Shown here piece by piece: positions 1 to 64,000 of a stretch of DNA of 64,000 bases. The stretch is from Fibrobacteria bacterium (GTDB lineage Bacteria > Fibrobacterota > Fibrobacteria > UBA11236). The translations under genes were made by a program, and so were the position numbers. The stretch lies in NCBI GenBank assembly GCA_041746255.1, contig JBGTHM010000032.1:32001-96000 (forward strand), read 5' to 3'. The notes below the pieces were generated by a model. It had not been told where the DNA came from and ran no database searches. It saw nothing but the letters and a program-made list of their open reading frames with translations. Position 1 is the first letter of the stretch. Each line of letters begins with the position of its first letter.

Positions 1-1
1 G

Positions 2-1297
2 AATAACGCACTTTTCCTCGGCTGGCTTCTGGTTTCCATTTTCGTGCTCTATCGCCTTCTCCCATTAAAAGAAACTTCCAGAGGCGTTCATTTTGGGCTG
101 CATCTCACTGCCCTTGCTCTCCTTGCAGTTCCTTTTTTTCACATTTCTAAGTTTTATTTTTCGGAACGCAGTTGGTCGTCGAAAGGGAGTGATGATGCGA
201 CGGGACAACAACTTATTGAGATCCTGGGAGTTCGGCCTTCGCAAGGATTACCGGATATTTATCAAATCATATTGGATGCCCATACCCGGTTGGATGTCTT
301 GCGGGAAGTATATGGTCACGATGCGGAAGATTTCTCACGATATTTGGAGAATGAAGGTTTCCATATAGCGAACAAAGCCTACTCCAATTACAGCTCGACT
401 CACCTGTCCCTAACCTCCATGCTCAATTTCGAATACCTACAGACTTTGGTTCCGGATTTGAATGAAAATTCCACCGATTTGAATGTCTTAAACGATTTAA
501 AAGGAAACCCACGTATCGTGCGCATACTTCGGGAATTGGGTTATCGATATATCGCCTTGCAAAATGGGTGGGAAAGGGAGGAGGGCGAGTATGCGGATAC
601 TTTCATTGGACCCGAACGCTCATTGACTGGGCTTTTTTTGAACGAGTTTGCCAATGGCATTTTGTTCATGACGCCGATTCCCTATATTAATCGGTCCATC
701 CGGCCGGGCGCTTCGAATAACATGGGTATTGAGCGGGAACGGATTTTGTGGTTTCTCGAATTTATGAAAGAAGTCCATGTGGAAAAAGGTCCGAAGTTTG
801 TTTTTGCCCATGTCTTATCGCCGCATGTTCCCATTCTGTTCGGGCCGAACGGTGAACCCATCGATGATTTTCCCGAATTCAGCGAATTACGGATTACAAA
901 TCCTCGAATGGCTGCAGATGGCGTAAGCGGGCAAAGTCATTTTCTGCATACTCATCTAAAGGAAATCATCCATTCCTTGAAAAAAAATACTCAAGGTAAC
1001 GCCATTATCCTTATACATTCCGACCATGGTGAAGCACTCTCTCCCTATGAGGATGGGGTGGAACATGTTTGGCAACAGCATGCGAGCCTACATGCTCTCT
1101 ATCTTCCTCCCGGAATGGACCGCAGCCAGTTTTCCGAGCAACTTACCCTCGTTAATACTTTTAGGATTATATTGAATGCCGGTTTTGGCGCTAAGTTGCC
1201 ATTATTGGAAGATCGGATATTCTACTCAGGAATGAAAAAGCGATTTCTGTTTCAAGACTATACCGATTCACTTGGAGGCCCGGAAAGCCTTAGGTAA
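2..1297 (+). CDS. Membrane-anchored alkaline-phosphatase/sulfatase-superfamily protein (5'-truncated by window)
   Basis: Frame open from base 2; TM segments, then PDIYQIILDA, SNYSSTHLSL (Thr at likely nucleophile position), HVLSPH and HSDHG motifs. Confidence 0.75.
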   Translation, partial: NNALFLGWLLVSIFVLYRLLPLKETSRGVHFGLHLTALALLAVPFFHISKFYFSERSWSSKGSDDATGQQLIEILGVRPSQGLPDIYQIILDAHTRLDVLREVYGHDAEDFSRYLENEGFHIANKAYSNYSSTHLSLTSMLNFEYLQTLVPDLNENSTDLNVLNDLKGNPRIVRILRELGYRYIALQNGWEREEGEYADTFIGPERSLTGLFLNEFANGILFMTPIPYINRSIRPGASNNMGIERERILWFLEFMKEVHVEKGPKFVFAHVLSPHVPILFGPNGEPIDDFPEFSELRITNPRMAADGVSGQSHFLHTHLKEIIHSLKKNTQGNAIILIHSDHGEALSPYEDGVEHVWQQHASLHALYLPPGMDRSQFSEQLTLVNTFRIILNAGFGAKLPLLEDRIFYSGMKKRFLFQDYTDSLGGPESLR

Positions 1298-2120
1298 ATA
1301 TCGGAAAAATCGCCTTTGGGAACAGGTGACGGGATATCGATTCCTGGAAAGGGTGACTCGACGAGTGGTGGATTATTTTAAATATGAATTAGAATTATGT
1401 GAATCCATAGTCATGCCCTTGTTTTCCCGGTTGAACCTGGATTTGGCAGGAAAATCGGTTTTGGATGCGGGTTGCGGACATGGAGGGGTCATAGCCGGAT
1501 TAAGCTCCGGATTCTCCCTGGGAGAGGCAATCGGGCTGGACCGCGACGAAAAAATGTTGGATAGCGCCCGAAGTCGCCGACTCGATAAAATCGAATGGTT
1601 ACAAGCCGATTTTCTGAGCTACTCGGGAAAAACCTTTGATTTGGTGCTGTTGCGGGATGTTCTGGAACATATCGGTGATGTAAAAGGCGCGCTGCGAAAA
1701 ACTTTCGACCTGCTAAAGCCCGGAGGATCGGCCTATGTGACTTTCGCCCCTTTCTATTCACCCTTTGGCGGCCATCAACACAATGGCGAAGGTTTGGGCG
1801 CCTATTTGCCCTGGGTGCATTTGTTGCCTGAGGGCCTGTTCCGTAGGCTGTTGCGTCTTCCCGGGAACAGTTATAAAACTGGAGACAAGTTACGGGAGGA
1901 TATCGATTCGGTTTTCGCTACCAAACTTTCTTTACGAAGCATGGCCAGAGAATTGCCTAGCCTGCCCTGGGAAGTGGAATACCGCGCTTATTACTTTTCG
2001 CGTCCCGACTACCGGCTGAAATTCGGAATGCCCTCCGTGTGTTTGCCTTCGTGGACTCCCTTACCCTTGGCGGAACTTGCCACCACGGGCGCCGAATTCC
2101 TGCTTCGGAAAAAGGCGTGA
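1272..2120 (+). CDS. Class I SAM-dependent methyltransferase
   Basis: VLDAGCGHGG motif I, FDLVLLRDVLEH, LLKPGG; start uncertain. Confidence 0.85.
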   Translation: MEARKALGKYRKNRLWEQVTGYRFLERVTRRVVDYFKYELELCESIVMPLFSRLNLDLAGKSVLDAGCGHGGVIAGLSSGFSLGEAIGLDRDEKMLDSARSRRLDKIEWLQADFLSYSGKTFDLVLLRDVLEHIGDVKGALRKTFDLLKPGGSAYVTFAPFYSPFGGHQHNGEGLGAYLPWVHLLPEGLFRRLLRLPGNSYKTGDKLREDIDSVFATKLSLRSMARELPSLPWEVEYRAYYFSRPDYRLKFGMPSVCLPSWTPLPLAELATTGAEFLLRKKA

Positions 2121-2138
2121 GACGAAGGGACCCCAGCT

Positions 2139-2939
2139 ATGATTCCCGCCAACCTCACCATCAACGCCGACGACTTCGGCATCAATTTGAAGGCTTCCCG
2201 GTGGATTTTCCGCTGTATTCAAGAGGGATTGATCAATTCTATTTCGGTCATGCCCTTCCGATGCGACGAGCAGGAGAAACTTCTTAAGGCCATTATATCG
2301 GATTACCCACAGGTAAAGGTGGGCGTCCATTTGTCACTCATCGAAACCGATCCGCTTATAGCTCAGCTCCATCCCGGCCTTCCACCGCGCGACTATCGAG
2401 AGTTCCTGCTACGCTATTTTTCAGGTAAGGTGAACTTGAAATCCGTTTATGCGGAATGGAAAGCCCAGGTGGGTTTTGTCGGGCAATTTCTGGGGGGCGT
2501 CTCCCACTTAAGCCATCTTGATAGCCATCAACATGTGCATGTCTTACCGGGACTCTGGCAAGTCGCTTCCCGGTTGCAAGATGAGTGCGGCATAGCACGT
2601 TTACGAGTACCGTATGAGTCATTACGACGAGGTTTATTCCACCAATTTCCCTTCGGACCGGCTCTACAGGCGCTTGCCTATTTCCGTCGAAGGCATGAGC
2701 CGACGCGATTTATCGGTATTTTCACCAGCATGCGGTTCACTGTCACGGATAACTTGAAGGCCCTGTCTCAGGTTAGGTTAAAACCGGATACCCCCTTTGA
2801 ATTAATGGTGCATCCAGGCCAATCCCCGGAAAGCGGCAATCCGGCAATCCCATCGGATACCAGCTTGAATTTGCAAATGGGCGTGGATCCCGAAATGGAA
2901 GAATTGCGCCAGCTGCACTTTTTCCTTTCACCCCGCTAA
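2139..2939 (+). CDS. ChbG/HpnK/YdjC-family carbohydrate deacetylase
   Basis: INADDFG, GVHLSL, HLDSHQHVH, ELMVHPG motifs. Confidence 0.9.
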   Translation: MIPANLTINADDFGINLKASRWIFRCIQEGLINSISVMPFRCDEQEKLLKAIISDYPQVKVGVHLSLIETDPLIAQLHPGLPPRDYREFLLRYFSGKVNLKSVYAEWKAQVGFVGQFLGGVSHLSHLDSHQHVHVLPGLWQVASRLQDECGIARLRVPYESLRRGLFHQFPFGPALQALAYFRRRHEPTRFIGIFTSMRFTVTDNLKALSQVRLKPDTPFELMVHPGQSPESGNPAIPSDTSLNLQMGVDPEMEELRQLHFFLSPR

Positions 2940-3020
2940 ATCGTGCAGGTTCGATAGCCCCGGCGGCTGAAATTTCTAGTTTTGGGGTCTATTTGATAAG
3001 CCGTCAACCGAGAGTTTTAT

Positions 3021-4034
3021 ATGCAACTGGACTGGAAAAACCTGGGATTCAAATACCTTCCCACCCATGCTTTCGTGCAAATGGACTTCGCCGAAGGCGA
3101 ATGGGGTGCCCCCGAACTTAAAAAAGACCCCCATATCAGCCTCCATATCGCGGCTAACTGCCTCCACTATGGCCAAGCCTGTTTCGAAGGTTTAAAAGCC
3201 TTTCGGACCAAATCGGGCGAGGTCGCGCTTTTCCGCCCCGATGCCAATGCCCGGCGGCTGGCCCTTTCAGCCGATCGCATTTGCATGCAAAGCCCCTCCG
3301 TAGACCTGTTCGTGGAAGCCTGCCGCCAGGCCGTGCGCGCCAATCTGGATTTCGTTCCTCCCTACGGAACCGGAGCCAGCCTCTACGTACGGCCTCTCCT
3401 CATAGGCACCGAACCCATGGTGGGCATCAACCAATCCTCTACCTATTCCTTCATCGTAATGGTTACGCCGGTGGGCCCTTATTATAAGGACGGCTTTCAT
3501 CCCGTAGACGCCCTGGTGGTGGAGGAATATGACCGTGCCGCGCCCTTGGGCACCGGCATGGCCAAGATGGCGGGCAATTATGCCGCCAGTTTGAAACCGG
3601 GTAAAATCGCCAAGGAGAAAGGTTTTCCCATCGTGCTGTACGCCGATGCCAAAGAGAAAAAATACGTCGACGAATTCGGCACTTCCAATTTTATGGGTAT
3701 CACTTCCGACGGCATTTACAAGACTCCGGATTCGACCTCCATCCTGCAGAGCATCACCAACGAAAGCCTGCAAATACTGGCCCGTGACATGGGTTTGCGG
3801 GTTTCTCGCGAGCCCATCGAATTGGCCAAACTCGATCAATTCTCCGAAGTCGGAGCCTGCGGCACCGCGGCGGTGATTACCCCCATTCATTCGGTGCAGT
3901 TTCGGGAGCGGCGTTTCACCTTCGGAGAAAAAGCCAAAGCCGGAGAGACCTTGACCCGGCTTTATGAACAATTGCAGGCTATTCAATACGGCGACTCCGA
4001 AGATAAGCATGGGTGGCTGGTGATAGTAGCATAA
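3021..4034 (+). CDS. ilvE: Branched-chain amino acid aminotransferase
   Basis: LHYGQACFEGLKA, LYVRP, KMAGNYA, GACGTAAVITP. Confidence 0.95.
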   Translation: MQLDWKNLGFKYLPTHAFVQMDFAEGEWGAPELKKDPHISLHIAANCLHYGQACFEGLKAFRTKSGEVALFRPDANARRLALSADRICMQSPSVDLFVEACRQAVRANLDFVPPYGTGASLYVRPLLIGTEPMVGINQSSTYSFIVMVTPVGPYYKDGFHPVDALVVEEYDRAAPLGTGMAKMAGNYAASLKPGKIAKEKGFPIVLYADAKEKKYVDEFGTSNFMGITSDGIYKTPDSTSILQSITNESLQILARDMGLRVSREPIELAKLDQFSEVGACGTAAVITPIHSVQFRERRFTFGEKAKAGETLTRLYEQLQAIQYGDSEDKHGWLVIVA

Positions 4035-4166
4035 CTTTCCTGCAGCTTCTCCGTGACTCGGGTGCCCCCTTACCTTCCTCTCAGTAATTGCTTGACCCGT
4101 TCCCTTTGGTTTCGGTAGGATTAGAAAAAATGGATCCTCACAAGTCGAAGGGAAAAGGGCTAACAA

Positions 4167-5606
4167 GTGCTATTCCATACCCTGGATTTCGCGGTTTTCC
4201 TTCCGACGGTTTTTCTCCTTTATTGGTTCGCTACCCAGGGCGATCGTAAAACCCAAAACGTTTTATTGGTATGTGCGAGTTACATCTTCTACGGATGGTG
4301 GGACTGGCGGTTTTTATCGTTGATGTTACTTAGTACCCTCGTCGACTATTCTGTGGCGCGCGCGCTCTCATCACAAAAAGGCATCATTATAAGGAAAGGT
4401 TTGCTAGGAACAAGCATATTGGTAAACCTGGGTGTCTTGGGGTTATTTAAATATCATGGATTCTTCATAGGGGAATTTTCGCAAGGGTTTTCCTTTATGG
4501 GCCAAGAAATAAAAGCGGGCTCCCTCAATATTATACTTCCCCTGGGCATAAGCTTTTATACACTGCAAACCCTGGGTTATTCTATAGACGTATATCGCAG
4601 GAAGGTTGAACCGGCGAGCGATTTCGTGGCATTTTCCGCTTTCGTGGCGTTTTTTCCTCAGTTAGTAGCGGGTCCGATAGAGCGGGCTAATAACCTACTT
4701 CCGCAATTTTATGGAGAAAGGAGATTCGATAACGGCAAAGCGGTAGACGGGTTAAGGCAAATGCTTTGGGGGCTGTTCAAAAAAGTCGTCATCGCGGATA
4801 ATTGCGCGCCATATGTCAACATGATTTTCGCCAATCCATCCGAATATTCCGGAAGCACACTGGTCATGGGGGCAGTACTTTTCGCGGTACAAATTTACTG
4901 TGATTTTTCGGGTTACTCCGATATAGCCATCGGCACCTCCCGGCTTTTCGGATTCGAGTTGAAAAGAAATTTCGCATTTCCCTATTTTTCCCGGGACATC
5001 GCCGAGTTCTGGAGGAGATGGCATATCTCCCTCTCGACTTGGTTTAGGGACTACCTCTATATCCCGTTAGGAGGAAGTCGAACGGGTAGGTTAACGACCC
5101 TCAGAAATACGTTACTGATTTTCATAGTGAGTGGAGTATGGCATGGAGCAAATTGGACCTTTGTGGCATGGGGCCTATTGCATGCGCTTTTCTTCTTGCC
5201 TTTGGTACTGTTGAATAAAAACCGTGTCCACCTGGGAATCGTCGGGGAAGGAAGATGGTTTCCTACGCTAAGCGACCTGGTGAAAATAGGAGTCACTTTC
5301 GCATTGACGGTAATGGCATGGATATTTTTTAGAGCGGAAAGTATTAACCATGCCCTGAGCTACTTCTCTGGAATTTTTTCGGTCTCGCTTTTCTCCTTCC
5401 CGGATTTCATTCCCAAGACTGTGATACTATTTAGTGTCTTCTTCCTGGCTATTGAGTGGTTGGGGCGGGGGCAACAATACGCCATAGAAATTCTCACAAT
5501 TAATTCCGGAAGACCTATCCGGTGGGGGGTGTACCTTGGCCTGGTTTTGACCATATTTTTCTTCTATCCGAGTAACCCTCAAGAATTCATTTATTTTCAA
5601 TTCTAA
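4167..5606 (+). CDS. MBOAT O-acyltransferase (AlgI/PatA-like)
   Basis: LPLGISFYT, FFPQLVAGPIER, DFSGYSDIAIG, FWRRWHISLSTW, SGVWHGANW, C-terminal FIYFQF. Confidence 0.95.
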   Translation: MLFHTLDFAVFLPTVFLLYWFATQGDRKTQNVLLVCASYIFYGWWDWRFLSLMLLSTLVDYSVARALSSQKGIIIRKGLLGTSILVNLGVLGLFKYHGFFIGEFSQGFSFMGQEIKAGSLNIILPLGISFYTLQTLGYSIDVYRRKVEPASDFVAFSAFVAFFPQLVAGPIERANNLLPQFYGERRFDNGKAVDGLRQMLWGLFKKVVIADNCAPYVNMIFANPSEYSGSTLVMGAVLFAVQIYCDFSGYSDIAIGTSRLFGFELKRNFAFPYFSRDIAEFWRRWHISLSTWFRDYLYIPLGGSRTGRLTTLRNTLLIFIVSGVWHGANWTFVAWGLLHALFFLPLVLLNKNRVHLGIVGEGRWFPTLSDLVKIGVTFALTVMAWIFFRAESINHALSYFSGIFSVSLFSFPDFIPKTVILFSVFFLAIEWLGRGQQYAIEILTINSGRPIRWGVYLGLVLTIFFFYPSNPQEFIYFQF

Positions 5607-5609
5607 GAA

Positions 5610-6572
5610 ATGAAAATATTCCTGGTAAAAGTCGTATTTTTCGCGTCGGCATCGCTTTTTTTGATCCTGACGATCGGAATTGCGGCTTCCAAAATCGTTG
5701 CATCCCAGGCGATATTCGCCGCCCGCAGCGAAACCAAATACGTTATTTTCGGACATTCGCATCCGGAAGTCGCATTCAATGATGCCTACATTTCCAATTT
5801 TCAAAATTTCTCCAAATCGTCCGAACCCTACATGTATATTCTCCCGAAAGTAAAGAATCTCATCCATCAAAATCCGAATATCGAAGTCGTTTTCATCGAG
5901 TTTACCAATGATCAGATCATGGAAGGCTGGGACCGTCGAATTGGATCCAGTCGGCTGATGAATGAATGGATGCCACTTTACGGCGCTTTTTTGGAAGCGT
6001 CCGACTTATTTTTCTTGTTTCGGGGGAACCCAATTGGTTTGGTTGAGGCATTGACTATTTCCTTCCGGATCCAATTCAAAAAGATGTGGAGCCGCAAATA
6101 TCCTGCTGAAAATATTGGGGGGTATTTTAACCTGGAGAGGGATAATACCGATTCCCTTTTACAGTCTCTTACGGAATCCGGTCATGATGAAATCGAATCG
6201 GGAGATGAGAGGCTTTCGGAATATCATATTCAATGCTTGAAGAGAATTGCCGCTTTTTGCAGGAATAGCCGGAAAAAAGTTTTTTTAGTCCGAAGCCCTC
6301 AGCATCCATCATGGATTAGGCGGAAAAATGAAAGTTTGTTCCAGCAGGTAAGGAAAGAAACTTTCCGAGACCTCGACTTTCTGGATTTCAATGATTTCCC
6401 CATTTCCAATTCGGAATTTGGGGATTTGAGACACCTTAATCATCGAGGTGCCTATAAATTCTCGGTTTGGTTCAACCAACTACTGGAAGATGGGCTATTG
6501 GACAGGGGGAATAAGTCGGATTATATCGAAAAAAAAATCCGTGAAATGGACAGCACCCTTAGTTCCAATTGA
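5610..6572 (+). CDS. SGNH-like periplasmic partner of the MBOAT (AlgJ/DltD-like)
   Basis: N-terminal anchor, FGHSH (GxS) and DLRHLN (DxxH); starts 3 nt after the MBOAT stop. Confidence 0.7.
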   Translation: MKIFLVKVVFFASASLFLILTIGIAASKIVASQAIFAARSETKYVIFGHSHPEVAFNDAYISNFQNFSKSSEPYMYILPKVKNLIHQNPNIEVVFIEFTNDQIMEGWDRRIGSSRLMNEWMPLYGAFLEASDLFFLFRGNPIGLVEALTISFRIQFKKMWSRKYPAENIGGYFNLERDNTDSLLQSLTESGHDEIESGDERLSEYHIQCLKRIAAFCRNSRKKVFLVRSPQHPSWIRRKNESLFQQVRKETFRDLDFLDFNDFPISNSEFGDLRHLNHRGAYKFSVWFNQLLEDGLLDRGNKSDYIEKKIREMDSTLSSN

Positions 6573-6688
6573 GAAAAATTCCAATTCCTGCTCCAACATT
6601 TACTCAAACCAGCTTGTTTCCGCCCTGCCTTTTAACCGATAATTAGGGGCAATGAAAGAGATAACCCCTGCAACGGGCTCATAACCCC

Positions 6689-7897
6689 ATGCCCGAATTC
6701 GCCTATGATGTTTGCGTAGTCGGAGGTGCGGGCCATATCGGCCTCCCCCTAGCCTTGGCTCTGGCCGACAAAGGCCGGCGGGTGATTGCCCATGACATCG
6801 ACGAAAAAGCCTTCGCACTCATAGGTAGCGGAAAGATGCCCTTCATGGACGCAGGGGCCGAGGAAGTGCTGGCCCGCGTTTTGGGAAAAACCCTCACCTT
6901 AACCACTGATCCTTCCGTAATCAGCCAATCCGAATATGTCATCGTCACCATTGGAACGCCGGTGGATGAACATCTCAACCCCGTCTTTCGCTCCATGAAA
7001 GACTTCGGTGAAAGTTTGGTTCCCTATTTGCACGACGGCCAGGTCGTGATTCTCCGCAGCACACTTTATCCTTCTTCCACGCAACGCATGCGCCAGATCT
7101 GGCAGAAGCACCATCCCGGCTTGGAAGTCTGTTTTTGCCCCGAGCGCATCGCCCAAGGCCATGCTTTGGAAGAACTTCACTCCCTGCCCCAAATTGTGGC
7201 GGGCTTTGAGCGCTGGGCCATCGATAAGGCGGCCAAACTTTTCCGGCTGCTCACTCCCGAAATCGTGGAAGTCAATCCGTTGGAAGCCGAGCTGACCAAA
7301 CTTTTCACCAATTCCTACCGGTACATTCAATTCGCGGCGGCCAATCAATTCTATATGATAGCCGGCGACTACGGCGCCGACTTCAAGGAAATTTACCGTG
7401 CCATGACCCATGAGTATCCGCGCATGCGCGACTTCCCCAAGGCGGGTTTTGCTTCGGGGCCCTGTCTCTTCAAAGACACTATGCAATTGTCGGCCTTCAC
7501 CAATAACCGGTTCTCGCTGGGCCATAACGCCATGCTCATTAACGAAGGCTTACCTCACTTCCTGGTGGAAAGGGCGAAAAACGCCTATCCTCTGGTTGAC
7601 ATGACCACGGGTATTTTGGGCATGGCTTTCAAAGCGGAGTGCGATGACAAGCGCGATTCCCTATCTTATAAGCTCAAAAAAATCCTGGAAATCGAAAGCC
7701 GCGAGGTAATTTGTTCCGATGAATATATCCGGGAAAAAGATTTCGTGAGCGCTGAGGAGTTGGTGGAAAAATGTGATTTGATATTCCTGGGCGCGCCGCA
7801 TAAAAAATATCGGAGTCTTAACTATCAAAGCAAGCCGGTCATGGACGTATGGAATGCGCTCGAACCGGAGCGGAACCAGGGAAAGCGGGTCTTGTGA
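6689..7897 (+). CDS. Nucleotide-sugar dehydrogenase (UDP-Glc/UDP-ManNAc/UDP-GlcNAc dehydrogenase family)
   Basis: GGAGHIGLP, ILRST, CPERI, ASGPCLFKD, GMAFK. Confidence 0.92.
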   Translation: MPEFAYDVCVVGGAGHIGLPLALALADKGRRVIAHDIDEKAFALIGSGKMPFMDAGAEEVLARVLGKTLTLTTDPSVISQSEYVIVTIGTPVDEHLNPVFRSMKDFGESLVPYLHDGQVVILRSTLYPSSTQRMRQIWQKHHPGLEVCFCPERIAQGHALEELHSLPQIVAGFERWAIDKAAKLFRLLTPEIVEVNPLEAELTKLFTNSYRYIQFAAANQFYMIAGDYGADFKEIYRAMTHEYPRMRDFPKAGFASGPCLFKDTMQLSAFTNNRFSLGHNAMLINEGLPHFLVERAKNAYPLVDMTTGILGMAFKAECDDKRDSLSYKLKKILEIESREVICSDEYIREKDFVSAEELVEKCDLIFLGAPHKKYRSLNYQSKPVMDVWNALEPERNQGKRVL

Positions 7898-8913
7898 AAG
7901 CATTGGTTACCGGAGCGAAAGGGTTCATCGCGGGGTACCTTATCCAGGACTTGCTCGACCAGGGCTTGGAAGTGGTCGGCCTCGACGACGGATCCAAGTA
8001 CGGTGAAGTGGCGAAAAGCTATGACGATAATCCCCGCTTCCGATTCGTCCGGGGTGACGCCAAAGACGCTTCCCTATTGAAGGAATTGCTCGAAGGTTGC
8101 GATCACTTCGTCGCCGCCGCGGCCATGATTGGCGGCATATCCTATTTCCACGCACTGGCCTACGACCTGCTTTCCGAGAATGAAAGAATCACGGCAGCTT
8201 CTTTCGATGCCGCCATCGCCGCCAATAAAAAAGGTGGTTTGCAAAAAATCACGGTGCTTTCCTCTTCCATGGTATTCGAAAACGCCACGATTTTTCCCAC
8301 TTCCGAAGGGCATCAAAAAGAATGTCCGCCACCGACCTCCACCTATGGCTTTCAAAAATTGGCCACCGAATATTTTGCCCAAGGAGCCTGGACGCAATAC
8401 GGGCTTCCGTATACCATAGTTCGGCCTTTCAATTGCGTCGGGGTGGGTGAGGCGCGGGCGCTTCGCGGCGAAGGCACTCTCTCCGGAAACGTCCAATTGG
8501 CCATGTCTCATGTCGTACCCGACTTGGTGCAAAAGATTTTGAAAGGACAGAATCCCTTACGCTTGCTGGGAGACGGTTCGCAAGTCAGGCATTACACCTA
8601 TGGCGGCGATTTAGCGCGCGGTATCCGTTTGGCGATGCTTTCGGAAGCGGCACGCAACGAAGATTTCAATATTTCCACCCGCCGCTCCACCACCGTATTG
8701 GAGTTGGCGCGAATGATATGGACCAAGATCAACGGGGCGGAACCCTTTCGCTACGAAAGCGACCCTCCCTTCCCGCACGATGTGCAAAGGCGGGTTCCCG
8801 AAGTTTCCAAGGCGGAGCGAGTCCTCAACTTCACCGCCGATACGCCTTTGGAAACCGCGCTCGACGAAATCATTCCCTGGGTGCGCTCCCAGGTGGAGAT
8901 GGGCCGGATTTGA
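7894..8913 (+). CDS. NAD-dependent epimerase/dehydratase/decarboxylase (extended SDR)
   Basis: GTG start overlapping the upstream TGA (GTGA); TGAKGFIA, YGFQK (YxxxK), RPFNCVG. Confidence 0.9.
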   Translation: MKALVTGAKGFIAGYLIQDLLDQGLEVVGLDDGSKYGEVAKSYDDNPRFRFVRGDAKDASLLKELLEGCDHFVAAAAMIGGISYFHALAYDLLSENERITAASFDAAIAANKKGGLQKITVLSSSMVFENATIFPTSEGHQKECPPPTSTYGFQKLATEYFAQGAWTQYGLPYTIVRPFNCVGVGEARALRGEGTLSGNVQLAMSHVVPDLVQKILKGQNPLRLLGDGSQVRHYTYGGDLARGIRLAMLSEAARNEDFNISTRRSTTVLELARMIWTKINGAEPFRYESDPPFPHDVQRRVPEVSKAERVLNFTADTPLETALDEIIPWVRSQVEMGRI

Positions 8914-9653
8914 ATCACCTGGAGTTGGATATCGTCATCCCCGTGTATAATGAGGGGAAGAATATCTTCGAAACCCTCGAGGGCTTAGCCCGCCATGTCG
9001 GCGGCAAAGCGAGAGTATTGCTGGTGCACGATTCCGAGGAGGACAATACCCTGGCTCCGGCCTTGGCCTTCGCCAACGCCCATCCGGAACTGCCTATCCA
9101 GCCGGTGAAAAACCGGTTTGGGCGCGGGGCGCTCAACGCCATCCGCACGGGTTTCGCGGCTTCTACCTCGGAATATTGCCTGGTCTGTATGGGTGACGCC
9201 TCGGATGACTTCGCGGCGATCAATCCCATGCTGGAAAAAATTCGGAACGGTTATGACCTGGTATGCGGTTCCCGCTACATGAAGGGCGGCCGGCAAATCG
9301 GGGGGCTTTGGTTCAAGGTTTTGCTTTCGCGCACGGCCGGCTTGACCTTGCATTGGTTGGGCGGCCTTCCCACCCATGACGCCACCAATAGTTTCAAGAT
9401 GTACCGCAGCTCCGTGCTGCGCGAAATTTCCATGCAAAGCACCGGCGGATTCGAAATCGGCATGGAATTAACGGTGAAAGCCTATCTTGCGGGCTATCGT
9501 ATCGGCGAAGTGCCGAGTATCTGGAAAGACAGATCGGCGGGAGTGTCCCGGTTCCGCCTCTTCCGCTGGCTACCCAATTACCTGCGGTGGTATTTTCTGG
9601 GATTGACGGGTCGTTTTTCTTCGTGGTATCGCGCGGCTATTAAGCCGGCTTAG
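8910..9653 (+). CDS. GT2 polyprenol-phosphate glycosyltransferase (DPM1/ArnC-like)
   Basis: TTG start overlapping the upstream stop; IVIPVYNE, MGDASDD, GSRYMKGG, DATNSFK. Confidence 0.88.
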   Translation: MNHLELDIVIPVYNEGKNIFETLEGLARHVGGKARVLLVHDSEEDNTLAPALAFANAHPELPIQPVKNRFGRGALNAIRTGFAASTSEYCLVCMGDASDDFAAINPMLEKIRNGYDLVCGSRYMKGGRQIGGLWFKVLLSRTAGLTLHWLGGLPTHDATNSFKMYRSSVLREISMQSTGGFEIGMELTVKAYLAGYRIGEVPSIWKDRSAGVSRFRLFRWLPNYLRWYFLGLTGRFSSWYRAAIKPA

Positions 9654-9664
9654 GTCCCCCCGCC

Positions 9665-11308
9665 ATGAAACCCCTGGCTATCGTCACTCCCGTTTACCTC
9701 CTCTGGTACGCGCTTTTCCTGTTCGCCCCCGGCCTCGTCCGGATGGACGATTTCGGATATTTGCAAAGCGTCGGAGAATCCCTGGTTCAAGGACGTATCC
9801 TTACCCATGATTGGTTGGCCCCGTACAATGTTCCTCTAACGGCCTTGAGTTCGCTCGCCTTTATCGTCTCCGGAAATTTCCATCTTTCCACCTGGGGCCT
9901 GTTGGCCGTATTCAGCCTGGCCAATTTTTTCCTCCTGTATCTTCTACTGCGGTCACGATTGGATGCCTGGACCTCATCGTTGGGCGCCCTGGCGATATCC
10001 ACCTTTCCAATTTATGCGCATAAAACCTCCGAATATGCCGGTCATGTTCCCGCGTTGTTTTTTATGCTGGGCGCTTTACTGGCTTATCGCTATGGAAGGT
10101 GGGGTGTATTTTTCGCTTGCGCTTTTCTGGCTTTTGCCACCCGGCAAAATCAATTTGCCCTGTTGGCGCTTCCCGCCCTTTGGCTGCTGCAACCTGTCGG
10201 CGAAAATCACCGTCGCATGCCACCACTAATCGGCCTCGGTTTTTTCGCCTTCGCCGCGCCGCTTTTGCATTTTTTAACTAATCGCACTTTCTCACAAACT
10301 CAGGATATGTACGCCCATGCGGGTTGGCGGCAGGTGGTTTCCATATTGGAGACATTCGTAATCGGAATGATGGTCGTCACCTTGGTGCTGGCGATATGTC
10401 GATTGTCCTTCTCTGAAAAGGCCAGCGAGGAGGTTTCGAAACCACGCCACGCTACCTTCAAGCGATTGGGTATGGCGTTGGGATTGCTATTGTCGGCCAC
10501 GGGACTTTGCCTGATGCTGATGCGGCCTTTCCCGTTCATTTCTTTTCTGACTCCGCTGGTGGGTAGCCTGGACGGGCGTTGGATGCTGCAGTGGGCGCTT
10601 GCCGTGGCCATGTTGGCGGCTTTGCCTTTCGCACCGCGACTGTGGAATTTTCCCATGCCGTATTGGACTACGCTGACGGGCTTTATCGCTATCAGTAGTT
10701 TGCGCGGGTTTTGGTATGATTTTTACTTCCTCGAATTCTTTTTGTTGGCTTTGTTCGCGTATTTGCAAAACCGGCAGGTTCTCCATTTCAGTTTTACGGG
10801 AAAGCTGATGTTGGGCTTGGTATTGGCGGTTAATCTTGCATGGGCATACGGCTATAAGATTCATTGCGATAAGCAAAGGTTGTCGGCGGAAGCCTATGAG
10901 AGACTGGAAAGAGCCGGGTCGGTGCAGGTGTCGGAAATGACCGACGGGTCGTTCGGCTTTCTAGGGTGGAAGTTGTTCGACCATTATCGGGATAATCCCG
11001 GCCCCGGAAGAGCTTCGGATTTTCAATGCTATGTGCAACGCGACCGGGTGGTGGTGGAAAGCGAGATTCCCTGGCGTCGGAGTTTCAAGCGTGACCTGTC
11101 TGACGGCGAGGTTGTCCTGGACCGGGGAGAGGCGCCGGTGGGTTTTTTCACCCTAGGGTACCGGGTAGTGCGGTTGCACGCCTCCGATGCGTCCTCTTTA
11201 TGTGGAAACAGGCCCATTTCTCTGGAAAACTCGGGTTATACCCCCAAGCCCTTCCCCCTCAACGCCTCCGAATGGAAAGCGTATGGTTTAGGCCAATTTC
11301 AGCCGTAA
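9665..11308 (+). CDS. Polytopic membrane protein, probable GT-C fold glycosyltransferase
   Basis: DD motif after first TM (RMDDFGY), many TM helices, TRQ motif; follows GT2. Confidence 0.6.
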   Translation: MKPLAIVTPVYLLWYALFLFAPGLVRMDDFGYLQSVGESLVQGRILTHDWLAPYNVPLTALSSLAFIVSGNFHLSTWGLLAVFSLANFFLLYLLLRSRLDAWTSSLGALAISTFPIYAHKTSEYAGHVPALFFMLGALLAYRYGRWGVFFACAFLAFATRQNQFALLALPALWLLQPVGENHRRMPPLIGLGFFAFAAPLLHFLTNRTFSQTQDMYAHAGWRQVVSILETFVIGMMVVTLVLAICRLSFSEKASEEVSKPRHATFKRLGMALGLLLSATGLCLMLMRPFPFISFLTPLVGSLDGRWMLQWALAVAMLAALPFAPRLWNFPMPYWTTLTGFIAISSLRGFWYDFYFLEFFLLALFAYLQNRQVLHFSFTGKLMLGLVLAVNLAWAYGYKIHCDKQRLSAEAYERLERAGSVQVSEMTDGSFGFLGWKLFDHYRDNPGPGRASDFQCYVQRDRVVVESEIPWRRSFKRDLSDGEVVLDRGEAPVGFFTLGYRVVRLHASDASSLCGNRPISLENSGYTPKPFPLNASEWKAYGLGQFQP

Positions 11309-11310
11309 AC

Positions 11311-11338
11311 TTGACATTTCCTAAGTGAATCCTATAAT
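11311..11338 (+). promoter_or_regulatory. Sigma70-type promoter for leader-cimA-hisD
   Basis: Perfect TTGACA (11311-11316), 16-nt spacer, TATAAT (11333-11338). Confidence 0.85.
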
Positions 11339-11348
11339 TTGAAGACGT

Positions 11349-11474
11349 ATGCCTGTTTCAAGACCTGACCTTAACTCCCTATCGTCCCGAAATGGCGGCC
11401 AAGCGGCTCACAAGGCTCCTATTTCCGCTATTATTATTCCCATTCGGGAAGGGCGAGCCGTGGGAGCAGGTTAA
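11349..11474 (+). CDS. Putative Ile-rich attenuator leader peptide (41 aa)
   Basis: MPVSRPDLNSLSSRNGGQAAHKAPISAIIIPIREGRAVGAG*; five ATT codons within 8 codons, upstream of a terminator and cimA. Confidence 0.75.
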   Translation: MPVSRPDLNSLSSRNGGQAAHKAPISAIIIPIREGRAVGAG

Positions 11475-11498
11475 TTCATCCGGAAAACCAACACCCTC

Positions 11499-11527
11499 GG
11501 CCCGCTGCAAAAGCGGGCCTTTTTTTT
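11499..11527 (+). terminator. Intrinsic terminator (attenuator) in the cimA leader
   Basis: GGCCCGCT-gcaaa-AGCGGGCC followed by T8, about 50 nt before the cimA ATG. Confidence 0.88.
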
Positions 11528-11576
11528 GGTCCGTTTGCGGTAAGCGGGTCTTCGAGAGGTCAACAAGGACAAAAAA

Positions 11577-13166
11577 ATGAAAAGCGTGAAAATCTACGAC
11601 ACCACCTTACGGGACGGCAACCAAGCCAAAGGGCTTTCCTTTTCCCTGGAAGACAAACTGGCCATCGCCCGCAAGCTGGACGCTTTCGGCGTGGACTATA
11701 TCGAAGGCGGTTGGCCTAATCCCAGTAACGCCATCGACGCCGAGTTTTTCGAGCGCGCCCGCCGCATGGAATGGAAGCATGCGCGCATCGCGGCCTTCGG
11801 CAGCACTTGCCGTCCCAAAATCCATCCCAAGGACGATCCCGTGCTGCGCTATGTGGTGGAATCCCAGGCCCCGGTGATGACGATATTCGGCAAAAGCTGG
11901 GATTTGCACGTAACTGAAGTGTTGCGTACCACGCTGGAAGAAAATCGCCGCATGATCCGCGACACGGTGGCTTACCTGAAAGAAAAAGCCGGCGAGGTGG
12001 TGTACGACGCCGAGCATTTTTTCGACGGTTTCAAGGCCAATCCCGAATACGCCCTGAGTACGCTGGTGGCAGCGCAAGAAGGTGGAGCGGATTGTATCGT
12101 TCTGTGCGATACCAATGGCGGCATGGCGTTGCCCTGGGAGGTGGAGGAAATAACCGCCCGCATCCGCGCCGAATTGAAATGTGGAGTGGGCATCCACGCC
12201 CACAACGATACCGGAACCGGAGTGGCCAATTCGCTGGCGGCGGTCAGGGCCGGGGCCGTGCAGGTGCAGGGAACCATGAACGGCTACGGAGAGAGATGCG
12301 GCAACGCCAATTTGGTGGTGGTGATACCTAGCTTACAAATTAAAATGGGGCATAGCCTGGTATCTGAAAGTCAACTCAAGGGTTTGCGCGCTCTTTCGCT
12401 GAGCATCAGTGAAATCGCCAACCTTTCGGAGGACATTCGGCAGCCTTATGTGGGTGATGCCGCGTTCGCCCATAAGGGCGGAGCGCATATCGACGGTGTC
12501 ATGAAGATAGCGCGCAGCTTCGAGCATATGGATCCCGCGCTGGTCGGCAATGCCCGAGATTTCATCGTCTCCAATCAAAGCGGCAGTAGCCTGATCGTGG
12601 ACAAAATCAGCGCCATCAGTCCCGACCTGGACAAGCGCAGCCCGCAAGTCGCGGAAATTCTCGGCGCCGTCAAGCAGCTTGAGGATGAGGGTTATCATTT
12701 TGAAATCGCCGACGCGAGTTTCCAATTGTTGGCTCGGCGCAAGCTCGCCCTCTTCAAGGACCGTTTCGAATTTTTGGGGTTCCGTTCGATCGAAGAACGC
12801 CGTGAAAGCGGGGAAGTCTATTCCGAATTCACCATCAAGCTTAAGGTGGGGGATGAAATCGAGCATACGGCAGCCGAAGGCAACGGGCCGGTCGATGCCA
12901 TGAATTCCGCCGTGCGTAAAGCATTGATGCGCTTCTTTCCGGAGCTGCAATCGGTGGAATTGGTGGACTACAAGGTGCGCGTGCTGGATAACAATAAAGG
13001 CACGGGCGCCAAGGTAAGGGTGTGGATGAGCTTTCACAACGTCTCCCATCCCGAAGCCGAGCCCTGGGGCACCATCGGGGTTTCGGCCAATATCATCGAA
13101 GCCTCTTGGCTGGCGCTGATGGACGGCATCAACTACCGATTGCTGCAAGCAGGAGGCCGCGCATGA
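11577..13166 (+). CDS. cimA: Citramalate synthase (LeuA-related, CimA type)
   Basis: DTTLRDG, EGGWP, FGKSWDLHV, YDAEHFFDG, LCDTNGG, HAHND, GERCGN, HKGGAH; C-terminal allosteric domain with GNGPVDA. Confidence 0.9.
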   Translation: MKSVKIYDTTLRDGNQAKGLSFSLEDKLAIARKLDAFGVDYIEGGWPNPSNAIDAEFFERARRMEWKHARIAAFGSTCRPKIHPKDDPVLRYVVESQAPVMTIFGKSWDLHVTEVLRTTLEENRRMIRDTVAYLKEKAGEVVYDAEHFFDGFKANPEYALSTLVAAQEGGADCIVLCDTNGGMALPWEVEEITARIRAELKCGVGIHAHNDTGTGVANSLAAVRAGAVQVQGTMNGYGERCGNANLVVVIPSLQIKMGHSLVSESQLKGLRALSLSISEIANLSEDIRQPYVGDAAFAHKGGAHIDGVMKIARSFEHMDPALVGNARDFIVSNQSGSSLIVDKISAISPDLDKRSPQVAEILGAVKQLEDEGYHFEIADASFQLLARRKLALFKDRFEFLGFRSIEERRESGEVYSEFTIKLKVGDEIEHTAAEGNGPVDAMNSAVRKALMRFFPELQSVELVDYKVRVLDNNKGTGAKVRVWMSFHNVSHPEAEPWGTIGVSANIIEASWLALMDGINYRLLQAGGRA

Positions 13167-14443
13167 GTTTGGTGCAAATCATCAAGCTGAATAACCTGCG
13201 CCATCCGGACGTGCGATTGATAACCAACCGCGATGCCAGTCCTTCTCCGGTGGTTACTGAAACCGTGCGAAACATATTGGCCGACGTGAAGGCCGGCGGC
13301 CACAAAGCCGCCGTCAAATACGCGCGGCAATATGACGGCCTGCGCGCGGGAATGGCGGTTACCCACCCTCAACTTCAACAGGCCGCCCAGAAGTTGGACG
13401 CCACGGTCAAAAAAGCTATTCGTCAGGCCATAACCAACGTGTGCCGTTTCCACGAAAACCAGGTCGAACAAAGTTGGAACGTGAAGGGCAAGGAGGGCCA
13501 AGTTCTGGGCCAGATCATCCGTCCCTTGCGGAGGGTAGGGGTTTATGTTCCGGGGGGAGCCGGCGCTTATCCCAGCACTCTCATCATGAATTCAGTCCCC
13601 GCCCAGGTGGCCGGTGTAAAGGAAATCGTAGTGGTGACGCCGGCACCGAAAGGCCTTCACCCCAGCCTGGCATACGCCATTTTACAACTGGGTATTACCG
13701 AGGTTTATAAAATCGGAGGAGCCCAAGCCGTAGGCATGTTGGCCTATGGAACTGAAAAAGTAACCCGGGTGGATAAAATCGTGGGTCCCGGAAACGTCTT
13801 TTCCACTTTGGCCAAAAAGGAGGTTTTCGGCATTGTGGACATCGACATGATCGCCGGACCTTCCGAGGTGCTTATATTGGCGGACGAAACCGCGGATCCG
13901 GATTGGGTGGCCGCCGATATGCTGGCCCAAGCTGAGCACGGGTCGGGTTACGAGGCCGCCATTTGCGTCACGACCTCCACCAAAATGGCCGAGTGGGTTA
14001 GCGCTTGTGTTGAACAACAAGTAGCGGAATCGCCCAAGCAGGAAATTTTGAAAAAAGCCCTATCCCGGTTCGGCCGTATTTATATAGTCCAGGATTGGGA
14101 GGCCGGATGCGAATTGTCCGATGCCATCGCCCCGGAACACCTCGAAATCATGGTAAAAAAACCGGAAAAGCTCTTACCAAAAATCCACAATGCCGGCGCT
14201 ATTTTCATCGGCCCTTATTCCGCCGAGGCCGTGGGCGATTATTTTGCGGGGCCCAACCATGTACTCCCCACGAACGGCTCCGCGCGCTTTTTCTCACCCC
14301 TGGGAACCTACGATTTTTACAAGCGCACCGGGTATTTGTCCTATACGGGCGAAGCGATGCGGAAAAATGGGGAGCAGATTGCCGCCCTGGCCGATGCGGA
14401 AGGATTCTATCACCACGCCCAGTCGGTGCGCAAGCGGCTCTGA
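13163..14443 (+). CDS. hisD: Histidinol dehydrogenase
   Basis: ATGA overlap with cim[42 protein letters not shown]. Confidence 0.95.
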
Positions 14444-14487
14444 GGGCTATGGGAGAGGACATCCCTCCCCGACAGGGGATATAGGCC

Positions 14488-14516
14488 TTGGCCCGGAGGG
14501 AGGTGGGAGCTATATT
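14488..14516 (+). promoter_or_regulatory. Possible sigma70 promoter for tRNA-Pro
   Basis: TTGGCC-17 nt-TATATT ending 12 nt before the tRNA. Confidence 0.4.
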
Positions 14517-14528
14517 GTCGGGTTCAAT

Positions 14529-14605
14529 CGGGGCGTAGCTCAGTCTGGTAGAGCATCTGCTTTGGGAGCAGAAAGTCGCATGTTCGAATCGTGTCGCCCC
14601 GACCA
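14529..14605 (+). tRNA. tRNA-Pro (anticodon TGG)
   Basis: Acceptor stem CGGGGCG/CGCCCCG, anticodon arm TCTGC-TTTGGGA-GCAGA, TTCGAAT T-loop, encoded CCA. Confidence 0.97.
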
Positions 14606-14758
14606 ATTTCTCCGCATAGACCGCAAAATCCCTTAGGTACCAATCCAAGCATCCGATTCCAGGGTCTTCAGCGGGTTATCACTCAAAAAAAGTGCCTCGG
14701 TAGGCTCCATGACCCGAAATTCTTCAGGAGGCCCTGCATTGGGGCCTTTCCCTACACG

Positions 14759-16807
14759 CTACTGGAATTTCACTCCCGAGAGCTGGAACTCCTTTTTAAA
14801 ACCCGGGGGTTCGTTTTCGTATGTCCGCAGATGGACGCCCATGCTCCGGAAAGTCCGGCCGTAGCGGGGCGGAATTTTTCCCGCATAGGGCTTCAGATAA
14901 CCGTTGACGTTGTCTTGGGTGAAGAGATCCGTGCCGTCTCCGTAGGGCCCTGCGGTGGAAACGGTACCGTTGTTTAGGCGCAACTCAGTGCCCCACAGCA
15001 TAAGATTCGCTTCCCAGTTTTCCAGGATATTGGGGCTCATGAAATCGGTTGAACCATGGCTGGAATTTTTCAGGTAGAAGGATTCATTGATATTGGGCAC
15101 GCCTTGGACAAAGGTTCCGACATAGGCGCCGGCGCAGGCATCCGCGCCTCCCCGGATGCCGTCCTTGAAAGGATCGCGTTCCAACATATTGGCCCGGCCC
15201 CGCTTGGGTGAGGCACTTCCGTGTCCGTATTGGTCTTGATGCCATTTGAACGAGAGAAACCAGATGCGGTTTTCATTGGCGATGACGGCGGCATTCTTGA
15301 TATTGGACGTGTCCATATAGGCCGGAGAAGCGGGGTTTCCGATGCGGCCGGTAAAATCCATGTTTCCGTCGGTGTTTTTACCCACATTGAAATCGCCGGA
15401 AAGGTAGACTTCACCGAAGGTATGGATGGTGATATCCTTCAAAAGCTTGGAAGCGTTATAGATATACAGGTTGGAGCTGTCGCCATCCAGAATGCCTCCG
15501 TTTTCGGAGCTCGGGTAGAATTTGGGGTCGGATAAATCGATTTTTTTGACGTTGATCCAGCGTCCGCTTTTCCAACCGCCCAACCAGACTTTGAAAGTGG
15601 GATGGGTAACTTTGTTGATGCCGCTCACCAACTTACTCATCGACTCGTGTTGATTATGAGCCTTTCTTGGATATCGATACCTGTCCTCATCATTCGCGTT
15701 GACCTCGAGCACCAGAGGCTCATAATGACCATAGGCGGAGTTGAAAATCACGTCGTTGGCCACGCCGGATACGTCGTTCAATCGGAGCACTTCGTCCGCG
15801 CAGGGGTTCTCCCCTGAGAGCGTGGCGGTATCCACCATGGGAATGGTTACCAGCGGGGCCCCATCCTGCACCACTCCTTTGAATTGGGGTTCGATGACCT
15901 CTTTCCAGGTCGGATTATCGCTATCATAAGAATCCGTCGGACCATTGCGGAACATTTCCTGATATACCCCGGCAACTTTTACGAAAACCCGCCCCGAAGC
16001 CAAATGAGAAGTGAAATTAGCCGGCCAATTCCATCCGGCGGCCGCTTCATAGAAAGCGACTTTGTTGTCGTTGATGTATTGTTGTTTCGCCAAAATATGG
16101 TCCTGTCCCGAATTCCGATAGACATGGATTTTTCCACCGGCCGTAATCGAGCCACCGTCGTAAAGAATGGAATCCGTGCCCACTTCCTGCCCACTCAGGT
16201 AAAGGTTGCCGTTGGTGTGGACCTTGCCCTGCACGAAGGATCCGCGGCGCCAGTTGGCGTCTAAATCCCCGTTGGAAAGAAAGGTATAGTTATCAATTTT
16301 GAGTAGGGTCAGGGTGTAGGTGGCTTTCAGTCCGGTGCGCCCATTGATTTCCACTTGCGATTCCACCATCAAGGTGGCCGAATCCTCCATCCAGGATCGC
16401 ACTCGAACCGTTTCGTTCTGTACGTTGCCGGCGAAACTTTCTTCTCCCGAGGCCGTTCGTTTAATCCAACCATCCTCCAGGGTGACCTCTCCACCTCCCA
16501 TGTCCGGTAATTTAGAGACATCGAGCGAGTCGCAGGAGGAATAGGGTGTATCCGAATCGGAATGGGTCAGGAGTAACCCCGATGGAGTACGGTTCATCGC
16601 TTCCAGGATCCAGGCGAATCCGGTTTCGGCGGCTGATTTGGCCTGGATCCTTTCCCAGTAATGGTGTGAGCTGGTCAGCTCGGTTTTGGCGTTGCGTAAC
16701 ATGTAGGAGCCCAGCATGGTTCCCACGAGCAGAATGCCAAGTACCATGGCGATACTGGCGCCCCGCTGGCCGTGTTCGTAACGGTTATCGGGCTTTTCGG
16801 TGAACAT
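14759..16807 (-). CDS. Large PilX-like minor pilin / pilus tip protein
   Basis: GGAGGAGG RBS before ATG 16807; QRG|ASIAMVLGILLV class III-like signal without Glu5; AKSAAETG PilX-type N-terminal motif; long beta-rich C-terminus. Confidence 0.75.
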   Translation of the reverse strand: MFTEKPDNRYEHGQRGASIAMVLGILLVGTMLGSYMLRNAKTELTSSHHYWERIQAKSAAETGFAWILEAMNRTPSGLLLTHSDSDTPYSSCDSLDVSKLPDMGGGEVTLEDGWIKRTASGEESFAGNVQNETVRVRSWMEDSATLMVESQVEINGRTGLKATYTLTLLKIDNYTFLSNGDLDANWRRGSFVQGKVHTNGNLYLSGQEVGTDSILYDGGSITAGGKIHVYRNSGQDHILAKQQYINDNKVAFYEAAAGWNWPANFTSHLASGRVFVKVAGVYQEMFRNGPTDSYDSDNPTWKEVIEPQFKGVVQDGAPLVTIPMVDTATLSGENPCADEVLRLNDVSGVANDVIFNSAYGHYEPLVLEVNANDEDRYRYPRKAHNQHESMSKLVSGINKVTHPTFKVWLGGWKSGRWINVKKIDLSDPKFYPSSENGGILDGDSSNLYIYNASKLLKDITIHTFGEVYLSGDFNVGKNTDGNMDFTGRIGNPASPAYMDTSNIKNAAVIANENRIWFLSFKWHQDQYGHGSASPKRGRANMLERDPFKDGIRGGADACAGAYVGTFVQGVPNINESFYLKNSSHGSTDFMSPNILENWEANLMLWGTELRLNNGTVSTAGPYGDGTDLFTQDNVNGYLKPYAGKIPPRYGRTFRSMGVHLRTYENEPPGFKKEFQLSGVKFQ

Positions 16808-16830
16808 ACTTTCCTCCTCCCGCCTGGGAA

Positions 16831-17430
16831 TCAATTTCCAGCCAGCGACAGATTACGGGGAGCTACTTTGAAGTTTGTCGACCGGGTCATAAGCGAATCG
16901 CCTTGGAATTTCCCCCGCCGGAATGATCGAAGGGAAACTTCGACGCTACGTACGTTGGCGGCGGCTCCGGTTACGTTTCCCGAGGCCGTTAAATAACGGA
17001 ATTCCAGGCTGTCGACGCCTTTGGCCATGGGGTTTTCCTGGATTCGATCCGAACCCGAGGCGGGCCGGCAGGTCAGTTTCCGCATCAATTCCGCATCCGG
17101 GCTGAGGAAGAATTCCATGGAAACCGTATCGGCTTTTTCGCAGATCAGGCTGTCGTCCGCTAAAAACCGGATGCCGAGGCTATCCTTCTCCGCGGTTACG
17201 ATGGCCACAGCCGATGGGATGCGATACCCCGCCCGGCTGATATATCCGGTCATCTGGCTGGAGATTCTTTTATTGGCGAGTTGCAATTCCACCACGGTAT
17301 TCTGACGGTGTGAGGCTTCCCGCTGACTTCGATAGACGATCATCGCGATGTAAACCACCATCGAGACCAGGGCGGCGGCTATCATCAGTTCGACCAAGGT
17401 CACGCCTTTTTGCCCGTGGAGGTTATTCAT
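16831..17430 (-). CDS. Prepilin-type minor pilin (PilW-like)
   Basis: QKG|VTLVELMIA cleavage/methylation motif. Confidence 0.85.
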   Translation of the reverse strand: MNNLHGQKGVTLVELMIAAALVSMVVYIAMIVYRSQREASHRQNTVVELQLANKRISSQMTGYISRAGYRIPSAVAIVTAEKDSLGIRFLADDSLICEKADTVSMEFFLSPDAELMRKLTCRPASGSDRIQENPMAKGVDSLEFRYLTASGNVTGAAANVRSVEVSLRSFRRGKFQGDSLMTRSTNFKVAPRNLSLAGN

Positions 17431-17848
17431 TTCTTCCCTGTATGTAGGACTGCAGGGAAATGGATTGCGAATCGGATTCCGTGCCTTTTTTCAACCAGTT
17501 CACTTGTGTGCGTAACCTAAGAAATCGTTCTCCCAGGCGACCGCGGGTAAAGGAATTCGTGATCGAGAATTCGGTATGCTCCAGCGTTTCCTTAACCGCA
17601 GAAATGAAATAAACCGAATCGGCATCGACATAGGCGGAGAATTGTTGGAAGTGGGCCGGTTCCGCCAAATAAGATGCGTAATACTCAACTTCGTTTTGGA
17701 TCAAACCGGCGGCTTGGGACAGGTCGCCGCTTTTTTTGTTCAAACCGCCGGCCGTCCGGCTATAAATCGTGGTAAAAGCCGCCACCAGGGCCAGCAGAAT
17801 CATCCCAATGGCGACTTCCAGAAAGGTAAAGCCTTTTTGCATGTACAT
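17423..17848 (-). CDS. Prepilin-type minor pilin (PilV-like)
   Basis: QKG|FTFLEVAIG motif; overlaps the next gene. Confidence 0.85.
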   Translation of the reverse strand: MYMQKGFTFLEVAIGMILLALVAAFTTIYSRTAGGLNKKSGDLSQAAGLIQNEVEYYASYLAEPAHFQQFSAYVDADSVYFISAVKETLEHTEFSITNSFTRGRLGERFLRLRTQVNWLKKGTESDSQSISLQSYIQGRNE

Positions 17849-18060
17849 AACTGATATTATATCACTTATTGCAATGACTCAAACATTGCCGGAGCGTCCT
17901 GAAAAAGCGCAAATCCCGTTATTAGCCGACCGCCGGAGAGTTGCGACGTCTCAATGATGGGTCATGGAGGGGGTAACTTTCCCATTCACCCGTGTTTTAC
18001 GGGTAAATCAGGCCACATATCCCCTAAAAGTGCGAAATTTTGGCTAAAAATACAAAAAAT

Positions 18061-18080
18061 CTGTTCCCAAGTGGGAACAG
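18061..18080. promoter_or_regulatory. Palindromic putative operator, copy 1
   Basis: CTGTTCCC-AAGT-GGGAACAG perfect inverted repeat in the divergent intergenic region; near-identical copy at 24061. Confidence 0.6.
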
Positions 18081-18218
18081 AAGTTGGAAACCCCAACCAG
18101 TTAAAACCGTCGAACCCCCTAATATAGAGAGAGTTGAATTGCATTTTTTCGGAATCTTCTTGGGATTTGGGAAAGAATACAGATTGCGGACAGGTAACCT
18201 AAAATTGATAGGGGTAAT

Positions 18219-19151
18219 ATGAAATCCATTAAATATTTCTTGATGATTTTTATGGCGAGTACATTTGGTTTAGCGGATCTGACCGCCGCCGTTTATCAGG
18301 AAGCGGGCGGGTATGTCGTGATGGAAATGGAGAAAACGGAAACGAATTTCAGCCAATGTTGGACACTGGAGACAACGAAAAATCCGGAAGGCGGCGGCGC
18401 GTTAAGACAAGCGAAATGCAATAACCCTAGTGTGGGCAATCCCCAAAATCCCCTCAAATACACCTTTAAAATTAACAGCGCAGGGGTATACACCTTATTC
18501 CTGAAGATTTGGAAAGATCATAAAAAAACGAATTCCGAGCCTGATAAAAGTAACGATGTATACGTGCGTGTAGAGGGTGATTTCACGACGGGTGGAGATG
18601 CCTCCACCGAAGCTTTGAAACAAGATCAGAAACACTATGGTGGCGCAAGTGATGCTTATGCCTGGACTGGTGGAAAACTTGATTACGATCACAAAAAATG
18701 GGACAGTAAATACACTTTTAAAGCGGGTCAAACCTATAATCTGTTTATCTCCGCTCGCGCTCAACATACCGTAGTGGATCGAATTCTCTTCGCAACCTCC
18801 GCGGGTGCGGCCAAAGGCAAGGCGAACGGGACCCCCGAATCTTCTACTTCGGGAACCACCGGCACCCTAATAACAGCCTCTCAATCCCTTGCCATGCCCA
18901 GCATTGCGGCGCATCCCGGAGCCCAGAATATTGAATTCAAGCTGGCGCAAATAGAAGCCTCAGGGGAAAAAGCGGCCGTATTGGAAATTTATAACGTGCA
19001 GGGAAACCTCATGAAACAAATTCCCGTGAAGGCGGAAAAGTTAAGCTGGGATAAAACGGATGTTCGAGGGAATAAGGTTCCCAACGGCATGTACATCGCT
19101 GTTGTGCAGATGAAAAACTATAGCATTCAGCAAGCTTTTCCGGCTTTTTAA
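18219..19151 (+). CDS. Secreted beta-sandwich (carbohydrate-binding-like) protein with FlgD-Ig/T9SS-like C-terminal domain
   Basis: Signal peptide; YQEAGGYVVMEME start of a CBM-like fold; Ser/Thr/Gly linker; IYNVQG...WDKTDVRGNKVPNGMY tail. Confidence 0.65.
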   Translation: MKSIKYFLMIFMASTFGLADLTAAVYQEAGGYVVMEMEKTETNFSQCWTLETTKNPEGGGALRQAKCNNPSVGNPQNPLKYTFKINSAGVYTLFLKIWKDHKKTNSEPDKSNDVYVRVEGDFTTGGDASTEALKQDQKHYGGASDAYAWTGGKLDYDHKKWDSKYTFKAGQTYNLFISARAQHTVVDRILFATSAGAAKGKANGTPESSTSGTTGTLITASQSLAMPSIAAHPGAQNIEFKLAQIEASGEKAAVLEIYNVQGNLMKQIPVKAEKLSWDKTDVRGNKVPNGMYIAVVQMKNYSIQQAFPAF

Positions 19152-19486
19152 GAATCACAACCGATCCAGAGCATGGCTTAAGGAACTCTCCGGTTTTAAG
19201 TTGCCCAAAGTAATTGGGGCGCAGCGATAAGCCCTTCTTTGGAACCCAAGATTTCCCTCCCGAAAAATTCCGGGAACACCTTTGCAGTCCATGGTGAACA
19301 AGTTGGCGGAGCCGTGAGCTTCTGCTTGTTGTTTTCCGACCTAAGAACTGGATTTTCTCCGCTTCTGCGCATACACCCGATACCTTATGGGCATAGTACC
19401 GAATAGGGAGAAAAAGATCGATTCGTGGCCTTTGCTGAGTTTCATGCGGGAATGGCTGACGGTACACAATTAGCAATTGGATATTT

Positions 19487-20548
19487 ATGGAAAAGAAAAT
19501 TTCCACGCAGGCGTCATTTTGGTTTATGGGTTTAGCGATGCTATTCTCCCTTGCTTCACCATTAACCGCAGAAATCCTGTGGTATGGCGATCCCGAAAAA
19601 CCTCTCGAGGAAAGTTTCAGGCAGTTGAATACCGAGGCTGGAGAAGACGGTTCAGCCATCGTTGTAAACGACCCTGATTATGGAAAAGTTTGGAAAGTAA
19701 ATAAACCAAAAAGCTCCAAGCGCGCTGAATTAGCCAGAACCACTCCCAAAAGCGAAGTAGGGGGATACACGATACGAGAGGGAGATAGGGTTTTCGTTGG
19801 GTGGCGGGTGAAAGTGGAGGTCGCCGGAAGTAATAAACCCGATTGTGGATTTGCCCTTTTCCAGTTGAAATCCCTGGGAAATGCACAGCAAAACCATCCC
19901 GTATCCTTGGATTATAACGTCGCCAAGGGAGTGTTGGCCGTACAGGGCATAGACCAAGGTTCCGGCTCTGTCGACTCCAGAAAATTTGATTTTGCCACCC
20001 ACCCGATGAAGGAAGGCGCCTGGATGACGGTTGTCCTGGGGCTCAAATTTTCCAGAGAGCCTAAATCCAAAAAAATAGGGTTTGTGGAAGCATGGATAAA
20101 CGGGGTTAAACGGAATCTTATCCATCAAAATGAACAGCAGCAATCGTATTTCCGGACCCATGATGATGATTTAATGTATTTCAAATGGGGAGCCTACAGT
20201 GCCTGCATCAGGTCCCATGACATAAACGTATACATGGGTGATATGCGGGTCGGCACCACCTTGGCATCGGTGATGGATCCGCTCCAAGGGAAAACCAATT
20301 CCGCCTTAAAACATCCTCGAGGTGAAGCGAACCAAGCAAAATCATTTTCACGCGGATTCGCTCTGGAACCCGGTTTCTTTCCCTCCGACATGTCACTTAT
20401 GGATGTGCGTGGCAAGGTTATCTGGTCACGTAAAAACGTAACAGCCAACCCAATTATGGAACAGGAACACCGGGAAAATGGGATGTTCATTCTGAAAATA
20501 AAAACCGAATCGGAACTTCATAATTTCAAATGGATAAATTCAAAATGA
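19487..20548 (+). CDS. Secreted beta-jelly-roll polysaccharide lyase-like protein with C-terminal sorting-like domain
   Basis: Signal peptide; RAEL, FQLK, YFKWGAY motifs; MDVRGK...GMFILK tail. Confidence 0.7.
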   Translation: MEKKISTQASFWFMGLAMLFSLASPLTAEILWYGDPEKPLEESFRQLNTEAGEDGSAIVVNDPDYGKVWKVNKPKSSKRAELARTTPKSEVGGYTIREGDRVFVGWRVKVEVAGSNKPDCGFALFQLKSLGNAQQNHPVSLDYNVAKGVLAVQGIDQGSGSVDSRKFDFATHPMKEGAWMTVVLGLKFSREPKSKKIGFVEAWINGVKRNLIHQNEQQQSYFRTHDDDLMYFKWGAYSACIRSHDINVYMGDMRVGTTLASVMDPLQGKTNSALKHPRGEANQAKSFSRGFALEPGFFPSDMSLMDVRGKVIWSRKNVTANPIMEQEHRENGMFILKIKTESELHNFKWINSK

Positions 20549-20574
20549 AACCGATAATTTTGGAAAATACCGGA

Positions 20575-21678
20575 CTATTTAATCTCCAAGGGCAATGGTA
20601 AGAATTCGGTATTACCCCCCTTACTTTGCACCATGGCGAAAAATGCTCCTTTTTGAATATACTGCCTCGGAATAATCTGTGGACTCGTCACTTTATTAAA
20701 ACGCCACAATTCCCTCCCTTGTAAATTTTTGATGGAAATATCCAAGGGATATTTTTCTGCGGATAGGCTCAAACCAAGCGGAGTATGGTTGAGGACATAA
20801 GGTGAGGTTAATGCCCGGTTGCTCGGTCGGACACTATTAGGACTTTCCTTTTTCCCGTTTATGGTCGCACCGGTAACAAAAATTAGGGAGGTTTCCGCGG
20901 GTGTACTGCGGCCAAAATACATTCCCCAGCGAAAAGTAGATGAGCCATCGCGAGTGGAATAGGAGGACTTATAGGCTAATTCCCCATTGAAATACACTTC
21001 GGAATTCAATCCGTCATCGCGAATTTTGATATCAAAACTCTTGCCTCTGACATCCTTAGCGAGCGTTTTAGACGCCGACTTTAGATGATCCGCAATAAGT
21101 TCTCCAGAGGATTTCAATTTCAGCATGACGCTCCAGCAGCAGCCACCGTCTTTTACCTGAAAGATTCCGCAATAATGTGGACCCACGCATCCACGGACAT
21201 CCACGATGGTATAGGAACCTTCCCAAGTTTGCCATCCATCGCCTTTTTTAAAGCTGCTCCCATAAAAGGACTCAATTCGGGCAGCACCCTCTCGCTCGTT
21301 GCGGACATTGTATTCGCCCTTATGGATGCGGTAGACTTGTGTGTTTCCATCCTCTTGATACCAACGGGTCCATTTGGGAAATTCACTGCGAGGAATTTGG
21401 CTGCTTCCGGGGGAATGGATTTTGATATCCTGGGGTATTCCATGGCTTCCATAGGTCAGTTTGTCCATTAAATCATTATTAACATCAATGCGTGATCCCG
21501 TTATCCCATCGGTTGAATTATGCCCAATGGGGATTTGCTTATTTTTGATTATGGAGTCCCAAGTTGGGTCGGTTCCAATTTGCGTGTAATATTCCTGAGA
21601 GAAAACAGGCACATTAACAGCAATACAAAGTAAAAAAGCGGTTGTTGTCCGCTTGAGAATTTCAATATCGGCTCTCAT
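20575..21678 (-). CDS. Secreted PL7-like polysaccharide lyase with C-terminal sorting-like domain
   Basis: Signal peptide; RIES, FQVK, VYFNG, TFRWGMY; NLQGR...GAFFAMV tail. Confidence 0.6.
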   Translation of the reverse strand: MRADIEILKRTTTAFLLCIAVNVPVFSQEYYTQIGTDPTWDSIIKNKQIPIGHNSTDGITGSRIDVNNDLMDKLTYGSHGIPQDIKIHSPGSSQIPRSEFPKWTRWYQEDGNTQVYRIHKGEYNVRNEREGAARIESFYGSSFKKGDGWQTWEGSYTIVDVRGCVGPHYCGIFQVKDGGCCWSVMLKLKSSGELIADHLKSASKTLAKDVRGKSFDIKIRDDGLNSEVYFNGELAYKSSYSTRDGSSTFRWGMYFGRSTPAETSLIFVTGATINGKKESPNSVRPSNRALTSPYVLNHTPLGLSLSAEKYPLDISIKNLQGRELWRFNKVTSPQIIPRQYIQKGAFFAMVQSKGGNTEFLPLPLEIK

Positions 21679-21760
21679 TTTGCATCCTATTCCTTTAAGC
21701 GACGTCTGCAATATGACAGTACTGGCTAGTTAATCAGAAGAAATGGGACTTGGATTATAA

Positions 21761-21782
21761 CTCGTTTCTTTTTGGAAACGAG
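21761..21782. promoter_or_regulatory. Palindrome copy 2 (variant) next to a minus-strand TATAAT
   Basis: CTCGTTTC-TTTTTG-GAAACGAG with the same GTTYC-N6-GRAAC geometry; minus-strand TATAAT at 21759-21754. Confidence 0.45.
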
Positions 21783-21835
21783 CGACGGGTAATGGCAGGA
21801 AAATACGGAAGCGTTTGCCCGCACGGAACGGGAAG

Positions 21836-23056
21836 TCAGGGAGCTTTTTTAAGGTCCTCGACAGTAACGCCGAGTAAATGGACCTCGTCGATCAGGCAGG
21901 ATTCGGCATCCTGAATCTGAAAGGAGATCCTTTCGACCTGAGTGTTAACATCACTCCAGGTAAGGCCTCTGCTGGTGGAAGAACCGTTCGGCTCAGGTTG
22001 CTTAAGATCTTCGGGGAAAACGAAATAGCGCTCCCATTGCGATGACAATGTGACCTCCGTAAAGACGGCAGGTTCTGGAGTGGAAATTGCTTGGGTAGCT
22101 GCCCTGATAGCCAATTTTCCCGGCCCCTTGGCGTAAAAAGAAATTCCTTTCAATTTGGACAGATTGTAATATCCTTTTCCGAATGGCATTAGGTAGGGCG
22201 CTCCGGTAACCACTGAGAGACTGCGTCCGGTAGGCCCGCCGAAATCTTCGACTGTGATGGGCATTTCGGAGGTTAATTTGCCTGCATTAATATCGGAAGC
22301 ATCGAATAATTGGCCTTTCAGTAAATTTTGCGAATAATCATTTTCAAAGTCGAAAAGCATCAGCGAGTCTGATAACAGGTTGATGATTCTGTAAACACTA
22401 TCGGATTGAATTCCGAGCCGTATCCTAAGTTGTTCAAAGTGATGGGGCTTTAGAGCGGTATTACGGGGAATAATTTGATAGTCGCCATCAGGAAGGGATG
22501 AAAAGTAGAAGGAACCCAATGAATCCAATTCGGCAAAAAACGGCGTTCCCGGAATGGTCAGCGTATCCCCTGATATAGAAGTCAATATCTTGCCGGCCAT
22601 TTTATTGGCGGGCAGTAAGTCCCATTCCTTTCCATTCAGTCTCTCCAATTCCGAAAATTTCACGGTAGGACTGATCAATATTGAATTCGAGTCGGACTGG
22701 TAGAACTGGAAGAATACCGAAGAATCGCCGCTGGATTCGGCCTCGCGCAACCAATCAGCGAGAGCGGATTTGTTCCATTCCAGTTTGAATTTACCCTTGG
22801 CATCGGTGCTGGTGGAGGCAAGCATGGGGTAATTTTTTGCAGGCTGAGTCGCCTGCGTATCGGGTGCGTATACGCCTCGCATCATGTAAACCAAGCCTGT
22901 ATTGACGAATTCTTCCTCGAAATAAACAGTCCCAGCAATGGAATTGGGATTATCAGTTCCCTGGGCATGCTTTTCGGTCGATTTCCCCAAAATGCAGGCA
23001 TTGAAAAAAAACGCTGCCACTAGGAGCAAAGCCAGCCGAATCAGGTAAATACTCAC
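21836..23056 (-). CDS. Lipoprotein with C-terminal CBM11/CIA30-like domain
   Basis: GGAG RBS + GTG 23056; lipobox FFNA-C; GTDNPNSIAG; LFDFE...NLSKLKGISFYAKG...IDEV. Confidence 0.7.
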   Translation of the reverse strand: MSIYLIRLALLLVAAFFFNACILGKSTEKHAQGTDNPNSIAGTVYFEEEFVNTGLVYMMRGVYAPDTQATQPAKNYPMLASTSTDAKGKFKLEWNKSALADWLREAESSGDSSVFFQFYQSDSNSILISPTVKFSELERLNGKEWDLLPANKMAGKILTSISGDTLTIPGTPFFAELDSLGSFYFSSLPDGDYQIIPRNTALKPHHFEQLRIRLGIQSDSVYRIINLLSDSLMLFDFENDYSQNLLKGQLFDASDINAGKLTSEMPITVEDFGGPTGRSLSVVTGAPYLMPFGKGYYNLSKLKGISFYAKGPGKLAIRAATQAISTPEPAVFTEVTLSSQWERYFVFPEDLKQPEPNGSSTSRGLTWSDVNTQVERISFQIQDAESCLIDEVHLLGVTVEDLKKAP

Positions 23057-23090
23057 GATTTTTTCTCCAAATTCCGGACTTTTCCCGTCA

Positions 23091-23960
23091 TCAATTTTCT
23101 CTTGTGCTTTCAATCCAATGCTTACTAAGTGGGTAGAGTTGGACGCTAAAGGCGTAAACCGCTTCTCCCTCCTTGGATTCATTCGCCTCTGCCAGGAACT
23201 TTTGCCTTAATTCATCGATTTCCCAGCACATCTCGAGGTATTTTTTCCGGCTAACCGTAAAAGTACAATAACTCAAATGCCGCATTTCGACGGGCAGAGA
23301 ATCGCCCGCACTTATGGCTTTCAGTATCAATTCGGTCCGGGTACTTTTCAATACATGCGAGGGAAGCCCTTTGGAAGAGATGATCTCATCTGTCTGCGCA
23401 TATTTCCCTCCCGCTCTTTTTTTCAACAGGCCCAATTTTATAAGGGTATTAATACCCTCCTTCACTTGGGATTCGGACAACGGCGGATCAAAAAATTCTC
23501 CCATCCGTTGAAAGCTGCCGTACCACGGTGCGTAGACGGCCAGTTCACGCAAAACCTGTAGATACCATTTGTCAAAATAGGCGTATTGATCGGCTTGTAC
23601 GGCCGGTATATTATCCTTTGGGCGCAGGTTTTTTAAGTGCTGGAGAAATCCATTCTTCTCCACGTGGTCGTTGCTTTGATTGTAGAGGATAAGGGTATTG
23701 AAATATTCCTGCTCCTGCTTTCCGAATCCCAGTGATTTTCCGATTTTCAAGGCATTTTCAAGGGATAACTGGGACTGGCCCCGCAAAATTTTAAAGAGCA
23801 CGGTATGTGAATTGAAGTTCGATCTTTTCGCAAAATAACGCCATGAAAACTTGGGGTTCCGGGTCTTTTGATAATTGAAATAATCGTTTAAATAAATGAT
23901 AAAATTATCATATTCGAACAGGTCGAGCTTCGACGAATCTGCAACGGTATTTTGTTTCAT
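23091..23960 (-). CDS. TIGR02147/DUF4423 family protein (N-terminal HTH-like domain)
   Basis: LFEYDNF..YLND, FSWRYFAKR, YFDKWY..VLRE, LIKLGLL, VYAFSVQLYPLS. Confidence 0.85.
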   Translation of the reverse strand: MKQNTVADSSKLDLFEYDNFIIYLNDYFNYQKTRNPKFSWRYFAKRSNFNSHTVLFKILRGQSQLSLENALKIGKSLGFGKQEQEYFNTLILYNQSNDHVEKNGFLQHLKNLRPKDNIPAVQADQYAYFDKWYLQVLRELAVYAPWYGSFQRMGEFFDPPLSESQVKEGINTLIKLGLLKKRAGGKYAQTDEIISSKGLPSHVLKSTRTELILKAISAGDSLPVEMRHLSYCTFTVSRKKYLEMCWEIDELRQKFLAEANESKEGEAVYAFSVQLYPLSKHWIESTREN

Positions 23961-24060
23961 CTTTACAGGTATTTCGTATTCAGGAGAAACTCTTCCCCTG
24001 GCTAGGCACACACTGAAAAATAGGCATTCCCAAGGAATCCGCCGGAAATTCCCAGAGTTG

Positions 24061-24079
24061 CTGTTCCCAACAGGGAACA
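24061..24079. promoter_or_regulatory. Palindromic putative operator, copy 3
   Basis: CTGTTCCCAAcaGGGAACA, 17/19 identical to 18061-18079, about 100 nt upstream of the TIGR02147 start. Confidence 0.6.
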
Positions 24080-24333
24080 AATTTAGTCCAAATTGGGTAC
24101 CCATCCTCGACTATTACCATAATACCCCAAAAAAAAGTCAATTTCATCGAGTAATTTTATCCGGAGCCGATGGGCGTGTGCCTTTTCCCCAGGCGAGGTC
24201 ATAGGCGCCAAATGAACTATCCGGTACACTTGGGATTGAACCAACTGGTACAAGTCTAACCTTCCGGGGTCGCTCCTCCGGGACCGTTCTCGCATCAAAG
24301 CGTTATTTTCAAGCAAAAATGGGATTTGGGGTT

Positions 24334-24350
24334 TTGGCATTGCAGTTGCT
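24334..24350 (+). promoter_or_regulatory. Sigma54 -24/-12 promoter
   Basis: TTGGCATTGCAGTTGCT: GG(24336-37)-N10-GC(24348-49), upstream of an AGGAG RBS and ATG 24413. Confidence 0.6.
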
Positions 24351-24412
24351 TTCTCCAGTTACAACCTCGATAACAGAGGCCTGGTTTGCTAAACCTGATG
24401 AGGAGATTGAAG

Positions 24413-24866
24413 ATGAATAAGACGATTATGAGTTCCCTGATAGCCGGTTGCCTTGCTCTAGGTCCGGCTACTGCCGGCAACCCCGATACGAAGATTGATC
24501 GGGAAACCAAGAAGGCTGAGTTTGAAGCAAAAATGGCCGAGTACAAAGCTGAACTCGAAGCTCGCAAAGGACGAAGAAATGCTGTATCTCTCCTGGGACA
24601 TTTCCCGTCGTTTGCAAGTTACCGGCAAACAAAAAGATCTTTCCCACGAAATGCGTAATCACTTCCCACATTCTCCATTTTTACCGGGATTTGGAACGAC
24701 GGTTGGCAGGCCTATGCCCGTGGTGAATACGGATACCGCTTTCTCACCTTACAGGCGGAGTGGGGAGTGGCTTACGACGCGCCGCGCCTTTTCGCGGAAA
24801 CCGCCCTGCAAAAGCTCGACTCTGCGGATACCTGGACCGTTGGTCAGGGAAGGCTTAGCCTATTAG
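24413..24866 (+). pseudogene. Frameshifted relic of a secreted helical (TPR-like) protein
   Basis: Good RBS and signal peptide (MNKTIMSSLIAGCLALG), then protein-like sequence moves between frames (DEEMLYLSWDISRRL..FPHSPF; WNDGWQAYARGEY). Confidence 0.5.
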
Positions 24867-25014
24867 GCAATTTCAATCCTGCGAAGGCGGGGGCGGTTGG
24901 ATCCGGGGGGTACATTTGCTTCGCTTCCGTGACGATTGGAAATCCGTGCTAATGAGCCACCACCACTTTTTTTTCTTCGAAAAATTCGCGTTGAGCGATT
25001 CCTTTTGAGGAGGC

Positions 25015-25430
25015 AGGCACTGGCTGCAATTGCCGCGGTGCGCGACGGCGATTTTCGCGAAGACTTGTATTTCCGTCTCAACATCTTTCCCATTTTCGTG
25101 CCGTCGCTTTCGGATCGCACCGAGGATATCCCGGCGCTGGTGGATATTCTCTTGCGTAAGTTCAACCATTACCATGGACTGGGGGAGGGTTTTCTCACCC
25201 GGTTGATGGAATATGCGTGGCCCGGAAATGTGCGCGAGTTGGAGAATTGTCTGGCGCGCGCAAGCATCATGGCGGGCGAAGGCCCCTAGGAGGTCTCGCA
25301 CCTGCCGGAATATTTCCGTTCCAATCGCGTGCTCGAAAGCCCTACCGCTTTCAAGCTCCCCGAATCCGGCCTATCCCTGGAAGAACTGGAGAAAAACCTT
25401 ATTCTCCACGCCCTGGATCGACAGGGACTT
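25015..25430 (+). pseudogene. Fragment of a sigma54 enhancer-binding protein (AAA+ C-terminal part)
   Basis: GDFREDLYFRLNIFPI, WPGNVRELEN, in-frame TAG at 25287-25289, then SLEELEKNLILHAL; no Walker A/GAFTGA and no HTH. Confidence 0.85.
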
Positions 25431-25450
25431 ATCGTAATATACTTCTACCC

Positions 25451-26833
25451 ATGCCCCCGGAAATTCTGCCCAGTTCCTTTCGCGATCCATCCGGATTCGT
25501 CTTCAAAAAGGATGGCGAGGTTTTCCGGCAGGTCAATTCCAGCTATAGCGAAAACTATTCCCGGTTAATCGACTCAGGACTCTATTCCCGTCTGGTGGAA
25601 AAAGGTTTACTGCTGAGCCATGAAGAAGTTGATTCCCTTTTCGTGGCGCCGGGTGGCTTCAAGGTATTACGACCTCGTCGTGTCCCATTTATAAGCTATC
25701 CCTTCGAATGGAGCTTTACCCAACTTAAAAATGCAGCTCTCACAACACTGGAAATTCAACGGGAATCCATGAAGTCGGGTCTGTCCCTCAAAGATGCGAG
25801 CGCCTACAACATCCAGTTCGTGGAAGGCCGGCCGATATTGATGGATACCTTGTCGTTCGAGGTTTTCGATCCGGGAAAACCCTGGGTGGCCTACCGGCAA
25901 TTTTGCCAGCATTTCCTGGCCCCCTTGCTGCTCATGCGCTATAAAGATGTGCGTTGCGGACTGCTGTCCCGGATTTTTCTGGACGGCATTCCCCTGGACA
26001 TGACCAGCGGAATGCTACCGAAACGAACGTATTTCCGATTTTCCATTTTCGCCCATATTCATCTGCATGCTTACTTCCAGGGTAAAAAAACCGGTGGTTC
26101 AGTCAAGCCGCGGAAGTTACCGGATAATGCCATTCCAGGATTGGTGGACGGTCTTTTCCGAGCGGTAAAAAACTTACAGCTGCCGGCGCTTAAATCCACT
26201 TGGTCCGATTATTATCACAATACCAATTATTCGGAAGCGGCTTTTCAGCATAAAACCTCGGTGGTAGGGGAATGGATACGCGCCGTAAAGCCTGCGCAGG
26301 TTTGGGATTTGGGGGCCAACACGGGTGCGTTCAGCCGGCTCGCGGCTCAAGAGAAAATTCCGGTAATGGCCTTCGACTTTGACGCGCGGGCGGTGGATAT
26401 CCATTATCAAGAACTGATGACGAAAGGCGAAAAGAACATTTTGCCCTTGGTGATGAACTTGGAAAACCCAAGTCCGGGGCTGGGTTGGGCAGGAAGAGAG
26501 CGAATGTCTTTGGGGGAGAGAGGGCCTGCCGACATGATTATGGCATTGGCGCTTATCCATCATTTGGCCATAGGAAACAATCTGCCCTTCCGGATGATAG
26601 CGGGCTATTTGGCCGAATGTTGCCATACCTTAATCATCGAGTTCATCGAAAAGGAAGACTCCCAGGTGGTGAGAATGCTGGTCCATCGCCAAGATGTATT
26701 CCAGGGCTACAACCGGGCCTCCTTTGAAGAAGAATTCGGTAATTTTTTCGAAATCTCCGAGACCACCGCCATTCAAGAATCCCAACGGGTATTGTATCTC
26801 ATGCGATCGAAGCGCCATTCCGCTCAGCCTTGA
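25451..26833 (+). CDS. NoeA-like protein: N-terminal kinase-like domain + C-terminal class I methyltransferase
   Basis: SFRDPSG, ISYPFEWSF, LKDASAYNIQF, LMDTLSF; WDLGANTG, ALALIHHL. Confidence 0.8.
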   Translation: MPPEILPSSFRDPSGFVFKKDGEVFRQVNSSYSENYSRLIDSGLYSRLVEKGLLLSHEEVDSLFVAPGGFKVLRPRRVPFISYPFEWSFTQLKNAALTTLEIQRESMKSGLSLKDASAYNIQFVEGRPILMDTLSFEVFDPGKPWVAYRQFCQHFLAPLLLMRYKDVRCGLLSRIFLDGIPLDMTSGMLPKRTYFRFSIFAHIHLHAYFQGKKTGGSVKPRKLPDNAIPGLVDGLFRAVKNLQLPALKSTWSDYYHNTNYSEAAFQHKTSVVGEWIRAVKPAQVWDLGANTGAFSRLAAQEKIPVMAFDFDARAVDIHYQELMTKGEKNILPLVMNLENPSPGLGWAGRERMSLGERGPADMIMALALIHHLAIGNNLPFRMIAGYLAECCHTLIIEFIEKEDSQVVRMLVHRQDVFQGYNRASFEEEFGNFFEISETTAIQESQRVLYLMRSKRHSAQP

Positions 26834-26929
26834 AATCCCCTGGGTAGGGTGGTAGTATCATCCTATCGAATATGCGTTACGCGAACAGGGTCGATTTTTC
26901 CTTCCATGATGGGGCTTGGGGTTAAGTAA

Positions 26930-27208
26930 ATGCCATACCCGGCGATGGTGATTTTGCTTTGGGCTGGTTTGGGTGAAGCCCAGGCTTATATTGATCCCGG
27001 TGTCGGTTCGGCTCTTTTCCAAGGCTTGTATGCGCTCCTCTTCGGCACTGTTTTCGCCTGGATCCTGAAGCCTTGGGTTTTTATCAAGGTATTTTTAAGC
27101 CGGTGGAGTAAGCGGGAAACGAGCGTGCCCGGCTCAGCGTCCCCGAAAAGCGGCCAAGCGGATCCTGATTCCGATAAGCGCTCGAACCCTTCCAAGCAAC
27201 GGGAATAA
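26930..27208 (+). CDS. Small YIDPG-motif membrane protein
   Basis: Signal ending AQA, then YIDPGVGS and a hydrophobic helix. Confidence 0.75.
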   Translation: MPYPAMVILLWAGLGEAQAYIDPGVGSALFQGLYALLFGTVFAWILKPWVFIKVFLSRWSKRETSVPGSASPKSGQADPDSDKRSNPSKQRE

Positions 27209-27213
27209 TCCGC

Positions 27214-29052
27214 GTGCAGAAAATTCTGGCCATACCTTGGTTGTATGCATGCCTGATATTCATTTCGATTCATGTTTTGGCCCGCGATGATCTCCTGCTC
27301 CAATCCGACTTCTTAAGTCTGTTACTTTATGCCTCCGGAATAATCGGAATTCTGTTTATCGCATTCCTGCCGCCAATCCTATTGTCCCACAGGGTACTGC
27401 CTGCACATACGGTCGGGAAGCTCCTGACATCGGCGGCGGGCGGAGCGGCGGTAATCTTGGGATGGCTTTTCTTGATCGGCTCGTTTCGATGGGTTTTTCC
27501 GGATGTTCCTACTGCCGGGTGGCAGAGGTCGGCCCTGTTTTACGGCGGTGCGCTGGTGGCAGCCATGCTGCTGGTACGTCTACGACCCGGCCGCCTCTCG
27601 TTGGATAAACCGGTACTGCAGGTGGCCACGCTGGGCCTCATGCTCTGGGGGCTTACCTTGGTGTTGGCATGGCCCTATAAGCGCTTCCAAGCCATGGGTC
27701 CTCCTGCGATGCAGCAGCGCCATGCCGCGCTTCTCGTTCTGGACGCGCTTCCGGTGCAAGCCTTGCAAAGTTTCAATCCTGCCACGCCGCTATCCAAGCT
27801 CGACGAGGTACTTGCCAATGGGACCCTCTGGGACAGGGTATACTCCTGGAATCCCTGGACGCATGCCTGGTTCGGAACCCTCTATAATGGTCGCAGCCAT
27901 TGGCAAAACGAAAAGGGGGTTATGCAAAAACCACTGCGGAGCGACCCCAATCTATTCGGCTTGCTCGCGGAAGCGGATGTACGCTCGCGGTGGGTGGTTT
28001 TCCATCGCAACGGCAGTTGCGAAGGTAGCGCCGGTCATACAACCGGTTATCCAGGGGTACGGTCACATCTGCTGGGACCGGGACTCGCTTGGTTGCCGGC
28101 CGTACTGGGAGTGGATTTTCATCTCATGCTATCCAGTGATTCACCTACCGAAAAATTTACGGGTAACCCGGTGCGTCGTTTGATTTTTTCTCTTTTCAAT
28201 CCGGTGGGGCCGCAAGCAAACGTTTTCATGGAGACATTGCTACCGGAATTGAAAAGACTGCGACGGAATTCGTCCAACTCGCTGTTGGTTTTCCATGTGC
28301 GGTGGGACCATACCGGTGCGACGGCTTTCCAGCCCGTTTTACGCACCCTGGAGGATTCACGGGTAGCCGAAAATATCCGCCGGCACGACTATGCCTATGC
28401 TATTTCAGATAGTGACGCCGTGGTTTTCGCGCAAGAGATACGGGAGGGGTTCCGGGACGAAATGAATCTGTTGGGGGCTCGGCTTGCAGCTTTTCTGCAG
28501 GCGTTGAACGAAGATTCGAATTTGAAAAATACCGATATTTTTTTGACATCGGATCATGGCACCGTGGCGGATGATGGAAAAATATGGTATGGATACCATA
28601 CGGATGAGCGGGTGGTACGCATACCCTTCGCCCATCTCACCGGCGCGCCGAAGCGCCCCGATGGCATGTTTTTCACTCCGGATATTCCCGCGACCTTTTT
28701 GGATTGGTTCGAGGCTGAGGGGAGTCTTGGCCTAGGCCGTTCGCTGCTGCGTCATCAAGGCCGCGACTCCCTCTTCTGCCTGGCATTGAATTCGGAGACG
28801 CGGAAATCCTGGCCATTGGCGCTCTATCGGCGGGATTGGAAATTCGAGATAAATATCCACCCCCAATCCGACCTCACCTGGGCCCAGGGACGCATCCAGG
28901 GGATGCATTTCCATACGGAGGAGAGCGGTTCCGGGCTACCCTCCGAGATGGCGCCTTTTGTAGGCACGGCTTTGCATTCGCTGGGGGTTCCGCGAGGAAA
29001 CCTCCATCCCGGTTTGCTGGAACTTACTCGAGACCACACCGGAAATTTTTAG
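27214..29052 (+). CDS. Membrane-anchored alkaline-phosphatase/sulfatase-superfamily protein
   Basis: About five TM helices, then LLVLDAL, PWT (Thr nucleophile candidate), TSDHG, YGYH, RIPF. Confidence 0.75.
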   Translation: MQKILAIPWLYACLIFISIHVLARDDLLLQSDFLSLLLYASGIIGILFIAFLPPILLSHRVLPAHTVGKLLTSAAGGAAVILGWLFLIGSFRWVFPDVPTAGWQRSALFYGGALVAAMLLVRLRPGRLSLDKPVLQVATLGLMLWGLTLVLAWPYKRFQAMGPPAMQQRHAALLVLDALPVQALQSFNPATPLSKLDEVLANGTLWDRVYSWNPWTHAWFGTLYNGRSHWQNEKGVMQKPLRSDPNLFGLLAEADVRSRWVVFHRNGSCEGSAGHTTGYPGVRSHLLGPGLAWLPAVLGVDFHLMLSSDSPTEKFTGNPVRRLIFSLFNPVGPQANVFMETLLPELKRLRRNSSNSLLVFHVRWDHTGATAFQPVLRTLEDSRVAENIRRHDYAYAISDSDAVVFAQEIREGFRDEMNLLGARLAAFLQALNEDSNLKNTDIFLTSDHGTVADDGKIWYGYHTDERVVRIPFAHLTGAPKRPDGMFFTPDIPATFLDWFEAEGSLGLGRSLLRHQGRDSLFCLALNSETRKSWPLALYRRDWKFEINIHPQSDLTWAQGRIQGMHFHTEESGSGLPSEMAPFVGTALHSLGVPRGNLHPGLLELTRDHTGNF

Positions 29053-29074
29053 CGGCGCCGAGGTAAAGTCCTTT

Positions 29075-29362
29075 TCAGGCACAACGCTGCAAGAGTCTAT
29101 TTTCACGTCTCCGGTATTCTTCCTTCAGCGCCTCCAAACGAAACCGTTGGTCCGGGGCCAAGGGCGCGCTTGCGGTCCTTGAGCGATAAATCCATAAATG
29201 CGCGGCGATTTCTTCCAGGGGAAGGCCCTTGAGCCATTCACGATAACGAAGGCGGCACTCTTCTTCCTGCAATTTCTGGGGAAAGATTCCATATCGGGTA
29301 TTAACCATCTTTTTCATTTCTATAGAATAGCTCGACTTACTGGACAATTTCTGTCCCCGCAA
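29075..29362 (-). CDS. Small hypothetical protein
   Basis: Fills the gap between flanking genes; helical, charged composition; start uncertain. Confidence 0.4.
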   Translation of the reverse strand: MRGQKLSSKSSYSIEMKKMVNTRYGIFPQKLQEEECRLRYREWLKGLPLEEIAAHLWIYRSRTASAPLAPDQRFRLEALKEEYRRRENRLLQRCA

Positions 29363-29457
29363 ATAGTCGTCCTTTCCAATTGAGGCTAATGCTACTTTTC
29401 ATCCGGAGTGCCTGCGTTCCCGGTTTGCAATGGGAAGCGGCAACGGGGATTTTGCTT

Positions 29458-30627
29458 ATGAAAACCATGCTCTTCGACATGCATTCGGGCGTTTCCGGTG
29501 ATATGATTTTGGGCGCGCTTTTCGATTTGGGAGTGGATTTCGATGCTTGGAATTCAGAAATAGCCAAGCTGGGCCTCCCGGTAAAGGTGAAAAAAAATGC
29601 GGTCATGCGGTCCGGTATGGCCGCAACCTATGCCCAAGTGGAATTTCCCCATGAAGTCCATACCCACCGGGGATTGTCGGAAATCAGCACGATCATCTCC
29701 AGTTCCGAATTGAACGCCGAGGTGAAACGCCGGAGTCTGGCCATCTTCCAACGTCTGGCCGAAGTCGAGGCCCGGATACACGGTGTTACTCCCGAAGAGG
29801 TCCACTTCCATGAATTGGGAGCGCTCGACACTATCGTCGATATCACGGGAGCATGCATTGGCTTTGAAATGCTGGGTATAGAGGAGTTTTTCTGCACGTC
29901 ATTCCCTTTCGGAAAAGGGTCGATTCGCGCGGCCCATGGAAACCTTCCGCTTCCCGCGCCCGCTACCCTTGCATTGACGGAGGGATTTCCTTCGCATCGT
30001 ACGGACATCACAGCCGAACTGTGTACGCCTACGGGTGCGGCGATAGTCACCCACTTTGCCCGACCCCTGCCTTCAGGCATGCCTATGCGCCTTAGGCGCA
30101 TCGGTTACGGAGCGGGAACCCGCGACTTGCCTGACGGACCGAATGTATTGCGGTTGTGCTTGATGGAAAAAACCGACGCTCCGCCGGAAACGGAAGTTTT
30201 TCAGGTCGAATGCAATATCGACAATATGCCCCCCGACTGGCTGGCCCATGCCTCGGGGCTTCTCTTCGAAGGAGGGTGCCGGGATGTCTGGCAGGAGCCC
30301 ATCTACATGAAAAAAAACCGGGCGGCCGTGAAGCTTTGCGCCCTGGTGGATACCGAAAAATTGGACGCCATTCTCAGCCTATTCGTAAGGGAGCTGTTGA
30401 CCGGAGGAGTCCGGTATTACCCCGTGAAGCGGCTTGTCGCGGAAAAGTCGGAAACCATCGTATCCACGCCCTGGGGCGATTTGCGCGCCAAGCGGGTGAC
30501 GTTTCCCGCGCAGGGGATAGAACGGGTCGAACCCGAGTATGAAAGTCTGCGGACGCTGGCGGCAGTGCGCGGAATACCTTTACATGTATTACATCGCGAA
30601 GTGATGGAGTATTTAAAATCCTCGTAG
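29458..30627 (+). CDS. larC: Nickel pincer cofactor biosynthesis protein LarC
   Basis: SGVSGDMILGAL, His patch HEVHTHR, VHFHELGALD, TPTGAA, GYGAG, ECNIDN, MKKNR, PEYE. Confidence 0.92.
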   Translation: MKTMLFDMHSGVSGDMILGALFDLGVDFDAWNSEIAKLGLPVKVKKNAVMRSGMAATYAQVEFPHEVHTHRGLSEISTIISSSELNAEVKRRSLAIFQRLAEVEARIHGVTPEEVHFHELGALDTIVDITGACIGFEMLGIEEFFCTSFPFGKGSIRAAHGNLPLPAPATLALTEGFPSHRTDITAELCTPTGAAIVTHFARPLPSGMPMRLRRIGYGAGTRDLPDGPNVLRLCLMEKTDAPPETEVFQVECNIDNMPPDWLAHASGLLFEGGCRDVWQEPIYMKKNRAAVKLCALVDTEKLDAILSLFVRELLTGGVRYYPVKRLVAEKSETIVSTPWGDLRAKRVTFPAQGIERVEPEYESLRTLAAVRGIPLHVLHREVMEYLKSS

Positions 30628-30664
30628 GCTGTTTTACCAAGGCCCAATAACGCACCGGTGAACT

Positions 30665-31042
30665 TTATCGTACCAGCTTCCGGATTTTTTGACGCAGCAT
30701 GGCGGGTTCGAAAGGTTTGGGAAGGAATAAAGCCGATTTCTCGCCCAGTTCATTCTGAACGACGTCATTCATGGCATACCCCGAAATGTATATCACCTTT
30801 ATTTCGGGCCGTAATATACGCATGCACTCGGCTAATTCGCTGCCGCTCATGAAGGGTGGAATGACCTGATCGACGATGAGTATGTCGATGGCGGCGGCGT
30901 AATCGTCGCTGAGCCGCATGGCTTCGTCGCTATTCGTGGCTTGCAGCACACGATGCCCATCCGCCTCCAAGACCCGGGCGATGAGTCTTAGGATGGATGC
31001 GTCGTCATCAACCAATAGAAAAGTAAGTTTGTCTGCTTCCAT
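30665..31042 (-). CDS. Single-domain response regulator receiver
   Basis: LLVDDD, IVD, ISGY, LPKPF. Confidence 0.9.
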   Translation of the reverse strand: MEADKLTFLLVDDDASILRLIARVLEADGHRVLQATNSDEAMRLSDDYAAAIDILIVDQVIPPFMSGSELAECMRILRPEIKVIYISGYAMNDVVQNELGEKSALFLPKPFEPAMLRQKIRKLVR

Positions 31043-31180
31043 GAAATTTCCCCGTCAAACCTCACCAAAACTTACAAAAGGTGAGAAAAGACCTGCAAAT
31101 ATATGCTCGAACGGTGACTTAAAAACCGTCACATCCGGAAAAATCGTACCTGAGTGCGGATTTTTGAGTCCGCACCCCCG

Positions 31181-32149
31181 CTAGGTTGTGCTCAGGTGAG
31201 ACAATTTTTGCACCCGGGAAGGATGTCGCAAGCGCTTCAAGGCTTTTTCCTTGATTTGCCGGACCCTCTCTCGAGTCAGGTTGTACCGTTGCGCAATTTC
31301 TTCCAAGGTGTAGGTTGTTTCCATGCCGATACCGAAATAAAGCCGGAGCACTCTCTCTTCGCGTTCCTCCAAAGTTCCCAGCATCTTAATGATTTCTTCG
31401 CGTGTGGAGCTGTCCAGTGAGGTTTTGTCCGGACTTTGCACGTTATCATCCTTCAGGACGTCCTGAAGTTTTCCCTCTTCGTCATTCTGAACCGATGCGT
31501 CCAACGACATGGGGGACGAGCTGAGTTGCAGACATTCGTGAATGTCGAGGACATTGATTTCCAACGCTTCCGCCAGCTCATTCGCATCGGGTTGTCGGCC
31601 GAGCTTTTGTTCCAATTTTATGCTGGTTTTCCCGATTTTATGGATTACGCCCACTCGGTTAAGGGGGATGTTGATGATGCGGCTTTGATCCGCCAAGGCC
31701 GAAAGAATCGCCTGGCGAATCCACCAAACTGCATAGGAGATGAACTTGAAGTTCATGGTTTCATCAAATCGTTGGGCGGCTCGGATGAGTCCGAGATTTC
31801 CTTCGTTAATCAGGTCTCCCATCGGTAGGCCTTGATATTGATAATTGCGGCAAACCGAGACCACGAATTTGAGATTGGCCTGGACCAGTTTATTCAATGC
31901 TTCCTTGTCACCTTTCTTGATGCGACGCGCCAATTCGGCCTCGTCTTGAAGGCACAGGGATTTGTTATGGCTGATTTCTTTCAGATAATTGGAAAGGCTT
32001 ACATCATCACCCAGAAATTTCAGGTTTTTTTCCGGTTTCTTGCGCAGGGTGCTTGCCTTTTTACCGGTTTTGGAAGCCTGAGCGGCCTCATTATCACTGG
32101 TTATGGTATCTATTGATGTGAATTTATCGTTCACTGCATACTCCTTCAT
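31181..32149 (-). CDS. RNA polymerase sigma factor, RpoD/RpoS-like (short, no region 1.1)
   Basis: YLKEI, ANLKFVVSV, DLINEGNLGL, KFISYAVWWIRQ, TLEEIA, TRERVRQI. Confidence 0.93.
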   Translation of the reverse strand: MKEYAVNDKFTSIDTITSDNEAAQASKTGKKASTLRKKPEKNLKFLGDDVSLSNYLKEISHNKSLCLQDEAELARRIKKGDKEALNKLVQANLKFVVSVCRNYQYQGLPMGDLINEGNLGLIRAAQRFDETMNFKFISYAVWWIRQAILSALADQSRIINIPLNRVGVIHKIGKTSIKLEQKLGRQPDANELAEALEINVLDIHECLQLSSSPMSLDASVQNDEEGKLQDVLKDDNVQSPDKTSLDSSTREEIIKMLGTLEEREERVLRLYFGIGMETTYTLEEIAQRYNLTRERVRQIKEKALKRLRHPSRVQKLSHLSTT

Positions 32150-32314
32150 GGATTTCCTCTCGATCGCCTCTTCACTTGGGTTCGACCGTATTTTCTTTTA
32201 AAATCGTTATTTCCAGAGTGGATGCAAAGGAAAAAGAGTGTTTTGGCTATCTTTTTGCTCAAGTCGTGCTTTAGCCGAATCCTCCAAAGCTGCCGATTTA
32301 GAAAGATAGGGAAA

Positions 32315-33088
32315 ATGGCGTCGAATCGATTGATTTCCTGGAATGTCAACGGACTCCGGGCAGTTTGCAAAAAGGGGTTCTGTGATTGGCTTCTCCGGGA
32401 AGACCCGGATATTCTTTGCTTACAGGAAACCAAGGCGCATGAAGACCAGGTTATTCACGAAATGGCGCCCCTCGGAAACTATCATCGAGTTTTCACCAAG
32501 CCGGAAAAAAAAGGTTATAGCGGAGTCGCGATTTTTTCCCGTGTAAAACCACTGGAAATCGGTGTCGGGCTCGGTGTCGAAAAATTCGATCGGGAAGGGC
32601 GAACCCTGATTGCCCGGTACCCCGGTTTCACCTTATTCAACATCTATTTCCCCAACGGAAAATCCGGGCCGGAGCGCCTGGCTTACAAGATGGATTTTTA
32701 TGAACACTTTTTACAAACCGTAACGGCTTTGCTTAAGCAAGGCGAGAAAATCGTAGTCTGCGGCGATGTCAATACCGCGCACACCGCCATCGACTTGGCG
32801 CGCCCTCGCGCGAACGAAAAAATATCCGGTTTCCTTCCAGAGGAACGGGAGTGGATGGATAGGTTTCTGGCAGCGGGATTCGTCGACACCTTCCGACTCT
32901 TTGAGACCCAAGGTGGGCATTATTCCTGGTGGGATATGAAATCGGGAGCCAGGGCGAGAAATGTCGGTTGGCGCATCGATTATTTCTTTGTTAGTGACAA
33001 TCTGGCAAAAAGCGTAAAAAGTGCCGGAATTCGCCCGGAAATTGAGGGATCCGACCATTGCCCCGTCACCCTCGAGCTCTCCGTCTAA
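32315..33088 (+). CDS. xth: Exodeoxyribonuclease III
   Basis: SWNVNGLR, LQETK, GYSGV, CGDVN, GWRIDY, SDHCP. Confidence 0.95.
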   Translation: MASNRLISWNVNGLRAVCKKGFCDWLLREDPDILCLQETKAHEDQVIHEMAPLGNYHRVFTKPEKKGYSGVAIFSRVKPLEIGVGLGVEKFDREGRTLIARYPGFTLFNIYFPNGKSGPERLAYKMDFYEHFLQTVTALLKQGEKIVVCGDVNTAHTAIDLARPRANEKISGFLPEEREWMDRFLAAGFVDTFRLFETQGGHYSWWDMKSGARARNVGWRIDYFFVSDNLAKSVKSAGIRPEIEGSDHCPVTLELSV

Positions 33089-33250
33089 GGGTTGAAATTC
33101 TCCTCTTGGCCCGATAAGAAACATTCCGGCACCTATTCGGGGTGATAGCTGGGTGAATGGGATGATTTTTTTATTATTTCGGCAAATCACTTTTGAGGGT
33201 CGAATGGCCCGCCGCAGTTTTACACAAACTTTCGGGACAAAGGGGTAGGC

Positions 33251-34093
33251 GTGGAAGACGAGTGCTTGTCGGAGATGAAAAGAATTCGGGAGCTGGAAGC
33301 AGCGGTCCAGAGAAATCCATTCGATGAAACCCCGGTATTGGAGTTATGTCGCTCCTATCTGGAAGTACGGCGTTTTCAGGATGCCACCATGGTTCTGGAA
33401 AACCTGCGTGACTGCAAACCCGATACGCAAGAACTCTATTCCCTTCTCGGAATTTCCTACTTGAATACAGACCGACCGGACGATGCTTTGTACCACCTTC
33501 GTCGGGCGGTAGAACATCGACCCGAGGACGCGGGTCTGTATACGCTTATGGCGGACGCCTTGTTCCGTACGGAAAAATATCCTCAAGCCATCGCATATTA
33601 TAAGAAGTCCGCGGAAATGGAGCCGGGAAATACCGCCACCTTACGCAAACTGGCTCAGGCCTTTTTCGATGTGGGAATGATGGCGGAAGCAGTCGATATC
33701 CTCTCCGAGGCCTTGCAATACGAACCCGAAGCGCCGGAATTGTGGAGCAGCCTGGGGTGGGCGCAAATACACATGGCTCGTTATCGGGAAGCGGTCGAAT
33801 CCCTGCAAAAGGCGCTGGAACGTTGTCCAGACGATTTGCAATGCATCAAAAGCTTGGCATTGGCCGCATTCGCCCTAGGACGGAAAGAGGAAAGTTTCCG
33901 TTTCTATGAAATTGCCCGCCAGTACAATCCCCAGGATGAAGAAGCGCTTTTCGGAATGGGTATCATTTATGTTTCCGTGGGGGACTTGAAAACCGCCTAC
34001 AGGTTTTATGAAGACTTGCTTATTTCCAATCCTTCCTTAGCGGCTGATCTATACGTGAAAATCGTGGAGCAGAAAAACCTGCACCACGCCTAA
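33251..34093 (+). CDS. Tetratricopeptide repeat protein
   Basis: Tandem ~34-aa helical repeats (LG...A...Y..A....P). Confidence 0.85.
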   Translation: MEDECLSEMKRIRELEAAVQRNPFDETPVLELCRSYLEVRRFQDATMVLENLRDCKPDTQELYSLLGISYLNTDRPDDALYHLRRAVEHRPEDAGLYTLMADALFRTEKYPQAIAYYKKSAEMEPGNTATLRKLAQAFFDVGMMAEAVDILSEALQYEPEAPELWSSLGWAQIHMARYREAVESLQKALERCPDDLQCIKSLALAAFALGRKEESFRFYEIARQYNPQDEEALFGMGIIYVSVGDLKTAYRFYEDLLISNPSLAADLYVKIVEQKNLHHA

Positions 34094-34206
34094 GCCCTAC
34101 TCCGGGCATTCACTCCTTGTATTCCAATCTTCGATAATTTTATTTCGAAAGAGGTACTCCGGTCTTTGGGGTGCTTATTTATATCATGGGGAATAAGGGA
34201 GGTTAC

Positions 34207-34407
34207 ATGAATACATTTTTGAAAGTTATGGGAGGCTTTGGTTTGGCTGCTGCGGCCTTTACGTATTTCTGGGATAAATCCCGTCGCGACCAGGCCACCA
34301 TGGCCGGAAAACTGGGTTTTGAAGGTGGCGGCACGGTTGGATATTTAAAGGGCTTCGGAAAAGGGCTAAGCAAAGGTTTTAAGTCAGCGCTGCGGATTCG
34401 CGCCTGA
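34207..34407 (+). CDS. Small Gly-rich membrane-anchored protein
   Basis: GGAGG RBS; N-terminal hydrophobic segment; cationic amphipathic C-terminus. Confidence 0.6.
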   Translation: MNTFLKVMGGFGLAAAAFTYFWDKSRRDQATMAGKLGFEGGGTVGYLKGFGKGLSKGFKSALRIRA

Positions 34408-34555
34408 CAGTAATCTATAAACAGCCCCTAAAACGATTTAATTTTAAAAAAAGACGGTTTTGAATAACCTTCCCCTGCGATGGGGATAATTTATCCTCTT
34501 GACGGTATTCGTTAAAACAAATAGTTTCTTCTCTTCACCCATCAAGGAGGATTCT

Positions 34556-35203
34556 ATGAATTTCAAAAAAACCTTTATGCCCGTAGCTTTAGGGATTTTT
34601 GTAGCGGGTTTCACGAGCCTGCCGGCGGCGGAATATGATATCGATCCCTCGCATAGCGAAATCGTGTTCAAGGTCAAGTACATGGGCCTCAGTACGGTAA
34701 CCGGACGCTTCGAAAAATTTTCGGGAAGCTTCACCTTGGATACTGCCAATGTACTGGCTACCAAGGGTAGTGCGGTAATCGATGCAAAATCAATCAATAC
34801 CAACGAGACGAAAAGAGACGATCACATACGTGCGGAAGACTTCTTCCATGTGGAAAAGCATCCCGAAATCAAATTCGTGGGCAAGCACGTGAAAGCGAAG
34901 GGCGATAAAGGCTACCAATTGGTGGGTGACCTAACCATGCGGGGAGTGACCAAGGAAATCGCCCTCGATGTGCAACCCGGTGGTCTGGGTATAGATCCTT
35001 GGGGAAATACCCGAGCCGCCTTCGAGGCTACCGGATCCATCAATCGGAAAGATTGGGGCCTGCAATGGAACAAGGTGTTGGAGGCCGGCGGTTTGCTTGT
35101 AGGCGATGACGTGACTCTCAATCTGTCGTTCCAAGGAATCCAGAAAGCGGCGGCCACGCCCGCCAAAGCTGAGAAAAAAGCCGCTCCCGCGAAAAAGAAA
35201 TAG
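34556..35203 (+). CDS. YceI family polyisoprenoid-binding protein
   Basis: AAGGAGG RBS, signal peptide, IDPSHS, RDDHIR..DFF, GDLTMRGVTK, DPWG. Confidence 0.92.
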   Translation: MNFKKTFMPVALGIFVAGFTSLPAAEYDIDPSHSEIVFKVKYMGLSTVTGRFEKFSGSFTLDTANVLATKGSAVIDAKSINTNETKRDDHIRAEDFFHVEKHPEIKFVGKHVKAKGDKGYQLVGDLTMRGVTKEIALDVQPGGLGIDPWGNTRAAFEATGSINRKDWGLQWNKVLEAGGLLVGDDVTLNLSFQGIQKAAATPAKAEKKAAPAKKK

Positions 35204-35260
35204 CGGAAGTAGATAGGCATGCTGATGGAACACCGCTTAGGCGGAATTCCATCGCTCGTC

Positions 35261-35905
35261 CTACATGGCCCACATTTCAAAAACCAGCGAAGCTAAAATT
35301 TTAATGTCGCGGGTTTGAATACCTCCCAAGCCGGGAACCTCGTCTTCCAGCAAGTCAATAAAACCGTGGGTATATCGCGCGTCAAGTCCTAGAAGAACCG
35401 TGGGCGCCACCCTGAAACTGAAACCCGCTCCGACATCCACTCCCATATCAAGAGGCGCGAGGGCGGATTCGAAGTCTTCGGTCACCTCATCAAAATCGGC
35501 TTCCACCGTTAAATTGTACGCGAAATTCGGTCCGGCGAAAACGAAACCGAAAGCATCGGGATTCCCGAATTTCAGCTTAAACAACACGGGCAATGACAGG
35601 TAGGTGAGACGAGGTCTACCCGTGATTTCCACCTCATCGGGCGTAATGGTGAAATCGGAACCCCGCGTCACGTACATGGGTTGAATCGCCAGGCTAATCG
35701 GTTTGCCGAAACCGAATTCAGCCGAAAGGCCGGCAGCCCATCCTAAATGGCCTTCCGCTTCTCCCTCGGTGATGTCGGCATTCGCAAAATTTATTCCACC
35801 GATAGGCCCCATGCCCCACTCGCCGAATCCCAGGCCGGCGATAATGGCGCAGAGCGTCAGGAAATTTCTTAGGCGATATGATATTGGTTTCGATTCTACA
35901 ATCAT
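35261..35905 (-). CDS. Outer-membrane beta-barrel (porin family) protein
   Basis: GGINFA, YLSLPVLFK, FAGP, DARYTHG amphipathic strands. Confidence 0.75.
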   Translation of the reverse strand: MIVESKPISYRLRNFLTLCAIIAGLGFGEWGMGPIGGINFANADITEGEAEGHLGWAAGLSAEFGFGKPISLAIQPMYVTRGSDFTITPDEVEITGRPRLTYLSLPVLFKLKFGNPDAFGFVFAGPNFAYNLTVEADFDEVTEDFESALAPLDMGVDVGAGFSFRVAPTVLLGLDARYTHGFIDLLEDEVPGLGGIQTRDIKILASLVFEMWAM

Positions 35906-36049
35906 ATGACTCCCTTGTGTTAATTGAAGCGCCCACCTTCCTGGATCGGAACAGAGGAGGTCAGACATACGCAAAAAAGCTTTTTCGGCGCCGAAGGAAA
36001 AGCTTTTCTAATTTCTTTCCCCTTGCAAACGGTGATTGGGGTAAGTTGG

Positions 36050-37246
36050 ATGGGTACGAAAATCAATGAAAAAGTGCTGCTGCTGATATTGGCGGCGGTA
36101 CAATTCACCCATATTCTCGATTTCATGATCGTCATGCCGCTAGGCCCCCAGTTCATCCGGGTTTTCGGCATCTCCACCGCCGAATTCGGATTTTTGATAT
36201 CGGTGTATACTTTCAGCGCCGGAATCAGCGGGCTATCGGTGGCCCTCTTCATCGATCGCTTCGATCGGAAGCGTGTGCTCCTTTTCAGTTATGCCGGCTT
36301 TACCGTGGGGACGCTTTTATGCGCGCTGGCACCCACCTACGCCTTTCTGGTGGCGGCACGATTGCTGGCCGGCGCATTCGGAGGAGTAACCAGTTCGATG
36401 ACGCTTGCGATCGTAGGCGACGTCATTCCGGTGGCGCGCCGTGGCTCCGCCATGGGCAAGATCATGGCGGCCTTTTCACTGGCTTCCATCGCCGGAATTC
36501 CTATCGGATTATTTCTGGCGAACCGCTGGGATTGGCACGCTCCTTTTTTCATGCTGGTCGGATTAGGCGTCTTTATCGGATTGGTGGGTTGGTATTTTTT
36601 GCCGTCCTTGCGCAGTCATCTCGTCCCTGGGGAGGAAAGGCGCAATGCTTTTCGGGAGATGCAAAGCCTGTTGTCGCACCCCAATCATCTCCGCGCCCTG
36701 TCTTTGACGGTACTGATGACCTTTTCCGGATTCATGGTAATCCCCTATATCAGCCCCTACCTCGTCGCGAATTCCGGCCTGACGGAAGCGCAATTACCCT
36801 TTATTTACCTGATTGGCGGTTTCTGTACCTTTTTCAGCATGCCGCTTTTCGGCAAATTGGGCGATCGGTTCGGATTATTACGGGTTTTCACCATCATGAG
36901 TCTTTTGACCATTGTACCCATCGCGGTATTAACCAATCTTCCGGTGGTGCCCTTGGGGGCGGCATTGGCAGTGACCACGCTATTCATGGTCATTTCTTCG
37001 GGCCGGATGGTTCCCGGGATGGCCATGGTGACTTCCAGTCCGGCTTCCCGCGTGCGCGGGAGTTTCATGAGCGTGAATTCGGCGGCGCAACAGTTTTCCA
37101 CTTCCTTGGCGGCTTTCACGGCGGGGCTGGTTTTGCATCAAACCGCTTCCGGGGAGTTTTCGGGATACCCTAGGGTCGGGTTATTGTCGATGCTCTTTCT
37201 GATCCTGAGCGTGGTGGTGGCCCGGGGCTTGCGCTTCCAGAGGTAG
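36050..37246 (+). CDS. MFS transporter
   Basis: About 12 TM helices; DRFDRK motif A, RLLAGAFGG. Confidence 0.92.
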   Translation: MGTKINEKVLLLILAAVQFTHILDFMIVMPLGPQFIRVFGISTAEFGFLISVYTFSAGISGLSVALFIDRFDRKRVLLFSYAGFTVGTLLCALAPTYAFLVAARLLAGAFGGVTSSMTLAIVGDVIPVARRGSAMGKIMAAFSLASIAGIPIGLFLANRWDWHAPFFMLVGLGVFIGLVGWYFLPSLRSHLVPGEERRNAFREMQSLLSHPNHLRALSLTVLMTFSGFMVIPYISPYLVANSGLTEAQLPFIYLIGGFCTFFSMPLFGKLGDRFGLLRVFTIMSLLTIVPIAVLTNLPVVPLGAALAVTTLFMVISSGRMVPGMAMVTSSPASRVRGSFMSVNSAAQQFSTSLAAFTAGLVLHQTASGEFSGYPRVGLLSMLFLILSVVVARGLRFQR

Positions 37247-37287
37247 CGGGCTAAGGAGCCGGGAAAAGTATGTAAATTACCTCCCTT

Positions 37288-37986
37288 ATGTCGGAAATCC
37301 GCCTCCGGGTCAGCGAAATCTACAAGTCCATCCAAGGTGAATCGACCCATGCGGGCCGGGTTTGCACCTTCATCCGCCTGGCGGGATGCAACTTGCGTTG
37401 CGCCTATTGCGATACCCCTTATGCCTTAAGTGCGGTATCGGGCGAGTGGTGGAACATCGAGGATATCCTAGCGCGTGTTCGCGAGTTGGGAACGGGACTG
37501 GTGGAACTGACCGGGGGCGAACCACTCCTGCAAAAGGCGACACCCGCCCTGGCGGCACGCTTGCTGGATGAGGGCTTCGAGGTGCTCATCGAGACCAGCG
37601 GGTCTTTCGATATCGATGTTTTGCCGAGCGGGGTGAAGCGCATAATGGATGTGAAGGGACCGTGCAGCGGTGAAATCGAATCGCTTCGCCAAGAAAACCT
37701 GGAAAAGTTGCAGGCCCGTGACGAGGTGAAATTCGTCCTCCACGATCGCGAAGAATACGAGTGGGCGCGCGGCTTTCTGGCTACTCACCAACTGGATTCG
37801 CGCTGTACCGTGCTTTTCTCGCCGGTATTCGCCAATAGCGTTCCGGTCGCCCCCTACCGCAAGCCGGTGGATACGGGGCTAGCGCCCAAGGAGTTGGCGG
37901 CCTGGATTCTGGAGGACAACCTTCCCGTACGCCTCCAGCTCCAGCAACACAAGTATATTTGGTCTCCGGAAGCGCGAGGCGTTTGA
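37288..37986 (+). CDS. queE: 7-carboxy-7-deazaguanine synthase (radical SAM)
   Basis: SIQGE, GCNLRCAYCDT, TGGEP, ETSG, QQHKYIW. Confidence 0.92.
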   Translation: MSEIRLRVSEIYKSIQGESTHAGRVCTFIRLAGCNLRCAYCDTPYALSAVSGEWWNIEDILARVRELGTGLVELTGGEPLLQKATPALAARLLDEGFEVLIETSGSFDIDVLPSGVKRIMDVKGPCSGEIESLRQENLEKLQARDEVKFVLHDREEYEWARGFLATHQLDSRCTVLFSPVFANSVPVAPYRKPVDTGLAPKELAAWILEDNLPVRLQLQQHKYIWSPEARGV

Positions 37987-38007
37987 GGGTTTTCGGCGGA
38001 GGCAATC

Positions 38008-38469
38008 ATGTATCGAGTCAGCAAATCATTCGAGGTTGAAAGCGGCCATTTCCTGTCCAAGCACCAGGAAAAATGCAAAAATCCGCATGGCCATACCCGG
38101 CGTATTGAAATCGTAGTGGCTTCCGAATCGCTCGACGCCAACGACATGGTATGCGATTTCAAGGTTTTCAAACTGGCCGTGGGGGAATTCCTCGATTCGC
38201 TGGACCATGCCATGCTTATCAGCACCGAATCGCCCCATCTGGAATATTTCCGTAAAGCTTTCGAAAGGGTAATTCCCGTGGAAGGGTCTGACCCCACCAC
38301 CGAAGTGATGGCGCGCCTCATCTATACGCGTGTGCGTGACGAAATCGCCCGGAAGAAATCCTATACCGCCCCCTCCGGAGCCCGCTATCGTTTCCCCGAG
38401 AGCCTACGCCTCGAAAGGGTCCGGGTGTGGGAAACCTCCACCACCTGGGCGGAATTCGAGGAGAAATGA
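38008..38469 (+). CDS. queD: 6-carboxytetrahydropterin synthase
   Basis: H...CKNPHGH, DF, LDH, PTTE, VWET. Confidence 0.88.
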   Translation: MYRVSKSFEVESGHFLSKHQEKCKNPHGHTRRIEIVVASESLDANDMVCDFKVFKLAVGEFLDSLDHAMLISTESPHLEYFRKAFERVIPVEGSDPTTEVMARLIYTRVRDEIARKKSYTAPSGARYRFPESLRLERVRVWETSTTWAEFEEK

Positions 38470-39461
38470 CCGTCGCTCCGCTGCTACGGAGATTCTCCGT
38501 CGCTCCCATGATGGATTGCACCGACCGCCATTGCCGGTTTTTCCACCGGTTGCTTTCGCGGCGCATGGTGTTGTACACCGAAATGGTGACGACCGGTGCG
38601 GTCATCCATGGAAAAGCCGATAGGTTGCTGGCCTTCCATGAGGACGAACACCCGGTGGCGGTGCAATTGGGCGGAAGCGACCCGCAAGCCCTGGCACAAA
38701 GCGCTCGACGTGCGCGTGAGTTCGGCTATGACGAGGTGAACCTCAACGTGGGTTGTCCCAGCGATCGGGTCCAGTCGGGTCGTTTCGGCGCCTGCCTGAT
38801 GGCCGAACCCGATTTGGTGGCGCAATGCGTGGAAGCCATGCGCGCCGCCGTGGACTTGCCTATTACGGTCAAGACCCGCATCGGCATCGACGACAAAGAC
38901 TCATACGAAGAGTTGCAGGGTTTCATTGCCAGGGTTGCGGCGGCGGGTTGCACGACTTTCATCCTGCATGCGCGCAAGGCATGGCTCAAGGGGCTCAGCC
39001 CCAAGCAGAACCGGGAAAAACCACCGCTGCGATACGACGTGGTAAGGCGCGTGAAAGCGGATTTTCCCGAATTGGAAATCATCATCAACGGCGGCATTAC
39101 CGATTTGGAACAAGCGCGCGAGCATTTGCTCGTATTGGATGGGGTGATGCTCGGTCGCGAGGCTTATTCCAATCCCTATATGCTTACCGAAGTTGATTCG
39201 TCGGTATATGGAGAAACAGGAACGATACCGTCACGAGCGGATATTGTCGCGAAATACCTTCCCTATGTTCGCGCGCGCGTCGAAGAGGGTTGTCCCCTGG
39301 GAATTCTGCTCAAGCCCGTGCTGGGTCTTTATCATAACCGCTATGGCGCCCGGAGCTGGCGTCGGCACCTCAGCGAGAACATGTTCCGGCCGGGAGCCCG
39401 TCCCGAACTGCTGCTGGAGGCTCTCGACTGGGTGGAATCGGCCGCGTCTTCATCAACATGA
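38466..39461 (+). CDS. dusA: tRNA dihydrouridine(20/20a) synthase
   Basis: ATGA overlap; SVAPM, QLGGS, NLNVGCPSDRVQSG, HARKAWL.GLSPKQNR. Confidence 0.95.
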   Translation: MTVAPLLRRFSVAPMMDCTDRHCRFFHRLLSRRMVLYTEMVTTGAVIHGKADRLLAFHEDEHPVAVQLGGSDPQALAQSARRAREFGYDEVNLNVGCPSDRVQSGRFGACLMAEPDLVAQCVEAMRAAVDLPITVKTRIGIDDKDSYEELQGFIARVAAAGCTTFILHARKAWLKGLSPKQNREKPPLRYDVVRRVKADFPELEIIINGGITDLEQAREHLLVLDGVMLGREAYSNPYMLTEVDSSVYGETGTIPSRADIVAKYLPYVRARVEEGCPLGILLKPVLGLYHNRYGARSWRRHLSENMFRPGARPELLLEALDWVESAASSST

Positions 39462-39480
39462 GGCTTCCGTGCCCTCCCAC

Positions 39481-40218
39481 TTATCGGTCGAGGCTGCGGA
39501 GTCCCATCATATAGCCTCCGGCAACATCCAGATTGATCCCCGTAATATAAGCTGCGCCGTCTCCTATCAGGAATTCCAGGGCGTCGCAGACATGGGAGCA
39601 TTCGCCCAGATGTCCGAGAGGAATGTAATCCTTCGGTCTATCGGGAAGCTCCACGCTGTTGGAAAGGACCCCGGGAGAAATCATATTAACGCGAATGTTA
39701 CGGGGTCCCAAGGCCTCGGCATGGGATTTGGTCAGTATGTAAAGACCGGTTTTGGAAACCAAGTAAGCCGTGTTGTAGGTGGAGGACGTGAGATTTTCCA
39801 GCCCGGCATAGCCGATGTTGATTATCGACCCGCCTTCGGAAGGGAAAAGCCGCAGGCTTTTCGTGATGAGATGGTAGGGTCCCACGAGATTGGTTTGCAG
39901 AGTCACATCGAAGTCGGCGGTGGGGTACTCGAGCAACTGCCCCGTTTTGTACAGGCCCACATTGTTTACCAACAGGTCGATTCGCCCCGAGGTGCGTTCA
40001 ATTTCATCCACCATAAAATCAATATCGGCTTGCCGGGCTATATCACCGCCGACTATGGCTGCGCTTCCGCCCGCGTCCTCGATTAGCCGCGCGACCTCTT
40101 TCGCTTCCTTTTGGGAAGCGCGGTAATGGACGTGCACGAAGTAACCGAGCCTCCCCAGGCGCAAGGCCATATCGCGGCCCAATCTTTTCGCCGCACCTGT
40201 TACCAGCGCCGCTTTCAT
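39481..40218 (-). CDS. SDR, pteridine reductase/FolM-like
   Basis: TGAAKRLG (TGxxxRxG typical of PTR1/FolM), VHYR, YLVSK; coupled to folB. Confidence 0.75.
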   Translation of the reverse strand: MKAALVTGAAKRLGRDMALRLGRLGYFVHVHYRASQKEAKEVARLIEDAGGSAAIVGGDIARQADIDFMVDEIERTSGRIDLLVNNVGLYKTGQLLEYPTADFDVTLQTNLVGPYHLITKSLRLFPSEGGSIINIGYAGLENLTSSTYNTAYLVSKTGLYILTKSHAEALGPRNIRVNMISPGVLSNSVELPDRPKDYIPLGHLGECSHVCDALEFLIGDGAAYITGINLDVAGGYMMGLRSLDR

Positions 40219-40571
40219 GTCCGGGCCCTTTCGGCAGTGGCGGAAGCATGGCGGGCTGCGGGAAGCGCCGAAGGCTTTTTCACCTTCATCCGGCAACGCG
40301 TGATTTGCGGCCATTTTTCCAAAAACAAATCGCAACCTTTTTCCGCCATGGTTTCAATCAACTTGAATTTCCGGGTTTGCGCCCAGTCCGCCAGGTAATC
40401 CGCCATGGCGGCATAATCGACCGTATGGGAAAGTTGATCGCTCCCGGCGGCGTCCTCGAAAGGAATTTCAATTTGCACGTCCACCGACAATTCCTGCAGC
40501 ATTTCGCGTTCATGGCTGTGGACTCCGACCACGCAACGGATTTTCAAATCTTCCAGCGCCAACCATCCCAT
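40215..40571 (-). CDS. folB: Dihydroneopterin aldolase
   Basis: VGVHSHER..Q, TVDY, LIETMAE, KKP. Confidence 0.9.
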   Translation of the reverse strand: MGWLALEDLKIRCVVGVHSHEREMLQELSVDVQIEIPFEDAAGSDQLSHTVDYAAMADYLADWAQTRKFKLIETMAEKGCDLFLEKWPQITRCRMKVKKPSALPAARHASATAERART

Positions 40572-41620
40572 TAAATCAACCCCAGGGTAAATGCATGTTC
40601 AATCAAAACCCGCGTGGGTTCGTTCAGCGGTAAAGATAATGCCTCGCGCGGCAAGGTCCAGAGATAATCCACCGCCTCGTAATTGAGAGTGACCGCAGTG
40701 CTGTCACCCGCCTCCAATTTCGCCAGATAATTGACAAGAATGAAATGCCGGGGCCGATGGAATTGGGGATGCTCAATGCAGTCCTGTACCATCACGAAAT
40801 CCACTTTTCCGGGATGGAGGCCGGTTTCTTCGCGTAACTCGCGGGAAAGGGCCTGTTCCAAGGTTTCGCCATAATCGACTTTGCCGCCGGGTATGCCATA
40901 GAGTCCCGACCATTTTTTCGTACGCACCAAAAGGGCTTCCCCGCGCGCATTGATTACAAGAGCTCCAACGGTGGCCAGGGGAAACAGATGTTCGGCCGCC
41001 AGCGAGTCGCGGGCTGCGAAACGCTTGATGTCGGCGGCCTGGCGGAAAACCATGTCCGGCTCCGCCATTTTAAGTAGGGCTGCGTCTGAATATCCGTAGA
41101 GGGCCGCTCCCGCCTGGATGCCGTTCCGTCGTGCGGCTTCCAGGTCGTGGGGGGTGTCGCCGATCAAAATGCATTCGGTGGGCGAGTCGGTGAAAGTCTC
41201 CAGTTCGCGGGCCAACACATGGATTTTATCCCGGGCGCCGCCACGAATTTTATGGAAGAGATTCTGAAGTCCCAAGCGATTCAGGGACTCCGAAATAAGG
41301 TTTTCTTCCAGGGAAGACAGGATGAAGAGGCGATGCTCTCCGTGAAGGCAATGCAGCAGGGAGTGCATGCCTGGGTGGAGGCGGACTTCGCTGGGGTAAT
41401 TCTTCCGGCAGATTTCGGCAAACAGGTTCTCTATAGTTTCGGGATCGTGGCCCGGGGCTTTTACGGAGTAAAACGCCGCTGCGGGAAGCGAGAATTCCCG
41501 TCTATATTCCTCATACGAAATCGATGAGCATCCCAATCCGGTGAGAGTCGCATCGGTGAGTCGCCAGGTCAATTCCTGATCGTCGGCCAGGGTCCCCGAC
41601 CAGTCGAAAATAATATCCAT
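40571..41620 (-). CDS. HAD hydrolase-NUDIX hydrolase fusion
   Basis: FDWSGT (motif I variant), LSS, IGDTPHD; NUDIX box GGKVDYGETLEQALSRELREETGL. Confidence 0.88.
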   Translation of the reverse strand: MDIIFDWSGTLADDQELTWRLTDATLTGLGCSSISYEEYRREFSLPAAAFYSVKAPGHDPETIENLFAEICRKNYPSEVRLHPGMHSLLHCLHGEHRLFILSSLEENLISESLNRLGLQNLFHKIRGGARDKIHVLARELETFTDSPTECILIGDTPHDLEAARRNGIQAGAALYGYSDAALLKMAEPDMVFRQAADIKRFAARDSLAAEHLFPLATVGALVINARGEALLVRTKKWSGLYGIPGGKVDYGETLEQALSRELREETGLHPGKVDFVMVQDCIEHPQFHRPRHFILVNYLAKLEAGDSTAVTLNYEAVDYLWTLPREALSLPLNEPTRVLIEHAFTLGLI

Positions 41621-41757
41621 GTTTTTGGGTAGAAACCTCTGGGAAAAGCTACAGCGCCGATACCCTCGGCAGAAGGGCCAGAATATAGCAACCTGCCCGG
41701 ACCCGGCCGAAGGCGGGAGTCGGTTTCGGAAAGGGTTTCTTGCTAGATTAACCTCAC

Positions 41758-42984
41758 ATGGGCAGGGTAGCATTTAGAGACGGGCATTGCGGCGGGATGG
41801 CCGCCATCCTTTTTTTCGTGGGTATCAGCCATGGCTTCCAAACTCCTCGCGAAGCCTCAGGCGTCAATCAAACCGCGCTCGAGGCATTCGGAGCCCGGAA
41901 TGCGGGAATGGGGACTGCCTTTGGAGGTTTCGGTGTCGATGCGAATGCTGTGGTAAACAGCCCTGGCTCCATTAACGACGTAATGGATCTCACCGTCGCT
42001 TTCGCCCATGCGGAAAGATTCGCCGAAGCCGGTTTCGATAATTTCGCAGCACTTATTCCCCTCAACGGCCGCTCCACTTTGGGCTTGGCCTTTTCGCGCT
42101 ACGGAGTGGGGGGAGTGCAGATTCGTGAAGACGAAGCGCGTCGCTTTGAAGACCCGCGTTTGCTTAATATAGCCGATTACCATGCCGCCCTGGCCTTTGC
42201 CCGGCGTTGGGGAGGCTTGGATGTCGGCGCCAACCTTCACCTGTTATACCGAAGCCTGGATCAAAGTGGATTGGGTATACGCGCCGATTTGATGTCTCAG
42301 TACACGCTCTTCAGGAATTTTCGCGCGGCGGCCTTATTGCGTGGCCTGGTACCCGCGGCGGCGCGCTGGGAATCGGGTCTGATTGAATATGAAAGTCCCG
42401 ATATTCATTTGTCTTTCGCATCGCGGTATCCTTCTCGATATTTCTATGGCGAAGCGCATATCGTCTACGAAACGCAAGGTATTTTTCAAAAAAATGCGAA
42501 ATCAGAATCCAGATTGAGGGGTGGCCGTGGTTGGGAAGCGCCGCTGCAATTCCTGGCTCTAGGAAGCCTGGGTGTGGAATACCTTTTCGATATGGGACTC
42601 AGTTTTCGTATGGGATTACGCGAGTTGGTTTCCCCCCAACCGAATTTCGGAATTGGATATCGGTATCGCCAACGTATCGGTATCGATTATGCCTTTTCCC
42701 CCCATCCCGATTTGCTTTCCTCTCATCGCGTCGGAATAGTAGTGACGCCCCGGTGGAAATCTTTTGATGGAGCCGGTTATCGGAATCGATTCAAGGACGA
42801 GAGTCCACGCCGGCCCCTTCCTCCCGAGGCCGGAGCCCAGCCGGATACGAACAAACCAGGGCCTGCATCGGAAGGCTGGGATGAACCGGGTGAGGAACTG
42901 AAAAGAAGTCCGGAAAATCCGGCGAAGCCTCAGGGTGCTCCGTCCATGGAAGTGCTGGAAGTTGAGGACGACTGGGATGAGTAG
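41758..42984 (+). CDS. PorV/PorQ-like outer-membrane barrel
   Basis: GARNAGMGTAF, NSPG, IDYAF..H..L..SHRV; start uncertain. Confidence 0.75.
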   Translation: MGRVAFRDGHCGGMAAILFFVGISHGFQTPREASGVNQTALEAFGARNAGMGTAFGGFGVDANAVVNSPGSINDVMDLTVAFAHAERFAEAGFDNFAALIPLNGRSTLGLAFSRYGVGGVQIREDEARRFEDPRLLNIADYHAALAFARRWGGLDVGANLHLLYRSLDQSGLGIRADLMSQYTLFRNFRAAALLRGLVPAAARWESGLIEYESPDIHLSFASRYPSRYFYGEAHIVYETQGIFQKNAKSESRLRGGRGWEAPLQFLALGSLGVEYLFDMGLSFRMGLRELVSPQPNFGIGYRYRQRIGIDYAFSPHPDLLSSHRVGIVVTPRWKSFDGAGYRNRFKDESPRRPLPPEAGAQPDTNKPGPASEGWDEPGEELKRSPENPAKPQGAPSMEVLEVEDDWDE

Positions 42985-43000
42985 CGATTTTTCGGGGAGT

Positions 43001-43573
43001 TTACCCTGAAAGCGCGTCCCGATAGCTTCGGAAAGAGGAAAATACCGAAACGACCCGGTCCAGGCCAAGCATATGTAAGCTCTCCCGTGTCGCCTCATCC
43101 TCGGTTACGATAAATGCCGGCTTTTCCATCCGATACGCCTCTTTCAGCGCTTTCACCATCAAATTGACCAGGGTGCTGTTCAAATAGTTGCAGCTCCTCA
43201 GAACGAATGCGAGAGAGGCGAATCCTTCGGATTCCGCCTTTTCGATGAGGTCTTTCAGCATTTGAAGGCTCCCCATGTCATAGGTTGAGCCGGTAAGGTG
43301 GATCAGCAGGTTTCCATTCCAAACTTGTTTGCGTAGCCAGGGTATGTTGCTATTCGCCGTTGCGGGTTCCTGACAGTCATCGCATAGGCCTTGTTGGACC
43401 CGGATTCCGGTCAGAAAGGACCCGCAATTCCGGCAAGAGTCCCAGCCTGGCGCTTCCCACTCCACCTCATCTTCCTTTCTAAGCCCGAGGGAGGGCTTCC
43501 CGTTTGGGGTAAACACTAGTTTAGCTTGTGAATGGGGTGAAAACAAGGTGGTTTCATCCGGTAGGGAGGTCAT
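43001..43573 (-). CDS. STAS (anti-sigma antagonist) protein with N-terminal CxxC-CxxC zinc ribbon
   Basis: CRNC...CDDC; YLNST, LGLDRV STAS signatures. Confidence 0.75.
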   Translation of the reverse strand: MTSLPDETTLFSPHSQAKLVFTPNGKPSLGLRKEDEVEWEAPGWDSCRNCGSFLTGIRVQQGLCDDCQEPATANSNIPWLRKQVWNGNLLIHLTGSTYDMGSLQMLKDLIEKAESEGFASLAFVLRSCNYLNSTLVNLMVKALKEAYRMEKPAFIVTEDEATRESLHMLGLDRVVSVFSSFRSYRDALSG

Positions 43574-43688
43574 CTAGCCGTGAAAAAATTGTTAGTTTTA
43601 TGGCAGCTCTTGGACTAAATTGTTTAACATCCCGTGGAATGGGATCGCTTTTTCCCAATAAACAATCATGGGCTTGAGGAGGTAGTTT

Positions 43689-45653
43689 ATCAAGTTCGAC
43701 ATCCGATCTGTAGGTATTTTCGATGTCGTTTCCGCCCGGCTTTCGGATGGAGAGGTTTTCGATTCCGCCAAGCTTAAAAATACGATTCGTTTTCTAATCG
43801 AAAACGATATGCGTAACATCGTTATCGATTTGGGAAATCTGGAGTACATCTATAGCGATACCATCAACGCCTTCATCGCAACCAATCGCCAAATGTTGGA
43901 GGTAAGCGGACGTATCGCCATCTTAAGCGAGCATCCCAAAGTTCAGGACATTCTTAAAAGAGCCGGTCTTGATAATATCATGCGGATTTATCGCTCCGAA
44001 GCGGAGATGGTGGCCGACTCCAAAGAGATTCTTCGTCAAACCTCCAGTTACCGTATCGAAGAGCTACAGAAAATCTCCAATCAGGATTTTCAGGCCCCGC
44101 CCCAGGAGCCGAAATCAGAATTCGACGATTTCCGGGACGAAATGGGGGAACAACTCGGATCCAAAATTGAAAACAACGAGTATCCCGATTATCAATACGG
44201 GGGACAACCTTCCAATCCCCCTCTCCAACCTCCCCCTCAACCCCCTCCGCAAGCCGGAAATTTCGAGTACCCCACGGTACAATTGCCAATAGGTCAGTAC
44301 GGAGATATGGCTCGCGGAAACCCGGGTGTTGATCCGGAAAGCGAGGATAATCGGCAACGGCGCTCTCCCAACGACCGTTTACGCAGCCCCAATGCCCGTA
44401 AGGAGCAAGGGCGTCGCGTGGGCGGTCGCAATGATATTCCTGAAACCCAACCGTTCCAATACCCGGATGAATCCCAATTCCAGCGGCCCCAGGCACCGGA
44501 ACCCGCAATGCCTGTCTATTCGGAGCCGGCCTACTCGACTCCGCAACAGCCACCCCAACAACCCTATCAAGGGCAGGGTTATGGCGGTGAACCTTATATG
44601 CCTACCGGTTCGCAGCCTGTTTTAATGGAAGAGAAATCCTTTCCATGGAAGGGGATGCTTTTCATCTTTTTCTTTTTGGTGGCTGGCGGCGGACTGATTT
44701 ATTATATCAACCAGCGCGTGGGGGAATTGCCCCAAACTCGATCGGTTGAAGAACCACCTGTGCCTCCGCCCACTCTGGAATCCGTTCCGGCACAGACGGC
44801 TGAACCCGAGAGAGTACCGGATCTATCGGCTCCTGCCGCAACTCCGCCGGTGGTTGAAGCTCCACGGGCAACTGCACCTGCACCTGCACCCCGGGAACGC
44901 GTCGAAAAAGCCCCCCCTAAGCCACGGGAGACTCCGCCGCAGCGAGAGGCGCGCGTTACTCCCGCTCCTGCTCCGACTCCGGCTCGTGCTCCGACGGCGA
45001 CTCCTCCTAGCTCGGGATCCTCCACCATTCGCATCACCAGCGATCCTTCGGGCGCTGAGGTTCTGGTGAATTTTTCCAAAAAGGGCGAAACTCCGCTGGA
45101 CGTGGAATTAATCAACAATTCCAATAAAATTATCGTTCGGAAGGCCGGTTTTGAGAAATTCGAAACCACTTTATCCAAGAGCACGACAGAAAGGGAATTG
45201 CGAGTGGAATTGGGTAAGGAATCCGGCGATCCGGAACCTGAATTCGTCCAACCCGTGCGGTCGGCCGACCCAACCCCGGCGCCGACTCCGCCTCCTCCTG
45301 TGGCGGTTCAAAGGCCGGCACCGGTGGCTCCAGCGCCTACAGCTACTCCACCACCACCTGCACCGGCACCGGAACCACCTGCGGTACGCAGGCCCGATCC
45401 TCCCCCCGCACCTCCGGCGGCAGCCCCCTTCACACCGGGTAGCGGACCTCCTGGGGAGATTTTTCTGTCGAGCAGTCCGGCACGGGCCGATATTTATGTC
45501 AATGGAAAAAATATCGGTAAAAAGACTCCCGCGAAGTTGGACCTTCCTTCCGGCAGCCATCAGATTAGGATGGTCAAGGATGGACAGTCTGCGTCGGTTG
45601 AGCATCGGGTTGATGTCGGAAAAAACCGGGCGCTGCATTTGAGTCTGCAGTAA
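43689..45653 (+). CDS. STAS - Pro/Gln linker - TM - Pro-rich - 2x PEGA protein (probable ATC start)
   Basis: IVIDLGNLEYIYS STAS; one TM; ITSDPSGAEV and LSSSPARADIYVNG PEGA repeats; GAGGAGG 6 nt before in-frame ATC at 43689 (first ATG at 43809). Confidence 0.8.
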   Translation: MKFDIRSVGIFDVVSARLSDGEVFDSAKLKNTIRFLIENDMRNIVIDLGNLEYIYSDTINAFIATNRQMLEVSGRIAILSEHPKVQDILKRAGLDNIMRIYRSEAEMVADSKEILRQTSSYRIEELQKISNQDFQAPPQEPKSEFDDFRDEMGEQLGSKIENNEYPDYQYGGQPSNPPLQPPPQPPPQAGNFEYPTVQLPIGQYGDMARGNPGVDPESEDNRQRRSPNDRLRSPNARKEQGRRVGGRNDIPETQPFQYPDESQFQRPQAPEPAMPVYSEPAYSTPQQPPQQPYQGQGYGGEPYMPTGSQPVLMEEKSFPWKGMLFIFFFLVAGGGLIYYINQRVGELPQTRSVEEPPVPPPTLESVPAQTAEPERVPDLSAPAATPPVVEAPRATAPAPAPRERVEKAPPKPRETPPQREARVTPAPAPTPARAPTATPPSSGSSTIRITSDPSGAEVLVNFSKKGETPLDVELINNSNKIIVRKAGFEKFETTLSKSTTERELRVELGKESGDPEPEFVQPVRSADPTPAPTPPPPVAVQRPAPVAPAPTATPPPPAPAPEPPAVRRPDPPPAPPAAAPFTPGSGPPGEIFLSSSPARADIYVNGKNIGKKTPAKLDLPSGSHQIRMVKDGQSASVEHRVDVGKNRALHLSLQ

Positions 45654-45666
45654 AAGCAAAGGGATT

Positions 45667-46689
45667 GTGGAATTCTCACATTGGGATTTCCGCCCCAAGC
45701 AGCGTCAGCGTTTCGTGGGCAAGCCGGGACGCAAGGTCCCATTCCTGCGGATCTTGCTGTTGTTGGCGTTGGGAGGAACGCTTTACTGGCAATTCGATAA
45801 TCTGATTTCCATAACTTGGATTACATCAATACGCGAATCTGTTTCCGAGTTACGCGCTCCCAAGCCCGAATCCTCACCATCACAAAAACCGGGGTTCCAA
45901 AGCAACTGGTCGAATGACTCCACACTGCTGGATGTGAACTGTCCCGATGCGCGAAAATCAGAATGCGTGAAATTTCTCGACAGCCTCCATTCCGGATTGG
46001 GCAACTCCTTTCTCGCCTTGAGCGAAAAAGCCAAAAGAAAAATACCGGTAAGCGCACCCTATGATTCCGTATCCGCAAGCATCCGGTTTCCCGGCGATGT
46101 TCCGGGCTCGAAACCGGACTTTCCCTGGCCACTTTCCTTCACCCTCCGGGGCGCGAATGCCCGGGAAGTATTCTCCCTGCAACGGTTCGAGTCGGGACCG
46201 GCCTTACCCGATCTGAAAGCCTTATTGACACGATATGACTATTGTTCAGTTCGTCACGGTTGCCTTCGATCCCGTGAAGTGGGCTTGCCGATGCCCAAGG
46301 CGGAGATATTTCAAATTTCGGGATCCCCATCCGAACGGGTTTCTGTGAGGGGAAATCCAGTTATCCTGAGGGATGCGGAATCGCCCGCGGTCTTTCCCGC
46401 ACTCCCGGGAAAATTAGTGGACATTCGAGCGGAGGAGCACGGAGTTTTCGCGGTCAAGCTTTACCATGGTCGCGGCTTGTTTACTTATTACGGCGGCCTT
46501 TCGCGCCTGCACCTCAACGTTAAAATGGGGAGCATATTGGCTTCCCGGGATACTTTGGGATTCGTCGACTCACTCGGGGGGAAAATTTCATCCATGGCGT
46601 TCAGCGCGGAGGAAGCGGGACGATTCGTGGACCCGATGGCCTTTCTGAACGTTCAGACAGAGAAGGGTGGCGTTGCGCATGGACCTTGA
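45667..46689 (+). CDS. Membrane-anchored protein with degenerate M23/LytM domain
   Basis: VFPALPGKL, HGRGLFTYYGGL (zinc His missing), VDPMAFL. Confidence 0.6.
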   Translation: MEFSHWDFRPKQRQRFVGKPGRKVPFLRILLLLALGGTLYWQFDNLISITWITSIRESVSELRAPKPESSPSQKPGFQSNWSNDSTLLDVNCPDARKSECVKFLDSLHSGLGNSFLALSEKAKRKIPVSAPYDSVSASIRFPGDVPGSKPDFPWPLSFTLRGANAREVFSLQRFESGPALPDLKALLTRYDYCSVRHGCLRSREVGLPMPKAEIFQISGSPSERVSVRGNPVILRDAESPAVFPALPGKLVDIRAEEHGVFAVKLYHGRGLFTYYGGLSRLHLNVKMGSILASRDTLGFVDSLGGKISSMAFSAEEAGRFVDPMAFLNVQTEKGGVAHGP

Positions 46690-47014
46690 CCTAGTGTACG
46701 CCGACCTGATAAAGAGAGAAGCGGTCGCTCATCCCAAGCGGTGCTATGGATATATTCTAGCGGTACTCCGGCAATTATCGGAAGAAAACTCCGGGGCGGA
46801 TTTCGGTGCAAACGAAGTGACGGGCTACTTCCGGAAGCGGTTGCGTCAGGACTTCGGCGCCTTGGCTCCCAAGGTAACAGCGTATTGGGAGTTGCAGAAA
46901 GGATCCGATTTGGGCACAGCCCTATCCGTATTGGCGAAGCAAGGCTGCTTGCGATGGGGATCCCACGACACATTGGAGGATTATGCGGCCCAGGGTCCAT
47001 TACTTGAAGATTGA
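46667..47014 (+). CDS. Minf_1886-like small conserved protein
   Basis: Y.YIL.VL...DFGALA.KV..YW....SDLG pattern. Confidence 0.55.
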   Translation: MALRMDLDLVYADLIKREAVAHPKRCYGYILAVLRQLSEENSGADFGANEVTGYFRKRLRQDFGALAPKVTAYWELQKGSDLGTALSVLAKQGCLRWGSHDTLEDYAAQGPLLED

Positions 47015-47726
47015 AGGCCTTACCCTTTTCCTGTTTTCTTTCCTTTTGGCAGCGTGCGGACCCTCACTGAAGGAACCGCGCGAAACCCGCCGGGTGGAGA
47101 ACGTACCCGTAGACAGTTTACGTTTCCACCCCACGGGAATGCGTTATTTACAGACAGGTCAGGAGGCGGTTGTTCATTTGCGTGGGATGCAAGGTGGATT
47201 TGCTTGCGCGCGGTTCACGCGCGTCGATCTGGAAAGCAGCAATATCCCTTCCGGACAAGTGGTAGATGCCCGGGTTGACGTAGAATTACCGGCCTATCCC
47301 GATTGTCCGGTAAGCGCGGGCCGCGATTCCTTGGTGTCATTTCCGGCTGGCGGGGACAACAACAGATATTTAATGCTCCGTAACACGCTACTTGCGATAA
47401 CCGATGCGGTACGTTATGTCGACTTACCCGAAAAAATACGGCAATACCATTTTAAACCAAATACCCAGGGAAACGACACTATTGTTACAGAAGCAGGCGG
47501 GAACATGACCGCGGACACTCTGGTTTATGGACTTTTACTGGGCCATCCGCAAATATCCCTGCCGCTCTCGGTTTGCGATAGCGTCAATTATGCTCAAATC
47601 CGGAATCGAAGCGATACTATTTCCGTAACGGTATCGATAGTCAGCTTTGCCGGGGAAGCGGTTTTTCCGGCTATGTGCTTGGAAAGGTCGGCGCGGCAGG
47701 TATTGGCGTATCCGGCCCGGGATTAG
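46983..47726 (+). CDS. Hypothetical lipoprotein
   Basis: Lipobox LLAA-C; start uncertain. Confidence 0.6.
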   Translation: MRPRVHYLKIEGLTLFLFSFLLAACGPSLKEPRETRRVENVPVDSLRFHPTGMRYLQTGQEAVVHLRGMQGGFACARFTRVDLESSNIPSGQVVDARVDVELPAYPDCPVSAGRDSLVSFPAGGDNNRYLMLRNTLLAITDAVRYVDLPEKIRQYHFKPNTQGNDTIVTEAGGNMTADTLVYGLLLGHPQISLPLSVCDSVNYAQIRNRSDTISVTVSIVSFAGEAVFPAMCLERSARQVLAYPARD

Positions 47727-47741
47727 CCCGGCAGGCCCAAG

Positions 47742-48881
47742 TCAAGACTTCGGTAATCCCAGGCAATTCCGTAAGGCGCTTGCCAAATCGTACCTCGCAA
47801 TCCGGGGAAACCTTTCCGCCATGGCTTTTTCCAGTTTCGCCCTTACATCCTCCGAGCGCCATAGGGTTTCCAAGCCTGTGGACAAGGCTTCGGGATCGCC
47901 GCAATCCACTCCCAAGGCCAGCCCTTGCGCGAACTCCTCCTGGGCCGAACCGGCATGGTAAAGGGAGGGTGCTCCGTGCAAGAGCGCTTCGAATAGGGGA
48001 TAACCCCAACCCTCGTAGAGGGAGCTGGAAATGAATACCCGGCAGTTACGGTAATAGTTTTTGAGATTGGATTCGGAGACATGGCCCGTCAGAAAAACCG
48101 AACCGGTCAGGCCCAGGTCGGCAATTTTGGCCGCGATTTCGGCATGGCCCCAAGCTTTGTTCCCCACCAGGTAAAGCGGAGGAACGCCCTTCTTTCTGGA
48201 CCGTAATAGCGCATAGGCAGAGATTAACCCTCCGAAATTTTTCCGCGGCTCGAGGTTACCTACGGCGAGAAAATAGGGAGCGTCGGGAAGATTGCTCCCC
48301 CCAACTTTTTTCGCCACACCGTTAAAATGGTGGGGGTGGATAGGACGTATAACTCGGATTGAGTTGCGAGGATACCTCAATAGGGATTCAATGCGACTGG
48401 CGGTGAATCGTGTACTGGTTACCAAAACATCGGCCTGCGGCGCGCGATGGGCAAGCCACCTTCGGTTATACGGGTTGTGCAGGGACGCCCGGAATTGCAA
48501 TGAGGGTTCCAGCGGACCCATGTCGGGAATCAGTTGCAGGTAACGGGGTCGTCGCGGACGAAACGGTGGGAGGGATTGACCCAGGCAGAATACCTGGTCG
48601 GGCTTGAAGCGGGTGATGGCCAGGGGAAATTGCAGCCAGGTGAAAAGTTTCCAGGAAAAAAAACGGGGGCGAAGCGTAATGCCGGGAAGGGATGGCGCAT
48701 ACCCTGGGGGCAAAATGAAAATGAAATCAGCTGCATCGGCCGAAGCCGCGAGAGCTTCCACGAACATGCGCACGTGTTTGCCCAGCCCCGAATCGTTTTT
48801 CGCCGCCAGGGCTTCCACCATTATACGTGGCCGCGAGGAACCCCGATCCTCGGATGCAGTAGGCTCCGGGTTGGTTTTCAT
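47742..48881 (-). CDS. Glycosyltransferase family 4
   Basis: VGNLEPRKN, SLYEGWGYPLFEAL; ATGA overlap with the upstream gene. Confidence 0.9.
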   Translation of the reverse strand: MKTNPEPTASEDRGSSRPRIMVEALAAKNDSGLGKHVRMFVEALAASADAADFIFILPPGYAPSLPGITLRPRFFSWKLFTWLQFPLAITRFKPDQVFCLGQSLPPFRPRRPRYLQLIPDMGPLEPSLQFRASLHNPYNRRWLAHRAPQADVLVTSTRFTASRIESLLRYPRNSIRVIRPIHPHHFNGVAKKVGGSNLPDAPYFLAVGNLEPRKNFGGLISAYALLRSRKKGVPPLYLVGNKAWGHAEIAAKIADLGLTGSVFLTGHVSESNLKNYYRNCRVFISSSLYEGWGYPLFEALLHGAPSLYHAGSAQEEFAQGLALGVDCGDPEALSTGLETLWRSEDVRAKLEKAMAERFPRIARYDLASALRNCLGLPKS

Positions 48882-50170
48882 GCCGGTACCACCCGGATCC
48901 GCAGCGCGCGCGCCCACACGCCTCCCAGCCAAAGCAGCAGCAAGGGCAACAAGGGATAGACGAAGCGGGCGTAGGAACTGACCAGGGAGAAAGCCACGAG
49001 GGATAGCGCCAGAACTCCGACCAGGATGAGTATTTCCGCGGGGAAATGCCGCCAGCGTAGGAGAGTGGGAAAGAGGAGAAAAAGAGACAGAAAGAATGCA
49101 GGGAAATAGACCAAGCTCCAATTACCGGTGTTAAGACGGGAGTGGGAGCCTGGAAAGGTGGAAAAGGGAAAGTCCATGATAAGGCGGTTCAGGTTTGCCC
49201 TCCAATTGAGTAAGGCTTTGAGGGGATGGTTGCGGATATTCCGCACAGCCTCCCGAAGCAGCGCGGAGTTGTATTCCACGTGGTTGAGCTGGGACAGCGA
49301 TGGCAGGTAGGCACTTTGGCTTGGAAAGATTTCCGGATATTCGGAAACGATGTTGAGAGGAAAGATATCTCCCAATAGATTCGGCTCCGGAGCGGAAAGA
49401 GTGTAGAGTGCGGTTCCTCCGGAATTGGCCCAGTAGAATATCCTTCCCGTCAAAGCATAGGTATACAGTAGATATGGCAGGCAGAAAAGCAGTGCTCCAG
49501 CGAAGATGAATCCGGCGGAGGAAATCGCCCGGGTGGGTTGGAACACCCGCAGGCCCAAGCAAAGCGCCGCACATGCGACCAGCACATAACCGAAAAACAC
49601 CTTAGTCAAAGCGAGATACCCGAAAAATGCGGCGGCTATCCATAGGTAAGAGACGCTTTCAGAAGACCTGCTGGCTCGGCAGAGAAAATAAGCCCCGCCC
49701 GAAATCAAAAAATAGCAGATGGCTTCCGTCATCAGGAGTGGAAGCCAGGCTAATCCAAAAACTCCGGCGTAAAGGCTGAACACGGTTGTCAGGAGAAGGG
49801 CCGTTCGCGGCGGTAGATAAAAGGTCAGGGTACGGTATTGGAAAAATGCCGCGGCGGCCAGGAAGATGGCATTGCAGGCTTTGGCGAAAATTAAGGGGAT
49901 GTTCCAGAAAACAAAGGGCGCGAGAAAAAGCGGGTAGCCCGGTCCATTCCAGATATAGAGCGTATCCGGCGGAGCGTAAAATCCGCGCAGCAGATTATGG
50001 GCATAATAAACATAGCGTTCCTCGTCTTGGGCATAATGGCCTACGGCATTCGCAAGGATGTAAAGCAAGGCGGCAAGGAAAACTCCGACCGGGAGCAGAT
50101 ACCGGCCAAGGCGCGGGGGAAGTGAGGCATCGGGCATTTCGGTCTTTTCCGCCTCCTTCAATTCAAGCAC
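48878..50170 (-). CDS. Polytopic membrane protein, GT-C (ArnT/PMT-like)
   Basis: DE after TM1, PGYPLFL, LMTE, ARF. Confidence 0.7.
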   Translation of the reverse strand: MLELKEAEKTEMPDASLPPRLGRYLLPVGVFLAALLYILANAVGHYAQDEERYVYYAHNLLRGFYAPPDTLYIWNGPGYPLFLAPFVFWNIPLIFAKACNAIFLAAAAFFQYRTLTFYLPPRTALLLTTVFSLYAGVFGLAWLPLLMTEAICYFLISGGAYFLCRASRSSESVSYLWIAAAFFGYLALTKVFFGYVLVACAALCLGLRVFQPTRAISSAGFIFAGALLFCLPYLLYTYALTGRIFYWANSGGTALYTLSAPEPNLLGDIFPLNIVSEYPEIFPSQSAYLPSLSQLNHVEYNSALLREAVRNIRNHPLKALLNWRANLNRLIMDFPFSTFPGSHSRLNTGNWSLVYFPAFFLSLFLLFPTLLRWRHFPAEILILVGVLALSLVAFSLVSSYARFVYPLLPLLLLWLGGVWARALRIRVVPA

Positions 50171-50258
50171 CCCGAAAACGGGGGTAGCCGCCTTTTCCGA
50201 CCGGGGAAGCGCCAGGCTTCGAATCGCCGCCGGAGTAGGCGCCTTTTAGGATACTATA

Positions 50259-51527
50259 TTGGGACGAAGGCTTGCATTACTCTCTCCAACGGATTCGCAT
50301 CGACTTGTGATTTACACCGCCGATCTTGTCGTTACTTTGGATGGCGCCCCCTTGGAGCGCGGTTTTCTGCGAGTGGAAAACGGCTTTATCACCGAGGTCG
50401 GAGTTCAAACCGATCTGGTCGGATATGTCGGTATCCGGCGTGATTTGGGAGACGCGGTTCTGCTCCCCGGGCTTATCAACTCACATTGCCATTTAGAGTT
50501 GGGCATGGCCCGGAATTTTGCCCAACCGGGAGTCTCCTTTACCCTTTGGGTGGCGCGCCTCCGGAATTTCCTGGAAGGGCGTGCTGCGGCTGAATATGGT
50601 ATCGCCGCTCGCCTGGGCGCCTTGGAATGCCTGAAAAATGGTATCACCACCGTGGTGGACGTGGGGAATACCGGCCATGCGCTAGAGGCGCTGTCGCGGG
50701 TTCCCTTGCGCTCCTTCGCCCATGTCGAAGTGCTGGGATTGAATCCGGCGGAGGCTTTGGAAAGATTGGAAAAGGCCCGAGTCCTGCTTGCGCGGGATTT
50801 TCCCGATCACTGTCGCGTAGGTCTTGCGCCGCACGCACCCTATTCCTGTTCGCATCAATTGTTGCTCGCCCTGATCGCTGATGCCCGGACGGAAGGAGGA
50901 AGCGGGATTTTCACCATGCACGTGGCTGAAAGCGCGGAAGAGGATGAATTTTTTCGGCGGGGGAGCGGGGCGTTACGGGATTTTTGCGAACGGATTTTTC
51001 CCGGCTTACCACCGTCGTCCGCCTGCGGAAGCGTGCGCCACCTCCTTGATAACGGATTGTTGCCTGCAGGCGCCTTGTTGGCGCATTGCAATACCCTGGA
51101 TGGCGGCGATATCGCCGCGTTGCGTGACTTGGATGTTTCCATCGTCCATTGCCCGAAAAGCCATGCGTATTTTAAACATCCGGAATTTCCGCTGGAGAAA
51201 TGCCTGGCTGCGGGAATCAACGTGTGCCTGGGAACGGATAGCCTGGCTTCTAACGACACGCTGAACCTATTCGATGAAATGGCGGAATTGCACGCGCTGC
51301 ACCCGGAAATTCCTGCCCTGGAAATTGTGGCTATGGCCACGGTGAATGCCGCCAGGGCCCTGAATCTTTCCGATTTTCTCGGGCGCCTGAAGACAGGATT
51401 TCGGGCGGATTTCATCGCGTTGCGGCCTGGAGCTTCCGCAGGAGATAATGTCTATGCGGAGCTGGTTTCCGAGGAAAGGGAGGTTATGCTGGTGGTAATC
51501 GGAGGGGAGGAGGTTATCTGTGAATAG
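50259..51527 (+). CDS. Metal-dependent amidohydrolase (MtaD/nucleoside deaminase-like)
   Basis: PGLINSHCH, APHAPY, HVAES, HCPKS, GTDSLASN. Confidence 0.88.
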   Translation: MGRRLALLSPTDSHRLVIYTADLVVTLDGAPLERGFLRVENGFITEVGVQTDLVGYVGIRRDLGDAVLLPGLINSHCHLELGMARNFAQPGVSFTLWVARLRNFLEGRAAAEYGIAARLGALECLKNGITTVVDVGNTGHALEALSRVPLRSFAHVEVLGLNPAEALERLEKARVLLARDFPDHCRVGLAPHAPYSCSHQLLLALIADARTEGGSGIFTMHVAESAEEDEFFRRGSGALRDFCERIFPGLPPSSACGSVRHLLDNGLLPAGALLAHCNTLDGGDIAALRDLDVSIVHCPKSHAYFKHPEFPLEKCLAAGINVCLGTDSLASNDTLNLFDEMAELHALHPEIPALEIVAMATVNAARALNLSDFLGRLKTGFRADFIALRPGASAGDNVYAELVSEEREVMLVVIGGEEVICE

Positions 51528-51549
51528 ATTCCCTTGTAATTTAGGCGCT

Positions 51550-52803
51550 ATGCGTTTTCCGGTCTCTATCCTATTGCTGGCGCTGTCCATTGTAAGAGCC
51601 GACATGCTGCTCATTCCCATGGACTTGACCCAGACCAATCATTTGAAGGCCTATGGCGCGGCTTACCGGGCCGTGAACGGGGGCCTGACGGTGGAGTGGC
51701 TTCTCAATTACCGCGGCGGGAGCTTCCTCATGCCGCCTACTACGGAGCTGCGTTTGTGGGCCGCCGAACGGGGCATCCTCTTCGAGGTCATCGGCGACAG
51801 TCGGGTCGACGCCCTATTCACGGAGATGGAGGCCTCCAATATGGAGCGGGTAATTCTTGAGAAGGCTCCGCAAATCGCGGTTTACACTCCGCTGACGAAA
51901 CAACCTTGGGACGATGCGGTAACCTTGGCCTTGAGTTATGCCGAAATTCCTTATTCCAAGATTTACGACCGAGAAATTCTGGAAGGCGAATTGGGCCGCT
52001 ACGATTGGTTGCATTTGCATCACGAAGATTTCACCGGCCAGAACTCCAAGTTTCACGCGGCTTTCAGTAATGCACCGTGGTATATCAATCAATCGGCGAC
52101 CAATCAACGTCAAGCCGAAGAGTTGGGCCTGCGAAACAACGTGCAGTTGAAAAAGGCGGTGGTACTGGCCTTGCGCGATTATGTGGAAAATGGCGGGTTC
52201 CTTTTCGCCATGTGTCTGGCTTGCACGACTTTGGACATCGCCTTGAGCACGGTTAAAACGGATGCCGTGGGGGCCATTTTCGACGGGACTCCGCCGGCTC
52301 CCGATTTTCGCGACAAAATGGATTACAGTCTCGCGCTGGCTTTCGAGAATTTCGACGTGGATCCCGATCCCATGTCGTCGACGCATGGCGATCTCGATTA
52401 CAATCAAGTGAACGCGGGTCCCTTATTGCGGCGGCCCGCCAATGATTTCATACTGTTCGATTTTTCGCCCAAATACGATCCGGTGCCCTCCATGCTGGTC
52501 CAGAATCACACCGATCACGTGAAAGGTTTTTTCGGCCTGGCCACCTCTTTTCGCAAAAAATACGTCAAGAGTTCCATGACCATTTTGGCGGAGGTTGATG
52601 GCCAGGACGCGGTGCGGTACCTGCACGGCAATCTGGGCCGGGGACAATTCACGTACTATGGCGGACACGATCCGGAGGATTACTCCCATGCGGTGGGAGA
52701 TGCCCCCACGGATCTCGATTTGCACCGGAATTCTCCGGGCTATCGCCTTATTCTCAATAACGTACTCTATCCCGCCGCCCGCAAGCAGAAGCGCAAGACT
52801 TGA
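51550..52803 (+). CDS. Conserved secreted protein with class I glutamine-amidotransferase-like fold
   Basis: Signal peptide; NHLKAYG, WLLNYRGGSF, WLHLHHEDFTGQ, GGFLFAMC, GGHDPEDY. Confidence 0.7.
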   Translation: MRFPVSILLLALSIVRADMLLIPMDLTQTNHLKAYGAAYRAVNGGLTVEWLLNYRGGSFLMPPTTELRLWAAERGILFEVIGDSRVDALFTEMEASNMERVILEKAPQIAVYTPLTKQPWDDAVTLALSYAEIPYSKIYDREILEGELGRYDWLHLHHEDFTGQNSKFHAAFSNAPWYINQSATNQRQAEELGLRNNVQLKKAVVLALRDYVENGGFLFAMCLACTTLDIALSTVKTDAVGAIFDGTPPAPDFRDKMDYSLALAFENFDVDPDPMSSTHGDLDYNQVNAGPLLRRPANDFILFDFSPKYDPVPSMLVQNHTDHVKGFFGLATSFRKKYVKSSMTILAEVDGQDAVRYLHGNLGRGQFTYYGGHDPEDYSHAVGDAPTDLDLHRNSPGYRLILNNVLYPAARKQKRKT

Positions 52804-52815
52804 CATGGGCGCGCC

Positions 52816-53853
52816 ATGAGCCAGGACCTGCGCAGTCTTTTGGCCGATTTTTTCGCGGGCGAGGAGTGCGTACTCGAATGGGGGGTAGCACCGGCGGAAC
52901 CCCCTCCGCACGCCGATTTGCTGCGCGCTTGGGTGGGGGAAGGCAAGCATGCGGGCATGGGCTATATGGCTACGGCCCTGGAGGAGCGCTGCGATCCCCG
53001 GATTCGCTACCCCTGGGCCCGCTCCATCGTGATGTTCAGTCTTGCTTACCCCGACGCCTGGCCTACGCAAGACGAGGGGCTTCCGTATCAAGTCGCGGCC
53101 TATGCACGGGGGAAAGATTACCATGCGGTGGCGCGGGGTGTGCTGACCCGGTGCGAAGGGCGTATTCGCGAGGCCTGGCGGAATACCTTGCAGTTCGCCG
53201 GGTTTGTCGATACCGCGCCGGTATTCGAGAGGGACTTGGCCGCAGAGGCGGGATTGGGATGGCGCGGCAAGAATTGCTGCACCTTGAGCCGCACCCAGGG
53301 ATCCGGTTTCTGCCTGGCGGGATTTTTCCTCGATCAATATCTGGAAACGGCGGCGCCCTTGCAGGAATTTTGTGGAGGATGCACTCGCTGCATCGATAGC
53401 TGCCCCACCGAAGCGTTTTCAGCTCCAGGCCGTCTGGATGCCGCAAAGTGCATTTCCTATTGGACCATTGAGCATAAGGGAGCCGTGCCTCCAGAGCTTT
53501 CCCATCGCTTCGGAGACTGGATTTTCGGCTGCGATATTTGCCAGAGCGTTTGCCCGTGGAATCATAAACACCGCGCTCCCCGGCAAAAGGACGATGCTTA
53601 TTCCTTGAGCGGTCCGGAATGGGCGCGGCTGCTTCGCAAGGGAGGCGGGTTTCAATCCCGTTTCAAGCAGAGTCCGCTCACGCGCGCCGGACGGAAATCG
53701 TTGCTTCGTAACCTGGCGATAGCCGCACGCAATCGGGGGGATGTCGAGATGGTGGATCCGTTGCGCGAAGCTTTGTCGGATGAAACGGACGAATCGCTTC
53801 GGCTGGAGTTGGAATCCACCTTGCGCACGCTGGATTCAGGTTCCCTTCCTTAG
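52816..53853 (+). CDS. queG: Epoxyqueuosine reductase
   Basis: YARGKDYH, VDTAPVFER, CGGCTRCIDSCPT, CISYWTIE, GCDICQSVCPWN. Confidence 0.93.
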   Translation: MSQDLRSLLADFFAGEECVLEWGVAPAEPPPHADLLRAWVGEGKHAGMGYMATALEERCDPRIRYPWARSIVMFSLAYPDAWPTQDEGLPYQVAAYARGKDYHAVARGVLTRCEGRIREAWRNTLQFAGFVDTAPVFERDLAAEAGLGWRGKNCCTLSRTQGSGFCLAGFFLDQYLETAAPLQEFCGGCTRCIDSCPTEAFSAPGRLDAAKCISYWTIEHKGAVPPELSHRFGDWIFGCDICQSVCPWNHKHRAPRQKDDAYSLSGPEWARLLRKGGGFQSRFKQSPLTRAGRKSLLRNLAIAARNRGDVEMVDPLREALSDETDESLRLELESTLRTLDSGSLP

Positions 53854-53862
53854 CGTATCGCC

Positions 53863-54981
53863 CTATTTGACGGGAATTTTGGGAACATAGGTGAGGATAT
53901 CGTCGCCTCCGCTTTCTTTCACGCTGTACATGGCTTTGTCCGCCTGGCGGATGAATTCCTTGAGCGCGTCGTCTTGCGATTCGAGGTTGGGGTCGTATTG
54001 CGAAATACCGATTGAGAGCGAGGTCGGTTTCAAGGCATGCTTGCGGTACAAGGTCAATATCCGCTCGCAAATCGCCTGGCCTCCCTCGGCGGTGGTATCC
54101 GGAAGCACCAACACGAATTCGTCTCCGCCGTAACGGTAGGCGGTATCCATGTCCGAACGTAACTCGGCGTTGAAAATATGGCCCAGGGTGACCAGCAGTT
54201 GATCGCCTGCCTGATGTCCCTTGGTGTCATTGTATTCCTTGAAATGATCGATGTCTATCAGCACTATGGTCAGCGGCCGGTCGGGAAAGCGCTTTTGCGC
54301 CTTCATCAAGCGGCCCAGCTCCGCGTTGAGATGCCTTACATTGAACAGGCCGGTAAGGGCGTCGGTCATGGAAAGCCGAAGTAATTGCTCGTTCTTCTCC
54401 TGGAGCTGGCGCTCCAAGTGCCGCCTGTTGGTCACATTGCTGCAATTGAAGACTTCTCCGATAACCTCCTCTTCCCGCTTGAGCATACGCTTGACGCTTA
54501 CCGAAAGCCAAACCTCATTTCCCTCTTGGGGAGATTTCACTTTTATTTCTGCGGCCTCCGCTGAACCCGTGGCCTCGACCTTCCGCAACAATTCATCCAC
54601 TTCCTCCGGATGGGCGAACAGCGACTGGACTTCCTTGCCTACCACTTCCGACTGGGATGAACCAAAGGTCTGTTCGGAACCGCGGTTGAATTTCAGAATG
54701 CGATGATCGGTGTCGGTGGTGAAGATGATGTTTCCGGAATTGGTGATGACCGCTTCGAAATACCACGCCTTGGTTTCCAGACGCCGTTGCTTGAGTTCCA
54801 ATACCTTTAAAACTTCGGTTTTTTCGCGTAACTGGCGATGCAGCAAAACCAGCAGGGCCGATAGCAACAGGGCCAAGCCATAAGCGGGCGATTGGTCCGA
54901 TCTTACACCGTAGGTGAAAAGGGCGAGCATCCCCACGAGGAGGCTAGCGTGGCCAATCGTGACCCAACTTCCTGTTTGCAT
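53863..54981 (-). CDS. Membrane diguanylate cyclase (2TM-PAS-GGDEF)
   Basis: TDALTGLFN, DIDHFK, RYGGDEF, ADKAMY. Confidence 0.93.
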   Translation of the reverse strand: MQTGSWVTIGHASLLVGMLALFTYGVRSDQSPAYGLALLLSALLVLLHRQLREKTEVLKVLELKQRRLETKAWYFEAVITNSGNIIFTTDTDHRILKFNRGSEQTFGSSQSEVVGKEVQSLFAHPEEVDELLRKVEATGSAEAAEIKVKSPQEGNEVWLSVSVKRMLKREEEVIGEVFNCSNVTNRRHLERQLQEKNEQLLRLSMTDALTGLFNVRHLNAELGRLMKAQKRFPDRPLTIVLIDIDHFKEYNDTKGHQAGDQLLVTLGHIFNAELRSDMDTAYRYGGDEFVLVLPDTTAEGGQAICERILTLYRKHALKPTSLSIGISQYDPNLESQDDALKEFIRQADKAMYSVKESGGDDILTYVPKIPVK

Positions 54982-55049
54982 TATTTGTGATATACCTTTG
55001 GGTGAATTCTATCCAATTAATCCAGCTCAAGCAACTACAGAAACGGCAC

Positions 55050-56543
55050 TTAACCAAAATAATCTTGGATTTCGCTGATTGCCTGGTGGAGTCGCATTTT
55101 ACGTAAGTTGAGAAATTCATCCAAAGGTAAAGTATTCAGTCCGTTGATGGCAATGCGATAGGCTTCCCAGATAATGTTGTTCGCATGTCGGAGGGAAAAA
55201 TCGGCTTCCAATTGTTCCACGCGTTGCAAATGGAGTGCATTGGGCTGGAGGCGGGCTGATTCCAGTGCGGAAAGGAGCTCTGTGGCCCCCGTATTCCAGG
55301 GAGAGGGTGAAATGGGTGGGTAAGCCGGAGGCTGCAGGGAGGAAGATGCAAGGGAGGGAGCAAAAAGGGGGAGACGTCTTCCGGATCCCTGTTGGTAGGG
55401 GTGGGGGTTATGCTGGGGGTCTCGGAGGATTTGGGCCTGCAGGCCATCGTCCCAAGTCGTTTCCCATAAAGGGATTTTTGTGGGAATTCGCCCACGTAAA
55501 ATCAAACCCGCTACCGTTTCGGAGGTGATTTCAGCCAGGCTTGGGCTAGGATCCGATAAGGCCAGTTTGGGAGTATGGGGCGGCTGGATTTGCAAGATGA
55601 AATGCCCTGGACCGTAGGGACCCGTTTCGATGGGATTGGAAGCTCCGAAAAGCGCGATGCAGCGCTTACCGGTCAACGCGGCCAAATGCATGGTCAAGGT
55701 ATCGCCGCTTACCACCAGACTACTGCTGCGAACCCGTTCCGGCATGTCACGCAGGCGAGTGCAGCCAACTTGGTTATCCACCCGTGGGCGGGTGGATTCA
55801 GGAAGGTCATGCATAATCAATTCGGCAAGCGTCTTTTCCTCGGGGGCGCCGGTGAGAACCAGGGTGTGACCCGCTTCAACCAGTAAGTGAGCCAAACGAA
55901 CCCAATGAGGCGCCGGCCAGCGTTTCCCCGGCCATGCGGAACCCGGATGCAGGAGGATGGGTAGGTCATTTGCCGGTAGGGGGTTAAGGCCGACTTCAGG
56001 GTTGGGCGTATAGGCGCTAAGATGCAGGGGAGCGGCTCCAGGCGGCAAGTCTTGCCGTAAGGCGACAATACAGGCCCGGACATAAATATCCACGGCATGC
56101 CAGGGATTCTGCGGCCTTGCGGCTGGTATGGCGAAGAGATGCTCCAGAGCCCGGGAAACAACGCGCATGGGCCCCCGGTCGTCTAGTTGCAGCCCAATTT
56201 TGGAGCGGGCCTTTACCAGGGATTGTAAAACTCCGCCGAAATTCTCCTGGAATAGGTTAACGGATAAATCATAGGTCTCAGTCTGCAATTCCTTGATCCA
56301 TGAGGTCAAATCCGCTAACAACCCGGAGTAATCCTCTTGCGATAAAGCTTGGTTGAGGGCGGCACGGGGCAGCACATGGACCCGGTTTAGTGCGGGATGG
56401 CCTTCGACCAATTCGCAGGTTTCGTCCGCGGCAAGATAATCGATGTCGATGGCCGGAAAATGGTGTTTTAGACGTTCCGCCGTGATTAACCCCATAACCA
56501 CGTCTCCCGGATTATGGGGTAGGATAAGGAGCACCCGCTTCAC
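55050..56543 (-). CDS. Glycosyltransferase family 9 (heptosyltransferase-like)
   Basis: PGDVV, HPGSAWPGKRWP, SGDTLTMHLAA. Confidence 0.88.
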   Translation of the reverse strand: MKRVLLILPHNPGDVVMGLITAERLKHHFPAIDIDYLAADETCELVEGHPALNRVHVLPRAALNQALSQEDYSGLLADLTSWIKELQTETYDLSVNLFQENFGGVLQSLVKARSKIGLQLDDRGPMRVVSRALEHLFAIPAARPQNPWHAVDIYVRACIVALRQDLPPGAAPLHLSAYTPNPEVGLNPLPANDLPILLHPGSAWPGKRWPAPHWVRLAHLLVEAGHTLVLTGAPEEKTLAELIMHDLPESTRPRVDNQVGCTRLRDMPERVRSSSLVVSGDTLTMHLAALTGKRCIALFGASNPIETGPYGPGHFILQIQPPHTPKLALSDPSPSLAEITSETVAGLILRGRIPTKIPLWETTWDDGLQAQILRDPQHNPHPYQQGSGRRLPLFAPSLASSSLQPPAYPPISPSPWNTGATELLSALESARLQPNALHLQRVEQLEADFSLRHANNIIWEAYRIAINGLNTLPLDEFLNLRKMRLHQAISEIQDYFG

Positions 56544-56692
56544 TGGTCGGTATAGCCTTGCTCAAGCCGGGTTTGCTTGCGGGTAATAAAATAGGCGAGA
56601 AGCAGGATTTTATCCTCTTCGGTCAAAAGATCTTCCCTTTTCCGTTTTTCGGATACAGCTTCCGCCATACGCTTGAAGCGGGCTTTATCCAT
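56540..56692 (-). CDS. Small hypothetical protein
   Basis: Stop overlaps the GT9 GTG start (GTGA). Confidence 0.5.
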   Translation of the reverse strand: MDKARFKRMAEAVSEKRKREDLLTEEDKILLLAYFITRKQTRLEQGYTDQ

Positions 56693-56772
56693 GGTTATAA
56701 GGTTCCCATTTAATTTCTGGAAAAGGCAAGTTTTCATGGAAAGAACCGGGGAGACAGGTTATTTTTTCCCTC

Positions 56773-56979
56773 ATGCCGAAGTATGCCATCGCTTTTGTGA
56801 GTCCCGATTCGTCCATTGTACATCGAGTCGTGGAAATGGATTCCCGCGAATCCGCCTTGCAGTTTTTTTTCCAGCAATTCGTGTCCCAAGGGTATACCCA
56901 GGATGCGGAGGGATTGAACTATTTCATGGAAGATTTTTTCGACCCTGAATGTCCCATGGGAAGTGTCCTGGAGATTTAA
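56773..56979 (+). CDS. Small hypothetical protein
   Basis: Globular-looking 68-aa ORF in the intergenic gap. Confidence 0.55.
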   Translation: MPKYAIAFVSPDSSIVHRVVEMDSRESALQFFFQQFVSQGYTQDAEGLNYFMEDFFDPECPMGSVLEI

Positions 56980-57121
56980 GGGCGAAAAGGACGCGCGTTC
57001 TCATCAATTCTTGATTCAGACGCATCTCACCGGCATCACTTCAGCGTCGTCCACACCGAAATAAATCACGCTGCGAGGGAGCCGCCCCGGTTTATTCTGT
57101 TCTAAATTGGAGGGAAGCGAC

Positions 57122-58168
57122 ATGCATACGAAAAAATTGTCTGTTGGCGTGGTCATGGGCGGGATCTCCTCCGAACATTCCGTCTCCCTGGTTTCAGGGT
57201 GCGGGATGTTCACGCATATGGACAGAACCCTTTTTCGACCTTTCCCCATTCTTATCAGCCGCGATAACCAATGGATTTGGCCGGCAGCCCTGGAAGAATA
57301 TGCGAATGACAAGTTGACCTCCAGCATGGCTGAAGCCTTGATCAGTGACCCTCCTGAGGATTGGATAAAGGTCGAGTTTCCTGCTTTCTCCCACTTTCCC
57401 CACTGCGATATTCTGTTCCTGGGCCTGCATGGTGTGGGTGGCGAAGACGGCCGTCTACAAGGCTTTTTGGAACTGGCGGGCCAACGTTATACCGGGAGTG
57501 ATAGTCGGGGGTGCATTCTCGCCATGGATAAGATTCTCGCCAAGCAAACCTACCTGGCCAATGGAATACCTACCGCGCCTTTTATCATTATCCATCGCGC
57601 CGAGTATGCTTCCGCCTCCATGCTTGACCGGCTGAAAAAGAGCCTGGGCTTTCCGATAGTCGTTAAAGACCCACTGGGCGGCTCCAGTTTAGGCATGGGC
57701 ATAGCCCATACCCGCGAGGAACTCGCGGCTCTGATAGCCAAGCTGGGGGAGCATTCGCATCGGCTGCTGGCCGAAAAGTTCATCAAAGGCCGTGAAGCGA
57801 CTTGCGGAGTCTTGTCGAATGGTCCCCGTTTACCCCCTACCGAAATTAGGCCAAAAGAAGACAGCTTTTTCAACTTTGAGGCCAAATATGTTTCCGGGCG
57901 TACGGAGGAAATCACTCCCGCAACCTTCGCTCCCGCCATCAATACACGTCTACAGGAGCTGGCGCTTCGCTGCCATGAGGCGCTGCAATTGTCGGTATAT
58001 AGTCGCACGGATTTCATTGTGGCCGACAAGGAGGTATTTGTTTTGGAAACCAACAACCTTCCCGGTTTCACGCCCACCTCCTTTCTACCCCAGCAAGGCG
58101 CAGTGGCCGGCCTGGACTATACGCAATTGCTCACCCTCATTCTGGAAGAAAGTATGATCCGGCCATGA
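57122..58168 (+). CDS. ddl: D-alanine--D-alanine ligase
   Basis: GGISSEHSVS, LHGVGGEDG, MDK, GSSLG, EAKY, ETNNLPG. Confidence 0.95.
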   Translation: MHTKKLSVGVVMGGISSEHSVSLVSGCGMFTHMDRTLFRPFPILISRDNQWIWPAALEEYANDKLTSSMAEALISDPPEDWIKVEFPAFSHFPHCDILFLGLHGVGGEDGRLQGFLELAGQRYTGSDSRGCILAMDKILAKQTYLANGIPTAPFIIIHRAEYASASMLDRLKKSLGFPIVVKDPLGGSSLGMGIAHTREELAALIAKLGEHSHRLLAEKFIKGREATCGVLSNGPRLPPTEIRPKEDSFFNFEAKYVSGRTEEITPATFAPAINTRLQELALRCHEALQLSVYSRTDFIVADKEVFVLETNNLPGFTPTSFLPQQGAVAGLDYTQLLTLILEESMIRP

Positions 58169-58821
58169 AACCCCTCCACCTGCTCATCGATTTGGCAGTG
58201 TCGGGGTATGTGGCTTTGTTTGATGCGGAAGGGAATCTCCTCACGCATGGCAAGAACCCCGAGGGAGCGAAGGGCGAACATGCGGAAGCCTTGGTGCGGG
58301 AACAACTGGAGGAGTCGGGAGCGCATGCCGGCGATATTGCTTCGCTGAGCGTGGGCATCGGACCCGGTAGTTTTACCGGAGTTCGCGTCGGAGTGGCGCT
58401 GGCTCAAGGCCTGGCCTTTCCCGACTCATTGCCTATTTACCCTTTCTCCTCCCTGGAGGCCTTGTTATGCAAGGTTCCGGAGCAGGAAACGGGTTTGGCC
58501 GTACTTCCCGCCCATGGAGGACTCGCCTATATGCGCAGCAATATCGACGGATGGGAATTGGTGGAATCCTTGGAATCGGTCCGGCGTCGTGCATTCAACC
58601 ATGCGCATGTGGTGCTGCCGGCTCCGCCTACGGAACCTTGGCCGGGACCGCAAATGCATGTGTTAAGCGAGGGCTATCCATTCGAGGCGGTGCGTCGCAT
58701 GGCGTTGCAAAGAAGTCCAATCTTCGATGGAATCGTCAAACCCAACTATAAACTGCCTTCGGCGGCGGAAAGTAAGCGTTTGGGATCCGAAAGTGATTTC
58801 GAATTGGGATCAAATGCATGA
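58165..58821 (+). CDS. tsaB: tRNA threonylcarbamoyladenosine biosynthesis protein TsaB
   Basis: GIGPGSFTGVRVG..AQGL. Confidence 0.9.
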   Translation: MKPLHLLIDLAVSGYVALFDAEGNLLTHGKNPEGAKGEHAEALVREQLEESGAHAGDIASLSVGIGPGSFTGVRVGVALAQGLAFPDSLPIYPFSSLEALLCKVPEQETGLAVLPAHGGLAYMRSNIDGWELVESLESVRRRAFNHAHVVLPAPPTEPWPGPQMHVLSEGYPFEAVRRMALQRSPIFDGIVKPNYKLPSAAESKRLGSESDFELGSNA

Positions 58822-59318
58822 ACGGTGTTCGCTCCATGACCTTCGGCGACTTGGATGCCGTTTTAAGCTTGGAGCGTGACGTCAGCCCCCAGCCCTGGGC
58901 CCGGAGTCATTTCGAAGCGTTTATCTGCGAACGCGATGGGGAAACGCACAAGCAAACGTTACGGACCATGCCGGTTTCGATAACCTGGGTACGCAGTGGC
59001 TGGGTCGTATACGAAGAAAAGGAATTGATCGGATTTATCTGCGCCAGCGAATTGGCGGAAGCCGTAGAGGTTGAGAACCTGGCAGTGCATCAGAGCTTTC
59101 GGCGTAGGGGATTGGGAAGGCGCCTATTGGAAACGGTAGTCCTTTTTGCCAAGAAAAGGGGAGCCTTGTCGATAAGGCTTGAGGTGCGTGCGGAAAATAA
59201 GGCCGCACGCAGCCTTTACGAAGGGTTGGGATTCCGCCTAACCGGCATCAGGCCTCGATATTATGCGGATAACCGGGAAGACGCCGTGCTTTATGACTTA
59301 CCGCTTACGCAAGGATAA
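58818..59318 (+). CDS. rimI: Ribosomal protein N-acetyltransferase
   Basis: NLAV...RRRGLG, LEVRAEN..A..LY, RPRYY, EDA. Confidence 0.88.
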   Translation: MNGVRSMTFGDLDAVLSLERDVSPQPWARSHFEAFICERDGETHKQTLRTMPVSITWVRSGWVVYEEKELIGFICASELAEAVEVENLAVHQSFRRRGLGRRLLETVVLFAKKRGALSIRLEVRAENKAARSLYEGLGFRLTGIRPRYYADNREDAVLYDLPLTQG

Positions 59319-59375
59319 GCGCATTTTATTATCTTACCCCTCATTCTCCATCCACAGGCTATTAGAGAGGAGCTC

Positions 59376-59867
59376 ATGCAAAAAGTGCTGATCCAAACGC
59401 GATTCGGAAACATGGAAATTGAATTCTTTCCGGATTCCGCTCCCGGACATGTCGAGAACTTCATCGAACTCGCGAAGCAGGGTTTTTATGATGGATGTCT
59501 TTTCCACAGGGTGATTCCGGGATTCATGATTCAAGGCGGAGACCCCAATAGCAAGCTTCCCGACAGGCAATTACACGGAACCGGGGGATCCGGCAAAAAC
59601 CTCAAGGCGGAATTTTCCCAGCGTAACCACGTGCGTGGTACCCTTTCAATGGCCCGCTCCCAACATCCCGACTCAGCCTCGTCCCAATTCTTCATCGTAT
59701 TGGAAGACCAATCCCACTTGAACGGACAGTATACGGTTTTCGGCCAGGTGGTTGAGGGTATGGACGTGGTGGATAAAATCGCTGAAGAAGAAACCGATTT
59801 CCGCGACAATCCCGTTGAACCGGTGGCCATGACTATCTCTTGGGTGGAAGAGACTCAAGAAGCCTAA
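59376..59867 (+). CDS. Cyclophilin-type peptidyl-prolyl isomerase
   Basis: FHRVIPGFMIQGGD, SMAR, SQFFI, YTVFGQV. Confidence 0.95.
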   Translation: MQKVLIQTRFGNMEIEFFPDSAPGHVENFIELAKQGFYDGCLFHRVIPGFMIQGGDPNSKLPDRQLHGTGGSGKNLKAEFSQRNHVRGTLSMARSQHPDSASSQFFIVLEDQSHLNGQYTVFGQVVEGMDVVDKIAEEETDFRDNPVEPVAMTISWVEETQEA

Positions 59868-59902
59868 CCACCCGGCCAAGACGGCCCGTGAAAGTGGAAT
59901 CT

Positions 59903-60736
59903 ATGCCTATTCGGCCGAAATCGCCTTCGACATCCGTTCGTCCCTCCCGGGGCCAGCGTCGATTTCTGCCCTTGACCTATTTGATTCTACCGGCGGCAGC
60001 CATAGTGTCCGTGGTGGCGGCGCTGGTACTGTGGAGATCGGGACTCTGGTTGGTCCGCACCGACTCATTTGAAAAGGTGAAGTGGGCCGTGGTGCTGGCC
60101 GGTGAATCGCGGGACATGGAGCGTACCGAGGCCGCGGCTTTGCTCATGCGCGAGGGACAGGTCGACTCCCTGATTATTTCGGGGAACCGGATTTTCGGCA
60201 ACCGCTATACCAGCGAATTTGCGGCAAGGGTATTTCTCGAGCAGGGAGTGGAACCGATCCGGGTTTTCGAGTTCAGGAACGACGCTTATTCCACGGTTGA
60301 AGAGGCTGTGGAGTTGATTCGGCAATTCCGGTTCATGGGTTTGGATACCGTACTTGTCATCACGTCCAATTTCCATACCCATCGGGCAGGGTCGATTTTC
60401 CAAAGGCTGGCCGGCGGGGATCCCGAAATCCTGGTGCATGCGGCCGACTACCCTCTCTTCGATCCCGGGGCCTGGTGGAGTTCACGCGAAAGCCGTAAAC
60501 ACTGGCTTACCGAATGGCTGAAGGTCGTACATGGAACTATGGAGGCGACCGGTAAAAGGAAAGTGGAGGGCCAAAGTGACTTCAATCAACTCTTGCCGGT
60601 TTCAGCCGCCGCTCCTGGTACCGGTATTGCAATTCGGGGCAAGCAAGAAAGTTTGCCGGGGCCGAGTAAACCGGTTTCGGATGGGGAAACCCTGCCTAAC
60701 CCGACGGATTCCGGCATGAATTCCGAGTCGCCTTGA
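59903..60736 (+). CDS. YdcF/DUF218 (ElyC/SanA-like) membrane protein
   Basis: TM, VVLAG, IISG, STVEEA, VITSNFHTHRA; start uncertain. Confidence 0.85.
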   Translation: MPIRPKSPSTSVRPSRGQRRFLPLTYLILPAAAIVSVVAALVLWRSGLWLVRTDSFEKVKWAVVLAGESRDMERTEAAALLMREGQVDSLIISGNRIFGNRYTSEFAARVFLEQGVEPIRVFEFRNDAYSTVEEAVELIRQFRFMGLDTVLVITSNFHTHRAGSIFQRLAGGDPEILVHAADYPLFDPGAWWSSRESRKHWLTEWLKVVHGTMEATGKRKVEGQSDFNQLLPVSAAAPGTGIAIRGKQESLPGPSKPVSDGETLPNPTDSGMNSESP

Positions 60737-60787
60737 CTTGCGGCGCCCGCTAGCCGGGTTAAGGGTTGGGGCCTTATTCCACCTTGC

Positions 60788-63562
60788 CTACTTCACCTTC
60801 GCGAAATGAGCCAGGAGGTTGGCGAAAAGAGCGTCGGCCATGGCATTCCGCCCCAACCTCTCCAACATTTCGAATTGACAGAAGATGACCTTGCCTTTGC
60901 CCAGGGAAAGATGGGCGATATCCATTCCCCATTTTATCAAAGGCGTTTTGGTATCCACGGTGCGACCTGAGGGTTCCGGAGGGATTAGGGAGGCACAGCC
61001 GGCCGCCATGGTTAGGGACGCGCAATGATCCAGGCTCCAGGTGGGCAGAATGTCCGCAAAGCTTTGGTCCAAAAGGCATTGGCTGGGCAAGTCCTTGAAA
61101 ACCGGGGATTGCAAGGCGAAATGGTAGGAGCCGAAAGCGGTTCCGTTGGAACGGTGGCAGGAAATGGATTCGGGCAAAACTTTGAGCGCGTTGATGCGCT
61201 GCGCTTCTTCGTCGGTGATGGGGCCCAACATTAGGATTTTTCCGGATTTGGCATCCGCGAATATTCTCGCGAGGTCGGCATCCGAAATGTCGGAAACCTT
61301 GGCGGCCAAATTGAGGCTACCCGTGTCGGAGGCGAAGGAGGCGATGGTATCGGACATCGGACCGGTTACCTGGATATGTTTGAGCAGTTGTTCCAGCTTC
61401 ACTTCAGGAGGCACGAAGAATACCTCTTCGGTTCGCATCACCTCTTTATTGTTCTTGGAGAGGTTCAAGTCGAAAGTAAAGCGTCCTTTTTCGAAACCGA
61501 CGGGAAATTTGAATCGGCCTACCAGATTGACTCCGGGCTTGGCCCGACCTGGAAGAGATTCCTGATGCCATATGCGTCCATTGGGACCTTTCACACGCAA
61601 GAGAAGACCGTAATCACCCAAGTCGCCGTCATTGACCATATGGATTTTAATGGCGGCCGAAGTTCCGCTATAGGGAGTCCTTTCTTCGGCTTCGGCTATG
61701 ACATATACCGGCCGGTTCAATTTCTTGAAGGATTCGAATGCGGGTTTGGGCTGCCGAAGCCAGTTGGTGAGTCCCGAAAAATTAAGGCCGTAATCGGCAT
61801 AGGTATCGAGTACATACCCCGACACGTTGGGATTGATGAAAAGGGCTTCGATTTGCGCGACGAGCGCCTGTCGTGCGGATGCCGCCGCGTCTTTCCAGAA
61901 ATCCTCGGTGGTTTTCCAGATGGAAATGCCATGCTGTTTTAAACCCGCTCCCAATTCTTTTTGCAAACGGGTGAAAAGCAGAATCTCGGTGCTACGGGAA
62001 TGCTTCGCGGCTCCCGTGGCCAGTTCTTCCGGATTTTCCGGCATGGCTACACCCATGCCGTCGATGAGAATTTTACCCTGTATCCCGTCTTTGAGATAGT
62101 TGTAGCGTTCCCAAAACGATTTGTTACCGTGAATGCCATCCGCCACGCTTTTCCCATCCTTGGATGAACAATAGGTGGACAGCATGCCGAAGGTTTTAAG
62201 GGCGAGAGGAAAGGTGATTCTCAATTTGTGCCATTCGCTGGGCCCGATTTGTTGCAGGGTAGGCTCATACACTTTGCCGATGTCGATTTTTCCGCCGCCG
62301 TTGCTGTCCAACGAAACCGAATTCAAGTTGGAGAAAATCGGTCGGCTATTGTCCAGCTCGGCGGTATAGCGCAGCAGTTTGTTCCCATTTTCCAGCACCA
62401 TGGAACCGTTTTCGGAGCCGATGGCCCACGCGAAAATACAGGGATGCGAACCATCGCGCTCGATGAGAAAACGGATTTGGTCTTTCAGATTCTCAAGACC
62501 CAGTTTGCTGGATTTTTGATTGAAACAGGTGGTTTCCTGAATTACCAACATTCCGATTTCGTCGCAAATATCCAGAACCTGGGTCGGAAGGGGTGCGCCG
62601 TCGGAGCGTATCAGGTTAAACCCAGCCTCTTTCAGGCCGGTCAATTCCTTGCGCAATTCCAGGTCGCGCGGGGGAGTTCCGGGGTGGAAAGCGAACAACC
62701 AGGGATAACCGACTCCACGAACCTTGATGGTTTGATGGTTCAGCTTGAAATTACCCCTTTCGATGTCCGCGCCGCGCATACCGAAACGCGTTTCCATTGA
62801 GGGTGAATTGGGTATGCTTACTTTGAGCTTATAGAGCGAACGCTCATTCAAGTTCCAGAGCTTGACATCCTCCAATTGCAACGAAATGGAGAGCGTGCCG
62901 TTTTCTTTGTCGATTTTGACGTCTTTGGTGAAGCCACCGGCTTCTCCCTTGGGATCGGTGAGTTCAAACTCGAGGTTGGCCTGGAAATTTTTCGGGTTCC
63001 AGAATCGGGTGAGGATGGTGATCCGGTCGGCTTCATAATCCGGCAGACAAACCAGGGAGCGAATGCCGGCGCGTCCGATACAAATCAACTCCGCTCCGCC
63101 CAGGAACCCGGCGAAAGGCGCACGTAGATAAGGCCCGCCCAGGGCCAGTTCGGACGCATGTTGGTCGATAAGCTGCTGGGAATTATCCGGCTCTTGCACG
63201 CGTATGGCCAGAAGGTTGCTCTCACCCGCTTTGAGATGGCGAGAAACATCGAATTCGAAGGGAAGGAAGCTACCGAAATGGGTGCCGATTTCTTCGCCGT
63301 TGAGCCAAACCGTAGCGAAATGCTGGATGGAATCGAGTCGCAGAATCCACCGGGTAGGGCCCGTGCGCTTTTCCGGAGTAAAAGTATTGAAATAATACCC
63401 GATGTGGGCGTTTTCGCTACCGCGAATGCCGGTCCAATCGTGGGGTAAGGCGGCTTTGGCGGCCTTTGGCGGTTTTTTCACGAACCACTCTTCGAGCAAT
63501 CCCTCATCCAGGGGATCGAAAATGAATTCCCAATTTTCTTCCAGCTTGAAAGAATTACCCAT
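60788..63562 (-). CDS. Glycoside hydrolase family 2-like protein (no signal peptide, divergent active site)
   Basis: VWLNG..G.H.G.F.PFEFDVS, TRFGMR, GFNLIR, CDEIGMLV, HPCIFAWAIGSE. Confidence 0.85.
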   Translation of the reverse strand: MGNSFKLEENWEFIFDPLDEGLLEEWFVKKPPKAAKAALPHDWTGIRGSENAHIGYYFNTFTPEKRTGPTRWILRLDSIQHFATVWLNGEEIGTHFGSFLPFEFDVSRHLKAGESNLLAIRVQEPDNSQQLIDQHASELALGGPYLRAPFAGFLGGAELICIGRAGIRSLVCLPDYEADRITILTRFWNPKNFQANLEFELTDPKGEAGGFTKDVKIDKENGTLSISLQLEDVKLWNLNERSLYKLKVSIPNSPSMETRFGMRGADIERGNFKLNHQTIKVRGVGYPWLFAFHPGTPPRDLELRKELTGLKEAGFNLIRSDGAPLPTQVLDICDEIGMLVIQETTCFNQKSSKLGLENLKDQIRFLIERDGSHPCIFAWAIGSENGSMVLENGNKLLRYTAELDNSRPIFSNLNSVSLDSNGGGKIDIGKVYEPTLQQIGPSEWHKLRITFPLALKTFGMLSTYCSSKDGKSVADGIHGNKSFWERYNYLKDGIQGKILIDGMGVAMPENPEELATGAAKHSRSTEILLFTRLQKELGAGLKQHGISIWKTTEDFWKDAAASARQALVAQIEALFINPNVSGYVLDTYADYGLNFSGLTNWLRQPKPAFESFKKLNRPVYVIAEAEERTPYSGTSAAIKIHMVNDGDLGDYGLLLRVKGPNGRIWHQESLPGRAKPGVNLVGRFKFPVGFEKGRFTFDLNLSKNNKEVMRTEEVFFVPPEVKLEQLLKHIQVTGPMSDTIASFASDTGSLNLAAKVSDISDADLARIFADAKSGKILMLGPITDEEAQRINALKVLPESISCHRSNGTAFGSYHFALQSPVFKDLPSQCLLDQSFADILPTWSLDHCASLTMAAGCASLIPPEPSGRTVDTKTPLIKWGMDIAHLSLGKGKVIFCQFEMLERLGRNAMADALFANLLAHFAKVK

Positions 63563-63685
63563 GACTTGTCCTTTGGGGCCGTCGAGGCGACCGGGATGAT
63601 GGCTTGTAGTTTTCCCCTTTCGGGGGCCTAAAAATAGTTAAAACGAAGGGGAATTGGGGTTAAATAGCGGGATTTTCCGTTTATC

Positions 63686-64000
63686 TCAAAGGTTGGGGAG
63701 TGGGAAGAGATTGAAATACCAAGTCCAGATTTTGTCTCCGGCCAATGCTGCCAGAAGAATTCCGGCACAAATAAAGGGGCCAAAAGGAATGTGATTGGAC
63801 GTGCCGGGCTTACGCACCAGCAGTAGGGGAATGCCGATGAGGCAGCCCAGAATGGAGGCGAGGAGAAGCCCCAGCAAAGTGATGTTCAGACCGAATAAAG
63901 CGCCTGCCATCGCCAATAACTTGACATCTCCCAACCCCATGGCCTCTTTTCGCAGGAGTTTTCCGGCGGCAAATCCCACCAGCCAAAGGCAACCTCCAGC
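63686..64000 (-). CDS. pilD: Prepilin peptidase, C-terminal part (5' end outside window)
   Basis: AMGLGDVKL, IPFGPFI. Confidence 0.9.
   Translation of the reverse strand, partial: AGGCLWLVGFAAGKLLRKEAMGLGDVKLLAMAGALFGLNITLLGLLLASILGCLIGIPLLLVRKPGTSNHIPFGPFICAGILLAALAGDKIWTWYFNLFPLPNL

Follow-up and report, generated by a model that had tools for sequence, protein, structure and literature searches.

Two papers on the folate pathway, dated 2007 and 2014, give the pyrophosphatase gene folQ as missing in most bacteria and draw the dihydroneopterin monophosphate step as that of a "non-specific phosphatase", to which their schemes assign no gene (PMC1971073, PMC4161248). FolQ of Lactococcus lactis (YlgG) is encoded within the folKEPQC cluster, and a dihydroneopterin-triphosphate pyrophosphatase activity was reported for Arabidopsis Nudix hydrolase 1 (PMC1971073). 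Furthermore, Table 2 of the former paper contains a fused FolQ-FolB protein of Parachlamydia sp. UWE25, which is similar to the family described here in that a pyrophosphatase and FolB form part of one polypeptide, and different in that the table entry, provided without domain detail, mentions no HAD domain (PMC1971073). Parachlamydia sp. UWE25 is a chlamydial relative of Verrucomicrobia. In HAD phosphatases, the aspartate two residues after the nucleophile (Asp+2) is the general acid/base (PMC12715507). An example of a C1-cap HAD domain with DXG in place of DXD is that of the drimenol synthase AsDMS, which removes the phosphates of drimenyl diphosphate one after the other until the alcohol is formed (PMC12232559). 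In the Creative-Commons PubMed Central and bioRxiv literature, neither a published HAD-Nudix or HAD-FolB enzyme nor a dedicated dihydroneopterin monophosphate phosphatase was found.

The window analyzed in this work, i.e., the whole stretch of 64,000 nucleotides, contains three ORFs that run in the same direction on the minus strand. The first (40571 to 41620; ATG at 41620, stop codon TAA at 40573-40571) encodes a HAD-Nudix fusion protein of 349 amino acids, in which the HAD domain comprises approximately residues 1-205 (41006 to 41620) and the Nudix domain approximately residues 211-349 (40574 to 40990). It is followed by folB (40215 to 40571; ATG at 40571-40569, TGA at 40217-40215), coding for a dihydroneopterin aldolase of 118 amino acids, and by the gene of a FolM/PTR1-like short-chain reductase (SDR) of 245 amino acids (39481 to 40218; ATG at 40218-40216, stop at 39481). 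The three genes are translationally coupled: a TAATG overlap at 40573-40569, in which the last A of the TAA is the first base of the folB ATG, joins HAD-Nudix to folB, and an ATGA overlap at 40218-40215 joins folB to the SDR gene. These overlaps had been pointed out in the initial annotation, together with a canonical Nudix box (GGKVDYGETLEQALSRELREETGL, which fits GX5EX7REUXEEXGU) and a HAD motif I that is DWS and not DxD (F-D-W-S-G-T-L), and all three features are read directly in the window. A 400-amino acid ORF starting at 41773 was rejected in favor of the start at 41620, because homologues begin with M-[DN]-I-[IV]-F-D-W. Both domains were identified by Pfam, namely, HAD_2 (1.1e-19, 71.7 bits vs. 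a cut-off of 23.8; residues 54-222 of the 400-amino acid ORF) and NUDIX (PF00293; 1.1e-19, 71.2 bits vs. a cut-off of 21.1), and the AF2 model of the fusion protein has a pLDDT of 92.8 and a pTM of 0.79. The search for homologues retrieved 766 proteins at E<=0.001, and all 120 listed possess HAD and NUDIX Pfam domains. The promoter scan detected none upstream of 41620, with site counts no higher than in shuffled controls, and the sole match in the search for riboswitches and RNA elements in the region 35000-45000 was a sub-threshold sRNA (21.7 bits vs. a gathering score of 60). Within the window, queE-queD-dusA converge on the operon, and queD has a substrate in common with it. Their proximity was taken as incidental, given its rarity at related loci: at 25 further loci, the three genes were not located close to the module, and only 2 of 80 loci had a queD-like match.

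The window FolB matched Pfam PF02152 (94.5 bits vs. a cut-off of 31.8, 7.7e-27) and NCBIfam TIGR00525 (79.6 bits vs. a cut-off of 72.15) and aligned over its length with the dihydroneopterin aldolase structures 8su7, 5f3m, 2o90, and 3r2e. By these curated cut-offs and the full-length alignment, it belongs to the dihydroneopterin aldolases. It was also the sole FolB match in the genome, which was scored as 100% complete. The initial annotation had suggested looking for other folate genes elsewhere in the genome, and folE2, folK (HPPK), folP, and folA (DHFR) were found.

We give slightly better than even chances to the proposal that this operon constitutes a short pterin module. FolE2 (GTP cyclohydrolase IB), encoded elsewhere, would make 7,8-dihydroneopterin triphosphate, from which the Nudix domain would take off pyrophosphate in a FolQ/NudB-like step. 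The HAD domain would then remove the final phosphate of the resulting monophosphate via an aspartyl-phosphate intermediate on D6, and FolB would next cleave dihydroneopterin to 6-hydroxymethyl-dihydropterin for folate, with epimerisation to dihydromonapterin as a further activity. A 7,8-dihydropterin would be the substrate of the FolM-like SDR, which would reduce it to the corresponding tetrahydropterin. Both substrates of HAD-Nudix, the order of the steps, and the SDR substrate are those that we infer. HAD-Nudix is a strong candidate for two folate-pathway dephosphorylations, one of which is without an assigned enzyme.

The linkage to folB, whose conservation the initial annotation had considered decisive, was found to be widespread. 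Using a trimmed FolB profile, folB was detected at 69 of the 80 related loci, which are the best 80 of at least 581 genomic matches and, being mostly from Verrucomicrobiota, are not independent. At 68 of these loci, folB is located directly downstream on the same strand, with a spacing of 11-461 nt. Of the 75 loci for which 5 kb of DNA downstream were available, 69 have folB there and 6 are without FolB; 5 of the 11 loci lacking folB hold less than 500 nt of downstream DNA. The ORFs closest upstream (79) and next downstream (76) at the 80 loci are heterogeneous, and neither folK, folP, or folE nor any other conserved neighbor was found beside the pair. The SDR gene comes after folB at just 4 of the 80 loci. 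Because the pair recurs in 68 of 80 loci with differing other neighbors, chance does not account for its arrangement. The FolB adjoining HAD-Nudix is likewise the sole FolB of three Verrucomicrobiota genomes, and at one locus (L073) a single ORF of 492 amino acids combines HAD_2, NUDIX, and FolB. The candidate occurs across Verrucomicrobiota, Akkermansia-type gut bacteria included, and in part of the Fibrobacterota. The module is not generally required, since all 47 sampled genomes of family f3 have FolB and none has the Nudix or the fused form; one of them has a weak HAD-only match.

Homologues carry the source annotation [quoted passage not shown], and MutT-type enzymes and NudI are among the nearest solved Nudix proteins. 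Such evidence would agree with a general nucleotide house-cleaning enzyme, i.e., a MutT/NudI-like pyrophosphatase combined with a nucleotidase, for which the adjacency to folB is inherited synteny devoid of functional meaning. We consider this highly improbable in view of the persistence of the pair where all other neighbors differ and of the separate links of each domain to FolB, gene fusion included. If the pterin module proposal is true, the above annotations, which are widespread, would be corrected, and metabolic models of environmental and gut bacteria would call folate prototrophy more accurately.

Each half of HAD-Nudix is linked to FolB independently, as evidenced by adjacency, fusion, and differential loss: there are Nudix-folB-SDR operons without HAD and HAD-FolB fusions without the Nudix. 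The former were identified in four genomes of the window's family (G034, G098, G040, and G036), which are devoid of any HAD at this site. Three more genomes of this family have either a dead HAD remnant (G044 and G078) or a HAD without its cap (G108). In total, of the 9 relatives of the same family or order that were examined, 6 have lost the HAD or its catalytic residues, the cap-less one being a seventh, and the rest of the operon was intact in all relatives with a lost, decayed, or cap-less HAD. Since it has been lost or has decayed in close relatives, the HAD half is dispensable there, and the HAD step is probably helpful yet dispensable. This would be consistent with the published "non-specific phosphatase" step, whose pathway position the HAD would fill and which other phosphatases could cover. 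It differs from that step in that a specific HAD subfamily is tied here to FolB by adjacency and fusion.

The HAD-FolB fusions are found in Akkermansiaceae-type genomes, in which the same HAD subfamily is fused straight to FolB. Of ten strong HAD-only matches that were fetched, eight are single HAD-FolB ORFs, for which Pfam confirmed HAD_2 and FolB. Two standalone HADs of the subfamily have no FolB within 3 kb. All 120 HAD-FolB homologues listed possess PF13419 and PF02152. In the HAD tree, they are set apart by a single split (support 0.997), and the fusion is therefore counted as one evolutionary event. Five HAD-FolB genomes each have one FolB, which is the fused one, and an HPPK. No ortholog of the window Nudix was found in these five genomes (best match of 33.7 bits vs. 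about 200 bits for orthologues), each of which has 4-5 other Nudix genes. This situation raises the possibility that the HAD alone takes dihydroneopterin triphosphate stepwise to dihydroneopterin, the Nudix domain being a redundant accelerator or acting on another substrate. The stepwise removal of both phosphates of a diphosphate by the DXG HAD of drimenol synthase offers a precedent (PMC12232559), and the loss of Asp+2 may favor phosphoanhydride substrates. However, in the family of the window the Nudix persists throughout and losses affect the HAD, the Nudix is the more conserved half, and the other Nudix genes of the HAD-FolB genomes could do the first step, so that we regard this explanation as quite unlikely.

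The Nudix domain belongs to a highly conserved subfamily of its own, in which 40 alignment columns are invariant across 17 members, both fused and standalone. It resembles FolQ of L. lactis, Arabidopsis NUDT1, and E. coli NudB in its fold, its canonical box, and its clustering with pterin-branch folate genes, and its fold matches NudI, MutT, and Ndx1. Its PDB neighbors are 4dyw, AtNUDX1 (6fl4, 5gp0, and 6dby), and NudI, besides the MutT-type enzymes. However, it differs from NudB and AtNUDX1 in being fused to a HAD; the similarity to AtNUDX1 is weak (E of about 5e-7, profile 2.8e-9), and NudB was absent from the 48 PDB matches at E<=0.001. No NCBIfam equivalog scored above its cut-off for this domain.

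The HAD domain has a C1-cap, phosphoglycolate-phosphatase-like fold. Its motif I, F-D6-W7-S8-G-T-L, contains the nucleophilic Asp and a Ser in place of Asp+2, motif III is represented by K132, and motif IV is G-D155-x-x-H158-D159; the cap residues F43, P46, F50, and Y51 are conserved. The initial annotation had considered the DxS motif as a possible flaw. The Ser is indeed present, but it is not a local oddity: in an alignment of 236 domains (116 HAD-Nudix and 120 HAD-FolB), the signature is D-W-S/A-G-T and Asp+2 is absent from all 236, being replaced by S or A in 116/116 HAD-Nudix and by S in 120/120 HAD-FolB domains. The nucleophilic Asp, the motif III Lys, and the motif IV GDxxHD were kept in 235-236 of the 236 domains, along with the aromatic cap residues, and this retention of the catalytic residues extends to domains of only about 38% sequence identity. 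With this signature, the canonical general acid is missing. Judging by conservation alone, H158, Y51, and Y177 are candidates for a substitute of Asp+2. The hydrolysis of alkyl monoesters by HAD enzymes should normally need Asp+2, and its family-wide loss renders the chemistry of the HAD on a monoester uncertain.

The HAD half could thus be catalytically weak or non-catalytic; its role might then be to bind a pterin phosphate, to act as a scaffold, or to regulate, with the Nudix or FolB tethered to it. The family-wide lack of the general acid/base would fit such a role, as would the decay series in close relatives, in which the cap is deleted, the nucleophile lost, or the domain absent. However, selection on an active site would be expected to leave the pattern seen here: 235-236 of 236 domains retain the nucleophile, the motif III Lys, and the two Asp residues of motif IV, and these residues vanish too where the HAD decays. 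We consider a catalytically weak or non-catalytic HAD very unlikely. AsDMS shows that a missing Asp+2 does not rule out HAD activity: its HAD, like the one here, has a C1 cap and lacks the second Asp, and it is fused to the enzyme producing its substrate (PMC12232559). The likeness is one of description, and AsDMS differs in its isoprenoid substrate, its unrelated partner domain, and the presence of G where S or A is found here (PMC12232559). An active HAD half would provide a naturally occurring HAD phosphatase that functions in the absence of Asp+2.

The closest HAD structures are 2ah5, 3sd7, 2nyv, and 3mc1. C1-cap HADs of COG0546 (SP0104, 2ah5; Aquifex PGPase, 2nyv/2yy6; AlnB, 4ex7; CbbY, 4uau) were the best fold and sequence matches, with TM-scores to the target of 0.70-0.84, and share the motif I nucleophile and motifs III and IV with the window HAD. 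They differ in that motif I is FDLDGTL in 2ah5, 2yy6, 2nyv, and 3sd7, whereas D-W-S/A and an invariant motif IV His are found here. In addition, the window HAD reached no NCBIfam equivalog cut-off, and its assignment as Gph/PpaX failed (NF009695, 48.8 bits vs. 225; NF009804, 35.8 bits vs. 218). The phosphoglycolate-phosphatase-like character of these matches, among which there are also HAD inorganic pyrophosphatases (the 3qu2 series and the PpaX model), is relevant to another explanation, according to which the Nudix is a FolQ-type pyrophosphatase and the HAD acts on a small phosphorylated by-product. This would be either phosphoglycolaldehyde, with FolB cleaving the monophosphate directly, or the pyrophosphate set free in the Nudix reaction; for a substrate with a good leaving group, e.g., pyrophosphate, the missing Asp+2 would probably not be needed. 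HAD-Nudix beside FolB, HAD-FolB, and the triple fusion fit a HAD acting just after FolB equally well as one acting before it. Nevertheless, we consider a by-product substrate unlikely. The window FolB aligns over its full length with canonical dihydroneopterin aldolases, which are not known to use the monophosphate; the phosphoglycolate phosphatase and PpaX equivalogs were not reached; and the pyrophosphatase version is a poor fit with HAD-FolB genomes that have no window-type Nudix. Furthermore, five aromatic residues in or near the HAD cap are invariant (W7, F43, F/Y50, Y51, and Y177), which suggests a ring-bearing ligand.

The idea in the initial annotation that one polypeptide carries out both dephosphorylations to feed FolB therefore stands as a qualified proposal: it is favored by the linkage, the sole folB, the folate genes of the genome, and the independent link of each half, and is weakened by the missing Asp+2 and the loss of the HAD in relatives. 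With two halves each tied to FolB, HAD-Nudix is a concrete and cheaply testable candidate for both folate steps. More tentatively, and at well below even chances, the D-W-S/A-G-T HADs may be dedicated pterin-phosphate phosphatases without Asp+2, which would make them the first enzyme assigned to the final, orphan dephosphorylation of the folate pterin branch, and in the Akkermansiaceae-type FolB fusions, with no ortholog of the partner Nudix in the five genomes checked, they may alone convert the triphosphate to dihydroneopterin. If HAD-FolB does carry out this whole route, the FolQ problem would have a third solution, one related neither to the Nudix FolQ nor to the HD-type FolQ2 that has been proposed.

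The third gene of the operon was predicted to encode a member of the Pfam family adh_short_C2 (3e-42). PTR1/FolM pteridine reductases have TGX3RXG where ordinary SDRs have TGX3GXG (PMC1971073). The N-terminal T-G-A-A-K-R-L-G of the window SDR fits the former motif and its YLVSK fits YxxxK, and both motifs were kept in 12 of 12 SDR orthologues downstream of folB. It thereby resembles FolM of E. coli and PTR1 of Leishmania, also in its clustering with pterin-branch genes, as do the folM-like genes described earlier (PMC1971073). It differs from them in scoring below the cut-offs of TmpR dihydropteridine/dihydrofolate reductase (NF012208, its best NCBIfam match; 183.4 bits vs. 325) and pteridine reductase (NF006598; 127.1 bits vs. 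288) and in being closer to generic FabG-type SDRs. PTR1/FolM were rejected as its top PDB neighbors, as FabG-type SDRs outscore PTR1, PTR2, and FolM. The initial annotation had envisaged a FolM-like reductase and a tetrahydromonapterin branch; the TGX3RXG motif agrees with the reductase, but no aromatic amino acid (phenylalanine-type) hydroxylase that would use the tetrahydropterin cofactor was found in the genome, and the FolM branch is thus without an identified user. A homologue of pterin-4a-carbinolamine dehydratase is encoded on another contig of the genome.

The initial annotation had placed a HAD-Nudix fusion gene, folB and a short-chain dehydrogenase/reductase (SDR) gene in a tightly coupled arrangement, and the sequence agrees with this description. 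All three genes have the same direction on the minus strand: HAD-Nudix (349 amino acids) starts with the ATG at 41620 and ends with the TAA at 40573-40571, folB starts with the ATG at 40571-40569 and ends with the TGA at 40217-40215, and the SDR gene (245 amino acids) starts with the ATG at 40218-40216 and ends at 39481, with the stop-start overlaps TAATG and ATGA at the two junctions. Pfam domains were detected at E-values of 1.1e-19 (HAD_2), 1.1e-19 (NUDIX), 7.7e-27 (FolB) and 3e-42 (adh_short_C2). The Nudix box is canonical, and HAD motif I, F-D-W-S-G-T-L, contains DWS in place of DxD, as also reported initially. The AF2 model of the fusion protein has a pLDDT of 92.8 and a pTM of 0.79. A longer HAD-Nudix reading frame, starting at 41773, is probably not used, as the start of homologues is at the position of M-[DN]-I-[IV]-F-D-W.

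On balance, it appears probable that the Nudix domain would convert dihydroneopterin triphosphate into the monophosphate and that the HAD domain would remove the last phosphate, yielding dihydroneopterin on which FolB would act next, while the SDR would branch off a reduced pterin. In the portions available of two studies, the last dephosphorylation in the pterin branch leading to folate is called non-specific, and the Nudix enzyme FolQ and a proposed HD-type FolQ2 are named as pyrophosphatase candidates (PMC1971073; PMC4161248). In Table 2 of the former, FolQ and FolB are indicated as being fused in Parachlamydia UWE25 (PMC1971073). Full-text searches of Creative-Commons PubMed Central papers and bioRxiv gave nothing on a HAD-Nudix or HAD-FolB enzyme.

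The fusion architecture is common: a search with the HAD-Nudix protein returned 766 proteins at E<=0.001, with both domains present in each of the 120 listed. At least 581 genomic stretches of a species-representative collection encode a relative; as a HAD motif was one of the search patterns, HAD-FolB forms may be among them. Among the best 80 of these loci, for which, as for the other fetched loci, genes were called with a simple ORF finder and most of which are Verrucomicrobiota metagenome-assembled genomes and not independent, a trimmed FolB profile identified FolB in 69 (a single-sequence tblastn in 59; an untrimmed profile was contaminated and its result discarded). The conservation of the linkage was thus borne out: 68 of the 80 have FolB directly downstream in the same orientation, its domain starting 11-461 nt past the fusion match, and in one further locus it is 2.2 kb away. 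Of the 11 loci without FolB, six have 5 kb of sequence downstream and the other five have less than 500 nt. Neighbouring ORFs, namely the 79 nearest upstream and the 76 that come next past FolB, are highly varied and include no other folate gene, so that it is the pair itself that is kept and not a synteny block. In three Verrucomicrobiota genomes checked, the adjacent FolB is the sole one.

The HAD half was also found joined to FolB directly. Among 201 genomes sampled from the phylum of one Verrucomicrobiota relative, 6 have the full fusion and 20 a strong match to the HAD half only (E 1e-55 to 1e-65). Ten of these 20 were fetched: in eight, one ORF encodes a HAD domain with FolB after it (HAD_2 and FolB in Pfam); the other two encode HAD alone, and FolB is absent within 3 kb of them. 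At E<=1e-20, one HAD-FolB query matched 2278 proteins; PF13419 and PF02152 are both present in all 120 listed, and the few that are named belong to Akkermansiaceae or Akkermansia. In a FastTree of HAD domains, 120 HAD-FolB and 116 HAD-Nudix sequences, both being top matches of single queries and thus a biased sample, split at one branch with a support of 0.997. Because a single branch separates them, the HAD-FolB fusion is best regarded as a single ancient event, retained in a large clade. A 492-aa ORF of another stretch (L073, 5031-6509) contains HAD_2, NUDIX and FolB, and is either a triple fusion or the product of an assembly frameshift that merged two genes. Five HAD-FolB genomes checked each have one FolB, the fused one, and an HPPK, but no orthologue of the window Nudix (best score 33.7 bits versus approximately 200 for orthologues). 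HAD alone might then remove all three phosphates, which we judge decidedly unlikely given that the window's own family keeps the Nudix gene beside folB. The architectures found fit a HAD acting just before or just after FolB and do not tell these apart; its substrate could accordingly be a small phosphorylated by-product, either phosphoglycolaldehyde, if FolB takes the monophosphate, or pyrophosphate. This seems unlikely to us, and its pyrophosphate version fits poorly with the HAD-FolB genomes that have no Nudix.

The Nudix half is likewise associated with FolB independently. Strong matches to it were present in 11 of 121 genomes sampled from the window's phylum, with FolB in all 11 and adjacent in 10. 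HAD-Nudix is intact in the window and in two relatives (G102, G042); in G108 the HAD cap is deleted, what is left of HAD in G078 and G044 has neither the nucleophile nor the motif IV acids, so that Pfam sees NUDIX alone, and Nudix stands by itself, at about 145 aa, in G034, G036, G040 and G098. In all nine fetched relatives folB comes next, and in eight the SDR follows, G042 having no SDR match. Therefore, in the window's family, folB has its stable partner in the Nudix gene, with the HAD half being dispensable. More distant relatives of the same phylum encode HAD and Nudix as separate genes (L094 3992-5081; L096 3959-4603; L095 3926-4438), which are neighbours in G003 and unlinked in G027, with D-F-N or D-W-N in motif I. 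No FolB was found near them, nor any FolB match anywhere in G027; these genes may have a different function.

The Nudix subfamily is tight (40 invariant columns among 17 fused and standalone members). Among solved proteins, the nearest to it are a Burkholderia MutT/Nudix protein (4dyw), Arabidopsis Nudix hydrolase 1 and NudI; E. coli NudB is absent from the 48 PDB matches. The PDB entries for AtNUDX1 presumably represent the closest Arabidopsis FolQ homologue. For that homologue, dihydroneopterin-triphosphate pyrophosphatase activity is reported in the available part of PMC1971073. No pterin-function names occur among 374 short Nudix homologues (E<=1e-10). An unrelated house-cleaning role of the fusion is rendered extremely unlikely by the recurrent FolB linkage. 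By context, the domain is a candidate FolQ-like enzyme that is assigned to neither characterised lineage.

The HAD domain is most similar to solved phosphoglycolate-phosphatase-like C1-cap enzymes, but these (2ah5, 2yy6, 2nyv, 3sd7) align with D-L-D in motif I, whereas Asp never occurs two residues past the nucleophile in the HAD-Nudix or HAD-FolB sets. This position is Ser in 68 and Ala in 48 of 116 HAD-Nudix sequences with intact N-termini (the other four of the 120 listed being truncated), Ser in all 120 HAD-FolB proteins listed, and Asn in the more distant split or unlinked HADs. Since it alternates between Ser and Ala, the residue itself is not catalytic. Motif I reads D-W-A-G-T in phosphonoacetaldehyde hydrolase and D-K-T-G-T in P-type ATPases. 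At least 90% conservation in both sets was observed for D6, W7, G9, T10, L11, D14, T22, F43, P46, F/Y50, Y51, K132, G154, D155, H158, D159, A163, G176 and Y177. The second Asp is described, in the part of PMC12715507 available, as the general acid-base of HAD phosphatases, and its loss thus poses a real mechanistic question. A non-catalytic HAD half would agree with this loss and with its dispensability in the window's family, yet is very unlikely. An active phosphatase is plausible because selection clearly acts on the remainder of the catalytic core and because the C1-cap HAD domain of drimenol synthase, which also lacks the second Asp and has DXG, is reported in the accessible text of PMC12232559 to take both phosphates off drimenyl diphosphate stepwise.

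The own assembly (4.59 Mb, 130 contigs, completeness score 100%) was inspected for further folate genes, as initially suggested. It encodes FolE2, with no type-I GTP cyclohydrolase I found, as well as HPPK, FolP, DHFR and exactly one FolB, that of the operon; for this reason the operon must serve folate synthesis, whatever other role it has. The sole HPPK is fused to a deoxynucleoside-kinase domain (HPPK residues 69-195, dNK residues 243-434) in a 449-aa ORF on contig C14 (L002 736-2085, minus strand), adjoined by a panC-like ORF. A pterin-4a-carbinolamine dehydratase homologue is present, and no aromatic amino-acid hydroxylase was found in this genome.

The SDR had initially been called FolM-like. 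Its N-terminal TGAAKRLG fits TGX3RXG, which PMC1971073, as far as available, gives as highly characteristic of PTR1 and common to FolM, adding that folM-like genes cluster with pterin-branch genes. TGX3RXG and YxxxK are kept in all 12 SDRs downstream of folB in fetched loci. However, the best NCBIfam model, the TmpR dihydropteridine/dihydrofolate reductase, scored 183 bits, below its cut-off of 325, and generic FabG-type SDRs score above PTR1, PTR2 and FolM in PDB searches. As the genome already has DHFR, a role as pteridine reductase is more likely. A FolM-like SDR follows folB in 4 of the 80 loci, two of which have a Vut_1/YhhQ-type 'vitamin uptake transporter' gene directly upstream of HAD-Nudix (L010 554-1294, with a 4-nt overlap; L051 4273-4998), which may be a link to the uptake of a pterin or 7-deazapurine precursor.

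Convergent on the operon are queE (37288-37986), queD (38008-38469) and dusA (38427-39461), together spanning 37288-39461 on the plus strand; the QueD substrate is dihydroneopterin triphosphate, as for the proposed Nudix step. This proximity recurred in none of 25 further loci, and queD-like matches occurred in 2 of 80. A 408-aa ORF without Pfam match (41758-42984, plus strand) diverges from the operon, and two STAS-domain ORFs lie at 43001-45653, one of 614 aa, proline-rich and with C-terminal PEGA domains. Positions 18001-24000 of the window have a G+C content of about 0.45-0.47 versus about 0.53-0.57 over most of it, and may be a foreign segment.
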